Below are positions 1 to 64,000 of a DNA stretch of 64,000 bases, in pieces (the first letter of the stretch is position 1; every line of letters begins with the position of its first letter). The notes beneath the pieces are model-generated. The model worked only from the letters and a program-made list of their open reading frames with translations, did no database searches and had not been told where the DNA came from. Source of the DNA: an uncultured virus (IMG/VR IMGVR_UViG_3300045020_000151) (taxonomy: Duplodnaviria > Heunggongvirae > Uroviricota > Caudoviricetes); the IMG/VR virus record IMGVR_UViG_3300045020_000151. One strand, 5' to 3'. The position numbers were made by a program, and so were the translations under genes.

Positions 1-539
1 AGGGGCATCCCCTGTCGAAGGCGTAGCACGTTCTCCTGCATGAGCTTGCCCTTCTTCAACTCGGTCTGGCTCTTGTGGAACTTGTGCATCTGTCCAGCTC
101 CACGAGCCGCTTGATAGAGCGAAGACACCTTGGTCTTCATCGCTCTGGCGGCTCGGATGTGATCGCAATCCGTGCCTTTCACCGAGTGGACGTACTGCCA
201 GTCCTTGCAACCACAGCCAATGCGTCCTGAAGGCAGCTTCTTGAGCTGGTAGATCTTCCCCGAGCTCCGACTCGGGACGGTGCCAACCGTGTCCTTCGAT
301 CGAAGGTAGCCCCCGAAGTTCCGCACGTACTTCCGGAGCTTCGAGTCAGCGTCCGGATGCTTCAGGACCGCCTGCTGGAACTCCTTGCCGCGAAGGGACT
401 TCTCGAACGCCCTCCAGTTCTTCTCATCGACTCCGAAGTGGGACTCGGCCTTCAGCTCCGCCTTGGAAGGAGAGGCCAAGGACGACAGCTTGAGGATGCC
501 GTCCGAGAACGCCTGGAGAAGGAGCAAGGTCGAAGGCAT
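1..539 (-). CDS. SWIM zinc-finger protein, 3' end runs off the window
   Basis: Manual translation from ATG at 539: MPSTLLLLQAFSDGILKLSS...YQLKKLPSGRIGCGCKDWQYVHSVKGTDCDHI (CxC...CxH SWIM pattern); open to position 1; absent from the ORF track. Confidence 0.65.
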   Translation of the reverse strand, partial: MPSTLLLLQAFSDGILKLSSLASPSKAELKAESHFGVDEKNWRAFEKSLRGKEFQQAVLKHPDADSKLRKYVRNFGGYLRSKDTVGTVPSRSSGKIYQLKKLPSGRIGCGCKDWQYVHSVKGTDCDHIRAARAMKTKVSSLYQAARGAGQMHKFHKSQTELKKGKLMQENVLRLRQGMP

Positions 540-546
540 CGGATAC

Positions 547-1365
547 CTAGCTGGTCAAGAACGTGAGAAAGCGCTTCGTGAGATCTGCACCGTGTGCAGT
601 GTCCTTCAGGATGTTCTTCAGTGGGTAGATGTGCATGCCCTTGAGACGGGCAGCAGCTTCTGGACCCTTGGCCCGTTCCATCGCGATGTAGTGGACGTCA
701 CTCTTGTGGTACTTCAGGTAGATGTCAGCGTTTGAGCCGAGCTGACGGAAGATGACGGCGACTTCCTTCGCCAGATTCTGGGAGCTGACCTTGCCGACTC
801 TCAGGTTCGTCAGGAGCTCGGCGTTCATCATCTTCTTGCAGTGAGGGCAGTAGGCCACGTCACCCTGGATGTTGTCTCCGGAGATGACTCCCCAGCAGCC
901 TTCGTTGTGCCCCTGGCGATTGTCTCTACACCAGTAGGCGAGTTCGTCTCCGCCGCCGTGGAAGTGCTTGCCGCTCTCCCAGACCTGAATGCCCAGAAGG
1001 TTTGGGCCCTGTGTTGTCCGGCCTTGAGTGAAGGTCACCTCGATCTTGTACTTGGCTCGGATCTCCCCGTTGATTCGAACGTACTCTTCCGGAGGAGCCT
1101 TCCGATTGGCCCTGGCGTTGGCCTCCTGCTGGAAGCCGGTTGACTCGATGTGACGCTCGCCTTGGTAGCCGACATGGCGCCGGAAAGCTTCCTCCCCAAT
1201 GCTCGACTGAGGAGGGAGTACCGGGAGCCCTTCCAGATTGGCTCCATCAGCAGCCTGGGCCACCGCCTTCTTCACAGGCTCCGGAGCTGCAACCTCGAAC
1301 GCAGGGTCGTTCTCAGAGATGATTCCCTGCAGTTCCGGCATCTTGAACACACTCTCACCCGTCAT
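547..1365 (-). CDS. Hypothetical phage protein with Zn-ribbon (YCPHCKK)
   Basis: 272 aa ORF in tightly packed minus-strand operon. Confidence 0.7.
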   Translation of the reverse strand: MTGESVFKMPELQGIISENDPAFEVAAPEPVKKAVAQAADGANLEGLPVLPPQSSIGEEAFRRHVGYQGERHIESTGFQQEANARANRKAPPEEYVRINGEIRAKYKIEVTFTQGRTTQGPNLLGIQVWESGKHFHGGGDELAYWCRDNRQGHNEGCWGVISGDNIQGDVAYCPHCKKMMNAELLTNLRVGKVSSQNLAKEVAVIFRQLGSNADIYLKYHKSDVHYIAMERAKGPEAAARLKGMHIYPLKNILKDTAHGADLTKRFLTFLTS

Positions 1366-1377
1366 CGAGTTCTCCTA

Positions 1378-2058
1378 CTAGCTGCCCGTGCCCGTATAGG
1401 TGGCACCCTTCTGACCACCCACGAGCTTGCCGAGCGACTCGCTGAACTTCGGTTTGGTGGGAACGTTGAGATCCCGGTAGACGTGAGGCAGGGGGATCTC
1501 CTCAACGATGCGTCGCTTACCACCCTCGTCGATCCTGTCCTCAATCGTCCGGATCTTGAACTCGAAGTTCGGGGGTGGACTATCGACTGCTGCCTCTCCA
1601 GAAGGTGGCCGAGGAACAGCGGCTCTGGGAGGAGGATGTTGCCCTGGGGCCAGGGGCCGCTTTGGGGCGGCTTTCGGAAGAGCCGATTGCACCGGTAGCT
1701 TCTGCGTTGTGCCGGCGGGATAGAGGGTGGGATTGGCCTTCGCCAACACCGTCTTGGCGAGCTCCACCTTCTCCTTCATCTCGGCCTTCGGCCCCTCGAT
1801 TTGGATGTGCCAGCCGTAGACCAACTTCCCGTCTCGAAGGATGTACCGCCGGCAGATGTGGAAGAGGGAGCCTGAACCCTCACTGGCCTCCAAGAGCTGG
1901 GTGAGCGTCTCCAGCCATGGGCCTTCTTGGCCCGGAACCTGCCGGCAGAGAACCTCGATTCGTTGGTTGCTCCCCTTGGTGCTGAGAGAGGTCACTGGCT
2001 GAAGAAGCCCGGTGGAAAGGATTGCCGACTTCAGATCCATCTCAAGTTCCTTGCTCAT
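1378..2058 (-). CDS. Hypothetical protein with Pro-rich linker
   Basis: 226 aa ORF, operon context. Confidence 0.65.
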   Translation of the reverse strand: MSKELEMDLKSAILSTGLLQPVTSLSTKGSNQRIEVLCRQVPGQEGPWLETLTQLLEASEGSGSLFHICRRYILRDGKLVYGWHIQIEGPKAEMKEKVELAKTVLAKANPTLYPAGTTQKLPVQSALPKAAPKRPLAPGQHPPPRAAVPRPPSGEAAVDSPPPNFEFKIRTIEDRIDEGGKRRIVEEIPLPHVYRDLNVPTKPKFSESLGKLVGGQKGATYTGTGS

Positions 2059-2341
2059 CGTCTTCCTCTTCCTTCACGAGTCTGAGAGCAGGCCTCTCGG
2101 GAACCTTCCCGACGGCCTGACGCAGCTCTTCAAGAGTCCGTTCGATTGCATGACAAGCAAGGTCCAGTGTACCAAGAACTGCTTCAGTTCCCGACCATTC
2201 GACAAAAGGTAGGAGACGGGGTGGAGAGTCGGCAACCTCACCGACCCTCCGCCTCACGTCGTCCCTGGCCCGAGAGAAGACGGCGAGATCTCTCTCGCCC
2301 TCTTCAATCTCTCTCATGACCTGTTGCCGAGTCAGTTCCAC
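2042..2341 (-). CDS. Hypothetical protein
   Basis: 99 aa ORF abutting neighbours. Confidence 0.55.
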   Translation of the reverse strand: MELTRQQVMREIEEGERDLAVFSRARDDVRRRVGEVADSPPRLLPFVEWSGTEAVLGTLDLACHAIERTLEELRQAVGKVPERPALRLVKEEEDDEQGT

Positions 2342-2689
2342 TTACATCTTCTCCATCGCCCTCACGACTCCCAGGAAGAGGAAATCCTTGGCCTGCTGTT
2401 CCTTCGGCAGCTTGTCGTAGGGCACGAAGCAGGGGTGCTCCTTCTTCTCCGGGTCCTTCTTCTCGCCGTACTTCCAGCCATCCGCCGTCTTCTGCTTGAG
2501 CCAGCTCTCGTGTGAATCGCTGGGCTTCGAGTTGGGGTTGGCCAGGTGGAACTCCACACCCTGAAGAGCGCTGTCCTTCTGCCACTGTGGGGCCTGATCC
2601 CACGGAAGCTGGGTCATGTCTCCGAGGGAGGCACAGTAGGCCCGATTGACTTCATGGGCGACACGGGCGATTTCGAGGTTGCTGAGCAT
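2342..2689 (-). CDS. RyR (ryanodine receptor repeat) domain protein
   Basis: IARVAHEVNRAY...HESWLKQKTADGWKYGEKKDPEKKEHPCFVPYDKLPKEQQAKD is the typical phage RyR-domain signature; start taken at ATG 2689, which overlaps the upstream stop. Confidence 0.8.
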   Translation of the reverse strand: MLSNLEIARVAHEVNRAYCASLGDMTQLPWDQAPQWQKDSALQGVEFHLANPNSKPSDSHESWLKQKTADGWKYGEKKDPEKKEHPCFVPYDKLPKEQQAKDFLFLGVVRAMEKM

Positions 2690-3297
2690 CACGACTCCTT
2701 CGGTTGAGGTTGAGGTTCGGTCGTCACTTGGAGGCAAACCTTCTGCTCTCCGCTGTACAGCACCTGCTTCTGCAAGATGGTCTCGAAACGGATTTCGAGA
2801 GCGTGGGGGTTTCGTTGAGAAGGGACGTTCCGTGACAGGACCAGTCCCGGAATGAACCAGTCCTCTACAACGTCCTGAATCCGGAAGTAGTACCGGCCCA
2901 TCCGATCCATCACGGCGTCGAGGTTCGGGACCACCACCTTTGCCGTGACCTGAAGGCCCTGGCTGTCAGCAGCGGCAGCTTCGGCCTGGGACGGAGGACG
3001 AAGGACAGTGACGGTTGCCGGCCAACGGATCCGTTCCAGGTCGAGGTAGGTCTCCCGGAGAACGTGTTCCTTCTCGACCTCGGTGGCCAAATCATCGGCC
3101 AACTTGGTGAGAGTCTTCTGAGTTGCGTCCTTGAGGGCGTTCTCGTTCACCAGCTCTGCGGAGCCAGGAGGCAAGTTGCCCCACTTCTCCATTAGCTCCG
3201 CCATCGCCTTGTCGATGAGGCCACTCTCCAAGACCTTCTTCTGGACGGGCTTCAGATTGGACTTCAAATCGGTGATGGGGTTGATCTTCTCCGTCAT
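2689..3297 (-). CDS. Hypothetical protein
   Basis: 202 aa ORF, stop/start overlaps on both sides. Confidence 0.65.
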   Translation of the reverse strand: MTEKINPITDLKSNLKPVQKKVLESGLIDKAMAELMEKWGNLPPGSAELVNENALKDATQKTLTKLADDLATEVEKEHVLRETYLDLERIRWPATVTVLRPPSQAEAAAADSQGLQVTAKVVVPNLDAVMDRMGRYYFRIQDVVEDWFIPGLVLSRNVPSQRNPHALEIRFETILQKQVLYSGEQKVCLQVTTEPQPQPKES

Positions 3298-3869
3298 GAC
3301 TTCTCCTTGGGGATGTTCATCTCCAGTCGATAGCTGTGAGCGATGACGTCCGGTTCATCAGCCTTCGCACCGACCAGAATCAATACGTCATCTGGAACCT
3401 GTTTGTGTGTGAAGACCTCAACCCCGAATAGCCAAGTGATAGGTCCTGGGCTACGAACCTCCAACCATGCCTTCAGAAGCTGATGACGATTGACGAGGAC
3501 GGCCTTGGGGACGCACTTGTCCTGTTGGAAGTGCGTGAACGCCTCTCTCAGGTACTCCAGAGGCTGGACTCCCTGGACTATGGGGATGTCGTCCAGTTCA
3601 GCGTTCATCACTGCCGCCATCATGTCGTCTTCGTAGAGCTCCTCCGGGAGTTCTTCTCCAGGTGAATCCGCTCGAACACGACGCAGCACCTTGATGGGTT
3701 GCCCCAACTCGATGGTGAGCTTCTGAACGCCCCCACCTGAGATGACGCGTTCGATAGCGGCTAGGAGTGCAGGACGACCACCCGGAGGAAGAGGGAAGTC
3801 CTCCCGGATGAGCTTCGTTGCAATCTCCGGGGCGTCACCCAGAGATGGGATGGCCTTACTTTGCGGCAT
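3294..3869 (-). CDS. Hypothetical protein
   Basis: 191 aa ORF, operon context. Confidence 0.65.
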   Translation of the reverse strand: MPQSKAIPSLGDAPEIATKLIREDFPLPPGGRPALLAAIERVISGGGVQKLTIELGQPIKVLRRVRADSPGEELPEELYEDDMMAAVMNAELDDIPIVQGVQPLEYLREAFTHFQQDKCVPKAVLVNRHQLLKAWLEVRSPGPITWLFGVEVFTHKQVPDDVLILVGAKADEPDVIAHSYRLEMNIPKEKS

Positions 3870-4011
3870 CGCTCTCCCTCATCCTGGTGAAGTGATCGAT
3901 GACCTCTTGCGTGACGGTCCTGTTCTTGGCACGCAGGTACTTCTTCACCCAGCGGAGCAAGTCCGCTGGAATTCGGAGGTTGAGCCTCTCTCTTTTGGGT
4001 CTCTCGCTCAC
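3856..4011 (-). CDS. Arc-like ribbon-helix-helix DNA-binding protein (51 aa)
   Basis: Manual translation from GTG: MSERPKRERLNLRIPADLLRWVKKYLRAKNRTVTQEVIDHFTRMRESDAAK; fills the gap between two genes. Confidence 0.65.
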   Translation of the reverse strand: MSERPKRERLNLRIPADLLRWVKKYLRAKNRTVTQEVIDHFTRMRESDAAK

Positions 4012-4604
4012 GGCGCCTGGAAGAAGCGAACCTCAGGGACCAACGGCCCGAAGCCTGCCCCCAACGTTCCCGCCTCGAAGTTGTGGAGTCCTGCCTGGGC
4101 GCACTGGATGTGAGCCAGGTCCGGAATCACCACGGTGAATGACGGCCTGGGAATCATGACGTGACCGTGGCCGCCCTTGGGGTTCTTCCAGACCGCCAGG
4201 ACTGGAAAGCCGGCGTTGACACCGTTGACCACCATCGTCGTCAGGCTGATTGCCGACGTGGCTTTGAGCTCCTGCCAGCCGTAGTCGACGCCGTGTTGAT
4301 CGAGCCAGTCGACCCCCATGTTGATGTTCACCTCCGCGCCCTTGCCAACATCGGCCGGGGATCCGTCCGGGTTGACCCAGTGAGGGAAGGTGGCGTTCAT
4401 CCCCTCCATCACGTCCTCGGCGAACGTCTTGCAGAACGTCGCACCGTTCACCGGGAGGTACCTGGGGTTGGTGGTCACTCCCAGAACGTTGATGATGAGC
4501 AACGTCTGGTTCGGATCCCGACACGTTGGATCCGTCCGCACGTCCGCCGGCCCATAGACGAGGGGCCGGTAGCGGTCTTCTGGATTGGCTGGGAAGGTTG
4601 GCAT
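4008..4604 (-). CDS. Putative Cys/His (CHAP/NlpC-P60-like) peptidoglycan hydrolase
   Basis: NPRY...TFCKTF (Cys), WKNPKGGHGHV (His), QAG motif order fits papain-like amidases. Confidence 0.5.
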   Translation of the reverse strand: MPTFPANPEDRYRPLVYGPADVRTDPTCRDPNQTLLIINVLGVTTNPRYLPVNGATFCKTFAEDVMEGMNATFPHWVNPDGSPADVGKGAEVNINMGVDWLDQHGVDYGWQELKATSAISLTTMVVNGVNAGFPVLAVWKNPKGGHGHVMIPRPSFTVVIPDLAHIQCAQAGLHNFEAGTLGAGFGPLVPEVRFFQAP

Positions 4605-4606
4605 GG

Positions 4607-5074
4607 CTACTCCTGTGGAACCTCTTCAGGGACCTCTTCCCCTTGCGGCACCATGCCGTCATCGGGTTGTGGTCCGGGGGCAAGCCCTCGCTCTTCGAGC
4701 ATCATCGAGGTCTGGGCGAGAGCCAGCCCCCAATCACCGTCGAACGTCACGGCCTTGTCGTCGATGTAGACGTCACCGTCCGGCTTGGTGGTGCCCGTCC
4801 AGACTTCCATCGGTGGGAAGCCGTAGGAGGCCAACTCGCCTTCGATTTGCTCCTTGAGTCGGTTCCTCTCGGACTCCGGCATCGGAGCAAATCGAGCCGT
4901 CCAGACGGAGAGTCTGTGGCCCTCTGCTGCGAGTTGGTTCATCGCCTCCACAGCTCCTTCCACTGGCATCGATGGTGGCTGGCCCATGGCCGCAGCTTGT
5001 GGGTCCATCATCTCGGGAGGAATCTCCCCTTCCTGAACCAACGTGCCATCGAGGTCCACCACAATCCAAGCCAT
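4607..5074 (-). CDS. HAD-superfamily hydrolase/phosphatase
   Basis: Motif I VDLDGTL, motif II WTAR, motifs III/IV KP..DVYIDDKA. Confidence 0.8.
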   Translation of the reverse strand: MAWIVVDLDGTLVQEGEIPPEMMDPQAAAMGQPPSMPVEGAVEAMNQLAAEGHRLSVWTARFAPMPESERNRLKEQIEGELASYGFPPMEVWTGTTKPDGDVYIDDKAVTFDGDWGLALAQTSMMLEERGLAPGPQPDDGMVPQGEEVPEEVPQE

Positions 5075-5082
5075 GACGGCTC

Positions 5083-5976
5083 CTACGCTTCGGCCGGGGT
5101 CACCGGCACTTGGGTTGGCGGGGGATACGCAGCCTTGACGCCCCCACCGTTGTACTTCTCTCGGTTTCGGAGAGCCGACTTCACTACGGCTCCGATGGCC
5201 TCTGAGAGATTCCCGGCCTGGTAGCTCCCACCATATAGACGGTCCTCCCCACAGTCCCAGGAGTTCTCACCCTTGCCCTCGTGCGGTATGCCCTGAGAGA
5301 TCTTCACGTCGGCGTAGAAGCCTCTCGTTGCAAAAGGCCAACGTGGTCGCGTCCAGGTGCACCGTTCGAGCTCGATGGTGGCTGGATAGCCACCCTCCGG
5401 CATCGGAATGATCACCTGATGGGTAGAGAGAGTTTCCTTCTTGTACTTCTGAGAGCCCAAGAGGAAGTCAGGAATGTTGAAGTGACCGTCCATCCACTTG
5501 GGCATCAAGTGAGACCAACCCCACTCGAACTTGAAGATGTCCCAGTGAAGAGCCCAGTTGAAGATGCTGAATGAGAAGAAAGTGAAGTCGGTGTACTTGT
5601 GGCTGTCCGGGTAGCCGCCGTACTTCTCGTTCCATACCTTCAGCCAAGGACGGCTTGACCACCACTCCCTGAACTTTCGGAAGCCCCCAAGGCTGAACCA
5701 GAAAGCGATTGGGGGAAAGGAGATGTGCCAACAGAACCCCTCTTCCCAAGAGTAGCTGAAGGAGAACCCACAGAAGTGCGTCCAGAGGTTCCACGAGAAG
5801 CGGGAGTTGAAGCCGAAGCCTCTGACCCAACACCGACCCTCATAGGGCCAACCCTTTACATCCCCTCGACGATCCTCATTGAGGTTCTGCGAATGGAAGT
5901 AGGCCCTTGCTTCTCCGCTCTTGTCGGCTCTGAAGAGGAAGAAGAGCACACTGTTGATAAAACGGTCGATCTTCAT
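5083..5976 (-). CDS. Hypothetical Trp/Phe-rich protein
   Basis: 297 aa ORF. Confidence 0.65.
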   Translation of the reverse strand: MKIDRFINSVLFFLFRADKSGEARAYFHSQNLNEDRRGDVKGWPYEGRCWVRGFGFNSRFSWNLWTHFCGFSFSYSWEEGFCWHISFPPIAFWFSLGGFRKFREWWSSRPWLKVWNEKYGGYPDSHKYTDFTFFSFSIFNWALHWDIFKFEWGWSHLMPKWMDGHFNIPDFLLGSQKYKKETLSTHQVIIPMPEGGYPATIELERCTWTRPRWPFATRGFYADVKISQGIPHEGKGENSWDCGEDRLYGGSYQAGNLSEAIGAVVKSALRNREKYNGGGVKAAYPPPTQVPVTPAEA

Positions 5977-6170
5977 GACTTCTCCATGAGCCAGCTCGGC
6001 CGAACTGGGAAGTGGAACTTGAACGTCCCCGGGATGATGCCCTCTTTGCCGTACTTGGCTTCTTCCTCCGGAGTGTTGGGCTCCTGCCAGGAGATCCGCA
6101 TCCAGATGAACCTCAAGATGTAGAGGTTCAAGAACCCGAGCACGCTCTGTGGGTAGGGCCGCTTCTCCAT
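5973..6170 (-). CDS. Hypothetical protein
   Basis: 65 aa ORF, ATGA overlap. Confidence 0.5.
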   Translation of the reverse strand: MEKRPYPQSVLGFLNLYILRFIWMRISWQEPNTPEEEAKYGKEGIIPGTFKFHFPVRPSWLMEKS

Positions 6171-6172
6171 GG

Positions 6173-6436
6173 CTAGACCTTCCGGATGTACTTCACCTTG
6201 AGGATGAGAGTCTCCTCACCAGTCGGTTCCGGATCACCGAGCTCCTTGGTCTCCGGATCCCGATGCGCCTTCACCTTCCGCTGGATGTCGTGGGTGCAGG
6301 AGATGATCTTCACTGCCTCCCCATCGATGGTGTGGATGACCTCGGACTCTTCCTTCTTATCCTTCCCGGACTTGTAGCCGACCACGACGGCCACAGAAGC
6401 GATGGGGAAGTTGTCGACGACATCTTTAGGCGGCAT
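6173..6436 (-). CDS. Hypothetical protein
   Basis: 87 aa ORF with GGAGG SD. Confidence 0.55.
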   Translation of the reverse strand: MPPKDVVDNFPIASVAVVVGYKSGKDKKEESEVIHTIDGEAVKIISCTHDIQRKVKAHRDPETKELGDPEPTGEETLILKVKYIRKV

Positions 6437-6794
6437 GTGATTCCGCCTCCTTTCGTGCGTTCTCGATGTAGTCCGCTGCCAATCTCAAGAGCACCGGATT
6501 GTCTTTGAAGCAGCCAAGTCCTACGTTGCAAGTCCAGCACAGCAAGCCGCGAACCCTTCCAGTTTCATGATCATGATCAACAGGAAAGAACATCTTCTTG
6601 GGTCCAGGATCGTCCGAATCACAGATGGCGCATCTACCATGTTGCCTTTTCAGTAGCTCTTCGTATTCCTCAACTGTGATGTCGTACTTCTTGAGCTGAT
6701 ACTGGAGAACCTTCTTTGGATTGTTCTTCCTCCACTCCTGTTGGTTCTGATTGAACCTCTCTCGATTTCTGGCTCGCCACTCCTTGAGACTCAC
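6426..6794 (-). CDS. Endonuclease VII-domain protein (possible homing endonuclease)
   Basis: YDITVEEY..L...Q..RCAIC...VDHDHETGRVRGLLCWTCNVGLG. Confidence 0.85.
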   Translation of the reverse strand: MSLKEWRARNRERFNQNQQEWRKNNPKKVLQYQLKKYDITVEEYEELLKRQHGRCAICDSDDPGPKKMFFPVDHDHETGRVRGLLCWTCNVGLGCFKDNPVLLRLAADYIENARKEAESHAA

Positions 6795-7165
6795 TTCTTC
6801 TCCGGAACCTGAGGCCTTCCTGAGTACACCCCAACTTCGACTCCAGGTTGGATGATCGCCAGCACGTCATCTGACGACATGATGAAGTACACCTTGTTCT
6901 CGCCGTTCTCCCACTTCTCTTCCGTCTCGATGGGGTTGGCGTACTTCAGGAAGCCTCGGTAGACGACTCGCTGCCCTGCTTCCAGACCGAGGTCGTGGTT
7001 CTTCTTGCCAGGTCCGAGACGGACAATGAGTCCGGCTCCTTCGGTGACCTTCTCCGCCCCGGTCTCGTTGCCAGGGAGGTAGATGCCTCCAGCGGTCTTA
7101 TCTTTCCTGGCATCAGCCAGGACGATTGCCCAGCCGTCCCTGGGCCGTACTTTGGTCGGGTCCAC
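6791..7165 (-). CDS. groES: Co-chaperonin GroES/Cpn10-like protein
   Basis: VRPRDGWAIV...KTAGGIYLPG...GLIVRLGPG...G.RVVY...YFIMSSDDVLAII. Confidence 0.75.
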   Translation of the reverse strand: MDPTKVRPRDGWAIVLADARKDKTAGGIYLPGNETGAEKVTEGAGLIVRLGPGKKNHDLGLEAGQRVVYRGFLKYANPIETEEKWENGENKVYFIMSSDDVLAIIQPGVEVGVYSGRPQVPEKK

Positions 7166-7459
7166 CTACCCCTCCGTCCCGCTGAGCTTCGCGAAGATGC
7201 CGTCCCGGAGCCACGTCGAGGCCACACCCTGCGGCGTCGTCTGCCGACTGATGCCGAGAGAGCGGCTCTCCAGCATATGGACGTTGTTGTCCCCGATGAC
7301 GGCCAGAGCTGTCACCTGCTGGTTCTGCTCGTCCATGAACGAGACGAGGGCCAGCTTAACGACCTTTGCGTCGATCACCGTCCTTGGGCCCGAGTTGATA
7401 CTCCCCACTGGGGGCGGGGCCGAGTGCGGCTTGGGTGCTTCCTGGTGTTGCTTGGCCAT
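7166..7459 (-). CDS. Hypothetical protein
   Basis: Start taken at ATG 7459 (MAKQHQ) after AAGGA SD. Confidence 0.55.
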   Translation of the reverse strand: MAKQHQEAPKPHSAPPPVGSINSGPRTVIDAKVVKLALVSFMDEQNQQVTALAVIGDNNVHMLESRSLGISRQTTPQGVASTWLRDGIFAKLSGTEG

Positions 7460-7703
7460 TGCCAGTTCCTTGCACGGGGAGAAGGGGAATCGTCGCGGGG
7501 ATCTTCCCCGTCTTGCATCCGCAGCGACGAATGACGATTGAGTCCACGACATCGAGTTGGTAGTCGATGGGCTTGCCGCAAGCCGGGCACATCTGTCCGA
7601 TGAAGTGCATCGGAGGGATGTTGCCCAGCCCGAGCGCTTTGAGAATCAAGTCGAGCTTGTACTCGACTCTGAGGATTGCCTCAGCCAGGTGATTGTCGCC
7701 CAC
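7356..7703 (-). CDS. Hypothetical Zn-finger protein (CPAC...CGC)
   Basis: 115 aa ORF. Confidence 0.55.
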   Translation of the reverse strand: MGDNHLAEAILRVEYKLDLILKALGLGNIPPMHFIGQMCPACGKPIDYQLDVVDSIVIRRCGCKTGKIPATIPLLPVQGTGNGQATPGSTQAALGPAPSGEYQLGPKDGDRRKGR

Positions 7704-8142
7704 TGTCCCTCCGCTTGGTCATCTTCACGATCTGTGCTCCCCGGGGACCAGCGCCCAGGTGAACGGTGATGCCGTTGTCCAGGTGAATCTCGTGCAGGTA
7801 GACCTTGCCGTTGCAGAGCTCCACGTCGGTGCTCTCGACCTTGTTGGCCACGAGCATGGCCTTGAGGACGAGGGGATCGTTGTTGAGTTCGTCCGGCAGG
7901 CCCATTCCGTTGATGGCCTGGTAGAGCTCCTTGCCGGTAAGATGGATGGGAGCTCGAAGCCTCTCCGTCATCGCAGTGATCGTCGGCTCTCCCACCAGAT
8001 TGATGGCTCCCCCACACAGCCTCGGGCATGGGCATGTCTGACCATCTTCGGACTGCACCTGCTTCACCAAGTCCATGTCGCTCGCCTGAACGAGCAACTG
8101 GTACGGCTGGAGACAGGTGTTGCAGAGGGAGCGAACAATCAC
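7681..8142 (-). CDS. Hypothetical Cys-rich protein (CNTC...CPCPRLC)
   Basis: 153 aa ORF. Confidence 0.6.
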   Translation of the reverse strand: MIVRSLCNTCLQPYQLLVQASDMDLVKQVQSEDGQTCPCPRLCGGAINLVGEPTITAMTERLRAPIHLTGKELYQAINGMGLPDELNNDPLVLKAMLVANKVESTDVELCNGKVYLHEIHLDNGITVHLGAGPRGAQIVKMTKRRDSGRQSPG

Positions 8143-8486
8143 AGGGATGGAACCTCTTCTTCATTCTCCGGGGTTTGTTCTTCAGCCTCTTCTGACGCTA
8201 CATCGAACAAATCCTCGGGTTCGAGGTCGGCCTCTCCTCCTCCGAACTCCGTCGCACCGGAGGCCACTGGGTCATCTGGGTCATCTGGGTCAACCGACTC
8301 TGGAGCTGGCTCGACAGACGCCTGAATCTCCTTCGAGTGCGACAGCCGGATTAGCTCCTGGACCGTCGTCTCTGGGACCGGAAGGCGAGCCTCGGAACCA
8401 TCCTCCTTGGAGCAAACGAGCCAGTGCTGGATCGCCTTGGTCTCCAAGTCGAAGTCCTGGCTGAAGCCCTTGATTGACCAGCTCAT
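8139..8486 (-). CDS. Hypothetical acidic protein
   Basis: Start taken at ATG 8486 (MSWSIKG), overlapping upstream TGA. Confidence 0.55.
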   Translation of the reverse strand: MSWSIKGFSQDFDLETKAIQHWLVCSKEDGSEARLPVPETTVQELIRLSHSKEIQASVEPAPESVDPDDPDDPVASGATEFGGGEADLEPEDLFDVASEEAEEQTPENEEEVPSL

Positions 8487-8908
8487 CCGAGTCTCCGCCG
8501 TCGTGCCTTCAAAGTGCTGTCCGCCAACTTCTGCCTGAGCTCGTCCGGCGCTCTCATCAACTTGGCCCGCTGCTGGAAGACGTTCGTCTCGATGGGCTTG
8601 AAGTACAGCACCCCAGCGGCAACCTCCTTCTTCATTGCCTCGACCATCTTCTTGTCTGTGTCCTTCTGAACCTGCTTCTGGAACGGGAAGACGGCTGAGA
8701 CGAACTTCTGAAAGGCACTTCCGATGTGTGTTGCATCGGCAAGACCCTGGGCCAGGACCTGGGTCCGTGTCACCTCGATCTCCTGACGTTTGAGCCAAAC
8801 GTGCAGGAAGAGTGCTTCCCTCAGACTACCCGCCTTGGGAGGACGATCCGCCTTCTCATACAGGACGTTCGCCCTAGCCCAGCCCTCAGCGGTGTCTATC
8901 CATTTCCC
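8483..8908 (-). CDS. -1 frameshift extension (gpT-like) of the putative tail assembly chaperone
   Basis: Frame entered at slippery G GGA AAT (8902-8908); reads GKWIDTAEGWARANVLY... Confidence 0.6.
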   Translation of the reverse strand, partial: GKWIDTAEGWARANVLYEKADRPPKAGSLREALFLHVWLKRQEIEVTRTQVLAQGLADATHIGSAFQKFVSAVFPFQKQVQKDTDKKMVEAMKKEVAAGVLYFKPIETNVFQQRAKLMRAPDELRQKLADSTLKARRRRLG

Positions 8909-9783
8909 AGTTTCTCCGGGACGATGAGTCTCCGGACACGCATGTCGAACCACTCGTAGTTCAAGCAGAGGTCGGCAATGATGTATGCCGACTTCCTGGT
9001 GAGGATCCTCAACTTCGCCTTGAAGAGATTCTCATCCGGACTCTGGTCCGGACCGGAACGGTAGTCCGGAAGATCTTTCCCGTTGAGAGACACCAGAGCG
9101 CAGGCGAGCTGGCAGAGCAGCAACTTCTCCATCGCGTAGGTGTCGCTGACTGCCTGGTCCTTGGCGAGGTACTGCTTGATGAAGAGGCTGTCCTCCGGCC
9201 GCATTGAGCGGAAGACCGGGACGAACTTGGTGGGGATGATGGGGACGACCTGATGCACCTCGTCCTTCATCAAGAGGTCTTCGAAGTCCATCGGTAGGCA
9301 CCGGGATTCGATCTCCTCCTTCCTCTTCTTGTTGTTGAGGACTCGCACGGCCTCGTTCTGACCGCCGAAGCTGAATTCGGCGAAGAGGTCCTCAACGACC
9401 TCCTTGTCCTTCTCGGTCTTCTTCTCTTCTTCAGCCTTCTTCGAGTCTGCCGCCGCGTTCTTGCTGGCCTCTCCGAGGGCCGCAAGAGCTTCGGCAGTCT
9501 CTTGACTCAAGACGGGGGAACCCGGAGGCCGAGGAGCCACCCCACCTTCCTCAGTCAAACCACTCGGGCCACCAGCTTGGGGACGAACCAGGGGTGGAAT
9601 CTGAGGGCGGGGAACCACCCCCACTGGAGTTTTGCTCTTCAGAGCGTTGACGTTCGGAGCCCGAGCTCTGGCTGCGGCGATCTTCGCCTCGTAGACCTTG
9701 AACTCGTCCGGGTCCACCGGGGCCTTGCCGAAGGAGATCTCTCGGATCTGCTCCGCGTTTGCTGGGTCGATGGGTTCCGTCAT
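8896..9783 (-). CDS. Putative tail assembly chaperone (gpG-like)
   Basis: 295 aa ending ...PEKLGNG* with slippery heptamer GGGAAAT just before the stop. Confidence 0.55.
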   Translation of the reverse strand: MTEPIDPANAEQIREISFGKAPVDPDEFKVYEAKIAAARARAPNVNALKSKTPVGVVPRPQIPPLVRPQAGGPSGLTEEGGVAPRPPGSPVLSQETAEALAALGEASKNAAADSKKAEEEKKTEKDKEVVEDLFAEFSFGGQNEAVRVLNNKKRKEEIESRCLPMDFEDLLMKDEVHQVVPIIPTKFVPVFRSMRPEDSLFIKQYLAKDQAVSDTYAMEKLLLCQLACALVSLNGKDLPDYRSGPDQSPDENLFKAKLRILTRKSAYIIADLCLNYEWFDMRVRRLIVPEKLGNG

Positions 9784-10149
9784 CTACAGTTCCTCGTCAT
9801 CGGAGATGGGGAGTCCTTTGCGGAACTCCGGTCGCGTGTCAACCGGACGGGTATGCTCGACTACCCCTTCCGGCAAGCCTGGTGACGCTCCTGCATTCTT
9901 GAGAAGAGAGCGGTCGAAGGTAACCGGAGCGGTGTAGTTGTCCACCGGGTACGGCACCTTCGGATCCAGAGGTTCCTGGGGCAGCCCTCCCTGCCACTCA
10001 GTCTTGCACTGCCGGCACTTCCGGACCACCACCCCGCCGTGGGAACTGCCGTCGTAGTCGTTGGCCCCACAGTTCGGACAGCCGGTGGTTCGCTTCTCCC
10101 GCTCCGGGATGATGGTGGGGTTGCGAGCGAGTTTGGACTCTTCATCCAT
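9784..10149 (-). CDS. Zn-ribbon hypothetical protein
   Basis: CPNCG...CRQC. Confidence 0.6.
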   Translation of the reverse strand: MDEESKLARNPTIIPEREKRTTGCPNCGANDYDGSSHGGVVVRKCRQCKTEWQGGLPQEPLDPKVPYPVDNYTAPVTFDRSLLKNAGASPGLPEGVVEHTRPVDTRPEFRKGLPISDDEEL

Positions 10150-10185
10150 CGAGGGCCACAGTATGGGTGTACAGACGTTGTATGT

Positions 10186-10671
10186 CTAGCCCTTTGTGAA
10201 TCGGGCTGTGATAGAGGCGCATAACTGGACGAACTCATCATGGGTCAGGTTCGACTTGACCATGTTGATGGACTTGGTGACCCAACGGCAATTCTCAATG
10301 GAAAGGATTCCGCCTTTGGTGAGAGGCACTATGTGGTCGAGACTGGCATTCACTCCTGGAACCAGTTCAACCCCGGTGTAGAAGCACCGACCCTTTTGTT
10401 CATCCCAGAGATTGGCCAGGGGAGGTCCCATGGAACGAGTCCCGAAATGGATCGAGGCTACGTTCCGGAACCAGTCGTTGAGGCAAAGTGTGCCGACTGT
10501 GGCCGGAAGAGGACAGTGCAAACAGATACCATTCTCCTTCTTCCTCCGATAGTGCTCGGACCAGTTCGTCTTGTTCTTGGGTGTTCGCGGCGAACGGACT
10601 TTTGAACGTCCTACCGACGCGGCGAATTCGGTCGCTTTGGCCAACCTTCTTTGTCGATTGGTGAGTGCCAT
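10186..10671 (-). CDS. HNH endonuclease
   Basis: QKGRCFYTG...ASLDHIVPLTKGG...NCRWV...NMVK; start ATG 10671. Confidence 0.8.
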   Translation of the reverse strand: MALTNRQRRLAKATEFAASVGRSKVRSPRTPKNKTNWSEHYRRKKENGICLHCPLPATVGTLCLNDWFRNVASIHFGTRSMGPPLANLWDEQKGRCFYTGVELVPGVNASLDHIVPLTKGGILSIENCRWVTKSINMVKSNLTHDEFVQLCASITARFTKG

Positions 10672-10706
10672 GTACAACAGTACAAGTACTAGAGTACAGA
10701 CAAAAG

Positions 10707-10892
10707 TCAATGGGATTCGACAACGACCACCTTCGCGCCGATAGCCTTAGCATATCTCTCGATGGTGAGGATTGATGGATCCCCACAGTTCCCGCTCTCG
10801 ATGTTGTGCACCTGCTGCCTTGAAACCTTCATCTTCCGGGCAGCCTCGGAGGCAGTCATCCGCTTACGACGGACGCGGATGAGCGCCTTCAT
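10707..10892 (-). CDS. XRE-family helix-turn-helix regulator
   Basis: RKRMTASEAARKMKVSRQQVHNIESG...PSILTIERYAKAIG. Confidence 0.8.
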   Translation of the reverse strand: MKALIRVRRKRMTASEAARKMKVSRQQVHNIESGNCGDPSILTIERYAKAIGAKVVVVESH

Positions 10893-11181
10893 GACCTTTG
10901 TCACTGGCCGCTCCTGGGATTCCTCGGTAGACGCTGGCGTGAAGAACGAAGACGTTGCTCTCAATCTCCTTCTGGAAGACCGTCTTGATGATGGCCATCC
11001 CTGTTTCTTCATCGAAGTTCTTCGACATGCCGATTCGAACCTCGAAAGTGGTGACCTCACCCCTGGGGGCGGGTACCGCCTGGACCGATATGAAGAGGAT
11101 TCCGGCCGCCGGGGGCAGAATCCGGAGCCGGGATTCGATGTACTCGACGACCTTCTTGGCGTCTTCGCTGACGTAGTCCAT
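10864..11181 (-). CDS. Hypothetical protein
   Basis: Start taken at ATG 11181 (MDYVSED); first gene of the leftward operon. Confidence 0.55.
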   Translation of the reverse strand: MDYVSEDAKKVVEYIESRLRILPPAAGILFISVQAVPAPRGEVTTFEVRIGMSKNFDEETGMAIIKTVFQKEIESNVFVLHASVYRGIPGAASDKGHEGAHPRPS

Positions 11182-11219
11182 GCGCCCCAACAGGACCACC
11201 GTCCAAAGAGGCTGTCAAG

Positions 11220-11246
11220 TAATCCGTTTACACTTCTTGGCATAAG
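11220..11246 (+). promoter_or_regulatory. Repeated phage promoter motif copy (TAATC-N14-GGCATAAG)
   Basis: One of 14 copies, located at the start of a plus-strand module. Confidence 0.6.
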
Positions 11247-11292
11247 ACTTTAGCGCCCCAGAGGTTTACCTCTGGGGTTTCAAGAGGAGCCA

Positions 11293-11526
11293 ATGGCACC
11301 CGTCGAGAAACCCAAATGCCGCATCTGCAAGAAGGAGAAGTGCTGGGAGCACTGTCAGGAGGTTCCTGACGGAAAGCACGTTCCCTCGAAGCTCATGAAG
11401 CACATCCACATTGCCGACGTTGTGGATACGGCCCCTGGAGGCTACTTCGTCGTCGACGTGAACTGCGCAGCCTGTGGAATCAGTGGTAGCGTCAAGGTCA
11501 ACTTCAACGAACTAGAATGGGGCTGA
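11293..11526 (+). CDS. Small Cys/His-rich hypothetical protein
   Basis: 77 aa, GAGGAG SD. Confidence 0.6.
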   Translation: MAPVEKPKCRICKKEKCWEHCQEVPDGKHVPSKLMKHIHIADVVDTAPGGYFVVDVNCAACGISGSVKVNFNELEWG

Positions 11527-11527
11527 C

Positions 11528-11983
11528 ATGAAACTGCTTCTCAGGGTCACTAGCACCGACGAGCATTTCGACGCCGACATCGGTGGGGCCCTCATCGACA
11601 TTGATGAAGAACTGGCCAAGACGATTCTGAAGAGAATCTCCTGGTTCAACAGATTCAAGGACAAGAACGACAAGGAATTGGTCGAGATGCTCTACCAGGA
11701 TCGAGAGGCTTGTTACCTAGAGCACGAGGTCTTGATGAACCACATCTCAGATGACCAAAGAGAGGAGCTGGACAACGAGGGTCACATCGAGACCGAACTG
11801 ACCATCTTCGACTTGGGCCGCACTGACGTCGAAGGTTGCTACATGCAGATCGGACCCGATTACGTCCAATGGACCGGCTACCCCGAGTACACGAGCATCA
11901 CTCTGACCACTGAAGCCCTCCCGACGAACTTCATCGAGGGACTCATCAAGGCTGAACCCAAACCGAAGGCGAAGAAGGAATGA
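11528..11983 (+). CDS. Hypothetical protein
   Basis: 151 aa ORF. Confidence 0.65.
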   Translation: MKLLLRVTSTDEHFDADIGGALIDIDEELAKTILKRISWFNRFKDKNDKELVEMLYQDREACYLEHEVLMNHISDDQREELDNEGHIETELTIFDLGRTDVEGCYMQIGPDYVQWTGYPEYTSITLTTEALPTNFIEGLIKAEPKPKAKKE

Positions 11984-12300
11984 GCTCCATTACCTACTTC
12001 CCGAGGGTGTACTGCCCGATGTGGGTCTACGGGACGTACATCATCACTCCAGAGGGTATCCTCCACGTTCGAGAGTTGCTCGCTCAGGACAAGGTCTGGT
12101 GCTGCAACAACAACGTGCCGGCCGAGTTCAGATGGATCAAGCTTGAACTGATGACCGACAAACACAAGAGGAACCTCCTCAAATGGCTGATGGAGCGAGC
12201 TGCCAGGTACAAGCCCTGGTGGAGGTTCTTCGAGGATCCGGAACGTTGGATGAGGCGTCAGCCTCTCGTTCTGAGGCTACAGTCCTTGTTGGACGATTAG
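11980..12300 (+). CDS. Hypothetical protein
   Basis: 106 aa ORF, ATGA overlap. Confidence 0.6.
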   Translation: MSSITYFPRVYCPMWVYGTYIITPEGILHVRELLAQDKVWCCNNNVPAEFRWIKLELMTDKHKRNLLKWLMERAARYKPWWRFFEDPERWMRRQPLVLRLQSLLDD

Positions 12301-12302
12301 AG

Positions 12303-12329
12303 CGATTCCCGAAGGGTCTGAGGGATAAG
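12303..12329 (+). promoter_or_regulatory. Repeated promoter motif copy (CGATT-N14-GGGATAAG)
   Basis: Motif match in intergenic DNA. Confidence 0.55.
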
Positions 12330-12778
12330 AAGAGGGACAGAGACAAACCCAGAGCTTCATTCAGGTTTCTGTCCTTCTTCGCTGACTAAAGGGTAGGGGT
12401 CTCCTCTCTCATCCTCTTCTTCTCTACCGAGAAGAAGCGAAGGGCCTGCTCGAAGGAGAGGACTCGCACCGGATCGGGGAACAGTTCCCTTCATGCTCGG
12501 GCGTGCGTGTCTTTCATTCCTTCGACGGGAACCTCCGGACGAGTGGAGACTCGTGCTCCGCCGCGATCTGGTCGGACAAGGACCGTCTGGGTTCGGAGTT
12601 CAACAGCTCTGCCCGTACGTCCCTCTTGCTGGCGCTCTCAGCTTCCGATTGAGCAATCATGGGAGCCTCACGGTCATCCGCAGCTCGCAACGGGGCGTCT
12701 CCAGCCTCAAGGCTACGTACGTCAAGCCGCCGTCAATGTACGGCGTCACCATCCCGACTTCAACAGGAGAACACCAAC

Positions 12779-13072
12779 ATGACGAAGCAGGAACAGAAAG
12801 CGAGGTTCGCACAGGCACTTGCGGAGGCTCACAAGTACGGCCCCTGGACGCTGCAACAGCGGGACTCCTATGGAGAGTGGAAGAACATCGGCTCCAGCAT
12901 CTGGGGTCGCGACACGGCCCTGGAGAAGCTCCAGGAGGCCATCAAGAGCCAGGGCGGTGACTGGAGAGCTCTTCCGAAGAACGAGGCCGACAAGTATCGT
13001 GAAGGCATCAAGCAGGGCAAAGAACTTGGGGGAAGCATTCCCCAGGGAATGTACCTACCGGACAGGATCTAA
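12779..13072 (+). CDS. Hypothetical protein
   Basis: ATG 12779 (MTKQEQ) after ACAGGAG leader. Confidence 0.65.
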   Translation: MTKQEQKARFAQALAEAHKYGPWTLQQRDSYGEWKNIGSSIWGRDTALEKLQEAIKSQGGDWRALPKNEADKYREGIKQGKELGGSIPQGMYLPDRI

Positions 13073-13074
13073 AC

Positions 13075-13431
13075 GTGCCCAGACTGAAAGCTGGACTCGT
13101 AGTCGCCATCTTTGCGTTGGTGCTCCCAGACTGGCTTCGGCTTCACTCTGAGAGACAGCAAGCGGAGGACAACGCAGAGCGGGCAGTGGAGTTGGCGGAG
13201 TGGAAGGGTCAACAGGTTGAGACCTGCATGTCCACTCTCCAGGTCTGCAAAGAAGGAATGGGCCCAGAGCTGCACAAGGCCCAGATGATTGTTCTGATCC
13301 AAGCCCAGACGGCGTCGTTGGTGAGAGCGGCTCAGAACGGAGACAGAGAAGCGACAACCAGACTCGCCGAACTCGGATGGTCTTGGGACACGAATCGTCG
13401 TGTTCTCCAGGCGTCCTTGTCAGGAGAGTAG
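13075..13431 (+). CDS. Membrane-anchored hypothetical protein
   Basis: N-terminal hydrophobic helix followed by helical segment. Confidence 0.5.
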   Translation: MPRLKAGLVVAIFALVLPDWLRLHSERQQAEDNAERAVELAEWKGQQVETCMSTLQVCKEGMGPELHKAQMIVLIQAQTASLVRAAQNGDREATTRLAELGWSWDTNRRVLQASLSGE

Positions 13432-13439
13432 GAGGGGTA

Positions 13440-13643
13440 GTGGCACTCATCAAGAAGTCGGGGGACGGAAGCTTCGTCTTCATCCGTGGGAAGCATGAAG
13501 GACAGACGCTGGACGAGGTGGCTGAGGAAGATCCGAGCTACCTCCAGTGGCTGCAAGCAGACGTGAAGTCGGAGGATCTCCCGAAGGAAGTCTGGGAGGC
13601 CCTCGAAACGACGATGGAAGAGAATGGGATAGAGCCTCGATGA
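13440..13643 (+). CDS. Small protein with GKHxG...DPSYLxW motif (ExoX C-terminal/DUF3820-like)
   Basis: FIRGKHEGQTLDEVAEEDPSYLQWL; GTG start after GGAGG. Confidence 0.6.
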   Translation: MALIKKSGDGSFVFIRGKHEGQTLDEVAEEDPSYLQWLQADVKSEDLPKEVWEALETTMEENGIEPR

Positions 13644-13684
13644 GTCTCTTCCCTCCTCCATTGGCAAGGTTCTACAGTAGGTTC

Positions 13685-13945
13685 ATGGAACCCTCGACCC
13701 TCAACGGCTTCTTCGACGAACTCCTGGCAATCGAGAAGGACGCCGGGATTCGTGAGGCCCTGATGGCTGGAACCAAGGCCGTCAAGCAGGTGGGCGGCAA
13801 GGCGAACCAGCTCGCGTTGAAGGGAGTCGCCGCAGCTCACCGGTTCCCGGGTGGCACGTCGGTCATGAACCACATCCTGAATCCCAACAACGCTCCGGAC
13901 CTAGCACAGAGCTTCGGAACGGCTGCTCGATTCCTTGGCGGGTAG
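13685..13945 (+). CDS. Putative virion-associated protein with FFDEL N-terminal motif
   Basis: MEPSTLNGFFDELLAIEKDAG, Gly/Ala-rich. Confidence 0.5.
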   Translation: MEPSTLNGFFDELLAIEKDAGIREALMAGTKAVKQVGGKANQLALKGVAAAHRFPGGTSVMNHILNPNNAPDLAQSFGTAARFLGG

Positions 13946-14099
13946 CAGCACTCGCAGTAGGAAGTGATCCAACTGGGTTGAGGGAAGACCTCCCCAAATC
14001 TCGGCCACGTCACAAGCATGACACTCGATGACGAAGAGGCCTTTCGTCAGTTCATCAATCTTTGCTGTCCCACCGCATCTCAGGCATAGGGAGAGGGTC

Positions 14100-14384
14100 A
14101 TGCCATCCAATCTGGAAGTGGAGATGAAGGCGCTGCTTGAAGAGGTCGAGAAGATTCTGCCATCCCTGAAGTGGCGGCTCGTGCCACCAACTGACTCTGA
14201 GCCGATCCTAGGTCTCAAAGTCTACTCCGGGGAAGCAGAAGGTTGGATGGTCAATGTCGCCAAGACCAAGAACGAAATCGACGGCGCCGCCTCCCACACG
14301 GAGAAGATGGCCATCATCCATCTCACAAAGGAACTTGCGCAGCAGGCATTCGAACTCGCAGAGAAAGGCCCGACGTACTTCTAA
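14100..14384 (+). CDS. Hypothetical protein
   Basis: ATG 14100 (MPSNLE) after GGGAGAGGG. Confidence 0.6.
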   Translation: MPSNLEVEMKALLEEVEKILPSLKWRLVPPTDSEPILGLKVYSGEAEGWMVNVAKTKNEIDGAASHTEKMAIIHLTKELAQQAFELAEKGPTYF

Positions 14385-14402
14385 CCCACAGGGAGAAACA
14401 CA

Positions 14403-15602
14403 ATGGCAGATGCGAAGAAGGTGCTGGTCCTCACCGATGACGATGGAGTTCCGTACGACGTGCTCCTTCTGGACGCCTCAATCAGCAAGGAGGCGATCGA
14501 AGACTTCATGGAGATCATGGAGGTAATGGGGGAGGCCTCCTACCTGTTCGGTGAGGAGATCCTGCACAACGAGACCGAACTATCCGCTTGCATCAAAGAG
14601 AAGTGGGACGAGCAAGGTCTCATCGCTGATGAACTGCCCAAGCTCATCGAGGCGCTGAAGGCGGAACGCTACTCCTATGATGCGATCTGGCTGAAGAAGC
14701 CAGTCCTCAGCGTCAACCACTTCTGGGACTCACAGGTGATGGCCGACTTCCTCGATCGAGAGCTGAAGAACGACCCCATCCGTGATGGTCTCAAGACGGT
14801 TCTCACAAGGCTCCACGCCTCGAAGCATCAACAGGTCATCGACAACCTGCAAGCCATGGGAATCAGCGCCAGGTTCCACCATGACCGCCTCGAAGTGGAC
14901 TTGGAGACGGTCCGAGAGGCCTTCGGTAGCAATCCCTGCAAAGAGGTCCTCAGCGCTCACGACAAAGCCACGGCCGCCATCGTTGCGACGGCACTGGGTA
15001 AGCGGGTGGAGGACATGAACGTCGGCAAGATCTCCGGCCGCTGGTCCTGCAAGGAGCCCAACCTCCAGGAGATACCGAAGGGTGGCCACTTCCCCAATGC
15101 TCTCTATGAGGAGCTACCCAGGCCGCCCAACGGGTCATGGGATCACTTCGGTGAGCCATTCGAGATCCAAGCCATCGACGGTGGACCTCTGAAGGACGAC
15201 AAGGAGGCCCAGGCGAAGCACCGAGAAGAGTGTGGTTGCTCCTGGCCAGAGTTCGACTACCACGCCGCTTTCCATGCGTGGTGGAACCTCGACCTCTCTC
15301 CCCTGAACTCCATCACTGGAGCGCAGATCTCGGAGATGCTCGTCATCGCTCAACGCTCAACGTTTGGCGACTACACCGACGTGATCAAACAGAAGCTCTC
15401 CCGCATCCTGGATCTGGCGGACCAGTTCGGGATCGGGAAAGTCGTCCAGGCGGCCCAAGGTTCCATCAGGCTGCTGAAGGACTTCGAGTTGGACAGGAAG
15501 GCAGGCATCATCGGACCTTTCCAGTTCGGCGATGCGGAGACTGATGGCCGACTCGCACTGGAGACCAAACGCGATTCATGGACATCACGAAGAAAGAGCT
15601 GA
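14403..15602 (+). CDS. Hypothetical protein containing a short PolA-like peptide (SGRWSCKEPNLQEIP)
   Basis: 399 aa, CCCACAGGGAG leader. Confidence 0.7.
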   Translation: MADAKKVLVLTDDDGVPYDVLLLDASISKEAIEDFMEIMEVMGEASYLFGEEILHNETELSACIKEKWDEQGLIADELPKLIEALKAERYSYDAIWLKKPVLSVNHFWDSQVMADFLDRELKNDPIRDGLKTVLTRLHASKHQQVIDNLQAMGISARFHHDRLEVDLETVREAFGSNPCKEVLSAHDKATAAIVATALGKRVEDMNVGKISGRWSCKEPNLQEIPKGGHFPNALYEELPRPPNGSWDHFGEPFEIQAIDGGPLKDDKEAQAKHREECGCSWPEFDYHAAFHAWWNLDLSPLNSITGAQISEMLVIAQRSTFGDYTDVIKQKLSRILDLADQFGIGKVVQAAQGSIRLLKDFELDRKAGIIGPFQFGDAETDGRLALETKRDSWTSRRKS

Positions 15603-15958
15603 GAAGGCTCAAGAAGGAAGCAACCCTCCACATCGAGAATGAGGCGGAAGCCCACGGTCTCGATGTGGAGGATCGCATCTACGAGAAGCTGGAACGCATC
15701 CTCACCGCGAAGACGGCTGAAGAAGCCAAGTACTTCGTGGATCGAGTGAAGAGCTCACACAACGTCCATTGCCTAGTAGAGGGCAAGCGTACTCGGACCG
15801 TGGAGTGGTACCAGCGCAACTCCAACAAGGCTCGTAGTTTGGCGAAGTCGATGATGGCGAAGGGTGAGGAAGACGAAGCCGAGAGGCACCTCGCAAGAGC
15901 AAAACGGTACGACTCGGAAGCGGTGAAGTTGGCGGGCGGGAAGGAGGTCAACAACTAA
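15578..15958 (+). CDS. Hypothetical protein
   Basis: 126 aa ORF. Confidence 0.6.
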   Translation: MDITKKELRRLKKEATLHIENEAEAHGLDVEDRIYEKLERILTAKTAEEAKYFVDRVKSSHNVHCLVEGKRTRTVEWYQRNSNKARSLAKSMMAKGEEDEAERHLARAKRYDSEAVKLAGGKEVNN

Positions 15959-15974
15959 CCCACAGGGAGAAGTC

Positions 15975-16310
15975 ATGAAGAAGGAAGAAGTGCGACCAGT
16001 CTCAGTCAAGCACAGCCTGTACACCACTCACGACGTGTCCAAGCTTCTCAGTTGCGATACAGCCACCGTAGCCAAGTGGATCGACAAAGGATTCATCCTG
16101 GCCTATCGAACCCCGGGTGGTCATCGACGGGTCCAGGCTCCTCATCTGGTGGCGTTCCTGAAGTGCTTCGGGATGCCCATCCCAGAGGTACTCTCGGCCT
16201 ATCAGAATCAGGTGCTGCCCCTGCCGACGAAGCAGGCCGCCGAGCAACGGGAACGGTCGTTCGGTGGTTCACACCATCACACGCACCATACGAAGCGGGT
16301 TCACAAGTAG
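15975..16310 (+). CDS. Excisionase/MerR-like (HTH_17, BldC-like) DNA-binding protein
   Basis: YTTHDVSKLLSCDTATVAKWIDKGFILAYRTPGGHRRV. Confidence 0.85.
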   Translation: MKKEEVRPVSVKHSLYTTHDVSKLLSCDTATVAKWIDKGFILAYRTPGGHRRVQAPHLVAFLKCFGMPIPEVLSAYQNQVLPLPTKQAAEQRERSFGGSHHHTHHTKRVHK

Positions 16311-16346
16311 CTCGGCCGACCTGTGGATAGCGGGTAGAATCACCGC

Positions 16347-16748
16347 ATGCCAGATCCCTTGAGCCAGGCAGAAAAGAAGAAGGCCAGTAACAGGGCCTGG
16401 CACAAGGTCTGGTACCCAGCCCATCTAAAGGAAGCCAAAGTTCGAAGACAGTCCGTCAGTTCAAGATGGACTCATCTCAAGAACAGTGCGAAGGATCGTG
16501 GGCTTCTTGTCAGCATCAGCTTTGAAGAGTTCAAGGAACTGACTTCTTCACCTTGCTGGTACTGCGGTGGGATGAGCCCAGGCTACAACTTCGTTGGCGT
16601 CGACAGATTGGACGTAGATGAGGGCTACATTCCTGGTAACTGCGTTCCCTGTTGCAGCACTCACAACTACATGAAGAGGGGAATGTCAGTGGCTCAGTTC
16701 ATCACCGAATGCGAGAAGGTTGTAGCCTTCTGTGGGAAGGAACCGTAA
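16347..16748 (+). CDS. HNH-type endonuclease
   Basis: PCWYCG...GVDRLD..GY..GNCVPCC..HN.MK. Confidence 0.75.
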   Translation: MPDPLSQAEKKKASNRAWHKVWYPAHLKEAKVRRQSVSSRWTHLKNSAKDRGLLVSISFEEFKELTSSPCWYCGGMSPGYNFVGVDRLDVDEGYIPGNCVPCCSTHNYMKRGMSVAQFITECEKVVAFCGKEP

Positions 16749-16762
16749 GCAGGACCATCTGT

Positions 16763-17050
16763 ATGTCGGATCCAAAGATGGACCTGGAGAAGCTCAAGGC
16801 CGTGAAGGAATGGTCAGAAGACCTGGCCGATGAGCTGACCCTCAGGTCCGATCTGTTGCCGTGCAAGAACCTCGATAGAGGAGACTGCCTCAGTCGTCAG
16901 AGGCACCTCCTCATCGAGGAGATGAAGCCTTCCAAGATGTGCATTCGTTGCCAGGCCAGGTGGTTCATTCTCCGAGGCGTCAAACTCATCGGCGACGTCT
17001 ACACCGCCAAGACGACTCCCAGCCTGGAAGCCAAGCCAGACTTTTCGTAA
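16763..17050 (+). CDS. Hypothetical protein
   Basis: ATG 16763 (MSDPKMD). Confidence 0.5.
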   Translation: MSDPKMDLEKLKAVKEWSEDLADELTLRSDLLPCKNLDRGDCLSRQRHLLIEEMKPSKMCIRCQARWFILRGVKLIGDVYTAKTTPSLEAKPDFS

Positions 17051-17059
17051 GGAGCAGTT

Positions 17060-17662
17060 GTGGAATACCCAATCGTGATTTGGCCTGCTCCGGTTCTCCT
17101 GGAGCGGGCGAAGCCCTTCCTCTGGGATCCTCAAGACCCAGAGGCCAACGCGCTCTACCTGGACAAGCTCACTGCGGTGATGCTGGCCGCAATGATTCAT
17201 GCCCACGGCATCGGCATCGCTGCTCCGCAAATCGGAGAGTCGGTCCGGGTCGTCCTCGCCGTGGACAAGGCAGACCCGACCAGGAAGCTGCACACTCTCA
17301 TCAATCCGGAGATCATCGAGAACCACGTCGAGATCGATTCCAAGAATGAACAGTGCCTCTCACTTCCCGGAGAAGGTTTCGACGTTGTCCGCTTCAAGCG
17401 CATCCTGGTGAAGTACCAGGACATGGACGGCAAGTCCCAGACGATGTTCGCTGAGGGCTTCTTTGCCATCGAGCTCCAGCATGAGATTGACCATCTCGAC
17501 GGCAAACTCTTGGTCGACAAGGTGTCCCAGACGAAGAGGACGATGATTCGGGACAGGATGAACCTGTTGAAGAAGAAGCAGAAGCGAGCAGGTGACACCT
17601 GGCTGAATCTGGACGAGCTGGCGGAGAAGTTGCTCATCGCAGAAGCAGTGGCCTCTTCATGA
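17060..17662 (+). CDS. def: Peptide deformylase
   Basis: Motifs GIGIAAPQIG, EQCLS (EGCLS-like), QHEIDHLDG. Confidence 0.92.
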   Translation: MEYPIVIWPAPVLLERAKPFLWDPQDPEANALYLDKLTAVMLAAMIHAHGIGIAAPQIGESVRVVLAVDKADPTRKLHTLINPEIIENHVEIDSKNEQCLSLPGEGFDVVRFKRILVKYQDMDGKSQTMFAEGFFAIELQHEIDHLDGKLLVDKVSQTKRTMIRDRMNLLKKKQKRAGDTWLNLDELAEKLLIAEAVASS

Positions 17663-17931
17663 CCACCTCGATGGTCGCTACCTTCCTCACTGCCACCAAC
17701 ATGATGAACAAGGCCAAAGAAGTCGCTGACCAGCCGAACCCATGTGGGGAGATCCAACTGGCGCTGCACGAGCACTGCCAGCTTCGAGACGAACCGGAGT
17801 GGATGAGCTGGTTCAAGAACTGGAAAGAGCTACCCGAAATCCAACGGGCCTGGCACGAGGCCTACCCACTTTCGAAGGAAAGCAATGTTCAACGACGAGA
17901 AGCTCCGAGAGGAGTTCAACCGCATCTTTGA
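17659..17931 (+). CDS. Hypothetical protein
   Basis: 90 aa ORF, ATGA overlap. Confidence 0.5.
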   Translation: MTTSMVATFLTATNMMNKAKEVADQPNPCGEIQLALHEHCQLRDEPEWMSWFKNWKELPEIQRAWHEAYPLSKESNVQRREAPRGVQPHL

Positions 17932-18145
17932 GATGATCGACCATGCCCCTTCACCGACAGGTCGGTTACCGACCAAAGAAGCTGGCCCTGCCCTACAGCA
18001 ATTCCCGCCTCGCACTACTATGGGCGAGGAGGTTCGCAAGGCCTTTGGCAGGGACGATTGGGCCAAACTCGTCTCCGTCGACTACGGAGAACTCGAACTA
18101 CGAGCCGCCGCTGCCGAGATCCTAGGGAACAGTGGCGAAGACTGA
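17885..18145 (+). CDS. Stand-alone family A DNA polymerase fragment (TGRL...motif A)
   Basis: TGRLPTKEAGPALQQFPPRTTMGEEVRKAF...LVSVDYGELELRAAA aligns by eye to PolA TGRLSS.PNLQNIP.R...GR.IR.AF...SADYSQIELR. Confidence 0.7.
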   Translation: MFNDEKLREEFNRIFEMIDHAPSPTGRLPTKEAGPALQQFPPRTTMGEEVRKAFGRDDWAKLVSVDYGELELRAAAAEILGNSGED

Positions 18146-18512
18146 AGACACGGACGGCATGGTTCAGAAGGCCAGGGATGGGGAGTGGCAGCACGAGATT
18201 GCAGAGTTCATTCGCTGCCGAGCCACCTGGATCAAAGCACCACCTCCTACTGGCCCAAAGGAGGTCTTCCACTTCCTGGAGCTCGCCTCGACCGACAGGT
18301 ACCTTGAGCACAAGCGTCTGGAGGAGCAGGTGAAGTTCGAGCAGGATACCAAGATGCTCATTCAGAAGGGTTCTACGGCCGAGCTCGACGACCACCGGGA
18401 GTACAAAGGCCTAGTCAGCGTCCTCCTGAACTCCATCCTCTTCGACCTGAAGAAGATCCACGGCTACGACTTGACGGATCTGAAGCTGAGCATTGAGGCT
18501 TTCCTGAAGTGA
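18132..18512 (+). CDS. Hypothetical protein
   Basis: 126 aa ORF. Confidence 0.55.
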   Translation: MAKTEDTDGMVQKARDGEWQHEIAEFIRCRATWIKAPPPTGPKEVFHFLELASTDRYLEHKRLEEQVKFEQDTKMLIQKGSTAELDDHREYKGLVSVLLNSILFDLKKIHGYDLTDLKLSIEAFLK

Positions 18513-19132
18513 GCTACAACGCGAAGTACAAGGTCTATCGAGTCATCGAAGCTCCTAACCTAGAGACTCACACTTCTCTTGGTTGGGAACTGGTCCAGGT
18601 CTTCTCAGTCACCGAGGTCATGCCTTTTGTGGATAGCGTGGCGAATCCTCACCCGCCACCACCGAACCACAACTGGACTGGAACCGTTGGCTATGGAGTG
18701 TGGCCTCAGACAATCCAAGTACAGTCCACACTCTCCAGGAAGTCCCTACGATTCCTCATGGGACTGACGGAGGAGAAGTATCAAACCATCGTCTCCAATT
18801 TGGAGAGGCAACTCGAAATAGCCACGGGGGATAGAAAGGCTTTCGAAGCAACTGAGAATCGACTCCTCAAAGAGCTCGCAGATGCGGTGGAGGACATTCG
18901 GAAACTGAAAGATGCCAGACGGATAGCCGAGGGTGAGGTCTATACCTTGAAGCTGGACAAGGATAAGGCCGAAAAGCTCTCCGAAAGTCTCAATCGCGAC
19001 AACATGGAGCTCAAGCGGCGCCTCATAGGGTATGAGGAGTACTTCAAGAAGTTCCCACCCTCCAGCGATCCAATTCGAGTTGTGGAGCTCAGCAATGCCA
19101 AAGAAGGACCTGTCCAAGATGGCAAACCATGA
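18509..19132 (+). CDS. Hypothetical coiled-coil protein
   Basis: 207 aa ORF. Confidence 0.6.
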   Translation: MSYNAKYKVYRVIEAPNLETHTSLGWELVQVFSVTEVMPFVDSVANPHPPPPNHNWTGTVGYGVWPQTIQVQSTLSRKSLRFLMGLTEEKYQTIVSNLERQLEIATGDRKAFEATENRLLKELADAVEDIRKLKDARRIAEGEVYTLKLDKDKAEKLSESLNRDNMELKRRLIGYEEYFKKFPPSSDPIRVVELSNAKEGPVQDGKP

Positions 19133-19247
19133 GCTGTTCGCTTACGGCAAGCGGCTCATGAAGAAGACGAACGAACAGATCAAAGACGTTCACACCATGG
19201 TGATGGCCCTCGCGAAGGCGATGGGAGTCATCGTGCACGACGGATAG
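19119..19247 (+). CDS. Small hypothetical protein (42 aa)
   Basis: MANHELFAYGKRLMKK..., fills gap. Confidence 0.45.
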   Translation: MANHELFAYGKRLMKKTNEQIKDVHTMVMALAKAMGVIVHDG

Positions 19248-19250
19248 CCA

Positions 19251-19778
19251 ATGGCTCACATAGAACGAACGCAGTTCTCGAAGTACGAGTTCTCGGAGTG
19301 GTGCACGTCCAACACGTCAGAGACCATCCTGGGGACCTCAGACGATCAGACGCCACCACGCATCCGTGGGATGCGGATGTTCCACTGGATGGTGAACGAT
19401 CCCAAGTCGGACGTGAACACTCGACTCGGAGGTTGGCAGAACGTCAAGACAATCCGAGTGCTATACGATGAGGCTCTCATCGAAGGAAAGTGGAAGCTGG
19501 ACTTCCTCCTCATCAAACCAGAACGTGAAGTCCTCAAGGAGCGTCTGGGGGCGGAAGCCAAGCTCGCCCAGATGAAGGCTCAAGCTGAGGCCTTGAAGGA
19601 AGCGGATGAGAAGGCCAAAGCCGATGCCGAGAATGCCAGGAAGGCGGAGATCAAGAAGCAGAGGGAGGAGCGTCTCCGACAACTCGGCAAGCTGAAGCCT
19701 TTCAAGAAGAAGTCCGCTGCTCCTCCGCCTCACAAGCGGAACGGCAAGCATCACGCTCGTCCAGACCGTCACCAGTAA
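19251..19778 (+). CDS. Hypothetical protein with charged C-terminus
   Basis: 175 aa ORF. Confidence 0.6.
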   Translation: MAHIERTQFSKYEFSEWCTSNTSETILGTSDDQTPPRIRGMRMFHWMVNDPKSDVNTRLGGWQNVKTIRVLYDEALIEGKWKLDFLLIKPEREVLKERLGAEAKLAQMKAQAEALKEADEKAKADAENARKAEIKKQREERLRQLGKLKPFKKKSAAPPPHKRNGKHHARPDRHQ

Positions 19779-20191
19779 CACCCACCAAAGGAGGGGTCAT
19801 GTCCAAGAAGGAGGCTGAGAATCTGTTGAGCGGGGCTCTGACAATGAACGCCACTGGATTCCCCTGAGCAGTTCCCAAGGAGCTCCGTGCGAACGCCACG
19901 CTAGTAATGGATCCGGAGATGAAGAAGTCTCTGGAGGAAACTGCGAAGCTGACTGAAGAGATCTTTCACGATGGATTTCACCTGAGCACTAAGATGTCTC
20001 TGAACGTCATCCTCCTAAGGGATCTATCCAGGGAGTGGGTGAGAAAAGGTTGGGTGCTCTAAGACTGAGTCGACGCCGCCCCCCCACCCCCTCCGGCGGC
20101 TGTCGACCAAGAAGGGATCATCCCAGCTCAAGGGGATGGTCTCTTCTTCTTAGCCTTCCTCGGCGTCTGGAGTCTGCGGTACTCTTGAGGG

Positions 20192-20890
20192 ATGCACCCG
20201 GCAATGCAGGAGGCCCTCTTTGACGAGCTGGAGAAGATTGCCGTCAGCCCTGGATGGGTCGCACAGAAGGCCTTCAACGCAGGATTCAAGCACCCGGCGG
20301 GCCTGGGTAGCCGCCTGGACAGGCTGGGGTCGAAGAAGGGTCTAACGGCCGCCCAGAGCCTGAAGAGGGCCATTGCTGGAGGCGCCGCCGTCGAGGGACG
20401 AGTTGCAGGTGAGGCGGCTGGTCATGGGTTGGCCAAGAAGCCCATCAAACCCTCCAAGCCCCTCAAGATGGAAATGAAGATGGACATGGTGAAGAAGTCC
20501 GCTTCGAAGATGGCGCCGTCTCAGCCCTTCTACCAGGGAGCGGTTCAGGGCGACGAAGTCCAGATGGCGACGAACGCCTCCATCCCAGCGAATGCCCAAG
20601 ACAAGGGCAACCCCAACTGGAACCAGAAGCCCTCCGGCACCCGGATGTTCATGAGCTCGCCGGCGGAGGTGAAAGGTCACGGAACCCCGGCTCGCCACGC
20701 CAACAACCTCTTCGGCCTGCCCTTCAGTCCCATCGGCCGCATCAACGACATACGGGGTCTGAGACGCTACGACGACCAGTCCGAGGCGAAGAGTCAGGAC
20801 CGCTCTCAGTCCCCCATCGACGCTCAGTCCACAGCGAACTTGTCTCAAGGCGGAGCGATGTATCCGATGTCTGGACCTGGTGGCGTGTGA
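20192..20890 (+). CDS. Putative virion/internal head protein with LFDELEKIA motif
   Basis: MHPAMQEALFDELEKIAV, Gly/Ala/Lys-rich, low complexity. Confidence 0.55.
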   Translation: MHPAMQEALFDELEKIAVSPGWVAQKAFNAGFKHPAGLGSRLDRLGSKKGLTAAQSLKRAIAGGAAVEGRVAGEAAGHGLAKKPIKPSKPLKMEMKMDMVKKSASKMAPSQPFYQGAVQGDEVQMATNASIPANAQDKGNPNWNQKPSGTRMFMSSPAEVKGHGTPARHANNLFGLPFSPIGRINDIRGLRRYDDQSEAKSQDRSQSPIDAQSTANLSQGGAMYPMSGPGGV

Positions 20891-21237
20891 AGCTAACGGA
20901 CCTCGAAGCGAGATGGGTCAGTTACACCAAGGACGGTCTCGGCAAGCCAGAGACGTTCCAGGAGGCGCAGGGTGTCTTCTTCCTGTGTCCCGGTTGTTTC
21001 GTACGCAAGAAGGGGCCTATCGGGGTCCATGCGCTGATCATTCCATTTGCTGGCAAGGGAGCCCCAGAGAAGCTCCTTTGGCAGGCATCAGGAACGAACC
21101 TCTCGGACCTCACCATCATGCCATCCATCCAGGTCTTTCCCGTCCCCATCACCAAGGACACTCTTCCGGAGTTCATCGACGAGCTCTGCAAGGGGTGGCA
21201 TGGTTTCGTCACGAACGGTGAGATCAAGACCTGCTGA
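20887..21237 (+). CDS. DUF6527-like protein
   Basis: FLCPGC...W...LTIMPSI...CKGWHGFVTNGEI. Confidence 0.5.
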   Translation: MKLTDLEARWVSYTKDGLGKPETFQEAQGVFFLCPGCFVRKKGPIGVHALIIPFAGKGAPEKLLWQASGTNLSDLTIMPSIQVFPVPITKDTLPEFIDELCKGWHGFVTNGEIKTC

Positions 21238-21887
21238 TGATTCAGGCGCGGTTCATCCAGGAGATTGGCACTCGTGGCTACCTGCGAGTGTACTGGGGAG
21301 ACAACTGCGTGAACTGCGGTGGCTCCAAAGCTCGCGGCTACCACAACACTCAGAAGCTCTTGAGCATCTCTCCGAAGAAGGAGGACTGGGATGCCTGGGG
21401 GAAAGTGAAGGACTACAAGCCGGAGCAATTCGGCAGCATGTGTGACCATTGTCCTGCATTGGTCCCACAGAACACTCTGAAGTACGGCTTCGATGAAGTT
21501 CCTGCCGTTCGCTACAACGATGTTCCCCACTACCAAATCTTCCACACGAGGAACTACAGCTCGGCCTCTGGAGATCCAGAAGAGGGGGATCTCTATTTGA
21601 CCACCTGGTACGGTTGCAGAGAGCGAGGTCGCTGCATCTACGGTTGGGAGAACTGTGACGGACAGCACCTCTTCGCCATCGTTCCAGGCGGGGACATCTG
21701 GGACATCCACAGTCGAGCCAGCAACTGCACCATGCCACAAGACAACAAGCATCGGTGCTGGGTCCTTCATGGAACTCCACCAAACGTCACGGTGGACAAG
21801 AACGGTCTGACTTGCGCAGCCGGCGCTGGTAGCATTCAGACTCGCAACTGGCACGGGTTCCTCCAAAACGGGAGATTCACTCCATGA
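21237..21887 (+). CDS. Cys-rich protein with DUF6527-like C-terminus
   Basis: Multiple CxxC; ends CAAGAGSIQTRNWHGFLQNGRF, similar to the upstream gene. Confidence 0.5.
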   Translation: MIQARFIQEIGTRGYLRVYWGDNCVNCGGSKARGYHNTQKLLSISPKKEDWDAWGKVKDYKPEQFGSMCDHCPALVPQNTLKYGFDEVPAVRYNDVPHYQIFHTRNYSSASGDPEEGDLYLTTWYGCRERGRCIYGWENCDGQHLFAIVPGGDIWDIHSRASNCTMPQDNKHRCWVLHGTPPNVTVDKNGLTCAAGAGSIQTRNWHGFLQNGRFTP

Positions 21888-22813
21888 AGAAGATCCTCTC
21901 CATTGATGGTGGCGGCATTCGCGGCATCATCCCAGCGAGGTTCTTGGCGGCTCTGGAGGCCAAGATTGGACCCTGCGCCAAGGCGTTCGATCTTATCGCC
22001 GGCACATCGACAGGTGGCATCATCGCGGTGGGTCTCACCCACCCCAACTCTGGAGGTCTGGGTTACACAGCAGCTCAACTCGTCGAGCTGTACCAGACGA
22101 GGGGCAAGGACATCTTCAGCCGGCCGGTCGGCTACGAGCTCGAAACCAGCTTCGGCGCCAGCGGTCCGAAGTACCCATCGGCGGGCATCGAGTCGGTCCT
22201 GGCGCAGTTCTTCGGTGGCACCAAGATGGGGCAGGCCCTGACGCCGGTCATGGTCACCAGCTACGACACGAACGAACCAGGACCTCGGTTCTTCAAGAGC
22301 TGGAACGACAAGGACGTCCTGATGAAGGACGCGGCCAGGGCCACGTCGGCAGCTCCGACGTACTTCGACCCCCTCCTCGCCGGGTCCTCCCGCTTCATCG
22401 ATGGAGGCGTCGTGGCCAACAACCCAGCTCTGGCGGCCTGGGTGGCTTCGTCAGAGATCTTCGGCGGCGACCAGGACATCTTCGTGGTCTCCCTGGGGAC
22501 TGGGAACACCGAGAAGAAGGAAGACCCGAAGGGCTGGGGACTGGTGAAGTGGGCACCTCTGCTCATCGACGTCTTCATGGACGGGAACAGTGACCTGGTC
22601 GACCAAAACATCAGGGAGGTCCTCGGCACCATCAACGCTGGCAAACAGGCCCACTACTTCCGCTACCAGGTTGATCTGGGCACCGTGACATCGAGCATGG
22701 ATGACGCGAGTCCTCCGACCATCGCAGCCCTCCTGTGGCTCGCCGACAAGCTGGTGGCGGAGAAGATGTACCTGATCGATCACATGGCCTCAGTCCTCTG
22801 GGGCAAGGCCTGA
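21884..22813 (+). CDS. Patatin-like phospholipase
   Basis: DGGGIRG glycine loop, GTSTG nucleophile elbow, SAAPTYF, DGG catalytic motif. Confidence 0.92.
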   Translation: MKKILSIDGGGIRGIIPARFLAALEAKIGPCAKAFDLIAGTSTGGIIAVGLTHPNSGGLGYTAAQLVELYQTRGKDIFSRPVGYELETSFGASGPKYPSAGIESVLAQFFGGTKMGQALTPVMVTSYDTNEPGPRFFKSWNDKDVLMKDAARATSAAPTYFDPLLAGSSRFIDGGVVANNPALAAWVASSEIFGGDQDIFVVSLGTGNTEKKEDPKGWGLVKWAPLLIDVFMDGNSDLVDQNIREVLGTINAGKQAHYFRYQVDLGTVTSSMDDASPPTIAALLWLADKLVAEKMYLIDHMASVLWGKA

Positions 22814-22821
22814 AAGTCGAA

Positions 22822-22850
22822 GAGGGAGACCTCTTTCGAAGTCTCCCTCT
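22822..22850 (+). terminator. Hairpin terminator
   Basis: AGGGAGAC...GTCTCCCT inverted repeat after the patatin stop. Confidence 0.5.
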
Positions 22851-23149
22851 ATCGCTGGGGCTTTTGGGCATTTCCCATACGAGCCGAGTCGCGAGCTCGG
22901 TCCTCCCGGTCGCTCCCTCAACGGAACGATGGACGTCTTTCGGGTCCGCAGCCCCTATCGCCCTGTCTGTCATCGGGCGAAGACATTCAACCGGTGTGCT
23001 TCGGCCTCGTGGCCGGTCCGACCTTTCGGATCGCGCCAGTTACACCATCTCGTACGTCCCCTGAGCCGCCGCTATTGTTCAACCACCATTGGAAGCCTCC
23101 AGGATTGAAGGGTGAACCGCTCGGACGCAGTACCTCTCGGGTTCCTGAC

Positions 23150-23176
23150 CAAATCCGATGAGGGCTGAGGGATAAG
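23150..23176 (+). promoter_or_regulatory. Repeated promoter motif copy (CAAAT-N14-GGGATAAG)
   Basis: Motif match upstream of 23233 gene. Confidence 0.6.
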
Positions 23177-23232
23177 ACCTTGGCCGCGCAGGAATGAAGA
23201 AGCGAACCCATTAACTCTCCACAGGAGAAACC

Positions 23233-23625
23233 GTGAGCAACCCCAACTGCGATCACTACTGGCTGGTCCGGCGTGGGGGTACATGCCCCCACTGCAAGGT
23301 CGAGTTCCCAGGCCAGTTCCAGCCCCCGAAGGGCGAGAAGGACATCTTCGCGAAGACTCAACCCAGTGCCCTCCACAAGACCAGCTCGGCTCCAAAGATG
23401 AAACCGACCGCTGCAAACGTGGAGAAGGTCAAGACTCTGATGAAGACGCTGGGCTACGACTCCAACGTGAGTGATGCTCAAGCGATGGAGATTGGTCAGG
23501 TCATTCTCGCAGTGCGTCATGACATGCGGGACTACCCAGCCAATGGTGAGACCTTCACGGAGTTCCAGGAGACCGTCAGGAAGTTCCTCGACGGCCTGCC
23601 ATGGACCCAAAGGAGAACCGCTTGA
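23233..23625 (+). CDS. Hypothetical Zn-ribbon protein
   Basis: CDH...CPHC; CCACAGGAG leader. Confidence 0.6.
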   Translation: MSNPNCDHYWLVRRGGTCPHCKVEFPGQFQPPKGEKDIFAKTQPSALHKTSSAPKMKPTAANVEKVKTLMKTLGYDSNVSDAQAMEIGQVILAVRHDMRDYPANGETFTEFQETVRKFLDGLPWTQRRTA

Positions 23626-23891
23626 AGCTGACGTTCGACGTCGAGAAGGTCATCATCCTGAGGATCCGTGGCAACGCAGAGACCATCAACATGGAACTCT
23701 CTGCAGCGATGAGTGAGAGAGTGGATAGCAACTTCGCCAACAACGGCTGCTCCACTCTCAAGCTCTTCGTTCCTCGTGGCACAGCCGAGAAGGTCTGTGC
23801 AGAGCTCGGCATCCCTGAAGCAATCGTCGAGACCATAGACGACACCAAGTCGTACGTCCCCAAGTTCAGCAAGCCGAAAGAAGGATCATGA
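23601..23891 (+). CDS. Hypothetical protein
   Basis: 96 aa ORF. Confidence 0.55.
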   Translation: MDPKENRLKLTFDVEKVIILRIRGNAETINMELSAAMSERVDSNFANNGCSTLKLFVPRGTAEKVCAELGIPEAIVETIDDTKSYVPKFSKPKEGS

Positions 23892-24046
23892 AGCTACTCG
23901 TTCTGCTTGGCGTGGCTCTATCAGGCTGCGTCGTGGCCACACCGAAGCCAGGCTCCTGCGAATGCGTGTGCGCCTGGAGACATCCGACCGACGAGACCGG
24001 TCGCTTCTTCCGCGTCATCTTCGAGGCTGACGGAGGAATTCGCTGA
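23888..24046 (+). CDS. Small lipoprotein (52 aa)
   Basis: Manual translation MKLLVLLGVALSGC (lipobox LSGC) ...EADGGIR*. Confidence 0.55.
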   Translation: MKLLVLLGVALSGCVVATPKPGSCECVCAWRHPTDETGRFFRVIFEADGGIR

Positions 24047-24047
24047 G

Positions 24048-24236
24048 CTACTTCTTGGGCGCCTTCTTGTACGGGATGCTCCGTCCGCCCACGTACTCGG
24101 CCAGAGGCAGCGGGACATCGACCAGCTTCTGATCGCGTGAAGCGGTCTGGAGGTTCTGGGATCCGACGTTGGCGATTCTGCTGCCGTCGGGTCCCTGAAG
24201 CTTGAAGTTCGGCTTCGGCAAGTTCGGTTGCTTCAT
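24048..24236 (-). CDS. Hypothetical protein
   Basis: 62 aa ORF with GGAG SD. Confidence 0.45.
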   Translation of the reverse strand: MKQPNLPKPNFKLQGPDGSRIANVGSQNLQTASRDQKLVDVPLPLAEYVGGRSIPYKKAPKK

Positions 24237-24276
24237 GGAGATCTCCAGAGGTTCGGGGAGCTCTCACAGGATACCG

Positions 24277-24303
24277 CAATTCGAGCTCCGGTGAAGGGAT
24301 AAG
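24277..24303 (+). promoter_or_regulatory. Repeated promoter motif copy (CAATT-N14-GGGATAAG)
   Basis: Motif match. Confidence 0.55.
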
Positions 24304-24344
24304 GTAGAGGAAGGGAGCAATCTCTTCCTTCTACTTCTTAGACC

Positions 24345-24587
24345 GTGAAGGATACACCCATGATGAATGACCTGGAGAAGGATCGAGCATCCGAACACCT
24401 CGGTCAGATGATCCAAGACTCGAAGTCGATGTTGGTTCTGTTGCCCATGTCCCACCCAACTGAGGAAACCAAGAGAAAGAGCCTCGACGCCATCAAGGAG
24501 AACATCAGGATGGTGAAAGAGATTCAGACGTTGATCAATCTGGATGAGAAGCTCATCCCCTTCAACAGGTTGGGTTCGACGCACTGA
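24345..24587 (+). CDS. Hypothetical protein
   Basis: ~80 aa ORF. Confidence 0.5.
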   Translation: MKDTPMMNDLEKDRASEHLGQMIQDSKSMLVLLPMSHPTEETKRKSLDAIKENIRMVKEIQTLINLDEKLIPFNRLGSTH

Positions 24588-24643
24588 GGAAGTGTCAGAC
24601 CCAGGGGATACAGTCTCTGGGTCTCACCAACCTTGGAGAGGTC

Positions 24644-25393
24644 ATGACAAAGGAAGAGCGGAAGAAGCAAATCGAGGACGACACCAACTGGCTCATCAAC
24701 CTGGCCCATGACGCACCTCCTGGGACCACTTTCACCCCAACCGGAACTGCCACGGCTGCCTATGGAGTAGGTCGGATCGCTCCGGGGAACGCCTCCAGGT
24801 ATTGGGGGCAGATTCTCCAGGACCTGCAGATCCGTGGCATCGTCATGAAGACTCGAATTGGAGTCTACATGGACAGCCACAAAGGCGTCGGGACTCTAGC
24901 TCCGGTCAAGGCCACTGAACGCATCGAAACCCAACCGGTGAAGCCCCAGGAAGATCGAATCGGCTCTCCTCAGGAGTACCAGGACATAGCCAAGGAGATC
25001 CTGCTGAAGGCCCTGGAGGTGAAGGAGGTCCACCTGAACGGGGAGGTTCCGAAGAGCTATCCAACCCACTTCGACACCATCAAGTATGCCTTCCGGGCTG
25101 CCTGTAGGACCAAAGGTCTGTTCTTCAAAGGCTTCGGCGAAGACACCCTTCAGAACACCATCGCGGACATGTACCTCGCCGGAGTCCTTCGGTGCTTCCG
25201 AAGGAATAGGCAGGACGTGATCGAGGGTGGTAATCCTGAACTCGTCGAGTTCGTCTACCAGGCGTCGGACCTGCCCCCGCTCTTCATGGGAGGTTGGACC
25301 GAGTTCTCGACCAACAGGCGGGTGCTGGCTCCGGCCATTCCCATCGTTCGACGGGACCGAGGCCGCAAGGTCATCGGAGAGGTGAAGCAGTAG
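24644..25393 (+). CDS. Hypothetical protein
   Basis: 249 aa ORF with GGAGAGG SD. Confidence 0.65.
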   Translation: MTKEERKKQIEDDTNWLINLAHDAPPGTTFTPTGTATAAYGVGRIAPGNASRYWGQILQDLQIRGIVMKTRIGVYMDSHKGVGTLAPVKATERIETQPVKPQEDRIGSPQEYQDIAKEILLKALEVKEVHLNGEVPKSYPTHFDTIKYAFRAACRTKGLFFKGFGEDTLQNTIADMYLAGVLRCFRRNRQDVIEGGNPELVEFVYQASDLPPLFMGGWTEFSTNRRVLAPAIPIVRRDRGRKVIGEVKQ

Positions 25394-25573
25394 ATGGGGG
25401 ATCGAAAGAAGTGTGACGTTCTCGACTGCGAAGGCGAGGGACCAATCCTCGCGTACATCGAGATGACACATTTGGGGTTACGGATGATCGTCCGAACCCA
25501 CCTCTGCAGGAAGCATCACGACTTCGTGATGGGCGGCAAGGGCATCGTCTCGATGAGCACCAAGGAGGGCTAA
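25394..25573 (+). CDS. Small Cys/His protein (59 aa)
   Basis: Manual translation MGDRKKCDVLDC...HLCRKHH. Confidence 0.5.
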   Translation: MGDRKKCDVLDCEGEGPILAYIEMTHLGLRMIVRTHLCRKHHDFVMGGKGIVSMSTKEG

Positions 25574-25608
25574 GAGAAAAGGGGCGGGAAGTTCTCCGCC
25601 CTTCTTCT

Positions 25609-25977
25609 TTAGCCTTCGATTCCAGGTGGTACGGGCGCATCTTCCCAGACGACGTCGCTGGAATCGCCTTTCTGGATGATGACCGCCCAGCAGTTCCTGT
25701 TGCTCTTGTCGAAGAGGTAGCCGGGAGCCGTCGTTGCGATTTCGTGGCGCATCCTGGCTTGCTCATCTGGAGGCAGGTTCAGACCATGAGGGGACTCAGT
25801 CAGGAACCGGTTGTTCATCCCGATGATGCGTGCGTAGAACATCACCTTGGCTCGGACCTTGACTGTCCCCCTCTGCGGATCCGTCCATTTCGCCTCCATG
25901 TTGCCGCAGGCGCAGGGTGTGAACTCGATGCCAAAGTCTCGAATCGATCCACACTTCTTGCAGTAGAGAACCTTCAC
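25609..25977 (-). CDS. Zn-ribbon hypothetical protein
   Basis: LYCKKCG...CACG. Confidence 0.6.
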   Translation of the reverse strand: MKVLYCKKCGSIRDFGIEFTPCACGNMEAKWTDPQRGTVKVRAKVMFYARIIGMNNRFLTESPHGLNLPPDEQARMRHEIATTAPGYLFDKSNRNCWAVIIQKGDSSDVVWEDAPVPPGIEG

Positions 25978-26228
25978 GGCTTCTCCAGGTTGAACCGTGC
26001 GTGGAGCTTACGAGCCTGAGTGATGGTGTCCTTTGTGAGCGGATTGAAGACGAACTTCGTCTCGGTTTCAGGCTTGAAGTACTTCAGGGTCTCTTCAATC
26101 TCCATGAGGACGCGCAGATCTTCCTGGAACGCAATCTGCTTAGCCATGTGATCGACGAGGGTCTCTTCCAGGTTCTCCTCTTCTTCTCTTCGCAGATACG
26201 CCTGCAGCACCAATTCTTCGATGTACAT
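25974..26228 (-). CDS. Hypothetical protein
   Basis: 84 aa ORF. Confidence 0.5.
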   Translation of the reverse strand: MYIEELVLQAYLRREEEENLEETLVDHMAKQIAFQEDLRVLMEIEETLKYFKPETETKFVFNPLTKDTITQARKLHARFNLEKP

Positions 26229-26238
26229 GGGATAGCTC

Positions 26239-26430
26239 CTACACCAGTGGGCACTTCTTCAGGAGGACCTGCAGCTTCAGGATCTCCTCGGCCAGGACGT
26301 TCTTGTAGAGCCATCCTACCAGCCTGCGGGACAGCTCCTGACGTACTTCGATTTGCTCCATGAGCTGGTGCTTGCCCAGGTTCGTGCAGTCTTCGATGGG
26401 CTTGAGCCGTGGATCCTTGGGCTGACTCAT
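26239..26430 (-). CDS. Hypothetical protein
   Basis: Start taken at ATG 26430 (MSQPKDP). Confidence 0.45.
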   Translation of the reverse strand: MSQPKDPRLKPIEDCTNLGKHQLMEQIEVRQELSRRLVGWLYKNVLAEEILKLQVLLKKCPLV

Positions 26431-26639
26431 GACCAGCCCAGCGCCTGTTTCTCGGAGAATGGGATGAAAGACTGCGTGTAGATGGTCACGCCGCAGGGAA
26501 TGACCAGAACACATCCTGGGCCGATGACGCTGGTTCCAGGGAAGATGACCTGGGTCCCTCTCTGGAACCAGTCGTCCAAACCACAGGTGCACGTTGCTCC
26601 CGTGTAGTCGTTCTTCGCGCAGTGGTTGGCGTGCTTCAT
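26427..26639 (-). CDS. Hypothetical Cys-rich protein
   Basis: Start taken at ATG 26639 (MKHANHC...CTCG). Confidence 0.45.
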   Translation of the reverse strand: MKHANHCAKNDYTGATCTCGLDDWFQRGTQVIFPGTSVIGPGCVLVIPCGVTIYTQSFIPFSEKQALGWS

Positions 26640-26751
26640 CAGTGCCTCGATGGTCGATTGGAACCGATGATGTAGCCTATCCCAAAGATGACCACGCCCA
26701 AGAGGGCGAAAGGGATGCACTCGAAGACCGAGTAGTACTCAAGGAAGAAGT

Positions 26752-27168
26752 TCACGGCTTCTCGTCCTTCTTCTTGTCCCGGTAGGTGAGAGAGCCGGGG
26801 ATTTGGGAAACAGCCGCTGGCCTCTGGAGGTACTCCTCGGGAGTTCTGCCCTCCAGCTTAGGGTTATTCACGGAGACGAACGTGCCGTCGTTGAGGGAGA
26901 TGCTTCCAACTTCTGCGCGATCGACCAAGATCAGCTTCGTGACGAGTGGGCCACTCTGCCTGAAACCGGCTGGGTTCAAGTCGGCCGGGTGGGAGAAGAA
27001 GGGCAACCACGGCTTCTCGTGAACGATTTGTACGTCTTCGGCAGGGAAGCCCTCTTCGGAGACCCTGTTGAAAACGACTTGCTCGACTTCTGTCCCGTCT
27101 TCGTAGACGGCGACTACTTTCACTTCGACGCTCTTGAATTTCAGAATACGTGTGGGTTTATCCGACAT
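26752..27168 (-). CDS. Hypothetical protein
   Basis: 138 aa ORF, AAGGAGG SD. Confidence 0.6.
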   Translation of the reverse strand: MSDKPTRILKFKSVEVKVVAVYEDGTEVEQVVFNRVSEEGFPAEDVQIVHEKPWLPFFSHPADLNPAGFRQSGPLVTKLILVDRAEVGSISLNDGTFVSVNNPKLEGRTPEEYLQRPAAVSQIPGSLTYRDKKKDEKP

Positions 27169-27400
27169 GGGGTGGGTCCTCCTTGTGTGGCTGCGCTTGG
27201 TAGATCTCCTGGCACTTGCTGCAGAGCCAGTTGGTGAGCTTGTTGGGCGAAGGGGTAGGAACTCTGGTGTCCCATGCGGCGATTAGGCCACAAAGAGTGG
27301 GAGAGTCAGCTCCTCCACTTGGGTGACGACCTGTCTCGGTCAAGACCCTCAAGTGCAGGCTAATGGCGTTGACAGTCTCGCATACAGCGTACTCGGGCAT
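27158..27400 (-). CDS. Hypothetical protein (H...LCG...CSKC)
   Basis: 80 aa ORF. Confidence 0.55.
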   Translation of the reverse strand: MPEYAVCETVNAISLHLRVLTETGRHPSGGADSPTLCGLIAAWDTRVPTPSPNKLTNWLCSKCQEIYQAQPHKEDPPHVG

Positions 27401-27649
27401 TCAAGAACTCTCCTTGGTCAGTCTCGGTTGTGGGGGAAGCTTGTCGCACCAGCAGCATTCGAAGCCGTCTTCCCGGTAGCAGCGGCAGTGCACTCTTCCG
27501 GGGTTCACTGGGCACTTTTCGGGATCTGGCTCGTGGCGTCTTGGCGCTGGAGAAGGCAAACGAGGGGAATCAGGGACCTCTCGCACTCCGCCAGTCAACC
27601 AGCCGAAGAGCCACTGGGCTTTCACGGCGATGAAGCGTAAGAGCTGCAC
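27401..27649 (-). CDS. Hypothetical Cys-rich protein
   Basis: 82 aa ORF. Confidence 0.45.
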   Translation of the reverse strand: MQLLRFIAVKAQWLFGWLTGGVREVPDSPRLPSPAPRRHEPDPEKCPVNPGRVHCRCYREDGFECCWCDKLPPQPRLTKESS

Positions 27650-27724
27650 GGAACTCTTCTGCCACGAACCTGGGTGGAATGGGCACTTTTCCCAGGTACC
27701 CCAAGAATCTTCTGCGGCTACCCT

Positions 27725-27763
27725 GGGGGTGGGGGTCTGTTTCCTGAACGTGGGGGTAGGGGG
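27725..27763 (+). repeat. Four G5 tracts (G-quadruplex-capable) in an ~800 bp non-coding divergence region
   Basis: G5 at 27725, 27731, 27752, 27759. Confidence 0.6.
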
Positions 27764-28442
27764 TCAAACTGGTACTACCCCCGAAACTTGGGTACCTCTG
27801 TCCCCCTCCTTCTGCCTTCTGGGATGAATCTCATAGCCCTAACGCCAGGCGAGGAGCGAGTGAGTGCAAACACCTTGCACTCTTGGCGGCTGATCATGGG
27901 CGCTCATTGGGCCTGAGTAGCCGCAATCGATTGCACTGTTGGGGCGCAGAGAAGGCGATAGTGGCAACCCCGAACCTCGACCGTTGGGTGCAGTAGCGAG
28001 CAGACCAATGGCTATAGGTATCACACAGGGGTGTTGATCGGGGTGCTGCCTATGGCCTGACTGGTCATCCTGCTTGCTGCTCTCCTGCTGCATGTCTCTC
28101 GTGACGAGGCTTGCGTCACCCATTGGTGCTTCCGGCGCCCTTTGAGAACATGCCCAACACCCGAACTTAGCCTTTGGACTAAGCCCTGTTGAGCCCTACT
28201 GGCTATGACACCGATCGTGAGCTCGTCTTTCGAGTGTCACTTGCGCCCTAACTGGCCGTGACAGCATGCGTTTCGGAAAGATGTCAGTGTTCGCTAAGTC
28301 AGCTAACAAGCCTATGAACCCAGAGCCTTCCCATTGGCCTCTCTGGCGCCTTCCGGAAAGGCCCGTGCAGCCGCAAGTCAGAGCCCTGGTAAACGCCTGT
28401 ACTTACATGACGCTTAGACTGCAACTGCCTTTCCAGTGAACG

Positions 28443-28470
28443 CAATCTTTCCATCACTCCTGGGGATAAG
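28443..28470 (+). promoter_or_regulatory. Repeated promoter motif copy (CAATC-N15-GGGATAAG); probable promoter of the operon holding the array and RAMP gene
   Basis: Motif match; no obvious terminator seen between here and 31418. Confidence 0.6.
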
Positions 28471-28486
28471 AGCTTGGAGGAATCAC

Positions 28487-28780
28487 ATGCCTGGCTTCAT
28501 TCCGGATTGCCCTAGCCTTTGCTCATGCGGCAAGCCTTGCACCGCTGGCAAGATCACCCACTCTTGCCACACCTGCGGCGTATACCCTCAGGGCTGCAGA
28601 ACCTTCGAAGCCCAGATGAGGCTGCGTCGCGCCACTCAATTGGTCTTGAATGGCTTCTTCGACAAGTACAAGCACCTGGGAGCTGAATGCCGGGAGGATC
28701 TCATCCTCTTGGTCTCCCAGCTCGTCGCCAGGCCTGCAAACGTCAACAGCGAAGACTGGAAGCTAAAGAGGAGCACATGA
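28487..28780 (+). CDS. Cys-rich hypothetical protein
   Basis: ATG 28487 after GGAGG. Confidence 0.55.
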   Translation: MPGFIPDCPSLCSCGKPCTAGKITHSCHTCGVYPQGCRTFEAQMRLRRATQLVLNGFFDKYKHLGAECREDLILLVSQLVARPANVNSEDWKLKRST

Positions 28781-29136
28781 ACGCATTACAGAAGAGCACG
28801 CAGAAGAAGGCCCTGAAGGGCAAGAAGCCGAAGTTCATCTATTCGAAGTGGGAGAACCTCAAGGTCTTCACTGACAAGCTTTTGGCCATCGAAGTCATGA
28901 ATGCGGTGAAGAAGCGATTCTTCAATCCCCCTCTACGCCTCTTCAAGGCCCCGGCGAAGATCAGTCCGTGGATCCTGGAGGGAGTCTATTGTCTTGAGAT
29001 GCGCTCGAAGCTCAACGAGGGGCAGATCCTAGGGGACAGCAATCTCTTCTATTCCAGAGTCCGGGCCTTCATCGACGGCTTCCTGGCATGCACAGAGATA
29101 ATCCTGAAGACCGGGAAGAGAGACTATGGCAGATAG
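28777..29136 (+). CDS. Hypothetical protein
   Basis: ATG 28777 (MNALQK) after GAGGAG. Confidence 0.6.
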   Translation: MNALQKSTQKKALKGKKPKFIYSKWENLKVFTDKLLAIEVMNAVKKRFFNPPLRLFKAPAKISPWILEGVYCLEMRSKLNEGQILGDSNLFYSRVRAFIDGFLACTEIILKTGKRDYGR

Positions 29137-29386
29137 GACATCGGCTGAGATCTTCGCCATGGTCTTCGCCGCCTGTTCGGTGGCAGGCGAGGCTGGAAAG
29201 GCCATCGCTCACAAGCTTTGGCCAATGCGTCTGGAGTACGACTTCAGCGACAACCAGATGCAGATAGATGAGGAGCTCATCAAGTTGGAGCTGGCGAAGC
29301 GAGTGAAGTCCGAGGATGGAGAAGGTCTCGAACTCCAACGCATCGTCTATTTGCAGCCCGATGGGACATTCAAACCGAGGTTCTGA
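29126..29386 (+). CDS. Hypothetical protein
   Basis: 86 aa ORF. Confidence 0.6.
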   Translation: MADRTSAEIFAMVFAACSVAGEAGKAIAHKLWPMRLEYDFSDNQMQIDEELIKLELAKRVKSEDGEGLELQRIVYLQPDGTFKPRF

Positions 29387-29398
29387 AAGGAGAACGCA

Positions 29399-29776
29399 GT
29401 GGCTGAGAACGAGAAGATGGTAGAGCCTGGGGTGAAGTCCGTCGAAGTGGAGATCCACCCAGAGGCCATTGCTCGGGTAATCAACATTCGCATCCCTGGT
29501 GAGCTCTTCGATGAAGTCCGAGAGGAAGCCAGAGAGTTCGGGCGGCCAGTCCAGACGCATCTCAAGGACATGCTTCGGGATTCGTTGGACAAGACTATCC
29601 CGAGCATCCAACGGGTCGTCCGGTCCGTCGCCTTGGAGCTCTTCGCCCAGCACTATCAGCCCATGCACCAAGGCGGTGAGACTGAAGAGGCCGATCAGCA
29701 GGCCTATGCCGATAAGGTGGCAGACCATTGCTGGCTTGGGGCAATCGCCTTCGTGAAGAGAGAGAAGAAGCCGTAA
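29399..29776 (+). CDS. Putative ribbon-helix-helix protein
   Basis: INIRIPGELFDEVREEAREFGRPVQTHLKDML; stop 11 nt before the array. Confidence 0.5.
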   Translation: MAENEKMVEPGVKSVEVEIHPEAIARVINIRIPGELFDEVREEAREFGRPVQTHLKDMLRDSLDKTIPSIQRVVRSVALELFAQHYQPMHQGGETEEADQQAYADKVADHCWLGAIAFVKREKKP

Positions 29777-29784
29777 AGAGCGAC

Positions 29785-30660
29785 ACTGACAATCCCAGCC
29801 GGTCCAGCTCTAGTCGCACTGACAAGCCACACCTGGGCGATTCGGCCCGCTTCGACAAACCTGGCCCTCCCAACTCAAGAGGACTGGCCGCTTCGCTACA
29901 TGCCACACTGACGGTCCTAACCGCTCCATACCCCAATGACGAGCCTACCCTAGTCTGCACACTGCCTGCCGAACAGACGGTCCTAGCCAGCCCGAGTCAA
30001 CTCTCACTGACAAGCCGATCCGATCCTGCACCAGCCGACATACCTAGCCCAGTCACATCTAGTTCCAGTCGACATATCCGCCCACACCCGTCAGACGAAC
30101 CTAATTCGTCCGGACCCAGCTTCACTGACAAATCACGCCACGTCGAGCCTCGCTGACAAACCCAGCCTCACCGTCCCAGTTGACATGCCCAGCCCAGCCA
30201 ATTCGGTTCTCGTCGACAGACTAGGCCATGCCGCATTGGTCCATGCAGACGAGACGATCTTGATCTGGGCAGTTCACGCTACACCGACAAGCCAATCCCG
30301 ACCGGGTCATCCATGGCCGACGAATCAAGCCGGACCTGGTCACTCAACACTGACGAGCTCCGCCTGGACATCTCTTCACTGACATGCCACCCCTCCCTGG
30401 ACTTCCTGACGTGCCCATCCAGCGCTTTCCCTTCCTTCCTGACATGCCGAACCATCCCGATACCAACCCGACTCTTCCTGACAAGCCACCCCGCACCAGC
30501 CCCATTTGACGTGCCGACCCTTCACTTCACACATCGGAGGCTGACCCCACCACACTGACTACCCAAACCGCGTCTTGTCACGACACGCCTGGCTGACGAG
30601 CCTCACTCTTCTCTATCTGGCCGAACTGACGAATCGTCCCAAACCGCTCTTCATCAAGCA
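29785..30660. repeat. Non-CRISPR guide-like array of ~27 units, GAC-(NN-NCC/NYC)n, 5-nt periodic (VIPR-like; GGY-like/NN on minus strand)
   Basis: GAC unit starts at 29788, 29821, 29854, 29882, 29910, 29938, 29976, 30009, 30037, 30071, 30094, 30127, 30155, 30182, 30215, 30248, 30286, 30319, 30352, 30381, 30408, 30441, 30480, 30508, 30557, 30595, 30628; 20 of 26 spacings are exactly 23/28/33/38. Confidence 0.85.
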
Positions 30661-30695
30661 CTGTTGTTCAACGTAGTACCCACAGGGAGCAATTC

Positions 30696-31418
30696 ATGAA
30701 CCTCAAAGAAGTAGATCTCTGGACCCGCGTCAGCATCACTCTCGCCATCCGCAACCGCATCGTCGGTGGCATTCCCTCAGACCCTGAACTCATCAAGGGT
30801 TGGATCGCCGCCAACATGCCTGATGTCGCGGCCGAGAAGCAGAAGGAGTTGGCCGAGAAGACCGCTGCCGAGCTCCATCAGGCGGCTGAGGAGAAGGCCG
30901 AAGGCATGTGGACGACCTTCAAGCGCACGCCCGAGGGCTGCTACATCGAAGGCAGACAGGTCAAAGCCCTCTTCAAGGAGTGCGCGAACATCCTCAGAGA
31001 GAAGCTCATCCAGGAGGAGAAGAAGGGCAAGAAGGCCGACGACGCCAAGAAGAGCGCATTCACCGGTCTGAAGGCCAAGCTGGCTGAGCGTCTCTTCGTG
31101 GAAGAGCATACGGTCTTTGTCACTCGTGGAGGCGCCAAACTGCCCAAGCCTGACGGCATGGAAGAGCGGGCCATCCATGTGGATACGGCCCAAGGACCTC
31201 GCACAGCCCTCAAGCGGGTGGACTTCATCAACGCTCCAGCTCAGGTGAAGTTCACCGTTCGCTACTTGGACGATGGGGTCATCAGCATGGATCTCATCAC
31301 ACTCATTCTGGAGTTCGGTGGCTGGAACGGCCTAGGCGCTGACCGTTCTCAAGGCAACGGACTCTTCGAGGTCGTGGAGATGCAGAAGCTGCCCAGCCGG
31401 CCGCACAAGGACAAGTAG
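30696..31418 (+). CDS. Solitary RAMP / Cas7(Csm3)-like RNA-binding protein (Vipr-like)
   Basis: N-terminal strand plus GG (ITLAIRNRIVGGIP), YIEGRQVKALFKE (cf. IPGSSxKGxxR), and C-terminal G-rich loop GLGADRSQGNGLFEV. Confidence 0.8.
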   Translation: MNLKEVDLWTRVSITLAIRNRIVGGIPSDPELIKGWIAANMPDVAAEKQKELAEKTAAELHQAAEEKAEGMWTTFKRTPEGCYIEGRQVKALFKECANILREKLIQEEKKGKKADDAKKSAFTGLKAKLAERLFVEEHTVFVTRGGAKLPKPDGMEERAIHVDTAQGPRTALKRVDFINAPAQVKFTVRYLDDGVISMDLITLILEFGGWNGLGADRSQGNGLFEVVEMQKLPSRPHKDK

Positions 31419-31445
31419 CAAAAGCTGGGACTTCCTTGGGATGAG
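31419..31445 (+). promoter_or_regulatory. Promoter motif variant (CAAAA-N14-GGGATGAG)
   Basis: One mismatch to consensus, same spacing. Confidence 0.45.
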
Positions 31446-31504
31446 GAAGGGACAGGAAGCCACCATCGGCTTCCGACCTTTCATCATCCCACAGGGAGAA
31501 CACC

Positions 31505-31660
31505 ATGCAGATTACGAGCGGTTGCGCAGCGAAGAACATCCTTCTCAACACCGTCTTTCTCACCTACCCGGACTTCATGGAGGCTACTGCCAAGCTCCAG
31601 GAGCACGAGGCGGGGTGCAACACGTGCAAGGAAGAGGCGGCCAAGAAGGCGAAGAAGTAG
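31505..31660 (+). CDS. Small Cys/His protein (51 aa)
   Basis: Manual translation MQITSGCAAKNIL...LQEHEAGCNTCKEEAAKKAKK*; CCCACAGGGAG leader. Confidence 0.6.
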   Translation: MQITSGCAAKNILLNTVFLTYPDFMEATAKLQEHEAGCNTCKEEAAKKAKK

Positions 31661-31942
31661 TCGAGTACTGGAGGACCAAGCCAGAGGCTACTGGCTACAA
31701 CGCTCTCACCAACCCCGATAGGGAGCGCCAAGTATGCAGGGGATTTGGGCTCTATGGAGCTCATGAGGCGGCAAGAGTAAGAGCTAGAATGCCGGGCCTA
31801 CGGCAATCCTCCCACGGAAATACTCGTCTTCAAGACCTGGGAAGCAGGACGGTGCACCGTCCTAGACAGCCTGAAACTGCGTTGAGCCTCGTGTAGTGGA
31901 AGGGAACTGGGACGACCCCAGCTTTCCTTCTTAGCCGTCAGC

Positions 31943-31969
31943 CAAATGCAGCCTCCCTCACGGCATAAG
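31943..31969 (+). promoter_or_regulatory. Repeated promoter motif copy (CAAAT-N14-GGCATAAG)
   Basis: Motif match after hairpin terminator. Confidence 0.6.
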
Positions 31970-32062
31970 AGTTGATGGCAGAAGAAGGCCAATTCAATGA
32001 GACCGCGTCAACGACGGTCCTTGGCATCTATCTGCCTTTCACAACCCACAGGGAGCGATACC

Positions 32063-32377
32063 ATGCCACTCGATGTGAAGAGCCCCGAGGCTCAAGAAGT
32101 GCTGGTCGAATCAATCAAGATGATGGCGGAGGTCACCGAGGCGCTGGCCCAACTGAGGATTCAGTTGAGCCCCATCCTCATGATGAGGCTGAAGATCTTG
32201 GACGAGACAGTGAACGTCATGCAATCAGCCTCGCACCGGGACGACAGCCTGACGTTCAACATCGCCCTCCAGATGTACAACATCAATGTCATGCACATCT
32301 CGGCAGAGCTCGAAGCCGAGTTCGCCTGCAGGGTCACCGTCCCGTTGATCGGACAACGGTCAGGGTGGATTCAATGA
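32063..32377 (+). CDS. Hypothetical protein
   Basis: ATG 32063 after CCCACAGGGAG. Confidence 0.6.
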   Translation: MPLDVKSPEAQEVLVESIKMMAEVTEALAQLRIQLSPILMMRLKILDETVNVMQSASHRDDSLTFNIALQMYNINVMHISAELEAEFACRVTVPLIGQRSGWIQ

Positions 32378-32553
32378 AGTTCCGATTCCAGCTCCTGGGC
32401 TTCACTCTTGGGGAGACTCGGATCTCCATTCTGGAGATTGGTAAGCTCGAAGGGCCCTACTCGAAGACCTCGGTTCGCGGTCTTCGAGTGTCCACTGACA
32501 AGGAGAGACGTCAGCGCACCATCGGTTTCAAGATCCAAGAAGACGAAGAGTAG
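32374..32553 (+). CDS. Hypothetical protein (59 aa)
   Basis: MKFRFQLLG..., ATGA overlap. Confidence 0.5.
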   Translation: MKFRFQLLGFTLGETRISILEIGKLEGPYSKTSVRGLRVSTDKERRQRTIGFKIQEDEE

Positions 32554-32582
32554 TCCTCTCAATCCCACAGGGAGAAACACAC

Positions 32583-32774
32583 ATGGAAACGACGAACGAA
32601 CAAACGCTCACCATCATCATTCTGTGCTCGATGATCCTGCTGTTCGGCCTGCAGACCACGTTGCTGCTCCTGGGCGTGTCCTACATCGCGGCAGCGCTGG
32701 TCCGAGAAGTGAAGAAGATCAAGGCTGGTTGGTACGACAGGCCTTGGTTCGGCATGGGTGGGGCCAGAGCATGA
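32583..32774 (+). CDS. Small membrane protein
   Basis: Long hydrophobic stretch; leader motif. Confidence 0.6.
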   Translation: METTNEQTLTIIILCSMILLFGLQTTLLLLGVSYIAAALVREVKKIKAGWYDRPWFGMGGARA

Positions 32775-33046
32775 ACTGGCTCGAATGGTTGGTGAGGCGC
32801 TTCTTCAAGATCCAAGTCTTGGCGCCTGTCCTGCACACGAATCACGGAGACAAGCCTCGCAAGCCTGAAGACCGATGGGGTCCATCCAAGTACTACGAAT
32901 GGTCCCATCAACCTCCTGACGAACGCAAACAGTGCAAGCACTGCGACAGCACAAAGGTGGACGACCACATGTTCAGCGCGTACATCATGCTCTCGCAGAA
33001 CCCGTGCGCAGAGTGCAAACGGGAACACGACCAGCAGAGGCACTGA
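32771..33046 (+). CDS. Zn-finger hypothetical protein
   Basis: CKHC...CAEC; ATG 32771. Confidence 0.5.
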   Translation: MNWLEWLVRRFFKIQVLAPVLHTNHGDKPRKPEDRWGPSKYYEWSHQPPDERKQCKHCDSTKVDDHMFSAYIMLSQNPCAECKREHDQQRH

Positions 33047-33303
33047 TGATGAAGAGGTACTGCAAATCCTGTGGAGGCGTGACTACTCAGTTCGCCCCCT
33101 TCCTTGTCCACCAATCGAGGGATTGGTTCTCCAAGATCGTCGCAGAGACATGGACTTTGGCTCAGGCCAAGAAGGCAGCAAAGCCAGGGAACGTCATCCA
33201 CAAACGCGGGAGGGTGAAGGATAACGCCGCCTCGTACATCTTCTTGATGCAGATAGCGAAGCCGCTCAAAAGGAGACGACGATGTCGGACAAGAAGCAGA
33301 TGA
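33046..33303 (+). CDS. Hypothetical basic protein
   Basis: MMKRYCKSCGG. Confidence 0.45.
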   Translation: MMKRYCKSCGGVTTQFAPFLVHQSRDWFSKIVAETWTLAQAKKAAKPGNVIHKRGRVKDNAASYIFLMQIAKPLKRRRRCRTRSR

Positions 33304-33599
33304 CGGAGTTCTACGACAGGCTTCTCAACACCGTGAAGCATGCCCTCAACGACCTCATTGATGGCGTCCTAGATGCCAACGGGGCTCCAGATCGGAACGT
33401 AAGGGCGCTGCAACTTAGAGCAATCCACGCAGCGCTCTCATTCCACGTCGGCGGGGTCGAAGCTCTCTTGAAGCTCTTCGGTGGCGAAGTCGAAGGGCTG
33501 GAAGAGAAACTGGAGAAGGAGCTGCAGACTTACCGGCAGCACGGCCTCCTGACCGGTCAGGAGGCCATCAAGGACGGGCTCAAGAAGAACACCAACTAA
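33282..33599 (+). CDS. Hypothetical protein
   Basis: 105 aa, AAGGAG SD. Confidence 0.6.
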   Translation: MSDKKQMTEFYDRLLNTVKHALNDLIDGVLDANGAPDRNVRALQLRAIHAALSFHVGGVEALLKLFGGEVEGLEEKLEKELQTYRQHGLLTGQEAIKDGLKKNTN

Positions 33600-33604
33600 C
33601 CCAC

Positions 33605-34081
33605 ATGGAGCCGTACGTGCGAGTCATAGTGATGAGAGGAGTGCCAGGTAGTGGCAAGACCGACTACATCAAGAAGCACTTCCCCGAAGCCTGGATCTGT
33701 TCGACCGACCGCTTCTTCATGTTGAAGGAAGGCGTCTACCGGTTCGATGGTGCCAATCTGGGAATAGCCCATGGCGAATGCCTCCGGGAGTTCACTAGAG
33801 CGGTGGCAATTGCCAGTCTGGGTGGCAAAACGGAGTTCGACGTCATTGCAGTGGACAACACCAACATCACGGTGGCGGAGATGGCTCCATACTGCGCCCT
33901 GGCTCAGGCCTACGGCCATGAACTCCTGCTCATCACTCTCATGTGCGACCCGGACAAGGCTGCTGCCCGGGGTCTTCATGGGGTGACCGCAGCAAAGACT
34001 TGGGACATGAACGACAGGATGCTGCGAGAGAACTACCGCATCCCCCACTGGTGGCCACAGCTAGTTGAAAGAGGTGACTGA
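33605..34081 (+). CDS. P-loop kinase (AAA_33 / polynucleotide-kinase-like)
   Basis: MRGVPGSGKT Walker A, CSTD, VDNTN. Confidence 0.85.
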   Translation: MEPYVRVIVMRGVPGSGKTDYIKKHFPEAWICSTDRFFMLKEGVYRFDGANLGIAHGECLREFTRAVAIASLGGKTEFDVIAVDNTNITVAEMAPYCALAQAYGHELLLITLMCDPDKAAARGLHGVTAAKTWDMNDRMLRENYRIPHWWPQLVERGD

Positions 34082-34545
34082 TGCATCCCTACGGTCTCAA
34101 ACTCGTCACCTGTCCCGTATGCAGTGGGAAGCGCTCCTGCCCAGAGTGCCATGGTGAAGGAGAGGTTCCACTGCGTCCCACACTCCATGTAGCTCCAATC
34201 GTGAAGGCTCCTCGTTCTCGACACTTCGTCGAAGCTTTCCTGTTGGAGGTAGCTGAGGACGTGGCCCGCCAATTCTGGGGCCGAGTGAATCCCCAGAGCG
34301 ATGTCTACGAGTACAAATGGGCGAGCTGGGCATTTGCGATCTGTGGAGTCATAGCTTGGCTCGTCCTCCTCATCGGCAAGGCAGATGGTCGGGCACCCAT
34401 GATTCCCTACTCCTACAGGCTATTCGCCATTGGTCTCATTCCGGCTGGAGTGATGTCCCTGATCAGCATCTCCAAGGCTGTTGGAGATTGGTTCAGAGAC
34501 GTGAAGGAACGAGCTGTCAGCAGAGCAGAGAGATGGAAGAAGTAG
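34081..34545 (+). CDS. Membrane protein with DnaJ-type CxxCxG zinc finger
   Basis: CPVCSG..CPECHG plus two TM segments. Confidence 0.6.
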   Translation: MHPYGLKLVTCPVCSGKRSCPECHGEGEVPLRPTLHVAPIVKAPRSRHFVEAFLLEVAEDVARQFWGRVNPQSDVYEYKWASWAFAICGVIAWLVLLIGKADGRAPMIPYSYRLFAIGLIPAGVMSLISISKAVGDWFRDVKERAVSRAERWKK

Positions 34546-34583
34546 TTCGAGAGAGGAGAGTTCCTCCTCTCTCTTTAGCTCTG

Positions 34584-34611
34584 CAAAAGCCTCCACGCTC
34601 GTGGGCATAAG
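34584..34611 (+). promoter_or_regulatory. Repeated promoter motif copy (CAAAA-N15-GGCATAAG)
   Basis: Motif match. Confidence 0.6.
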
Positions 34612-34653
34612 GCTGTAGCAGGCACCTCGCCTGACCACTCCAAAGGAGTTCAA

Positions 34654-35601
34654 GTGGCAAACACCGTCTATCTCGGGGAGACGGACGGGAAGAGGCTGGC
34701 CCGATACCACATCTTCCATCGCATCCATCTCTCAACCATTTCAACCCCTCTACCACCTGGTCGGGTCATCACGCTGTGTGGACCGGATCCAGGAGATGTT
34801 GGCTGCATCCGCGACATGCTCCGCGTCTCTCCAGAGAGAGTCCTATTCGTCGAGAACGACAGGGCTTTCAGGAGCGGACTGAAGAAGGCCAGACTCAAAT
34901 GGCCAGGGGTTGAGACCTACTTCGGTAACGTCGAAGACGTCCTTAGGAGTACGAAGGATACGGTCAGTGTGCTGAATGCCGATCTGATGGGCACGCTTAA
35001 GCAGCGGGATCTTCCGCTCTTCGAAGCTGCGGCCGATCACATGGAGACAGGCAGCGCATTGAACTTCACGTTCTTCCGTGGTCGAGAGCAGGAAGGTCAG
35101 GGTCTCTACGGCGGAACGCTGTCGAGATGCCAAACGCCCGGGAAGAGCCTGGACTGGCTGCGTTTCGATCTCTTCAGCCGCACGCTTAGGGGAGTGCTGG
35201 GAGGTAACATCAACCAGCTCATCCTGGCGCTCACCTATGATGCTCGCAGCACATTGAAGAATAGCAGGCACTCTCCGATGGGAGCGATGCTGTTCCAGCG
35301 GGATGCTGTTGCGAACAACGCCTTGGGCCATCTCAATCGACGCATCGAAATCAATAGCTTCGACGTGCGCCAACGCCTTCGAATGGTGGCCCTGAGTTTG
35401 CTTTCCAAGGGCTACCCGTCGGAAGCGGTGGCATCCATTCTGAACCTCAATGAGCTCAGCATCCGTGCCTGGCTGGCTCATGAAACGAGAGGCACGTACA
35501 CGAACAAACCACCCACAGGGAGAAGAACATGGCTGGACTCAGACGTATCCCGCTCGCACTCGCGGCAGAGCGGAGGGAAGTGGTCATCGGCTACTTCATG
35601 A
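34654..35601 (+). CDS. Putative methyltransferase-like Rossmann domain fused to C-terminal HTH
   Basis: ITLCG...VLFVEND...YFGNV...VLNADLMG; LSKGYPSEAVASILNLNELSIRAWLAH. Confidence 0.45.
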   Translation: MANTVYLGETDGKRLARYHIFHRIHLSTISTPLPPGRVITLCGPDPGDVGCIRDMLRVSPERVLFVENDRAFRSGLKKARLKWPGVETYFGNVEDVLRSTKDTVSVLNADLMGTLKQRDLPLFEAAADHMETGSALNFTFFRGREQEGQGLYGGTLSRCQTPGKSLDWLRFDLFSRTLRGVLGGNINQLILALTYDARSTLKNSRHSPMGAMLFQRDAVANNALGHLNRRIEINSFDVRQRLRMVALSLLSKGYPSEAVASILNLNELSIRAWLAHETRGTYTNKPPTGRRTWLDSDVSRSHSRQSGGKWSSATS

Positions 35602-35951
35602 AGAGCCCCAAGATGAGCCGCAAAGAGGTCACGGAGAAACTGGCTTCAGAGCATCCACAGCTCTGTGAGCATGGTCAGATTGCCGACAGCATCCTGGCCA
35701 CGCTCCGCAGGGTAGCCCGGAAACAGAGGGTGAATGCACAGAAGGCCAAGAGCAGAAGGGCTCGGATGGAGACCAACGGTCATGCGAACCCGATGCTCCA
35801 CGGGATCGATACCGTGCGCATTCCCAACAGCGCCACCGAGGCCTGTCGTCAGGTCGTGGATGTACTATCGGACTTGAACATCGAGTCCGTGACCATCACG
35901 AAGGACGGCAAGAAGAGATGGGAGTACAGGCAGGTGGTGGAGACGCAGTAG
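35529..35951 (+). CDS. Hypothetical protein (possible DNA-binding)
   Basis: 140 aa; CCCACAGGGAG leader. Confidence 0.6.
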   Translation: MAGLRRIPLALAAERREVVIGYFMKSPKMSRKEVTEKLASEHPQLCEHGQIADSILATLRRVARKQRVNAQKAKSRRARMETNGHANPMLHGIDTVRIPNSATEACRQVVDVLSDLNIESVTITKDGKKRWEYRQVVETQ

Positions 35952-36008
35952 CAAATGAGAGGGTGGCCGGACGGTCGCCCTCTTCATTAGGACTCCACAG
36001 GAGAAACC

Positions 36009-36770
36009 ATGGCCTTGATCGAGACCGACGAAGAGATTCGATTCCTCAGGGACCTGTTCATCGACAGGCTTGACATGTCGATCCACACAGCGGCAAAGGA
36101 GTGTGACCGCTTCCGAATCCCCATTCACAAGGACCTGATTGGGCGCATTCGCAGGAGCGTTCGACAGAGCCTGGGCAAGAACTTCCTGGAAGTGGTCCCT
36201 CCTCTGCCCCCAGACGAAGCGGCCGAAGAGAAGACTCTTGAGCGCCCTACAATGCCACCGCGCACAGCCGAGACGAGGGAACAGCGCATCCGGCGCAAGC
36301 AGGCCTTCGTTGATGACCTGGTCTTGGATCAGCCATCCATCACGCCAACGGAGATCACCAAGTCGGTGCAGCGCTGGTTCGATGGAGAGGGCATTGATCC
36401 CAGGTACCTCCTATCAGCTCTGCGGATCGCGAGAGAGCTGGCAGGCATACCCCAACGTCAACCACCGAAGTCGAGGTCTGCAAAAGCCTTGGAGACGAAG
36501 ATCGAACCCAAGAAGGAGACAGCACCAGTGCAAAGCCGTCACGCGCCTCCGACACCGGGGGAATCGGCTACAACGCCCAAGGCCAAGATTCCAGAGGGCG
36601 ATGAGTACGGAGTGTCCTGGCAGACGGATGGAGTGATGAGGTTCGACATCGTGAGCAAAGCAGAGCTCTCGACCTATCTCATCAGGCTCCAGGCCAAGGA
36701 CGAGAAGAACATCAAGGTCTGGGTGCCCAAGCCCTTCAAAGTCAGGATTGAGGTAGACCTGGGGGAGTAG
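36009..36770 (+). CDS. Hypothetical protein
   Basis: 253 aa; CCACAGGAG leader. Confidence 0.65.
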   Translation: MALIETDEEIRFLRDLFIDRLDMSIHTAAKECDRFRIPIHKDLIGRIRRSVRQSLGKNFLEVVPPLPPDEAAEEKTLERPTMPPRTAETREQRIRRKQAFVDDLVLDQPSITPTEITKSVQRWFDGEGIDPRYLLSALRIARELAGIPQRQPPKSRSAKALETKIEPKKETAPVQSRHAPPTPGESATTPKAKIPEGDEYGVSWQTDGVMRFDIVSKAELSTYLIRLQAKDEKNIKVWVPKPFKVRIEVDLGE

Positions 36771-36921
36771 TGCGGTGATAGGGGCAGAGTGCCTTACCGT
36801 CGATGGTGAGCTGCCATCCCTTTGGGGCGGCAGCTAACACCTCGCGGTTGGCAAGCTGCCTCACCCCCGAAGCCAGTTGTTGGCACTGGCAGCCGGGATG
36901 ATCGCAGTAGAAGGCGGTCAT
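36742..36921 (-). CDS. Small Zn-binding protein (CDHPGC...CPYH)
   Basis: Start at MTAFYC. Confidence 0.5.
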   Translation of the reverse strand: MTAFYCDHPGCQCQQLASGVRQLANREVLAAAPKGWQLTIDGKALCPYHRTTPPGLPQS

Positions 36922-37148
36922 GGGCGAATCACCGGGTAGATTCGACGGTGCAGGTAGCTGCCAACGAAGATGTATGTCCGGTTGTTGAGGCACTCGGACA
37001 TCACCTGGAAGCCCTTCCCAGCAATGCGATTGACGAGCTGGGTGACGTCCCCAGGGAACGTCGTGACGTCCAGAGCTTGCTCTTGACCGGTCTGCCTGAG
37101 AGAGAAGATGACCTGTCTCGCAGCGGTCTCATAGATGTCGAGGGCCAT
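36918..37148 (-). CDS. Hypothetical protein
   Basis: ATG 37148 (MALDIYE) overlapping upstream TAA. Confidence 0.5.
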   Translation of the reverse strand: MALDIYETAARQVIFSLRQTGQEQALDVTTFPGDVTQLVNRIAGKGFQVMSECLNNRTYIFVGSYLHRRIYPVIRP

Positions 37149-39466
37149 TAGCGAAGTAGAGGATAGCGCCTGATGGTCCCCTTCCAAACAACGAACACTC
37201 TCTGGGTTGTCGGCTTTCCACCGACTACGACCTGCATGGAGGTGTCGTAGACGTTGTACCCGTTGTCTTGGAACTTCGTCTTTAGCCTTTCGACGCTTCC
37301 CAGTTTGGACAGGTCGATTTGGATGGGTCCATCGAAGAGCTTTAGAGCGAAGACTGTCTGATTGTAGGCAATCACAACCGGATCTTCCACTATGCTCAAG
37401 GATTCGCTGAGTCTGATCGCCTCGGGCAGCTCTGGGTCCAACCTCATCATGTAACCCAATGCTTCAGAGATGGGGACAGGATCAGAGAGTGAAACCTTAA
37501 GGGTACGTCCGACCGTCCAGCTATCCGAGAGGGGCACATCTTCGATGAGAGGCAGGAGTCCAGCCCACCTGGAGCTTAGGCTTTCGGACAGTGACCAATG
37601 ATCTGGAGCTACAACTCTGGCTCCAAGGCTCACGAAGATGGCATCACTCCAGGACACCGTCTCGGACAAGTGAGCGGAAGCGGAGAAGAGTTCTCTGGAG
37701 CCCTCCGTTATGGGCAGACCCTCATTGAATGAAATCTCATTGAGGGTGTGAGCGTGGGGCAGGAGTTGAGCGAAGCGGGCTCTGATTTGAAGAGGTATGT
37801 TCTGCTCAACGAACGATTCTACGTACGAGACGGCATCTGCCAATGGGATGCGCATCCCGTGAATGGCTCTCAATCCCTCCCCGTTGGGGACTGTCTCTGA
37901 AAGATGCAGGAGCTGCCCTTTGCCAACCTCGATAGCCTGTTCTTGAATGCGGACGTACTCTGGTAGTCCTACGACGGCCTGGTGTTGCATCCCAAAAGCT
38001 TCGAACAGCGCAAAGCTCTCATGAAAAGTGTAGGTGGAGTGCAGGCTGATGCTGAATGCCTCGGCCAGACCCAGGGACACAGGGAGTATCAGATGCTGAC
38101 CCCGAGAGACTGAAACCCTGGCGAAGTGAGAGAGCGACTCGCTGAGGCTATTGGAATAGCCCATTCGAACTCTCAGGCTCTCTGAGAGTGTCCATGGCTC
38201 ACTCAAGACCAGATGCTCCGATCCGACACCGACCAAAGATTCATGAATCGAATCGGTCTCCGCCAGTATCTGGGCATAGTGGAGACGGAGAGTCGCCAAC
38301 TCAGAAGCCGGAATCGATTCAGATAGGGAAATGGACATCCCCCTATGAGCCGACAGGTTCTCCACAAGTCCTGCGGTCTCGATGAGAGCTGATCGCAGAT
38401 GGGCCGCTACGCCCAAGGCTTCGGTTAGCATTTCCGACTCTGAGAGATGGGGCTTGGCAGAGAATTGAGAAGCCAGGAACTCTGACAGTCCAATGGATTC
38501 GCTCAGCACCTGATGGGTGGAATGAACGGTCGCCAAGGTCTCATGAAACCCAACTGTTTCCGATATAGGAACGATGGCCGAAAACCGGGTCGCTAGGGCT
38601 TCAACAAAGCCCACCGATTCCGCCAGACCGATCAGAGCTCTGTAGGCAGAAGCAATCGAATCCGACCATGGCACTGCTTCAGAGAGATGTTGGGTGCCAA
38701 CGAAATGAGATGCTTGGGACTCGGTAAGCCCAATCGTCTCGGCCAATCCAACTAGGGCCCTCAGATGGGCAATCAGCGCCTCAATCAGAGATATCGATTC
38801 TGCAAGAGCTACTCTCGTCCCATGGGAGACAGCGATGGCTTCGGTCCATGAAACAGTTTCAGATAGAGGAAGAGTGCCTGAGTAGCGGGTCGCGGCGACT
38901 TCGAAGAGCGTCACCGTTTCAAGGAGACCCTGAAAGGCATGACGAACGACTGCGACCGCCTCGGCCCAGCCCACCGTCTCAGCCAAAGCTGAATGGATGT
39001 GAAGGATGACCGCCAGTGCATCGCTCCAGGGTACGGTCTCCGAGACAGATGCGTGCGTGGCATAGTGAGAGGTCAGAGCCTCTATCAGACCAATGGTCTC
39101 AGCGAGAGCCGGTTTGGCTCGGTAGATGACTCCTATTCCATCCCCAAGAGCTCCACTCTCATTGAGCGCCACTTTGGAACGGTAGAGAGCCACCAACAAC
39201 TCAGAGGTGGAAACGGTCTCTGAGATGGGAGCAACCGCCCCATACCGTGCAGCTAAAGCCTCGCTGATAGTGAGGGACTCAGAGAAGTGGACGGAATCCT
39301 TCAGAACAGCAACCAGGGCTTCGCCCACAGTCACCGTCTCGGAAAGACCCTGAATCGAATGCTGATGCTCTACAGCTCCTTCAACGAGTGGGACTGTCTC
39401 GAAGATAGGCGCTATGTAGGCAGCGTATAGATTCTGCCGAACCAGGGGGATGAAGGCCCCCAGCAT
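37148..39466 (-). CDS. Putative virion fibre protein with ~20-aa tandem repeats
   Basis: 772 aa; repeats xE[TS]hxhxEAh... every 20 aa. Confidence 0.7.
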   Translation of the reverse strand: MLGAFIPLVRQNLYAAYIAPIFETVPLVEGAVEHQHSIQGLSETVTVGEALVAVLKDSVHFSESLTISEALAARYGAVAPISETVSTSELLVALYRSKVALNESGALGDGIGVIYRAKPALAETIGLIEALTSHYATHASVSETVPWSDALAVILHIHSALAETVGWAEAVAVVRHAFQGLLETVTLFEVAATRYSGTLPLSETVSWTEAIAVSHGTRVALAESISLIEALIAHLRALVGLAETIGLTESQASHFVGTQHLSEAVPWSDSIASAYRALIGLAESVGFVEALATRFSAIVPISETVGFHETLATVHSTHQVLSESIGLSEFLASQFSAKPHLSESEMLTEALGVAAHLRSALIETAGLVENLSAHRGMSISLSESIPASELATLRLHYAQILAETDSIHESLVGVGSEHLVLSEPWTLSESLRVRMGYSNSLSESLSHFARVSVSRGQHLILPVSLGLAEAFSISLHSTYTFHESFALFEAFGMQHQAVVGLPEYVRIQEQAIEVGKGQLLHLSETVPNGEGLRAIHGMRIPLADAVSYVESFVEQNIPLQIRARFAQLLPHAHTLNEISFNEGLPITEGSRELFSASAHLSETVSWSDAIFVSLGARVVAPDHWSLSESLSSRWAGLLPLIEDVPLSDSWTVGRTLKVSLSDPVPISEALGYMMRLDPELPEAIRLSESLSIVEDPVVIAYNQTVFALKLFDGPIQIDLSKLGSVERLKTKFQDNGYNVYDTSMQVVVGGKPTTQRVFVVWKGTIRRYPLLR

Positions 39467-39469
39467 GAG

Positions 39470-40117
39470 CTACTCCAGATCGAGCTCAACCTCGTGCCAG
39501 TTGGCACCCACGATGTACAGAGGCGTCGTCCCAGCAGGAGCGAGCAGAGCCACGCCCAGTAGCTGTCCAGGTGGGACAATGACCCGGCCTTGGGCGTCGG
39601 CGGCGGATCCAACGAAAGTTCCTGCTGCAGCCGGAGCCACACTGAGGGTCGAAGCCATTTCCATGAAGCCCCACTGACTGAAGCCAGTTGGAGTGGGAAT
39701 GGTATAGGCCGTTGCGAGGATTGCCTTGCTGTTGAGTCCTCCGTTCGATCTCGATCCAATGGCCGAACCGGTGGCTGCGGTTGGCAGAGTGGCCGTCGGC
39801 TTGGTAACGATGCACATGAACCCCGCACCGATGCCGGCCGTACCAGACAGAAAGAAGGCGGAGAGGTTGTCGAGAACGTAGGAGCGATTGGGATCTCCAT
39901 TGTAGAGAGCCCAAGTAGCCGTAGTCGTGGGTACAGCTTGGACTGGTGCCTGACCGGTGGTCGAAAAGATGCCAGTGAAACGGCGTCCTGCCCTGGTCAT
40001 TTCCGTTCCTGGAGCCTCGACCTGAGCAATTGCCAAGCTCCCAAGGCCGGTGGCTCGTGCGACTATCTGCCCAATGAGTTTGGGGACGAATCTCCCTACA
40101 TTCAGCTCGGAAATCAT
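39470..40117 (-). CDS. Putative structural protein
   Basis: 215 aa, Gly/Ala/Thr-rich beta-type composition. Confidence 0.55.
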   Translation of the reverse strand: MISELNVGRFVPKLIGQIVARATGLGSLAIAQVEAPGTEMTRAGRRFTGIFSTTGQAPVQAVPTTTATWALYNGDPNRSYVLDNLSAFFLSGTAGIGAGFMCIVTKPTATLPTAATGSAIGSRSNGGLNSKAILATAYTIPTPTGFSQWGFMEMASTLSVAPAAAGTFVGSAADAQGRVIVPPGQLLGVALLAPAGTTPLYIVGANWHEVELDLE

Positions 40118-40443
40118 CGTTCGCCTCTATTCATGAACTGGAGATTGACGCGTTCTCGGGAGCGAGTGGAGAAGGAGTAACGTTGGGCGTCTGCAGACTT
40201 CAGGAAGGCCAATTCAGCAGCTTGTCTCTCCCGCCTCGATTCAACTGGAAGAGGGTTTTGGAAAGTGGCATCGCCTGCATCGGTATCATAGGGACCGACA
40301 GCAATCTTCGATCTCGCAACTTTGTAGTCGGTGAGTGGGAGATTGGGATCTCCACGTTGGGAACCAACAGGCTGATCCTCCGAGGAGTAGACGTCTCCGC
40401 CTACCCCTGGGTTCAGCGTAGTGCCGTCATTCGAGTTCGCCAC
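40114..40443 (-). CDS. Putative structural protein
   Basis: TTLNPGVGGD...KIAVG.......PLPV. Confidence 0.5.
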   Translation of the reverse strand: MANSNDGTTLNPGVGGDVYSSEDQPVGSQRGDPNLPLTDYKVARSKIAVGPYDTDAGDATFQNPLPVESRRERQAAELAFLKSADAQRYSFSTRSRERVNLQFMNRGER

Positions 40444-40448
40444 TGCGA

Positions 40449-41111
40449 CTAACCCAGCGTGATGGTGTAGGTGACCTGAATGGTGTCACCGCTGATGAGG
40501 GAACGCTGAGTGAAGGTGAGTTCATGATTCATCACCCCGGCCGAAGAAGCGTTGAAGAGGGCTGCAGCCTGACAAGCCTGGGTGCCCGTGGCGGTGAAGG
40601 TGTTCTGGACGGTCGTCGTGTTGGTGCCAGCCGAGTGAGCGTAGGCACCCTGGGCCCTACCAAGGCCGTTGGTTGAAATCTCTCCGGCCAGAGTAGTGTC
40701 ACCTGCTGCTGGAGTGATGGCCGAGTTGGTCAGGCCGATGTAGTTGAAGCCGTTGGTCGCAAGTCCGGAAGTGCCGTAGCCCTGCAAATGTAGTTGGTCA
40801 CGACCAGAGTTGGTGATCTGATTCCAAACCGTCTCCCTTTCCCCGACATCGATGTAGCTGTCGAGGTCAGGCAACCAGATGCCGTTTCTGTCTGTGAACC
40901 CACCCTTTGCAAGAAGCTTCTGGAGCAGGGCATCGTCTGCGAAGGCAGCCTCAGCAGTTTCAGGTCTCAACAGCTTGAAGTCCTGTGGACGCCTCTGAAC
41001 AATCTCCATGCTTGCTCTGCCGAGACTGATGGACTCTCTGAGGTGAGACCGCATGATGACGCCGACAAGCATGCCTTCAGCGGTTCGCACCATCTCGTTC
41101 AATCTGCCCAT
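40449..41111 (-). CDS. Putative tail fibre/collar-type structural protein
   Basis: NQITNSGRD...YIGL...GDTTLAGEI...AALFNA...GDTIQVTYTITL. Confidence 0.55.
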   Translation of the reverse strand: MGRLNEMVRTAEGMLVGVIMRSHLRESISLGRASMEIVQRRPQDFKLLRPETAEAAFADDALLQKLLAKGGFTDRNGIWLPDLDSYIDVGERETVWNQITNSGRDQLHLQGYGTSGLATNGFNYIGLTNSAITPAAGDTTLAGEISTNGLGRAQGAYAHSAGTNTTTVQNTFTATGTQACQAAALFNASSAGVMNHELTFTQRSLISGDTIQVTYTITLG

Positions 41112-41204
41112 GGGTCGAGGATCTCCAAGAGAGGGTGTAGACCAATCGACAGTACTCCCGGGACCTCTTGACTGGGAATGAGGAAGTAGAGCAGTCGCGG
41201 GTCA

Positions 41205-41232
41205 CAAAGATAGGGGCTGCCAGAGGCATAAG
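41205..41232 (+). promoter_or_regulatory. Repeated promoter motif copy (CAAAG-N15-GGCATAAG)
   Basis: Motif match. Confidence 0.55.
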
Positions 41233-41248
41233 GAAGTGGAGGAACGTC

Positions 41249-41572
41249 ATGACCTTACGACCATCATCCAAACGGAACACTTCCACAGGGAAGAAAGGCA
41301 CTCAATCAGAGCCCAGCTACGTCCCCAATCTCAGCTACCATCATCTCGAAGCCATCTGTAGGTTCGAGGTGAAGAAGGAACTGCGGCATTCACAACGGGA
41401 TGAGTACCTCACCCTCTACAAGGCTTCCAAGGAACGTGGAATGCCATACCGAGAAGGCCACGAGTCAGCTCTTCTCAGGACGATGGGCCTGAACTTCAAG
41501 GATGGGGACCTCATCGAGATCACCGCGAGAGTCGTTTCGAGACGAGAAGTGGTGATGGTGCCGGCTTTCTGA
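41249..41572 (+). CDS. Hypothetical protein
   Basis: ATG 41249 after GGAGG. Confidence 0.55.
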   Translation: MTLRPSSKRNTSTGKKGTQSEPSYVPNLSYHHLEAICRFEVKKELRHSQRDEYLTLYKASKERGMPYREGHESALLRTMGLNFKDGDLIEITARVVSRREVVMVPAF

Positions 41573-41578
41573 TGCTCG

Positions 41579-41606
41579 CAAAACCTGGGGTGTTCTTCGG
41601 CATAAG
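41579..41606 (+). promoter_or_regulatory. Repeated promoter motif copy (CAAAA-N15-GGCATAAG)
   Basis: Motif match, followed by a structured non-coding segment. Confidence 0.6.
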
Positions 41607-41611
41607 GTTCT

Positions 41612-41780
41612 AGCAGCTTGGACCCACTTTCAGCTTCTGGGTCGGCTCAGCGAGCTTCATCCCTGTGGGCTGCGCTCGACCACTCAATGGCAGAAGCTGG
41701 TCCCAGTTGTACATGAGCCGTCTTCCTCTAGGCTTGTGGTGGGAAAGGGGGCCAGGCAGCATACGGCCCCCTTTCCCTTA
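41612..41780 (+). ncRNA. Candidate structured small RNA
   Basis: Between promoter motif and hairpin terminator; nested pairings CAGCTTCTG/CAGAAGCTG and GGTCG/CGACC; no ORF with SD. Confidence 0.4.
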
Positions 41781-41793
41781 GCCCTGTGGATAG

Positions 41794-41820
41794 CAATTCC
41801 TGAGGACTCCTCGGCACAAG
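41794..41820 (+). promoter_or_regulatory. Promoter motif variant (CAATT-N14-GGCACAAG)
   Basis: One mismatch, same spacing. Confidence 0.45.
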
Positions 41821-41909
41821 GTTTTGAGGACCGAAAGGCCCTTTGGCAACAACAGAGGGCCCATTACCCTCTTCAACCCGTCCCACTGGGACACCACAGG
41901 GAAACCACA

Positions 41910-42545
41910 ATGAAGACCATTCTTACGAACGTAGTGCTGTTCAGGGTGCTGCCGGTGCTCGTGGCGGCGTCCTTCTTCCTGGGCTGCAGTGGAGCCCCTT
42001 TCACCCCTGCCGAGACCTGCTCGTACCAGGGCATCACGATTCAAGTCGAAGGTCGTTGGCAGGCTGACGGCAAGGCGCTGGCTGGTTGCGACTATTTCCA
42101 GGCGGCGGCTCAATCGGCGTTGGAGTTTGATCAGCAGTGGATGTCCGCCGCTGAGCTGAACAAGATCACCGACGGCCTCGAAGTGTGGGTCCATGCTGAC
42201 AACCACACCATCATCTGCGGAAACAGCAGCACAGGTGCTGGCTGCAACTTCGGGGTCCATCACATCGAGACCGTGTCGAACATGGGACCTCTGGGTCACG
42301 AGATTCTTCACAGCCTCGATCGCGAAGAGGGTGCCTACGACGGCAAGGATTCGCTCTCCCAGCACTGGAACTGGAACGTGCAGGGTGCCGCAGATGGTGC
42401 TCGGTCCTACATCGATCCGACCACGCCGTTCGGCACCGACTACCCCATCATGGTTGGTAGCTGGTGGGATTCCGCGATGCAGTTGTTCCGCAAGCAGCAG
42501 GGCATCTTCATCGAGACCTACTGCGGCGACACCGGCAACTGCTAG
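41910..42545 (+). CDS. Lipoprotein with HExxH zinc-metallopeptidase motif
   Basis: MKTIL...SFFLGC lipobox; GPLGHEILHSL. Confidence 0.65.
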   Translation: MKTILTNVVLFRVLPVLVAASFFLGCSGAPFTPAETCSYQGITIQVEGRWQADGKALAGCDYFQAAAQSALEFDQQWMSAAELNKITDGLEVWVHADNHTIICGNSSTGAGCNFGVHHIETVSNMGPLGHEILHSLDREEGAYDGKDSLSQHWNWNVQGAADGARSYIDPTTPFGTDYPIMVGSWWDSAMQLFRKQQGIFIETYCGDTGNC

Positions 42546-42561
42546 GGCCAGAGGAACTCAC

Positions 42562-42744
42562 ATGCCATTCCACGAACGACTCCTCCGGCTGGAGAGGCTA
42601 CACGAGCGTCTGTCCGCGCTCATCCTGGACTTCCCAACCAACGGCAAAGGGAAGCAGGACTTCGTTGAAGGATTCGAGGCGCTCGATGCGGAGCTGACTT
42701 CGATGAAACGACGAGGCCTGCCGTACGTCACAGATGCACGCTAA
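42562..42744 (+). CDS. Hypothetical protein
   Basis: ATG 42562 after GAGG. Confidence 0.5.
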   Translation: MPFHERLLRLERLHERLSALILDFPTNGKGKQDFVEGFEALDAELTSMKRRGLPYVTDAR

Positions 42745-43117
42745 ACACCAACAACCACTGCCGGTGGCTTCCACGCTGCCGGCGGTGGTCCGAGTTCAGT
42801 GCGTAGATCGAACCTCTTCCAATGAGATGAGCTTCTTCTTGCCCATCAATGAGGAAGGCGGATTCGAACCGGAAGAGTTCTCCGAGGTACAGCCTTTCAA
42901 CATGGTCTTCTGCACATGGGACCATTCAGAGTTCAGAGGCTCGGTGAACTGCGAAGAAGACGGCAAGGTCGTCTTCGATTTCGAGGATGACGTGATGACC
43001 TTCGAGGTCCCCAAGGGCTACAAAGTGCGCCTTGGATCTCTCTTCCGGATGGACAGCCAACGGTATCCTGGAAAGAAGTTCGACTACGTCGTCTCCAGGT
43101 ACGACGAGTTCAAATAG
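42734..43117 (+). CDS. Hypothetical protein
   Basis: 127 aa ORF. Confidence 0.55.
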   Translation: MHAKHQQPLPVASTLPAVVRVQCVDRTSSNEMSFFLPINEEGGFEPEEFSEVQPFNMVFCTWDHSEFRGSVNCEEDGKVVFDFEDDVMTFEVPKGYKVRLGSLFRMDSQRYPGKKFDYVVSRYDEFK

Positions 43118-43183
43118 ATGTCGGCTGGGGTTGCGCCCTGGTCAAGGTAGTAGGGAGGGGACGCAAACCCCTCCTCTTAGGCC

Positions 43184-43369
43184 TCAGAGCTCCACAACAC
43201 GCCTAGGATCGCGTTCGTCAGGTTCCTCCAGGCCAACTCTGGGGAATGAGTGAACGGGGCGGAAAGAGGCTCTCAGGCGATCCGGCTTGAGGAGAGCGGT
43301 TTGGAGCTCCATTTCCGTGCTCCGTGCGTCGAACCATCTCTTGAGCTCTTGACGCTCCGTGTCACTCAC
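43184..43369 (-). CDS. Hypothetical protein ending PRRVVEL
   Basis: 61 aa ORF, GTGA overlap. Confidence 0.45.
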   Translation of the reverse strand: MSDTERQELKRWFDARSTEMELQTALLKPDRLRASFRPVHSFPRVGLEEPDERDPRRVVEL

Positions 43370-44004
43370 AGCTCGACGACCCTTCTGGGGGCAAGAGTCT
43401 CCTGCTCTGGTTCTTTCGGAGCTTCGATCTCCTCAGTGGCTGCCTCCCAGTACCTGTGGTCCATCAACTCTTGGAGTCGTTGGAATTGCTGGAAGGCTGT
43501 AGAGCGTGCCGGGCTGCCCACCCAACCACTTTGGTCTCCCATGACCTTCATCAAATCCGAAGGGCCAGTTCCGGTGGTCGTGATGGTGGGTGGGATGTAC
43601 TCCTGTTGATGCTGCTGCTCGAACCGCCGTGGGGGATTGAGCTCTTGAGCCGAGATTCCCAGCCCGCTGATCATCCCATTCCTGAGAGAACCGAGCATCG
43701 ACTCAAGTTGTTCCATGTGCCGATTCCGAACCTTGTCCACGGGCTTGGAAACGATCCGCAAGCCGTCAGGACCGTATTCGGCCATCTGGAAGACCGAGAA
43801 GTCGTCGTCCGAGGCCTCATCGATTCCAATGATCTCGTAGTTCTTGTCCATGACGCGGAACAGGTTCTCGCTCGTTCCGTACTGCACACACGCAAGATCA
43901 CCCTCTCGATGGGAGACGCGGGCAATGCCATCCTTCACGTCGTCCTTGATGCGCCTGATGAGATCCCTGTTGGTCTTGGTGTCGGGGATGTCAGTGACGT
44001 TCAT
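43366..44004 (-). CDS. Hypothetical protein ending PRRVVEL
   Basis: ATG 44004 (MNVTDIP) after GGAGGGAG. Confidence 0.6.
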   Translation of the reverse strand: MNVTDIPDTKTNRDLIRRIKDDVKDGIARVSHREGDLACVQYGTSENLFRVMDKNYEIIGIDEASDDDFSVFQMAEYGPDGLRIVSKPVDKVRNRHMEQLESMLGSLRNGMISGLGISAQELNPPRRFEQQHQQEYIPPTITTTGTGPSDLMKVMGDQSGWVGSPARSTAFQQFQRLQELMDHRYWEAATEEIEAPKEPEQETLAPRRVVEL

Positions 44005-44012
44005 GCTCCCTC

Positions 44013-44039
44013 CAATTGCGTTCCCCATGATGGCATAAG
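44013..44039 (+). promoter_or_regulatory. Repeated promoter motif copy (CAATT-N14-GGCATAAG)
   Basis: Motif match. Confidence 0.6.
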
Positions 44040-44085
44040 GTCTCAACGAAGGCACTGCCTTCAAACCTCCACAGGAGAAACCACA

Positions 44086-44364
44086 ATGTTCGTGCCCATC
44101 TTCATGCTGTGCTTCGTTGCGTTCTGGGCCTTCGTCCACTTCTTCAACTGGGTGGGCAAGCGAGCCATCAAGGACATCGTCAAGAACGAAACGGAGATGC
44201 GAGATGCCCTCATCGAGAAACAGCGTCAGCAGCTAACAGTCCGCGACGAAACCATCGCCTTCCTCAGAAAGATGCGGAATGAAGAGAAGACCCCAGAGCA
44301 GAAGGCGATCGAACGCGACTACGAGTACTTCCAGAAGCGGCTCAAACACTACAAGATGAACTAG
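44086..44364 (+). CDS. Membrane-anchored coiled-coil protein
   Basis: MFVPIFMLCFVAFWAFVHFF..; CCACAGGAG leader. Confidence 0.6.
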   Translation: MFVPIFMLCFVAFWAFVHFFNWVGKRAIKDIVKNETEMRDALIEKQRQQLTVRDETIAFLRKMRNEEKTPEQKAIERDYEYFQKRLKHYKMN

Positions 44365-44503
44365 CGGCAAAAGAAGAGCCCGCCTAAGCGAATTCACGCC
44401 GGCGGGCTCTCGCGGCCCCATAGGGGGAGGGGGGGACCTCTAGGGCCAAGCAAATGCAGTAGACCATTGCCTTCCACCACCGTCAAATGAGAGGAGAACC
44501 TAC

Positions 44504-44950
44504 ATGGGACCAACCAACTCGGAGACCGTTGCGAAGTTGAAGGAGATCAGGGAGGCCAGTGGGGAGTTCCTCAAGACCCACCAACCCGATTGCAAGTTCG
44601 AAGCGGTGAAGGACGATCTCGACAAGCTCTTCACCATCCTCATCTCCTTCGCGAAGATGGGTCACAGCGACAGTTGCGAGTGTGCGATGTACGCGAACAT
44701 CTGCCGCAAGCAACTATTCAACTCCCCCAACGAGCTATTCGTCGTAGTCACCCAAGAGAAGGAACTCCTGGGCTTCGTTGGCTTCGACTTCCTGGGAGCG
44801 TGCATCGGCACGGTGGCTCCGAAGAAGATGTCGTTCAAGGATCTCGAAGAGCTGCAGGTCACTCCCTTCGATTGCGTGCAGTTCGTGTACGAAGGAGTAG
44901 AGAAGTCCATCGTTCGACGCTCCGTCACTCAGGCTCCAGCCTCGGCGTAG
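44504..44950 (+). CDS. Hypothetical protein
   Basis: 148 aa, GAGGAG SD. Confidence 0.6.
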   Translation: MGPTNSETVAKLKEIREASGEFLKTHQPDCKFEAVKDDLDKLFTILISFAKMGHSDSCECAMYANICRKQLFNSPNELFVVVTQEKELLGFVGFDFLGACIGTVAPKKMSFKDLEELQVTPFDCVQFVYEGVEKSIVRRSVTQAPASA

Positions 44951-44956
44951 CAAAAC

Positions 44957-44982
44957 CAAAGGGCTTCGATTCGTGGCATAAG
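44957..44982 (+). promoter_or_regulatory. Repeated promoter motif copy (CAAAG-N13-GGCATAAG)
   Basis: Motif match. Confidence 0.55.
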
Positions 44983-45111
44983 CCTGTTGAGGAAGACTTT
45001 TGGATTCCATTTCCAGAAGTCTTTCCTTTACCGCCCATTGTTGGGGCGGACCGTGTCCACGGGGGATGCCTCCGCTCCAACCACAACAAACAGCACAGGG
45101 AACTGCACTTC

Positions 45112-45660
45112 ATGGATGAAACAGGGGCTCATCTATCTGGGAGGTTGTTCGGCATCCAAAAGCTTGTCGACGCGAGTTCGACGGTTCTTCAAGTCCTGGG
45201 GGACAAGATGAAGATCCAATTGAAAGCGCTCGACAAGGTACCTGACGTACTGGATCACATCAGCGATGTGATGGGAGAGCTGCAGACGGCTCTGCAGGCC
45301 TATTCGCTGATGAAGATGCTGGAGCACAAGTTCGAAAGCGATCCAGAGGTGATGCAGTTGAAGAAGCAGGTGGCTCTCGTAGAGCTCAGGCACAAACGCT
45401 CAGACCTGGATCGGACGAGGACCAAACTCGAACGGAAGATCAAGGAGCTGCAGGTTCAGAAGGAGAAGCTGGAGAGGCGAAGCCCGGGAGTCAACCATGC
45501 CCTCAAGGACGGGACCACCCAGGTGAACGGCTCCAAGCCCTCCCAGATGAGCCGAGAGAAGAAACCACTCACACACAGGATCGACCTCACATCAGCCGTC
45601 GAAGGGCTGAAGGATGCAGCCGTTGAACCACCGGCTGCTGAGGCCGTAGCAAGTCCGTAG
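45112..45660 (+). CDS. Hypothetical coiled-coil protein
   Basis: ATG 45112 after CACAGGGA. Confidence 0.6.
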   Translation: MDETGAHLSGRLFGIQKLVDASSTVLQVLGDKMKIQLKALDKVPDVLDHISDVMGELQTALQAYSLMKMLEHKFESDPEVMQLKKQVALVELRHKRSDLDRTRTKLERKIKELQVQKEKLERRSPGVNHALKDGTTQVNGSKPSQMSREKKPLTHRIDLTSAVEGLKDAAVEPPAAEAVASP

Positions 45661-45705
45661 GTTCGGGGATTGGGAGAAGAGCCAGATACATCCGGCCCTT
45701 CTCTC

Positions 45706-45909
45706 TTAGCTCTTCTTCTTGATGTGCTTCGTCTCGGAATCGACGATGTAGAAGCGGATTCCGCAGTCCTTGCAGACGAGCATTGGCCGCAGCATGCCAT
45801 GACCGTTGAGGCTCAGCACTGGAGCCTTCTCATCTTCGTTCAAACGATCGATGTGGATGTGGATGCAATCGGCAGGCAGTTTCGATGGTGGCGGTCTGGT
45901 TGTGGTCAC
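45706..45909 (-). CDS. Small Zn-binding hypothetical protein
   Basis: CIH...CKDCG. Confidence 0.5.
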   Translation of the reverse strand: MTTTRPPPSKLPADCIHIHIDRLNEDEKAPVLSLNGHGMLRPMLVCKDCGIRFYIVDSETKHIKKKS

Positions 45910-46220
45910 TGTGCCTTCCTTCCGTCAATCAACGACCAGATGATGAGTAGCCCCAGTGGGCACATGCAGATGTCCACGAGAGCATTCATAGGAATCTCGT
46001 TGGTCTTCTCGACGCTGGGAAGCGCTAATTCGATGAAGCCCCTCGCCACTTTCCAGACCACTGCTCCGGTGATGGATACGATGAAGGCTCTGTCTCTGCG
46101 TCCCTGAATGAAGGAGACGAATGCTCCCATCAGGATCCAGAAGGCCAGGTGCACAATCGTGTACCAGTCGAACACGGTAGAACCCGAGTTCGACCAGAGG
46201 TCGCCCATCTGTTCTGGCAT
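45906..46220 (-). CDS. Membrane protein
   Basis: Three hydrophobic segments; DWYTIVHL. Confidence 0.55.
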   Translation of the reverse strand: MPEQMGDLWSNSGSTVFDWYTIVHLAFWILMGAFVSFIQGRRDRAFIVSITGAVVWKVARGFIELALPSVEKTNEIPMNALVDICMCPLGLLIIWSLIDGRKAQ

Positions 46221-46462
46221 CAGTGTGGATGGGTCCTTTGGTGGAGTTCATGGCAGAAGTCCACCCCAAAGGCCGAATTCTCATGCTCGATGATGAGGTG
46301 AGCTCCACACTGATCGAAAACGATGACCACCCGGATGTCGTTCTCAAGGTCGGCCAGCTCCAAGACCCTTGCAACCCTCTCAGAAGCCTCCCAGATGGGA
46401 GCATCTGCCGCCTGCACCAGTGCGTGCCACACCGGCAGGGTTGCAGCGTGCGCTGACCTCAT
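46220..46462 (-). CDS. Hypothetical protein
   Basis: 80 aa ORF. Confidence 0.45.
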   Translation of the reverse strand: MRSAHAATLPVWHALVQAADAPIWEASERVARVLELADLENDIRVVIVFDQCGAHLIIEHENSAFGVDFCHELHQRTHPH

Positions 46463-46465
46463 CGT

Positions 46466-46720
46466 TCATGACCTCAGTCGCTGAGAGATCCAGGCGAGGA
46501 TGTCCTTGTTGTCGTGAATCCGAACTCCACAGAAAGGGCAATACCAAAGGCTAAGTCCAACTGGGCCCTGTGGGGAGTTTCTTCTGTGTCCATTCGTCTT
46601 ACCTGAAATCACGACAAGTGTGACTGAGGCTTGGGAAAGCTGCGGAGGCTGGAGAGCCAACATCTCGACTACCTTCTTCAACCACGGGCACGGCTCCCAA
46701 TCACAGAAGTCTATTCTCAT
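46466..46720 (-). CDS. Hypothetical protein (YCPFCG)
   Basis: 84 aa ORF. Confidence 0.55.
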   Translation of the reverse strand: MRIDFCDWEPCPWLKKVVEMLALQPPQLSQASVTLVVISGKTNGHRRNSPQGPVGLSLWYCPFCGVRIHDNKDILAWISQRLRS

Positions 46721-47028
46721 GGAGTGAGGGCCTCTCTCTTCTTCAAGTACTCGATGATTTCAGCCTCCGAGCGCTCCTCCTTCAACATCACTTGGAGAGC
46801 ATCATCTTCGGACAAGGAGTGAAGCTCCTCATCCTTCACCTTCGGCTTGGATAGAACCTTGATGGAGCCAGGGGGCATGAGAACTATGTGCCCCAGGGCG
46901 TTGATGGCGAAGACCGCTACCTTGGTCTTCTGGAGAGCCTGCCCCAGCGCCATTCCTGCTATGAAGACGGAAGGGCGATCCCCGCTGGCCAATCGGTCCA
47001 GCGTGAGAACTTCATCCCTCTCGGGCAT
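46717..47028 (-). CDS. Hypothetical protein
   Basis: 103 aa ORF. Confidence 0.55.
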   Translation of the reverse strand: MPERDEVLTLDRLASGDRPSVFIAGMALGQALQKTKVAVFAINALGHIVLMPPGSIKVLSKPKVKDEELHSLSEDDALQVMLKEERSEAEIIEYLKKREALTP

Positions 47029-47056
47029 TGCACACCTCGGGTAGAGCTAGCCCTCC

Positions 47057-47082
47057 CAAAGAGGAAGGGCCCTTGGCATAAG
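47057..47082 (+). promoter_or_regulatory. Repeated promoter motif copy (CAAAG-N13-GGCATAAG)
   Basis: Motif match; nearest plus-strand gene is the AAA+ ATPase ~490 bp downstream. Confidence 0.55.
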
Positions 47083-47101
47083 ACTGGAGAAGCACCACAG
47101 C

Positions 47102-47548
47102 TTACTTCTTGAAGGACAACAAGTACTGTTTGGCCGATTCAAGGATCTCGATGGATTCGTAGGCTAGTCCAATGAGCCAATTGCATCTATCGCACAGCAA
47201 TCTTCTGACCAAGCCAGTGAGATGATCGTGATCGACTGCTAGCTTCTTTCCCTCTGCTGGTGGTCTACGACAGATGGCGCAAAGCCCACCCTGGGCTTCC
47301 TCCATCTCCTGGTACTCCTCCGAAGTGATGCCATACCGCTTCTTGAGCTCCCGGTTTCGGCTGGCTTCTTTCAGGAGTTTGCGGATCTCCGGATCGGCTC
47401 TACGCCTCTTTTGATACTCGCTGGTGCAGAGGGCACATTTGTCCTGAAGTCCGTCTGAAGTCTGCTTGTTCTTGTGGAAGAAACGAGCAAGCTTTCGACG
47501 CTCACATACCCAACACCATTTGGATTTCGCCGTCTCTTCCACAGGCAT
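47102..47548 (-). CDS. Endonuclease VII-domain protein (possible homing endonuclease)
   Basis: CWVC...C..C N-terminal finger; YGIT.EEY...QGGLCAIC...LAVDHDH.TGLVRRLLCDRCN. Confidence 0.85.
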   Translation of the reverse strand: MPVEETAKSKWCWVCERRKLARFFHKNKQTSDGLQDKCALCTSEYQKRRRADPEIRKLLKEASRNRELKKRYGITSEEYQEMEEAQGGLCAICRRPPAEGKKLAVDHDHLTGLVRRLLCDRCNWLIGLAYESIEILESAKQYLLSFKK

Positions 47549-47574
47549 ACGCGTCTTACCACTCGGAGACAGCA

Positions 47575-48522
47575 ATGAACATCTCAGGGGGCAACGGCAT
47601 CCTCGACATCAACGGCGTCGAGGTCCGTTACATGGCCCCGGACGACCTCTTCATCGAGGAGGAGTTGAAGTATGTCGATGTCTTCGGATTGGTGCCGTTC
47701 ATAGCCAATCTGGCCTACGACAGGGATACGAAGACCTGGGATCCACCCAACGTCCTTCTCAATGGTCCCACTGGCACTGGCAAGAGTCTCTTCTTCGCCC
47801 ACTTCTCTCAGGCCTACAAGATGCCCTACCTCTCCTTGGATTGCAGTGAGGGAACGAGGGACAGACATCTCAAGGGCGGATACACCGTCAACAGCCAGGG
47901 TTCCACTCCTTTCATCCTGGGTACGGTAGCCAATGCGGTTCAGGTGGCCAACGAGTACGGGCTAGCGATGCTCGTCTTCGAAGAGCTCAACGCTCTCTCG
48001 CCTCAGCTTCAGAAGGACGTGAACGCCCTCACAGATTTCAGGAAGAAGATTGAGGTCCCGGAGTTGAGCTACCGTTTCTCCCTGCTGCCTGGGAAGAGGC
48101 TCTTCATCGGTGCCACAATGAACCCCGCTGTCTACGGGGGCACCTACGAGCTCAACCGGGACCTGAAGAACAGGTTCATCGAGGTTGACGTCCCCTACCC
48201 GCCACCGGACCAGGAAAAGAAGCTCCTTCGGGCGATGGCTCCAGCCCTGCCCGAGGACACTCTGAACAGGCTCGTGGACATCGCCCAACACACCAGGCAG
48301 GAGGCAACGGCCTATTCCCTATCACCGAGAGATCTCGTTCAGGTCATCTCCATGATTCCAAGGGTGGGTTGGACCGATGCGCTGTTCCTGGCGGCCCAGA
48401 AGTTCTCCGATGCGGATCGGACGCTCATCATCGACCGCATCAAGGACATCACCAAGACTTCCATCTACCCGGACCTCACCGAAAGGATGAAGGTCCTCAA
48501 CATAGGAGGCAGCACCGCATGA
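47575..48522 (+). CDS. MoxR-family (CbbQ/NirQ/CobS-like) AAA+ ATPase
   Basis: GPTGTGKS Walker A, LVFEELN Walker B, ATMNP...L..RF. Confidence 0.85.
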   Translation: MNISGGNGILDINGVEVRYMAPDDLFIEEELKYVDVFGLVPFIANLAYDRDTKTWDPPNVLLNGPTGTGKSLFFAHFSQAYKMPYLSLDCSEGTRDRHLKGGYTVNSQGSTPFILGTVANAVQVANEYGLAMLVFEELNALSPQLQKDVNALTDFRKKIEVPELSYRFSLLPGKRLFIGATMNPAVYGGTYELNRDLKNRFIEVDVPYPPPDQEKKLLRAMAPALPEDTLNRLVDIAQHTRQEATAYSLSPRDLVQVISMIPRVGWTDALFLAAQKFSDADRTLIIDRIKDITKTSIYPDLTERMKVLNIGGSTA

Positions 48523-48791
48523 AGAACCAACAGGCTGACCTGCAGCTAGCGCTGTTCCCGCCGCCTCCAGTGAGGCTGACTGAACGACAGCGCCTGCGTA
48601 CGACCATGCAGGAACTCGTTTCGAATCCGCTCGCTGCAGTGAAGAAGGGGGATGTGACGGACGCAAAGTGCCCAAGCTGCGACCAGCCAAAGGCTGTGGT
48701 CAAGACCATCCTCGGGGCTCGGATGCTCGTCACGTGCTTGAACGAGCCCTGCAAGTACACCTTCCGCATGGAGACTCCGACTCTCAAATGA
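48519..48791 (+). CDS. Zn-ribbon hypothetical protein
   Basis: CPSC...C...C; ATG 48519. Confidence 0.55.
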   Translation: MKNQQADLQLALFPPPPVRLTERQRLRTTMQELVSNPLAAVKKGDVTDAKCPSCDQPKAVVKTILGARMLVTCLNEPCKYTFRMETPTLK

Positions 48792-50731
48792 GCACCACAG
48801 AGGAAGAGGTTGATAGGCAGCTACAAGAGATTGACCTCATCCGCCGGCGGCATCGCATCTACTCGGGGATTGTGGGCAAGGATTTGGATCTCCTGCCCAC
48901 AGCCCCTCCGGGTCGGACTGACTGCGAGAGCTACATTGCGGTGCCATTCGAAGATCCACAAGCCGGGCTCGTGCACCAACACGAATGGCAGCACGTCTTC
49001 TTCAAGAGTGACTTGAGAGCTCGCACGGCCTTCGTTGAGGACTATCTCAACCGAATCGATTTGCAGCGACCAGGCATCTTCAGTCCTGGATTCAGCCACC
49101 ATTCAACGAATGTCGGTCGAGCTGAAGTTGCGGACTTCTTGCATGCCTTCATCAATGGGCTCGACGACCTCCGGGTCTGTTCGCTCTGGGAAGGGCCCTA
49201 TCCTCAATCAGCCGAGGACATCCAGAACAGATGGAAGCGGATCCTGGTAGGCCACAAGAAGTATGACAAGGACATCACGATGTACATGATGGCCTTGGGG
49301 CTTGGACTTCGACACGAGGCTGGACAGCTTGGTGGGTCCTATTGGAGACGCTACGAGAAGGTTCTCATCGATGGGACCGACAAGGTGAAGAAGAGCACCT
49401 TCGCAGCTTGCCTCATCGCAGCCAGGTGGATCCTCGACTCCATCATCGACGACATGTGGAACCTCTCGAAGATGGGAGCGGAGTCCTACAAGCTTCCAGT
49501 ACCAGAGCCAGCTAAGAGTCTATCGAGTGGAGCTCCAGCTCCTGCTCTTAGCTCTGGGTTCGGAAAGCCTGTAGTTCATCGAGCTGAAGAGGAACAGCCC
49601 AAGCTGCATCGAGGTTCTGACACCCAGGCTCCAATCAACTCGGCTCTCACCAAGTTCGTTGAGGGCCACGCGGTGGCTGTGCGTGCGGATCCAAACGGCA
49701 ACGGGCCCATGATGGACACCAATGTCGTGCCCAATGGTCCTGACCCCAACTACAAGCACACCAGGCAGATAGTCGACGCAGCAATGGGCGTCTCGACCAG
49801 CGACCAGGTGCAAATCCTGCTGGCACAGGCCCAGGTCGAAATCGAGAAGGTCATTGCCACATTGAAAGGGAGGACCAAACAACTCACACCAGATCAGAAG
49901 CTTCTCAAGGGATTGGAGGGACACGTCTCATTCTTCGATGTGAAGCCCGAAGACGTGGACGAGCTCAAGCTCCAGCCTGAGGACGGTAGGGCCATTCAGG
50001 TCCTCCATCAGGAGTTCTCCAGGCTTCGAGGACGCAAAAGGCTGCAGATGAGCGACTCGGGTTCAGTCCTGGATCCACGGGCCTACATCGATTTCACGAC
50101 TGGCAGCGGAGATGCAGACATCTTCGAAGAGGAGACCACGTCGAAAGGGTTCTCGGCGCTCATCCTCCTCGACATGAGCGGTTCCATGCTGGATGACTGG
50201 CAGTCGGTATCAAGGGCCTGCAAGGTGCTGGCGAAGGCACTGAAGTTCCCATTCGCCAGCTTGGACGTGTGGGGTTTCAGTTCTGACAGGCACGGCAAGA
50301 TCAACATCATGAGGTTCCTGGACATTGAGAAGGGCTACAGCGGAGAGAAGCTGACGTCGAAGGCCTGGGGCCTCACGCCTTTGCACCTTACGTCTGAGGT
50401 GGCTATCCGCAAGCTCGCGTCAGTGCCCAGCACCTCGAAGCACCTCTTCATCCTCACGGACGGAGTGCCGGTGCACCTATCAGCGCTCGGTCACGCTGCA
50501 ACCATCGAGGACATGATCACCGAGATGGCGTTCTTCATCGAACAAGGTCGAAAGAAGAAGATCCACACCACGGGTTTGGTGATAGGGTACGAAGTCGAAG
50601 ACAACATCGCCGATGTGATGTTCGGACACCGGCGGTTTTGGCATCGGATAGACAGCGAACGCGGCGAGCTCTTTCATTCACTCGTTACGTTGGTGAGGCA
50701 GTCGTTCGTCAACTATCTGAGAGGGAACTGA
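48788..50731 (+). CDS. VWA-domain protein with N-terminal HExxH (CobT-like partner of the AAA+ ATPase)
   Basis: HEWQH; MIDAS LLDMSGSM...TP...ILTDG; start ATG 48788. Confidence 0.8.
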   Translation: MSTTEEEVDRQLQEIDLIRRRHRIYSGIVGKDLDLLPTAPPGRTDCESYIAVPFEDPQAGLVHQHEWQHVFFKSDLRARTAFVEDYLNRIDLQRPGIFSPGFSHHSTNVGRAEVADFLHAFINGLDDLRVCSLWEGPYPQSAEDIQNRWKRILVGHKKYDKDITMYMMALGLGLRHEAGQLGGSYWRRYEKVLIDGTDKVKKSTFAACLIAARWILDSIIDDMWNLSKMGAESYKLPVPEPAKSLSSGAPAPALSSGFGKPVVHRAEEEQPKLHRGSDTQAPINSALTKFVEGHAVAVRADPNGNGPMMDTNVVPNGPDPNYKHTRQIVDAAMGVSTSDQVQILLAQAQVEIEKVIATLKGRTKQLTPDQKLLKGLEGHVSFFDVKPEDVDELKLQPEDGRAIQVLHQEFSRLRGRKRLQMSDSGSVLDPRAYIDFTTGSGDADIFEEETTSKGFSALILLDMSGSMLDDWQSVSRACKVLAKALKFPFASLDVWGFSSDRHGKINIMRFLDIEKGYSGEKLTSKAWGLTPLHLTSEVAIRKLASVPSTSKHLFILTDGVPVHLSALGHAATIEDMITEMAFFIEQGRKKKIHTTGLVIGYEVEDNIADVMFGHRRFWHRIDSERGELFHSLVTLVRQSFVNYLRGN

Positions 50732-50922
50732 TGCCGAAGGATTGGTACAGGTCAGACATCAAGTTCTCGACGGTCAATCGAGAGAAGCTCTGCAGGCTCA
50801 AGCAAGAGATCTACGAGAAGACTGGAAAGAAGGTGACGATGACCCGGTTGGTGAACAAGCTCGTTGAAGTGTACTTCGAGAGAGTGGAGAAGAACCCCAT
50901 TCACTTTCTCGGGGCGGGGTAG
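50731..50922 (+). CDS. Small ribbon-helix-helix-like protein
   Basis: MPKDWYRSDIKFS...KKVTMTRLVNKLV. Confidence 0.45.
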   Translation: MPKDWYRSDIKFSTVNREKLCRLKQEIYEKTGKKVTMTRLVNKLVEVYFERVEKNPIHFLGAG

Positions 50923-50966
50923 TAGAAAACACCATTCACAGAGCCAAGAGCTCAAGAGGAACGACA

Positions 50967-51419
50967 ATGCCACGTGGAGTCTATGACCGCAGCAAGTCGA
51001 AGGAGCAGCGAGCCGCAGAGAAGGCCGCTGGCAAGCCGAGCAACCCGAAGTCGGTGAAGAAGTACGCGAAGAAGGGAGCCTCTCTCACGAAGACCGGCTT
51101 CATCTCCCTGCCGACTCTCGAAGAGAACCACAAGCGCCTGGAGGCCATGGAGCAGTACTTCGCCATCCTCACCGCTGCGAAGGCCGGTGGCGCCCTGAAC
51201 ACGAAGATCGAGAAGGCGATCAACAGCACCATCGATCGGATGGAGAGCCTGGCCGAGCGGATCTGGCCGCTCAACTCCGAGGACACCGGAGAGGTCCACG
51301 AGGCGGTCGCGGGCAAGAAGAACGGCGCTCACTCCCACGCCGCTTCTCCGGCTCCGACCACCCAGACCGCTCCGCCGGCGCCGGTGCCGTTCAACCCGGC
51401 AACTCCGCCCCAGAGCTAG
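50967..51419 (+). CDS. Hypothetical basic protein
   Basis: 150 aa, MPRGVYDR start. Confidence 0.65.
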   Translation: MPRGVYDRSKSKEQRAAEKAAGKPSNPKSVKKYAKKGASLTKTGFISLPTLEENHKRLEAMEQYFAILTAAKAGGALNTKIEKAINSTIDRMESLAERIWPLNSEDTGEVHEAVAGKKNGAHSHAASPAPTTQTAPPAPVPFNPATPPQS

Positions 51420-51450
51420 ATCTCAAGCCAGCAAAGCAGCGATAGGAGAA

Positions 51451-51490
51451 GAAAGGGTCATACTCGAAGTGGGTATGACCCTTTCGCTTT
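51451..51490 (+). terminator. Hairpin terminator
   Basis: GAAAGGGTCATAC...GTATGACCCTTTC inverted repeat. Confidence 0.65.
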
Positions 51491-51556
51491 GCACAGCTCT
51501 CCAGGCCCTGGACAATGAACGGTGTAGGTTAAGCGGCCCGCTCCGAGAGGAACGAA

Positions 51557-51766
51557 ATGCAGACCGGTACCGTCAAATGGTTCAACGACGCCAAGGGCTA
51601 CGGCTTCATCAAGCCCGATGACGGGGGGAAAGACGTCTTCGTGCACCATTCAGCCATCAGCATGAAGGGCTTCAGAACTCTTGCGGAGGGTGAGAGGGTG
51701 CAGTTCGACATCGAGAAGGGTGTCAAAGGCCTTCAAGCAGCGAACGTGCAGAAGATCGCGACCTGA
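51557..51766 (+). CDS. cspA: Cold-shock protein
   Basis: [15 protein letters not shown] (RNP1), DVFVHHSAI (RNP2), KGLQAANV. Confidence 0.95.
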
Positions 51767-51783
51767 GTTGCCTACCAAGCAGA

Positions 51784-51832
51784 AGTGGGGAGGCCAAGGA
51801 CTAAGTTCGTCCAGCCTCCCCCTTCTTTTCTT
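51784..51832. terminator. Terminator between convergent genes
   Basis: GGGGAGGC...GCCTCCCC followed by a T-rich tract. Confidence 0.55.
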
Positions 51833-51868
51833 AACCCTTGGAGCTAGACCTCGGGTTCCTTACAAGTT

Positions 51869-53728
51869 CTACGGCTCAATCCAAGACGTGCCGTTGCAGT
51901 AGGCCAACTTGTTGTTGGTGGAGTCGTAGAACTGAGCTCCTGGGCCAACTGTGGTCGAGTTGATCGAAGACAGCGCCGAGCCACAGACCGGAAGGCTCGC
52001 GTTCGCGACGCTGGGCATGATGGGAGAGCAACCCTTTCCGCTGATGCACTGGATGTAGGAAGGCTGCTGGTTCGTCGATAGTCCGTACCATGCCGTGGCC
52101 TGATTCCCGTCCATCAGGGTGATGCCCGAGATGTTGGTGTACGTCCAAAACGTGCCGGTCTGGTTCAGCTCGATGTCGTGGGTGTTCGTGGTGAAGGTGA
52201 CGTCCCCGACCGAGGCACGCACCTTCGCTCCCAACACCAGTTCGACTCCGATTCCGTTGTTGGAGAAGACCGGACCGTTCGTGAATCGGAACCCATAGGG
52301 TCCAATGGCGATCATACCTCCGGTGGCGTTGTTGTTGTACGTACCGCCGATGACTCGTCCACCACCTCCGTTGGCGAAGGTGTTCCCGGAGGTGAAGCTG
52401 GAGAAGTACAGACCCCACCCTCCACTCGTGTTCTCGATGTCGTCGTACCGGAATTCACTCTCACCCGGCCCAGCGAGGGAATAGGTACCGAGCGTCTGCG
52501 GAGCGAAGCCCCAGAAGGAGTTGAAGAAGGAATTGATGGTTCCTGGGGCTGGGATCCAGTCACCCGTTGCGGCTGACCTGACGCTCGCATAGGCAAAAGC
52601 GCCTGTATCTCCAACGTTCCCCAACAGGACTGGAGGCACTCCGGCGAAGGATCCGCCGTGACCCACAGGTCCGGAGAAGCCGACGTTGGCAGTGACGTTG
52701 CCAAGACCAGCGTAGTTCTCCACCAGAGCGACGTTGTTGGAGTTCGTCCACTGGAAGATGGCGGAGACGGTGCCATTGGTAGATCCGGTGGTCGGCATTG
52801 CCTTGTTGAATCGGGCGGTGATGCAGTCGGAGTCCCTGGCGAAGAGCAGAGTCCCGCCGGCGGTCATCTTGAAGCCGGTGAGCGTGAAGCCTGGCATTGT
52901 GGCCGTGACGATGTTGCCCGACGTGTTCGTTCCGTTCGCGTATGGGGCTGTAGCGCTGCACCGACTGTCGGAGACGATGAAGTGAGCGTAGTTGGCGATC
53001 TGTCCGTAGCTCTGCCCGAAAGTGGCCACGGCCGAGGATTGGAGAGCCTGGTTCGTCGCCGCAGGCAATGGAAGTCCTGCATCCACGAGCAGACAGCCAG
53101 GCTCTGCAAGAGCGAACGTAGTGGTGGTGTCAGCGAAGGGCTCTGTCTCATCCAGGGCCACGAAAGCGTCGTTGCCGTCGTTGCTGACGATCTGAGCGCA
53201 ACGACCAGACCCAGTACCTCCGGTGTTGCACCACATGAGCCCACGGAGTCCGGCGTCTGCCCATCCGGCGCCACCACTCACGGTGAGAGAGACGAAAGCC
53301 CCGGTCCCACCTCCAGTGGCGCTCACAGCCCCTGACGTGGGCAATCCAGCTCCGGCATCGACGTTATAGTTCCAGCCGTACCCACCGTCTGCGTACATGC
53401 AGGCGATTTCGAACCAGGCTCCTCCGTCACTCACCACCTCAGGGTGGTTGCTGGGGATGTAGGCGCCGGCGTTGTAGGTGCCTGGGATGACAGCGATGGT
53501 GACGGGAGATTGCTTCCGAACCGGTGTGTTGTTCACCGCCCCCTGAATCGATGCACACGGAGCGGCTGAGGTTGGCCCACATCCCACCCCGTCCACTCCG
53601 CCAGACGAGTTGACCCAGATGGTTCTGGGTGTGGTGGGTGGGGCGACGAGGTCGTTCTTGCGAGCGTACTGGCTGAGCTGAGCGTATGCGCTCGTGGAAA
53701 GCAGGAGGGCGATGAGTGCTTTCTTCAT
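51869..53728 (-). CDS. Beta-helix (pectin-lyase-like) tailspike/fibre-like protein with apparent signal peptide
   Basis: MKKALIALLLSTSAYAQ; IWVNSSGG.D...PCASIQGAVN...I...GTY; G/N-rich beta repeats; C-terminal FYDSTNNKLAYCNGTSW. Confidence 0.6.
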   Translation of the reverse strand: MKKALIALLLSTSAYAQLSQYARKNDLVAPPTTPRTIWVNSSGGVDGVGCGPTSAAPCASIQGAVNNTPVRKQSPVTIAVIPGTYNAGAYIPSNHPEVVSDGGAWFEIACMYADGGYGWNYNVDAGAGLPTSGAVSATGGGTGAFVSLTVSGGAGWADAGLRGLMWCNTGGTGSGRCAQIVSNDGNDAFVALDETEPFADTTTTFALAEPGCLLVDAGLPLPAATNQALQSSAVATFGQSYGQIANYAHFIVSDSRCSATAPYANGTNTSGNIVTATMPGFTLTGFKMTAGGTLLFARDSDCITARFNKAMPTTGSTNGTVSAIFQWTNSNNVALVENYAGLGNVTANVGFSGPVGHGGSFAGVPPVLLGNVGDTGAFAYASVRSAATGDWIPAPGTINSFFNSFWGFAPQTLGTYSLAGPGESEFRYDDIENTSGGWGLYFSSFTSGNTFANGGGGRVIGGTYNNNATGGMIAIGPYGFRFTNGPVFSNNGIGVELVLGAKVRASVGDVTFTTNTHDIELNQTGTFWTYTNISGITLMDGNQATAWYGLSTNQQPSYIQCISGKGCSPIMPSVANASLPVCGSALSSINSTTVGPGAQFYDSTNNKLAYCNGTSWIEP

Positions 53729-53737
53729 GGGAGGCTC

Positions 53738-54145
53738 CTAGAACTGGAACTCGACGAAGGAGTTCACGCCATCCGGCATCATGATTCGAACCAAGCTCAA
53801 CTCACCTGGAGTCGGGTTCGTAACCGAGAAGGCGAACACTCCCGCCGCAGTGGTTTGCAACCAGAGCTCTTCAGGAACTGAGAGCTTCGTGGTGCCGGTG
53901 ACTGTCGCCAACGCCGCACCACCTGTCGCTGTGTTGAGCTCGATCTGGATGTCGGCGACCTTCTGAACCATGTTGCCGACGCCATCGACCAACTGACAGG
54001 TCGCGATGATGACTCCACCGGAGTTCGCTCCTAGGAGGACGGTGACGTCCTGGGCGAGTTCGATGATGGCCTTTGCGATCATGTCGCCGGAGTTGGCCAG
54101 CGACTGGAGGTACACCTGCTTGTCTTTGCTGAGCTTGCGAGCCAC
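53738..54145 (-). CDS. Putative tail-associated Ig-like protein (paralog of 54944-55372)
   Basis: QLVDGVG...WLQTTAAGVFAFSVT...GE...EFQF. Confidence 0.55.
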   Translation of the reverse strand: MARKLSKDKQVYLQSLANSGDMIAKAIIELAQDVTVLLGANSGGVIIATCQLVDGVGNMVQKVADIQIELNTATGGAALATVTGTTKLSVPEELWLQTTAAGVFAFSVTNPTPGELSLVRIMMPDGVNSFVEFQF

Positions 54146-54170
54146 GTGCTACCCCCGAGCTGGTGTTACG

Positions 54171-54884
54171 TTACGGCGAGGCCGGGGAGCTCGTGATGAG
54201 CGCCACGGACGCCCCCGCCACTGGAACCACCCGCTCTGGCTGCAGGGCCACCTGCTCTTGGATGACGACGCCTTGGGCGTCGGTCGCGATGGAGTGGGAG
54301 GGGATGTACGTCTCTTCGAGGTACACCGCCCCGAGGGTCGTCTCGTTCGAGTCCTTCATGTAGACGAGGAGGCCGCAGGGCTGGCTGAAGAGATCCGAGG
54401 CCAGGTTGAGGTAGATGTTCTCGAAGCCTGGTGGGATCTTGACGTCGTGTTGGTTGGCCACCGCTGCCGGAATGGCAGGGTCCACACCGAAGGTCGGGAC
54501 GAGGGTAGGTGGGATCGCGTCGTTGTAGAACGCGTACATCATCCTCAGCAGTGAGGGCCCGTTGTAGAGCACTCGACCGAAGCCAGCCTGCGCCTGGGTG
54601 CGGCCGGAGATGAAGTAGCTGCGCTCCGATCCGAGTTCCCAGAAGCGGGCGAACTGCCGGTTGTGGCTGAGGTTGAAGTTCTGAACCACCCCGATGGGCA
54701 GAGCGAAGTTGCTCTGTCCGGATGCCAGACCAGCCGATGCCGCTGTTGCTCCACCGATGGCCGCCAGTCGAGGGGGACCCGCCGCGATCATGGTGAAGGT
54801 GCCAGACGCGAAGCGGCCCTCGCCGAGGGCAGACGAGTTGTCCACCTTCTGCTGGTAGGGCTTCCAGTTTGTCAGGGTCGCCAT
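54171..54884 (-). CDS. Tail tube protein
   Basis: Downstream of sheath; IGVVQNFNLSHNRQ..RFWELGS...GRT....GRVLYNGPSLL. Confidence 0.7.
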   Translation of the reverse strand: MATLTNWKPYQQKVDNSSALGEGRFASGTFTMIAAGPPRLAAIGGATAASAGLASGQSNFALPIGVVQNFNLSHNRQFARFWELGSERSYFISGRTQAQAGFGRVLYNGPSLLRMMYAFYNDAIPPTLVPTFGVDPAIPAAVANQHDVKIPPGFENIYLNLASDLFSQPCGLLVYMKDSNETTLGAVYLEETYIPSHSIATDAQGVVIQEQVALQPERVVPVAGASVALITSSPASP

Positions 54885-54943
54885 CTTGGTTCTCCTTCAA
54901 AAGTGTGGGGCTGGAGAACCAGCCCCATGAGCGTCTCCCTGGC

Positions 54944-55372
54944 CTAGAACTGCATCTCCGCCGAAGCGTTGAGACCATCGTTGAGCTGGGCCTTGATGAG
55001 ACCGAGCTCCGAGGTGGAGTCCGTCACGGCCACGGCGAAGGCTCCGGTCGAGGAGGTCTGCATCCACACCTTCGCGGTTCCGGATCCGACCTTGACGGTG
55101 CCCACCGGGGTACCTGCGGCGGCGATGGTTCCTTGACCACCGGTTGGCACGTAGGTCTCCAGGGTGATGTCGAACGTTCCAGCCACCGGGACGCCGAAGG
55201 CATCGACCACCTGCCCCTGGACCGTCACGACGTGGGAGGCGACGACGCCTGGAGTGAGGGTGCACTCCAGGTGGAGAGCCTGGAGGCCACGAGCCTCCAA
55301 CTCCCTGCCATCGGAGGCCAAGTGCTTGAGGTACTCCAGCTCGGCCGAGACCATTCTGTTCGAGATGCCCAT
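54944..55372 (-). CDS. Putative tail-associated Ig-like protein
   Basis: QVVDAFG...WMQTSSTGAFAVAVT...EMQF. Confidence 0.55.
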   Translation of the reverse strand: MGISNRMVSAELEYLKHLASDGRELEARGLQALHLECTLTPGVVASHVVTVQGQVVDAFGVPVAGTFDITLETYVPTGGQGTIAAAGTPVGTVKVGSGTAKVWMQTSSTGAFAVAVTDSTSELGLIKAQLNDGLNASAEMQF

Positions 55373-55407
55373 CGTTGTTCTCCTTCGAAGAGTTGTTCAG
55401 TTCAGCA

Positions 55408-58400
55408 TCACACCACGAGCGTGATCTTGATGTAGTTGCAGGGGAACGGCACGTCGAGGGTGATGTCTAGCAGGACCGTGTCCGGGTTCTCCGGATCCTG
55501 GATGATGTTGTTGAGGTTCGACCCGTTGAGAACTCCGGAGTCCTCCAAGAACTTGAGGACTGCGTGGATGGTCGTCCCGATGGCGTCCAGGAGCTGGTTG
55601 GTGATGACGTTCTTGCCGATGAACTTCCGGACTGCGAGCCGGACGAACTTGGCGACGAAGTCGATGTCCTTGGTGATGGACAGCTCGCGGGTCTCGATGG
55701 AGGTGAGATCCGTCGAGAGCTGCATGCGGCTCATGATGGGAGCCCCGGGCGCGTCCTGGATGAGGATGTATGTTCCTCCTCCGGCCATCTGGTTGAGCTG
55801 GCTCTTGGTGAAGAAGCTCGTTCCCACCACCCCGACGAAGCCCGTCATGGGGAAGTTGGTGAAGGGCTGTTGTGGCGGCTGGGCTCCGACCATGCCGACG
55901 ATGGCGGCACAGGCGTAGAAGCCGGGGACGTTCTTCGTGATACCGGAGATGACCACCTGCACGGTGTCCGGGAACACGGAGTAGACCCGCCGGTCAGCGT
56001 AGGCTGCATTCGCCAACGCGGTGTTCTGGGCGATGAGGTTGTAGTCCGGACGCGGAGGGTTGGAGCCGTTGACGACGAGAGGAGCGCCTCTCACGTCAAG
56101 GCTGTAGGGCTGGTCCACCACCAGCACGTTGAGGGTCGTGGTGGTGTAGAAGCCGTCAGCGTTGGTCGTCGGATCCGAGAACGTGGTCCGGAAGTTCACG
56201 ACGGCGCCGGTGACACCGGAGACGTTGTAGTTGACCAGCTCGCCGTTCACCAGGAACGTCATGTAGACGCCTGCGTGCTCGTCGATGCTGGACAACGGAG
56301 TCGGAACGCCGGCGGCGAGGAGCCCAGGAGCCGGGTTCCCATCCAGCAGCATCTGGTTCTGCGTCGAAGTGCTGTTGGCGTTGGAGCCGGACAGGGCCAC
56401 GATGGGCACTGCTCGGGAGAGCATCTTCTTGTTGATGAAGACGATGCGCTCCCCACCCTGCTCGGGCTGGCTCATCAAGTCGACGTGGGTCTGCCAGAGA
56501 CCGAAGACGACATCGTCTTGGGTGAGAGGAGCGATGGCGTAGACCTCTTCGGCCTGCAAGAGGCCCGCTGCACGAGCCCACGCATCACTGGTGCCGAAGG
56601 GAGCAGCGGCCGAGACGGCATCCACTCCCAGCGCCTTCACCAGGAAGCCGGGGGCGTTGATCATGCAGAGGAACGTTCCCAGACCCAGAGGGTTCTGGTC
56701 CGTGAGCGGATTGAGCGTGGTGCTCAACGTCGCCACGTCCGAGAAGTTCAGGACTGCCGCCACCGGAGCCACCGCCGTCACGTCCAGACGGAGAGCCTGG
56801 TACTGGATGTACAGCGAGCTGGAGTTGAACTGCTGATCCAGCGGGTAGCCGGTGACCGGATCACGCATGACCTCCGGACCGACGTGGAGAACGCTGGAGT
56901 TGTCGATGTAGGCGTCGGGGAACGGACGCCCGGAGCCGGCCACCGTGACGGAGGGAGTGTTGAGGCCGAGGATGGTCTCAGCTCCGGTCGGGCTCGGAAC
57001 GATGATGGTGACCGCCGATGCCTGCCCGGCCAAGAAGGACGTGATGACCATCTTCAGTCCGGTCGTATCGACGGAAGCAACCGTCGCCCCCACCGTGGCG
57101 TTGATGGCCGTCACTGCCTCTGGCAACGAGTTCGAGACGAACGTCGTCAGATAGATGTGCGGGTTCTTGTCGAGCTGGAACTGGAGAGCCGTTCCGGTCA
57201 AGCTCGTGAAGGTGACGTCGGTCCCAGTGCCGATGGTGTCCGAGCTCGTCGAGAAGCCCAGAAGGGTGTTGGCCGTTCCGGTGGAACGGATGTCGATGGC
57301 CTGGTCGTCTCCGGTGAGAGAGGTCGTGAAGCGGAGCTGAGGTGGAGAGCCACCGTCATCGCTGACTGCGACTCCGGGGATGTTGGTTCCAATGGCCGCT
57401 TCGACCGCAGCCATGTTGGAGAACGGACCGCCGGTGAAGGTGAAGCGACCGGAGGTGGCCACACCGTTCACCGTGACGATGTAGTCCAGGTACAGACCGG
57501 CCAGGGTGAAGGGGCCGGAGCCTGCACCAACTCCTGTCACCCTTCCAGCCGTCGCTGCGGTGCCTGAGATGCTGCCGGTGACGCTGGCGGCGATGGGAGC
57601 AGCCAGGGTCCAATCGATGTTGTTCGCCTTGAAGTAGGCGTACTTCGGGCCGAACGGGTTCGGATCGAAGATGGTCCCGACCGTCGAGGGGTTGTACACC
57701 TTGGTGACGTAGTTCCCGTTGGCGTCGACGGTGGAGAGGGCGGTGTTGATGGTCCCGAGCTGGAATCGGGCCGACTGCACCGTCATGACCTCGGCGCCGT
57801 TCACCCGAATGCCGTCAGCGAAGAACCAATCGCCGACTCGAAGATCGTAGGTGCCGGAAGAACCGAAGGTGACGGCCGAGTGGGCGGCAGAGCTGAAGGT
57901 GGTCGGCGTCTCGATGTTGTAGAGACCCGCCTTCGATGGGAAGGACGTGCTGGCTCCATCGAGCAGGTAGGCGCCGGCGTAGAACTCGATCCAAGAAGAC
58001 CGGGTCGTGTTGTTGTTCTGGTTCTGGCCTCTCCAACCGGAACCCTCGATGCGCTCTTCGTGAGCGTTTGAACCGCTGGAGTAGCCGATCTGCAGGACGG
58101 AGTTCGCAGAGGCTCCTGCACGGACCGTGACCGAAGCCAGCGCTCCGTACTTGGTCGAGGCGATCTGCACCTTGTCGCTCGGAGCAGTGCCCACCACCGT
58201 GGCCACGGTTTGACCCACCGCAGCGTTGATCTGCGCTGCAGCTTGGGCTGAGGTCAGATTGCCGGAGCCAACGAAGGTGATGGTGATGTCGGGGACGTGG
58301 TTCGCATCGACTGGGTTGTCGATGGAGAGCACCAACACCGTTCCGTTCAGAGCGAGACCGGTACCACCGTTGAAGACAACCGTCTGGATGGCCGGCTGTC

Positions 58401-58758
58401 CGGCCCCATGAGCGGTGGCGAAGAAGGCTTCACCATGCCCCTGTTGATCGAGAAGCTCTCCGAGAGTGCCACCCTGGAGCAAGAAGGTGCGAACCGTGTT
58501 GTTCTGCACCACCAGCTCTGCGGCATTCCCACGCGGGGCGGGGAAGGAGCTCTCCGTGATGGAGAGAGGGGTCTGCAGGTACTGGCCGAAGAGGTCCCCC
58601 GAGTTGATGGTCCCGTCAGCGTTCAGGACGTTCGTGATCTCGAAGGCCGGGCCCACGACGACCGGAACGAGTGTTGGGGTGACGAAGGAAGGCGCAGGCG
58701 TCGAGAGCTGCTGAATGACTTCAACTCCGGGACGCGGGAGCTCGGCTGGCAGGGCCAT
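55408..58758 (-). CDS. Contractile tail sheath protein
   Basis: N-terminal RPGVEV; C-terminal RELSITKDIDFV...DTVLLDITLDVPFPCNYIKITLVV; 1116 aa with large insertions. Confidence 0.85.
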   Translation of the reverse strand: MALPAELPRPGVEVIQQLSTPAPSFVTPTLVPVVVGPAFEITNVLNADGTINSGDLFGQYLQTPLSITESSFPAPRGNAAELVVQNNTVRTFLLQGGTLGELLDQQGHGEAFFATAHGAGQPAIQTVVFNGGTGLALNGTVLVLSIDNPVDANHVPDITITFVGSGNLTSAQAAAQINAAVGQTVATVVGTAPSDKVQIASTKYGALASVTVRAGASANSVLQIGYSSGSNAHEERIEGSGWRGQNQNNNTTRSSWIEFYAGAYLLDGASTSFPSKAGLYNIETPTTFSSAAHSAVTFGSSGTYDLRVGDWFFADGIRVNGAEVMTVQSARFQLGTINTALSTVDANGNYVTKVYNPSTVGTIFDPNPFGPKYAYFKANNIDWTLAAPIAASVTGSISGTAATAGRVTGVGAGSGPFTLAGLYLDYIVTVNGVATSGRFTFTGGPFSNMAAVEAAIGTNIPGVAVSDDGGSPPQLRFTTSLTGDDQAIDIRSTGTANTLLGFSTSSDTIGTGTDVTFTSLTGTALQFQLDKNPHIYLTTFVSNSLPEAVTAINATVGATVASVDTTGLKMVITSFLAGQASAVTIIVPSPTGAETILGLNTPSVTVAGSGRPFPDAYIDNSSVLHVGPEVMRDPVTGYPLDQQFNSSSLYIQYQALRLDVTAVAPVAAVLNFSDVATLSTTLNPLTDQNPLGLGTFLCMINAPGFLVKALGVDAVSAAAPFGTSDAWARAAGLLQAEEVYAIAPLTQDDVVFGLWQTHVDLMSQPEQGGERIVFINKKMLSRAVPIVALSGSNANSTSTQNQMLLDGNPAPGLLAAGVPTPLSSIDEHAGVYMTFLVNGELVNYNVSGVTGAVVNFRTTFSDPTTNADGFYTTTTLNVLVVDQPYSLDVRGAPLVVNGSNPPRPDYNLIAQNTALANAAYADRRVYSVFPDTVQVVISGITKNVPGFYACAAIVGMVGAQPPQQPFTNFPMTGFVGVVGTSFFTKSQLNQMAGGGTYILIQDAPGAPIMSRMQLSTDLTSIETRELSITKDIDFVAKFVRLAVRKFIGKNVITNQLLDAIGTTIHAVLKFLEDSGVLNGSNLNNIIQDPENPDTVLLDITLDVPFPCNYIKITLVV

Positions 58759-58776
58759 TGAAGAGTTCTCCTTTCG

Positions 58777-59580
58777 CTACTTGCGCGGCTTCGGGGTCTT
58801 GATGAGCCCCTGAGCAACCGTCTGTGAGAGTGTCAGCACCTTGTCATACCCAATCAGCTTCCCGTTGATGCCTGGCTCCCTGATTGCCGTCGCGCCTGGG
58901 GCGGGCCATTCGATCTCTGAACTTAGGGCGACGGCCACTTTGGTGAGAAGCGATTTGTTGAGAGGAGAGGTAGTCCAGGTGTCTTGGAAGTAGAACGGGA
59001 CTTGCACACCAACGAGGATGATTTCGTTGGGATCTCCGGTGACGATGGAGCCCGGAGGAGACTCAGAACCGACCTGCAGTTCTTCACCCACCCGATGAAG
59101 ACCGGCTCCCAAGAGGAACCTCTTCAAGACACGAGTGGCGTAGAGGGCAATCCAGGCAATCCGTTGGGCCTCAATCCCCTCTCGGGAGAGGCAGTTGTAG
59201 GTCATCGACGCCGAGATGAGGTCCGTATGGCGGACAGCCCCCGAGACTGGATCGTTGTTGGGGGTGAAGGTGAACTTGCCAGACGCGTCTTTCACCAAGA
59301 GAGGCCCAGCGAACTGGTCAAGAGCTATGTTCGCAAAGGCCGCTGGTCCTCTTGAGACGATGATGGCCGGTCTCTTCTCGACCACCTCTTTGTCGATGGG
59401 GTTCTGATCAGAGATGGTGATGTCGGTGTTCTTCTCTTCAGCGTCCCAACGGTAGGCACCCTTCTCGAAGGTGCCGAAGACAATCTGCAAGAACTTGCAG
59501 AAGAGCCTGGCGAACTGCGTCAGAGGGTCTTCGCCGAACCCCTGAGGCTGAGGAACGCCTTGTGAGACTCTCTCGCTCAC
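58777..59580 (-). CDS. Putative tail terminator/completion protein
   Basis: Position upstream of sheath; KRPAIIVSRG. Confidence 0.5.
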   Translation of the reverse strand: MSERVSQGVPQPQGFGEDPLTQFARLFCKFLQIVFGTFEKGAYRWDAEEKNTDITISDQNPIDKEVVEKRPAIIVSRGPAAFANIALDQFAGPLLVKDASGKFTFTPNNDPVSGAVRHTDLISASMTYNCLSREGIEAQRIAWIALYATRVLKRFLLGAGLHRVGEELQVGSESPPGSIVTGDPNEIILVGVQVPFYFQDTWTTSPLNKSLLTKVAVALSSEIEWPAPGATAIREPGINGKLIGYDKVLTLSQTVAQGLIKTPKPRK

Positions 59581-59921
59581 TTCGACTTCTCCTCGTACAT
59601 CTTCCTCAGAGCCAGTCTGGACGCCATGACGCCGGCGCCAAGAAGAGGTCCGACAATCAGCTTCTTCGTCTTCGGGTCCAACCGTGACCAGGCTGGTCCG
59701 AGCTTGGATCCAACGAGCTTGTCAGCAACGGTTGTGAGAGCCGAACCCACACCGGCCCCACCGGCGATCAAGGCGGTGTTCTTCAAGAACTTCTTGGCCT
59801 TGTCTCTTCGCTCTTGATGAATGGCGGAGGAGATCTTCTGCAGCTCGTCTAGAAAGCCATCAACGAATCGCGCCTCTGGGATGGCCGAAGGCAGCGATGA
59901 TGTCGTCGTAGTCCTCTCCAT
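59577..59921 (-). CDS. Putative virion protein with GFLDELQKIS motif
   Basis: Motif followed by Gly/Ala-rich amphipathic segments; exact start uncertain. Confidence 0.5.
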   Translation of the reverse strand: MERTTTTSSLPSAIPEARFVDGFLDELQKISSAIHQERRDKAKKFLKNTALIAGGAGVGSALTTVADKLVGSKLGPAWSRLDPKTKKLIVGPLLGAGVMASRLALRKMYEEKSK

Positions 59922-60774
59922 CGTTTTCGAGGTTCTGGCGATTGAGGAAGTTCCTCTCGGCCGAAGGCTGCAACGTTTGGGTATTCACGTTCAGCGGGAG
60001 GTCGTATTCGATGTCACCCTTCGGAATCTCGTGAAGACCCAATTCCCACCGAACGGGAGTCCGAAGACGTTCAGTTGGTGTGGCTGAAACCACCTTCCAG
60101 CGTCGGTTTTCTGACTCCACAAGTATGTCGTTCACAGACACAGGTGGGAAGTAGATCATGCGCCCGGCCGTATCGATGGCCTGGCTCTGTCCAAGGGGAG
60201 TGGGCTTCAAATGCTGCCCGACTGGATCGATCTGAATCCAGACCTCGACGGGAGACATGTAGCCTCCCAAGAAGCCGGTGCCAAAGCAGGCCGCATGGTT
60301 GGACCTCGTCTTCCTCTGGAGGTTCACATCCCAGCAGGTGCACCGAGGACCAAAGGTCCTTCGTGGGAAGAGCCAGCAACGCCGACCAATGAACTCCCGG
60401 AAGAGGACGTCTTCTTCATGGTAGATGGCCGCCGCAATGAGATCAGGCTCTGGAATGCCTGAGGCGGCGGGGCCGAAGATCTTCTCGTCCCCGGTGGGAA
60501 CGTGGTGAACCTTGATTTGGTAGTAGTACTGCCGCCACTTGTGAAGAAGAGAGACCGAGACGTCTCGAATGGCGTACTGGTCGACGAGAGGACCGGCGAG
60601 TTGCTCGTAGGGCCCCTCCGGTGAATCCCCTGAGCGCAGAACGAAGAACTGGTAGTCGAAGATCTCATGCTTCTCTTCGTCGTTCCTCGGACCGAAGACG
60701 GAGTCGATCTCCCAGAAGATGTCCAGGCGATCGAGGTCGAAGGAACGGACTGTGAGCTTCGAGATGTTGATCAC
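59860..60774 (-). CDS. Putative neck/head-closure protein
   Basis: 304 aa; GPRCTCW...CFGTGFLGGY...DILVE...RRWKV. Confidence 0.5.
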   Translation of the reverse strand: MINISKLTVRSFDLDRLDIFWEIDSVFGPRNDEEKHEIFDYQFFVLRSGDSPEGPYEQLAGPLVDQYAIRDVSVSLLHKWRQYYYQIKVHHVPTGDEKIFGPAASGIPEPDLIAAAIYHEEDVLFREFIGRRCWLFPRRTFGPRCTCWDVNLQRKTRSNHAACFGTGFLGGYMSPVEVWIQIDPVGQHLKPTPLGQSQAIDTAGRMIYFPPVSVNDILVESENRRWKVVSATPTERLRTPVRWELGLHEIPKGDIEYDLPLNVNTQTLQPSAERNFLNRQNLENDGEDYDDIIAAFGHPRGAIR

Positions 60775-61346
60775 GGGAAGTTGCGCTGGACCAGGTACGT
60801 GGCGAGGTTAACTCCCGTGTACGTGGCCGCGATGGAGTACTGACCAATCTTGTTGGTGTCGTAGGTCCCTGGACTGGCAGCCTGGGCTGCAGCGGCATCT
60901 GCAGCCGTGCTGTAGATGCGAAGCCGGCCAGATGTCAGATTGTTGTTCCCGTCGAAGCTGGTGATGTCGAGGACCGAGTTCTCGTGTAGAAGTCCCAGGC
61001 TCCTGAAGAGAAGAACTGCCACGTCGTCATTGAGGTACCCAACGATCTGGAACCTCATGATGGTGAAGTCGGTGACAGGTGAAGATGTGCTGTTGAACGA
61101 GAGGACCAAGACCCCTAGCTCGTTCAAGATGCCGGCCGGGAGCCCGGCCATGTAGACACCTGGAGCATTGACCGAGTCCACCTCGGTCCAACTCGTCAGG
61201 GTGACGGTGACCTCCGAAGCGTCGTTCTTGATGGCCTTGACGACGAGATGGGCGGTGGTGACCCCAGTCTGACGGGTGACGCCGTCAGAGGCGAACATCA
61301 TCACTGCGATGTTGGCGGCCGTGCTCTGTTTGAGGAGGTCAGCCAT
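60771..61346 (-). CDS. Putative structural protein
   Basis: 191 aa; LLKQSTA...EVD...PGVY. Confidence 0.55.
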   Translation of the reverse strand: MADLLKQSTAANIAVMMFASDGVTRQTGVTTAHLVVKAIKNDASEVTVTLTSWTEVDSVNAPGVYMAGLPAGILNELGVLVLSFNSTSSPVTDFTIMRFQIVGYLNDDVAVLLFRSLGLLHENSVLDITSFDGNNNLTSGRLRIYSTAADAAAAQAASPGTYDTNKIGQYSIAATYTGVNLATYLVQRNFP

Positions 61347-61351
61347 ACACC

Positions 61352-61792
61352 CTACCCATCAAATCCAGCGTTGAAGTCCAGTCTCCTCCCAGCCGAGATG
61401 GATGAGAAGGTGTCACTGACGGGTCCGTTGACCAAGTTGTTGAGGGTCGCTGCAGTGCCAGCAGCAACGTCGATTCGATAGCTGCCAGCCTGGAGTCCAC
61501 CGCTGAGGTGAAGAGTGACTCCCTGCGTTCCGTCAAAGGTCACCGACGAAACTGTCAGCGCCGGCTGGCTGCTCAAAGAGGTGATGGTGTAGTTGGCAGC
61601 CGTCGTGAGGGCGGACAGGTTCTCAAGAGCGAAGTTCCACTTCAAGAGGACCTGTGAACCACCAGCCTCTGATGCGACAAAGAGGAGGGCTGGAGGGAAT
61701 GCCTCCATCGTCAATCTGCGAACACGCTGAGCGACTGGAAGGAACATCGGATCCAGTGGCGGCGTGAAGAAGAATCGGGTGACTGCCGGCAC
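61352..61792 (-). CDS. Ig-like domain structural protein
   Basis: VLLKWN..L...ANYTI...VSSV......VTL.LSG.L..GSY.I. Confidence 0.5.
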   Translation of the reverse strand: MPAVTRFFFTPPLDPMFLPVAQRVRRLTMEAFPPALLFVASEAGGSQVLLKWNFALENLSALTTAANYTITSLSSQPALTVSSVTFDGTQGVTLHLSGGLQAGSYRIDVAAGTAATLNNLVNGPVSDTFSSISAGRRLDFNAGFDG

Positions 61793-61801
61793 GGCTTCTC
61801 C

Positions 61802-62860
61802 TTACAGAGAGGGAGACGTATTGCATGGGAACCAGCAGGTGCCCATGACGACGGAGGTGACTGGAGGTGTAACAGGTGGCGAACTGGGTGGATCCGTCTT
61901 TCCGTTCGATGCGTTTGTCCCGTCGATTCCTGCAGCCTTGATGTCTACGATCCTCCCACGCCGTGTTCTGTGTGAGTTCGAGTTGGAGGTGTTGCTGAAG
62001 ACAGCGATTGGCCAATCGGGAATGGTACCGTCTTGACCATCACCACTGTTTGCGAAGCCTCCAGCCATGGGCCCGATGGAAGAGTTGTAGGGCTGGTATG
62101 GACCGTAACTCGAAGCGGTCGTCCCGTCCGAACCAGAGTTATCTGTGTAGCGAGCTTGCCAAATGGAGGTGCCGAAGAAGGCTGAATTGGTGGGCACTCC
62201 TGGAGCCCCGTTGTTGTATTCCATGTAGAGTCCGTACGGGAAAACGTCTCCGGAATACGCCTGGGCCATCATGGGGAGATACGACATCCACTGAGCCTGC
62301 CCCTGTCCGGACTTCTGCGAGAACATGTAGTGATCCCCAATGGTGCTGAGGACCCCGCTGAAGGCGAAGGTGGTCGAAGATCCATCTGTGATTTGCAGGT
62401 TGGTGAATGGGTTGCAAGCATCGGTGGTGGTCGGATCGTTGGTGCTGGAGCCGCCTGTCGGGGCACTCTTGCTGAATCTGACGTTGATGAAGTTGAAGCC
62501 ACCAGTACCCGACATGCTGACGAGTAAGTAGCAACCAGGTCCGAAACCGCTTGAGGGACTCTTGTAGCAAATCCAAGAGTGAGCCGTTCCGTTCGTTGCG
62601 CTCACGTACTTCGAGAAGTTGAACGTGCTGCCCCAACGATCGACAGCATCCATTGCTCCGGTGACCCCATCACTGGAACCGGCAACAGTCCAAGCTCCAG
62701 TTGGAGAGCCGATGGCGACGTTGTTGATGTCGGTGAACGAGAGCAGCGCCAACATCAACTGATGGTGGAAGAAGAGAAGAGACGCTGCCAGACGGTTGAC
62801 CGTCGTGTTGTCCGCCGGGGCAACGTTCCAGGCGTGCTGGTAGACCCGTTCGAAGGCCAT
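61802..62860 (-). CDS. Putative structural protein
   Basis: 352 aa G/S/T-rich; GAWTVAGSSDG. Confidence 0.55.
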   Translation of the reverse strand: MAFERVYQHAWNVAPADNTTVNRLAASLLFFHHQLMLALLSFTDINNVAIGSPTGAWTVAGSSDGVTGAMDAVDRWGSTFNFSKYVSATNGTAHSWICYKSPSSGFGPGCYLLVSMSGTGGFNFINVRFSKSAPTGGSSTNDPTTTDACNPFTNLQITDGSSTTFAFSGVLSTIGDHYMFSQKSGQGQAQWMSYLPMMAQAYSGDVFPYGLYMEYNNGAPGVPTNSAFFGTSIWQARYTDNSGSDGTTASSYGPYQPYNSSIGPMAGGFANSGDGQDGTIPDWPIAVFSNTSNSNSHRTRRGRIVDIKAAGIDGTNASNGKTDPPSSPPVTPPVTSVVMGTCWFPCNTSPSL

Positions 62861-62890
62861 TGCTTCACTCCCGAATCAGAGACTGTGGTC

Positions 62891-63607
62891 CTACTTGCCA
62901 ACTGCAGGGGCCATGCGGCCCACGAGCTTTTGAGCGCCTCCCACGAGAGCCGGAGCGGCTGCACCAGCGACTCCGCCGGCGGCAGCTCCACGGAGAGCGC
63001 CCCCGAGGCGGCTGCCGGATTGCCCGGTCATCGGATTGATGCCCGGCTTCTGGGCGGCGCCACCGACTGCTCCGATGGCTGCTCCGCCTGCAGCACGCCC
63101 CAACATGGAGGAACCTGCCATCGCCTTGCCTGCGCTCTGGAGACCCTTGGTGACGGTGGGCATCGCCTTGCCGAGGAGACCAGAGACGCCTGGAGGAAGA
63201 GCGAGAGACTTCTTCTCCTTGCCCATGTTCTGGAGCCAGCGTTCTGAGTGTCGGCCAGCCTGGACTCCACCGAGGTATCCCGCTCCGAGACCGTACTTCC
63301 CGGAGTGTTTGGCAACGTGTCCTTTGACCGCTCCGGCTGCCCCCTTGAGAGCGTCCATCTTCGAACCTGCGGTCTTGGCGAAGTCACGGGCGAGGTCTCG
63401 GCCCCACTGATCCGCAAGAGCGAACTTCTCTTCGGCCGACATCTTCACCATGTCGCTCTTCTTCTCCTTCTTCGGAGAAGCTTCCTTCTTGATGAGCTCT
63501 TCGAGCTCTTCGATGGGAAGATCCTTGAAGGCGGAGGCGAGTTTCGTCTTCTTCGAATCCACCGAGCTCAAGGCCTCGGCGAAGGTCATCTCGGCGGTCT
63601 TCTCCAC
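62891..63607 (-). CDS. Putative internal virion protein, Gly/Ala-rich, with K[TLEM][AS] motifs
   Basis: EKTA, TKLAS, KKEAS, VKMSA, AKTAG; glycine-zipper-like C-terminus. Confidence 0.55.
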   Translation of the reverse strand: MEKTAEMTFAEALSSVDSKKTKLASAFKDLPIEELEELIKKEASPKKEKKSDMVKMSAEEKFALADQWGRDLARDFAKTAGSKMDALKGAAGAVKGHVAKHSGKYGLGAGYLGGVQAGRHSERWLQNMGKEKKSLALPPGVSGLLGKAMPTVTKGLQSAGKAMAGSSMLGRAAGGAAIGAVGGAAQKPGINPMTGQSGSRLGGALRGAAAGGVAGAAAPALVGGAQKLVGRMAPAVGK

Positions 63608-63616
63608 GGGTTCCTC

Positions 63617-64000
63617 CTACTTCAAGGCCTTCAGAATCTTGAGGCCAGCCATCGCCCCTGCAGGGGCGACCATGAGTCCTGCTGCGGTTGGGTGCTTGGC
63701 CAGGAGATCCGCAACACCCGAGACTCCAGGAGCCGCAGCGTGCATGAGCCCCTTTGCCAAGCCGGGCTCCACTCCCGTCTGCTCTTGAGTCTGCTTTGCG
63801 GCGGCTGCGGAGTCGGTGAGCTTCCGACCGACTCTCTGTTCAGCCGAGGGCTCACCGTTCTTCCCAGGCTTGGCCATGGCTCGGCCGAGAAGTCCTGCTC
63901 CCAACGCTCCAACTCCGCCGGCGATGATCGATCCCTTGTTCCGACTGGCTGCCTCGCCGGCGTGTCGAACGAAGTTCTTCGCCATGCCCTTGGCCATGTC
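63617..64000 (-). CDS. Gly/Ala-rich putative virion protein, 5' end probably outside the window
   Basis: Frame open to window edge. Confidence 0.5.
   Translation of the reverse strand, partial: DMAKGMAKNFVRHAGEAASRNKGSIIAGGVGALGAGLLGRAMAKPGKNGEPSAEQRVGRKLTDSAAAAKQTQEQTGVEPGLAKGLMHAAAPGVSGVADLLAKHPTAAGLMVAPAGAMAGLKILKALK

Follow-up and report, generated by a model that had tools for sequence, protein, structure and literature searches.

A tandem array of five-nucleotide steps and the 240-aa gene that follows it very probably form an RNA-guided system of the VIPR type on a phage-like element. Both are found in a 64,000-nucleotide stretch of DNA from an uncultured virus (IMG/VR IMGVR_UViG_3300045020_000151), here called the window. 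Because phage-family matches in the window are few, its phage nature is presumed. A search of the IMG/VR viral contigs with an exact 39-nt stretch of the window gave no match. VIPR is a CRISPR-related, phage-borne form of DNA silencing that was first described in 2026; according to the accessible part of that preprint, one Vipr protomer sits on each pentamer, and a gapped code lets the NN pairs recognise double-stranded DNA (bioRxiv 10.64898/2026.04.26.720920). The hallmark given in the same part of the preprint is a row of at least four tandem pentamers beside a lone RAMP gene on phages (bioRxiv 10.64898/2026.04.26.720920). The array of the window bears this hallmark, with 150 non-coding pentamers in 26 units flanking a RAMP gene. 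The features discussed below are listed in Table 1.

Table 1. Features of the array locus, with positions counted from the first letter of the window.
Feature	Position	Strand	Basis
Arc/CopG-like ribbon-helix-helix gene	29399..29776	+	Pfam, PHROG
Pentamer guide array (putative)	29786..30660	+ (the C-rich reading, strand of the neighbouring gene)	Grammar, autocorrelation, strand bias
Shine-Dalgarno-like GGGAG (putative)	30685..30689	+	Read from the sequence
vipr-like gene (240-aa single-RRM RAMP, Cas7 fold)	30696..31418	+	AF2 model, Foldseek, hhalign

Grammar of the pentamer array

The array is a strand-specific, non-coding region of about 0.9 kb that is composed of 27 GAC-led units. Each unit is built from a delimiter of ~8 nt (consensus cACT followed by GAC, with GAC as the core) and 4-9 nn+NCC steps. 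A first-pass annotation, made from the letters of the DNA alone, had divided the region into 26 units with lengths of 3+5n nt. All 26 start with GAC, and their lengths span 29788 to 30627; an extra 27th GAC unit begins at 30628. Exactly 3+5n nt is found in 20 of the 26 units, and the remaining six (34, 27, 29, 27, 39 and 49 nt) are one off, as that annotation had stated. The binomial probability for this agreement (P = 6.8e-10) is a naive one, and the unit parse is not fully constrained, with 38 GACs present in the array region. The triplets are mainly NCC or NTC, again as described earlier: among the 150 pentamers, 74 are NCC and 27 are NTC, and 118 end in C (the composition-based expectation for CC is 0.157). 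The NN positions show all 16 dinucleotides, and every unit differs from all the others, in line with the earlier view that slippage is unlikely. The junction consensus, nCCnnnCT-GAC-R-W-R-CC, also agrees with the one first proposed.

The predicted period of five is borne out by autocorrelation. Compared with 300 mononucleotide shuffles, the array has a z of 6.1 at lag 5, and the same shuffles give z = 6.0 at lag 28, 9.6 at lag 33 and 6.2 at lag 38. The codon-type lags are negative (z -3.3 at lag 3 and -2.0 at lag 6), so the array is without codon rhythm. A lag-5 scan with a sliding 200-nt frame over the entire 64-kb window leaves the array as the sole region above the mean plus 4 SD (array maximum 0.43; window mean 0.243, SD 0.033). 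The Fourier signal that the first-pass annotation had also anticipated did not appear. Strict period-5 power in 100-nt windows does not flag the array, because the phase jumps by 3 at every GAC. Tandem Repeats Finder gives two short rows only in the array region. CTGAC is present in 14 copies in the array (16 per kb) versus 1.1 per kb outside, while GTCAG, its reverse complement, shows no enrichment (1 copy in the array); the feature is therefore strand-specific. RNA folding of the array against 20 shuffles for each strand gives a weak signal (z of +1.58 for the plus strand and of -0.22 for the minus strand). No Rfam family was found within the window, no Pfam match was found for the four ORFs that overlap the array, and a scan for sigma-70-like promoters on both strands of positions 28400-32000 returned 0 sites.

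The Cas7-like gene and its family

The vipr-like gene starts 36 nt downstream of the array. The GGGAG that may serve as its ribosome-binding site lies 6 nt 5' of the ATG and ~25 nt past the fading end of the array. This adjacent RAMP gene is absent from the first-pass annotation, yet it gives the array its meaning. The AF2 model of the 240-aa protein (pLDDT 86.4, pTM 0.77) has the Vipr set of features: a thumb and a glycine-rich loop on a minimal RAMP with a single RRM. The thumb is a long beta-hairpin at about residues 154-178 with the tip TAQGPRT, and the loop rich in glycine, called G-loop below, is NGLGADRSQGNGLF at residues 211-224. With E values of 1e-7 to 1e-5, the top Foldseek matches in the PDB are chains of Cmr-beta, Csm3 and type VII Cas7. 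BFVD yields three phage proteins (E 2.5e-16 to 2.3e-8), one of them named a RAMP superfamily protein, and PADLOC gives weak Csm4 matches (E about 1e-3). No Pfam or PHROG match was found for the protein. Profile-profile alignment with hhalign to the SUSP1-type Vipr reaches a probability of 78% and an E of 1.9e-5 over 124 columns that include helix-1, the thumb and the G-loop. The family profile aligned by hhalign to the single SUSP1 Vipr sequence gives a weak match (E 0.009, 4% probability), and SUSP1 was not recovered by a tblastn search of phage records.

The protein is also predicted to assemble with itself. A head-to-tail homotrimer, modelled without RNA, scores 0.59 versus 0.02 for the best control; the runs share at least 56% of their contacts, and the pLDDT of the partner does not fall below 73. 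In the calibration, 20 of 30 solved pairs attain the mark used for this call, as does 1 of 23 single chains, and the pass may echo solved Cas7 filaments. PADLOC detected no cas1/cas2, Cas5, Cas6 or effector gene among the 20 ORFs scanned near the array, and no second RAMP gene was found among the ORFs scanned in the window.

The family of the 240-aa RAMP comprises 2133 representative clusters at E<=1e-3. A scan of viral contigs with the single protein found no relative, and an alignment-based scan recovered relatives. The related loci come from 20 IMG/VR contigs, the Microcystis phage Mae-JY09 and 4 contigs from bacterial bins; the bins point to Actinomycetes/Acidimicrobiia as probable hosts. 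Of 24 related loci, 23 carry same-strand chains of at least 4 pentamers, and in 19 of the 24 these are no farther than about 300 nt from the RAMP gene. Two loci (L006 and L007) have only weaker clusters of 5 chain starts at that distance, two near-identical loci (L021/L022) have their chains 2-4 kb from the gene, and no same-strand pentamer chain is found in L013. The RAMP gene is the only universal neighbour among 28 loci; other families are present in at most 4 of 28, with RAMP-gene shadow ORFs excluded.

The grammar of the arrays is kept in distant relatives whose RAMP proteins are just 30-40% identical. The GAC core is common across the loci of this family, here called C-type, and its 5' context varies by locus. 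Of the 256 units of up to 60 nt in 16 arrays, 131 have a length of 3 mod 5 and another 73 a length of 4 mod 5. The triplets of the family are GCC (351), CCC (198), TCC (193) and ACC (156), which leaves the third base of the triplet (the N of NCC) free. The share of NCC falls from 84% at the pentamer adjacent to GAC to 36% at the seventh. Sister phages differ by the gain and loss of whole units: the flanking units of L008 and L009 are the same, and a block of ~9 units in L008 corresponds to one hybrid unit in L009. One identical unit is held in common by L016 and L020. Family arrays are embedded in plus-strand strings of genes with hardly any spacer, and the array of L189 runs from inside the stop codon of the upstream gene, where its first unit begins, to ~10 nt short of the vipr ribosome-binding site.

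Proposed guide strand and rival explanations

By homology with the SUSP1 system, the array would be transcribed into short RNAs, perhaps through processing at GAC. The Cas7-like protein would polymerise on the array RNA with one protomer per five-base step, clamp the fixed triplet and leave two variable bases exposed. The exposed NN pairs would jointly read double-stranded DNA in a gapped code, and a competing phage or mobile element would be silenced. We commit less firmly to the strand: the guide would be the C-rich one, present on the same transcript as the vipr-like gene. Its steps would be nn+NCC, every unit would be headed by a 5' ...GAC handle, and the fixed CC would be read by an altered glycine-rich loop in which GxG-A-D-R-S-Q replaces GxG-D-W-R. 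A VIPR system with C-strand guides that are co-transcribed with the gene is the best explanation as a whole, and we give it roughly an even chance of being right. The same balanced odds apply to the family being a branch with a C-based code, in which gene-strand 5'-...GAC-(nn-NCC)n RNAs, a remodelled loop that clamps CC and handles of ~8 nt would make up guides of 25-40 nt.

The first-pass annotation had suggested guides with their information in the NN positions. This was largely right and is partly supported here: it agrees with the published VIPR mechanism, and the linkage to a Cas7-like gene, the conserved grammar and the turnover of units fit it. The GAC junction would be a candidate processing or capping site, and each stretch from one GAC to the next a putative separate guide. 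Units in the window hold just 4-9 NN pairs (mostly 5-7), versus 9-16 in type II, so a single guide would have little specificity. A target search that allows a 1-nt skip, with 104 guides and 413 kb of related phage DNA in which arrays were masked, gave 45 perfect matches versus 43.9 +/- 9.2 for order-shuffled guides. None of the skip rules 0-4 is enriched in these 413 kb, a database far too small for 10-14-nt patterns.

The choice of strand is informed by the fixed base on the gene strand. In the C-type family this base is C in 17 of 25 loci, mixed in 6, weak in 2 and G in 0. It is G in 71 of 79 loci of the SUSP1 family (mixed in 8) and in 81 of 82 loci of a gut-phage family (mixed in 1). Because G lies on the vipr strand in both of these families, guide and gene are as a rule co-oriented elsewhere. 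Chain starts in the C-type family number 463 for CC versus 25 for GG. Clusters of at least 5 chain starts, counted in the 25 loci and the window, are C-type on the gene strand in 36 cases, and one small cluster is on the other strand. These C-type clusters are found upstream of, downstream of and distant from the RAMP gene.

The residues of the loop change together with the base. A cryo-EM preprint reports that D177 and W178 of SUSP1 Vipr read G1 and G2. In the alignment, D177/W178 correspond to A215/D216 of the 240-aa protein, and E71/M72 of SUSP1 helix-1 correspond to R87/Q88; R179 corresponds to R217 and the thumb residue R138 to R174. Among 260 proteins of the C-type family, the G-loop pair is AD in 130, AS in 20, AN in 16, AE in 13, TD in 11 and SD in 10; 10 could not be parsed, the others are scattered, and none of the parsed pairs has an aromatic residue in second place. 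For the SUSP1 family (n=120), the pair is DW in 72, DY in 22, TW in 5 and DF in 3, and gut-phage relatives with G-type arrays retain a QW pair. The correlation of loop and base is drawn from three families only and is confounded by descent. A survey preprint lists the non-G fixed triplets GAC, CAC, WGT and TGH elsewhere, and therefore the fixed part evolves.

The main competitor is the same VIPR system read from the other strand, which we consider a real possibility at somewhat better than one chance in three. Here the guides would be the G-rich minus strand, and the arrays would lie in inverse orientation to the gene, with antisense transcription. The product would be canonical-like GGN/NN guides, each with a short 3' element containing GUC, of the staggered or NNNGG class. 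The triplet on the vipr strand is NCC rather than GGY or another G-based form and becomes G-based solely when the array is read antisense; the minus strand of the window array then reads exactly GGN/NN followed by a 3' GUC. In the accessible part of the preprint, all seven VIPR types are GGY/NN or related G-based forms (NNNGG, YNNNG, NNNNG), and altering GGY in SUSP1 abolishes silencing (bioRxiv 10.64898/2026.04.26.720920). The C-type family probably lies within the PSI-BLAST set of that preprint, because NCBI members exist, and may already be placed among its seven types there, with the orientation of its arrays. In the minus-strand reading, the best-phased pentamers have the conserved delimiter on their 3' side, like the 3' tail of type II, and the two arginines R217 and R174 align with R179 and the thumb R138 of SUSP1. 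A 0.9-kb untranslated C-rich RNA would be a good Rho substrate, and this counts against the C-strand reading. Against antisense guides, promoters would be needed inside neighbouring genes, because the spacers at the array ends are just ~0-50 nt. Independent antisense units would not be expected to give 36 gene-strand clusters versus 1 on the opposite strand whatever their position, both the SUSP1 and the gut-phage families are co-oriented, and the G-reading D177 and W178 are replaced in the C-type family. Terminator-like hairpins do not discriminate between the strands: of 13 downstream arrays, 3 are followed by a plus-strand hairpin stronger than the 2nd-percentile background of the locus (a fourth is borderline), versus 2 for the minus strand. 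The gut-phage arrays are too irregular for polarity testing. A reverse-complement delimiter (GCGTCG) in those arrays, considered as an argument on whole-array inversion, was dropped as a candidate, with 3 GTC in 496 nt at irregular spacing.

Other readings of the array are much less probable. That it works as DNA, either as a row of binding sites (for a ribbon-helix-helix protein, for example, or like a plasmid partition site or operator) or as a G-quadruplex or i-motif, is improbable. Ribbon-helix-helix proteins bind tandem short repeats, and the stop codon of the Arc/CopG-like gene (Pfam Arc E 2.2e-4, just above the cut-off; PHROG Arc-like repressor E 6.9e-4) is 10 nt 5' of the array; the GGNNN runs of the minus strand could also give two-tetrad quadruplexes. 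Such a gene is not conserved beside other arrays, where the RAMP is the sole gene common to the 28 loci, and a ribbon-helix-helix operator array was rejected on this ground. The strict strand bias relative to the RAMP gene is not explained by a double-stranded site, and hypervariable NN pairs with unit-wise turnover suit guides and not operators. The ribbon-helix-helix protein could possibly be a DNA-binding accessory of the system, a neighbour that is not conserved in the 28 loci. Still more improbable is a decaying or neutral slippage satellite or an unrecognised coding region. Several units degenerate near the end, and the array is overlapped by short ORFs that reach 142 aa. The units are all distinct, their grammar persists in distant relatives, and Tandem Repeats Finder sees next to nothing in the array, all of which stand against slippage; a coding region was rejected for want of codon periodicity and of any Pfam match in the 4 overlapping ORFs. 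The conserved linkage to the RAMP gene argues against both. Box C/D or hammerhead elements, suggested by CUGA/GUC, were rejected as well: other loci use GCGAC and CCGAC, Rfam is empty, and the 28-38-nt units are too small for a ribozyme core.

Relation to known systems and meaning

VIPR type II is represented by SUSP1 and a Pseudomonas fulva prophage and consists of Vipr, vap1 and vrRNAs, as given in the accessible parts of two preprints (bioRxiv 10.64898/2026.04.26.720920 and 10.64898/2026.04.26.720927). It likewise has a lone, small Cas7-like RAMP without cas genes or CRISPR repeats, and non-coding tandem pentamers with a fixed triplet and a hypervariable NN; head-to-tail self-assembly is predicted here for the protein of the window. 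SUSP1 has vrRNAs of about 100 nt with 9-16 GGY/NN repeats on the gene strand, whereas the window has 27 back-to-back units of 4-9 steps. Judged from sequence, each SUSP1 vrRNA is preceded by an upstream element of its own and closes with a structured 3' tail of ~35-60 nt, in contrast to the delimiter of ~8 nt and no tail in the window. The window further differs in having C and not G on the gene strand, A215/D216 for D177/W178, and a free third base in the triplet. Unlike type II, the C-type family has no conserved vap gene in 28 loci. Stand-alone vipr genes are also reported in the accessible part of the preprint (bioRxiv 10.64898/2026.04.26.720920), so a vap gene is not strictly defining. 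The staggered vrRNA arrays and NNNGG repeats of VIPR are described in the legend of fig. S18 and the Methods of that preprint, and the window array fits both descriptions on its minus strand. According to its text, sRNA-seq confirmed the ribozyme-interspersed and single-vrRNA architectures and not the staggered one (bioRxiv 10.64898/2026.04.26.720920).

The backbone of class 1 CRISPR systems (Cas7/Csm3/Cmr4 on crRNA) has the same fold, thumb and G-loop, a subunit for each fixed step of RNA, a handle of ~8 nt by the variable part, and turnover of whole units. The step in the window is 5 nt and not 6, and its repeats are 8 nt, versus CRISPR direct repeats of more than 20 nt with non-periodic spacers between them. 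The built-in CC rhythm of the 'spacers' means that they are not captured foreign DNA. Class 1 CRISPR-Cas was rejected, given the ~8-nt delimiter, the 'spacers' with a 5-nt period and the lone RAMP without other cas genes. Each subunit of the TRAP oligomer (trp RNA-binding attenuation protein) binds a fixed triplet with 2-3 free bases between triplets. This triplet-plus-spacer logic is alike, but the fold of TRAP is unrelated, its ring is closed and its free bases are not a code. TIGR-Tas systems are also phage-associated tandem guide arrays that were detected by periodicity, with an 18-nt period and the effector FpTasA (bioRxiv 10.64898/2026.10.21.760802). The window has a period of 5, units of 28/33/38 nt and a RAMP, and TIGR-Tas was rejected for its wrong period and protein.

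VIPR as a kind of system is already known, and detailed dissection so far, in the accessible part of the literature, concerns the GGY-type system of one coliphage clade only. The difference lies in a family in which the fixed base on the gene strand is C and the G-reading residues are replaced. The window array is a clean, long example (27 units) of this much larger branch. If the arrays are antisense, this would be an entire family with obligate antisense transcription of its guides. If the guides are C-based, the bases that are clamped can change completely while the NN code stays, and the family would provide a second, orthogonal Vipr-guide pair and a compact natural multiplex of very short guides.

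The pentamer array and the rest of the window

The array is real and well-formed. The first-pass annotation had parsed it by hand into GAC-led units of 3+5n nt, and this parse was reproduced without change: GAC opens each of the 26 units, which together extend to 30627, and one more GAC unit, the 27th, follows at 30628. Lengths are 3+5n in 20 of the 26 and off by one in the other six (naive binomial P 6.8e-10, for a parse that is partly free, with 38 GACs in the region). The annotation had also called for a period-5 signal by autocorrelation and Fourier analysis, and the autocorrelation part held. Base autocorrelation has peaks at lags 5, 28, 33 and 38, with z of 6.1, 6.0, 9.6 and 6.2 relative to 300 shuffles. 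Lags 3 and 6 are depleted, and thus there is no hint of translation in the array. Strict period-5 Fourier power in 100-nt windows does not flag the array because every GAC moves the phase by three. Tandem Repeats Finder all but misses it, and Rfam has no matches in the window. A lag-5 scan sliding along the full 64 kb gives the array as the sole stretch above mean+4 SD. The density of CTGAC is 14 times higher in the array than elsewhere, with no such enrichment of its reverse complement.

The unit junction consensus is nCCnnnCT-GAC-R-W-R-CC. Among 150 pentamers, 74 are NCC and 27 are NTC, and the last base is C in 118. The NN positions take all 16 possible dinucleotides, and every unit is distinct, with no identical pair. 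The annotation's intuition about the array was correct, with GAC as a putative cut site and each unit as a candidate guide of its own.

Features of the window discussed here
Feature	Position	Strand	Remarks
Peptide deformylase	17060-17662	+	Pfam E 2.5e-38; PHROG 2890; auxiliary gene seen in phages
Patatin-like phospholipase	21884-22813	+	Pfam E 2.7e-25
Arc/CopG-like gene	29399-29776	+	upstream neighbour of the array
Pentamer array	29786-30660	+ (gene's strand)	between the Arc/CopG-like gene and the 240-aa ORF
vipr-like ORF, 240 aa	30696-31418	+	downstream neighbour of the array
Small P-loop kinase-like protein	33605-34081	+	AAA_33, E 2.9e-11; about 2 kb 3' of the vipr-like gene
MoxR-like AAA_5 ATPase	47575-48522	+	E 9e-13

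The window consists mostly of ORFans with a few phage-family matches, and an exact search with a 39-nt stretch of it found nothing in the viral contigs of IMG/VR. Its phage label rests on its relatives. The patatin-like product strongly matches the PADLOC 'Effector phospholipase' models of defence systems (E 4e-68) and PHROG 25573 (E 1e-56). For the kinase-like product, the matches are to a PHROG RNA-ligase family and, in PADLOC, to the AAA part of a CARF-PDDEXK-AAA model. The long ORFs near the AAA_5 gene (48668-50731, 51869-53728 and 55408-58758) belong to no family, save for a weak tail-protein match of the second.

The neighbouring protein and the VIPR systems

The neighbouring 240-aa gene is the key to the array. 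Its product has no Pfam or PHROG family and no matches in a PDB sequence search; PADLOC gives weak Csm4 matches over its C-terminal glycine-rich loop. The AlphaFold2 model (pLDDT 86.4, pTM 0.77) resembles a Cmr-beta chain and Csm3 and type VII Cas7 chains (E 1e-7 to 1e-5), and its BFVD matches are three phage proteins, one of them named RAMP superfamily protein. As expected for a Cas7-type RAMP, the model has a predicted long beta-hairpin (154-178) and a glycine-rich loop. A predicted homotrimer passes its controls (0.59 vs 0.02) with a head-to-tail interface that may echo solved Cas7 filaments. The family is large and unannotated, with 345 proteins by word-indexed search and 2133 representative clusters by profile search (E<=1e-3). 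The motifs NRxVGGxP, HVxTAQGPRTALK and NGLGADRSQGNGxF are invariant in a 27-sequence alignment.

VIPR is described as a phage system built on a minimal RAMP (Vipr), which is frequently accompanied by a single accessory gene (vap). Its guide RNAs (vrRNAs) consist of YNNGG pentamers in tandem; the NN pairs of these read double-stranded DNA, with one target base skipped per repeat. Seven types are described, with NNNGG, YNNNG and NNNNG as alternative repeats. The arrays come in several styles, among them 'staggered arrays', where the next vrRNA starts at the end of the previous one (10.64898/2026.04.26.720920). In the cryo-EM companion, protomers and repeats are one to one. In Vipr of the Escherichia phage SUSP1, which carries a type II system, H17 and D177 read G1, R138 and W178 read G2, and E71, M72, R179, C173 and T175 form the pyrimidine pocket (10.64898/2026.04.26.720927). 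A survey reports 99 period-5 clusters, 21 with non-canonical fixed triplets (10.64898/2026.10.21.760802), and a fourth preprint covers satellites and solo vrRNAs (10.64898/2026.10.15.759431). A system of this kind has thus been described before.

SUSP1 Vipr is a 195-aa ORF (28474-29061, minus strand of its record) whose residue numbering agrees with the cryo-EM text. Its direct similarity to the family of the 240-aa protein (the array family) is weak. A profile of 21 SUSP1-type proteins matches the array-family profile with a probability of 78% (E 1.9e-5) over 124 columns spanning helix-1, the thumb and the G-loop. From this match and the homotrimer prediction, the array and the 240-aa gene very probably form a VIPR-type system. 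Compared with type II VIPR, the window's units carry fewer NN pairs, mostly 5-7 (10-14 informative bases). The G-loop reads GVG-D-W-R in SUSP1, GIG-Q-W-R in a second Vipr-like family from gut phages and GLG-A-D-R-S-Q in the array family. E71 and M72 of the SUSP1 pocket align to R87 and Q88 of the 240-aa protein, which fits the free third base of the array triplet.

Arrays and periodic bases across Vipr families

Twenty relative loci from viral contigs and four from genome bins were compared. The strongest lag-5 signal adjoins the homolog in most of them, and NNN[C/T]C pentamers form chains of four or more on the gene's strand in 23 of the 24 (L013 has none); in 19, the distance to the gene is no more than about 300 nt. 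Clusters at such distance are only weaker in L006 and L007 (5 chain starts), and the chains of the near-identical pair L021/L022 lie 2-4 kb away. The opposite strand holds only two small clusters; at a stricter threshold, the count is 36 clusters on the gene's strand vs 1 on the other. Arrays precede the gene, follow it or flank it on both sides, and apart from the RAMP gene itself no gene of these surroundings is conserved in 28 loci. One viral contig (L004) has three arrays around a single vipr-like gene (6040-6794, 6944-7932 and 9926-11027), about 2.8 kb of putative guides in the same orientation. In L189, the closest relative with context (62% identity), just two units precede the gene (3110-3200). 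The first starts within the stop codon of the preceding gene, and the last ends about 10 nt ahead of the ribosome-binding site. Further units follow a small ORF downstream of its vipr-like gene (4150-4400).

Across 16 arrays, the GAC core is constant in a variable 5' context (CTGAC, CCGAC, ACGAC, TCGAC, GCGAC), and the delimiter is actually about 8 nt, e.g. aaYGC|GAC. The length is 3 mod 5 in 131 of 256 units of at most 60 nt and 4 mod 5 in another 73. NCC makes up 64% of pentamers, and 84% beside GAC, declining with distance; the first triplet base is free (GCC 351, CCC 198, TCC 193, ACC 156). In sister phages the end units of the arrays are identical, and the differences are blocks of whole units; L016 and L020 have one identical unit in common. 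About 9 units in L008 (4965-5201) correspond to one hybrid unit in L009 (3436-3462), whose head matches the first and whose tail matches the last unit of the missing block. From the sequences, this looks like a deletion through recombination between units.

The window array differs from known VIPR in that its fixed bases on the gene's strand are C. A single detector was applied to three families. On the vipr strand, it calls the periodic base G in 71 of 79 loci of the SUSP1 family, the other 8 being mixed, and in 81 of 82 loci of the gut-phage family, which is 25% identical to the 240-aa protein and has one mixed locus. Of 25 array-family loci, 17 are C-type, 6 are mixed (the G of the common GCC triplets recurs every 5 nt too), 2 are weak and none is G-type. 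Microcystis phage Mae-JY09 (30% identity) is likewise C-type. The main text of the founding preprint makes no mention of 'C-rich', 'cytosine', 'same strand' or 'co-transcribed' (10.64898/2026.04.26.720920), nor that of the satellite preprint of 'C-rich' or 'cytosine' (10.64898/2026.10.15.759431).

As far as sequence comparison can tell, the glycine-rich loop tracks the periodic base across the three families. The pair after GxG is AD, AS, AN, AE, TD or SD in 200 of 260 array-family proteins, with no aromatic second residue among the parsed pairs, and DW, DY, TW or DF in 102 of 120 SUSP1-family proteins. Gut-phage arrays (L028 4615-5110, L029 4585-4900, L109-L188; loop GIGQWR) are irregular, of NNNNG type with period 5. 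They follow immediately after the gene, on the same strand, and lack a clear delimiter.

The putative guide strand and possible function

Guides may be C-based and made together with the gene, a reading that has about an even chance and is leaned to over antisense transcription. Co-orientation of guide and gene is the rule in the SUSP1 family, where the GGT/NN repeats of SUSP1 itself share the strand of vipr, and in the gut-phage family. Array-family arrays hold one orientation at every position, and the gaps flanking the arrays leave too little room for promoters of their own, as in L189. The SUSP1 G-reading residues are replaced in the array family, and fixed triplets vary between Vipr families (10.64898/2026.10.21.760802). 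Alternatively, the arrays would be inverted and their antisense transcription would give GGN/NN guides with a 3' GUC, for which the chance is appreciable though short of even. The founding preprint calls all types G-based and lists NNNGG (10.64898/2026.04.26.720920), and the conserved element would then fall 3' of the best-phased repeats, like the type II tail.

A promoter scan around the window array (28400-32000) found no sites on either strand, hairpins beside arrays are ambiguous as to strand, and the folding z of the array RNA is +1.58 for the + strand and -0.22 for the minus strand. Mae-JY09 has a strong 12-bp hairpin right after its C-type array on the gene's strand (L027 5128-5157, about 38880-38910 of the record; about -25 kcal/mol in a 44-nt window), some 70 nt from the end of the linear record.

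The one-base-skip rule was applied with 104 putative guides to 413 kb of related phage DNA, an underpowered search in which skip 1 gave 45 perfect matches, where shuffled guides gave 43.9 +/- 9.2, and none of the other skips was enriched. The question of strand and code is directly testable at the window locus. By homology, the probable VIPR-type system of the window should silence competing mobile elements.
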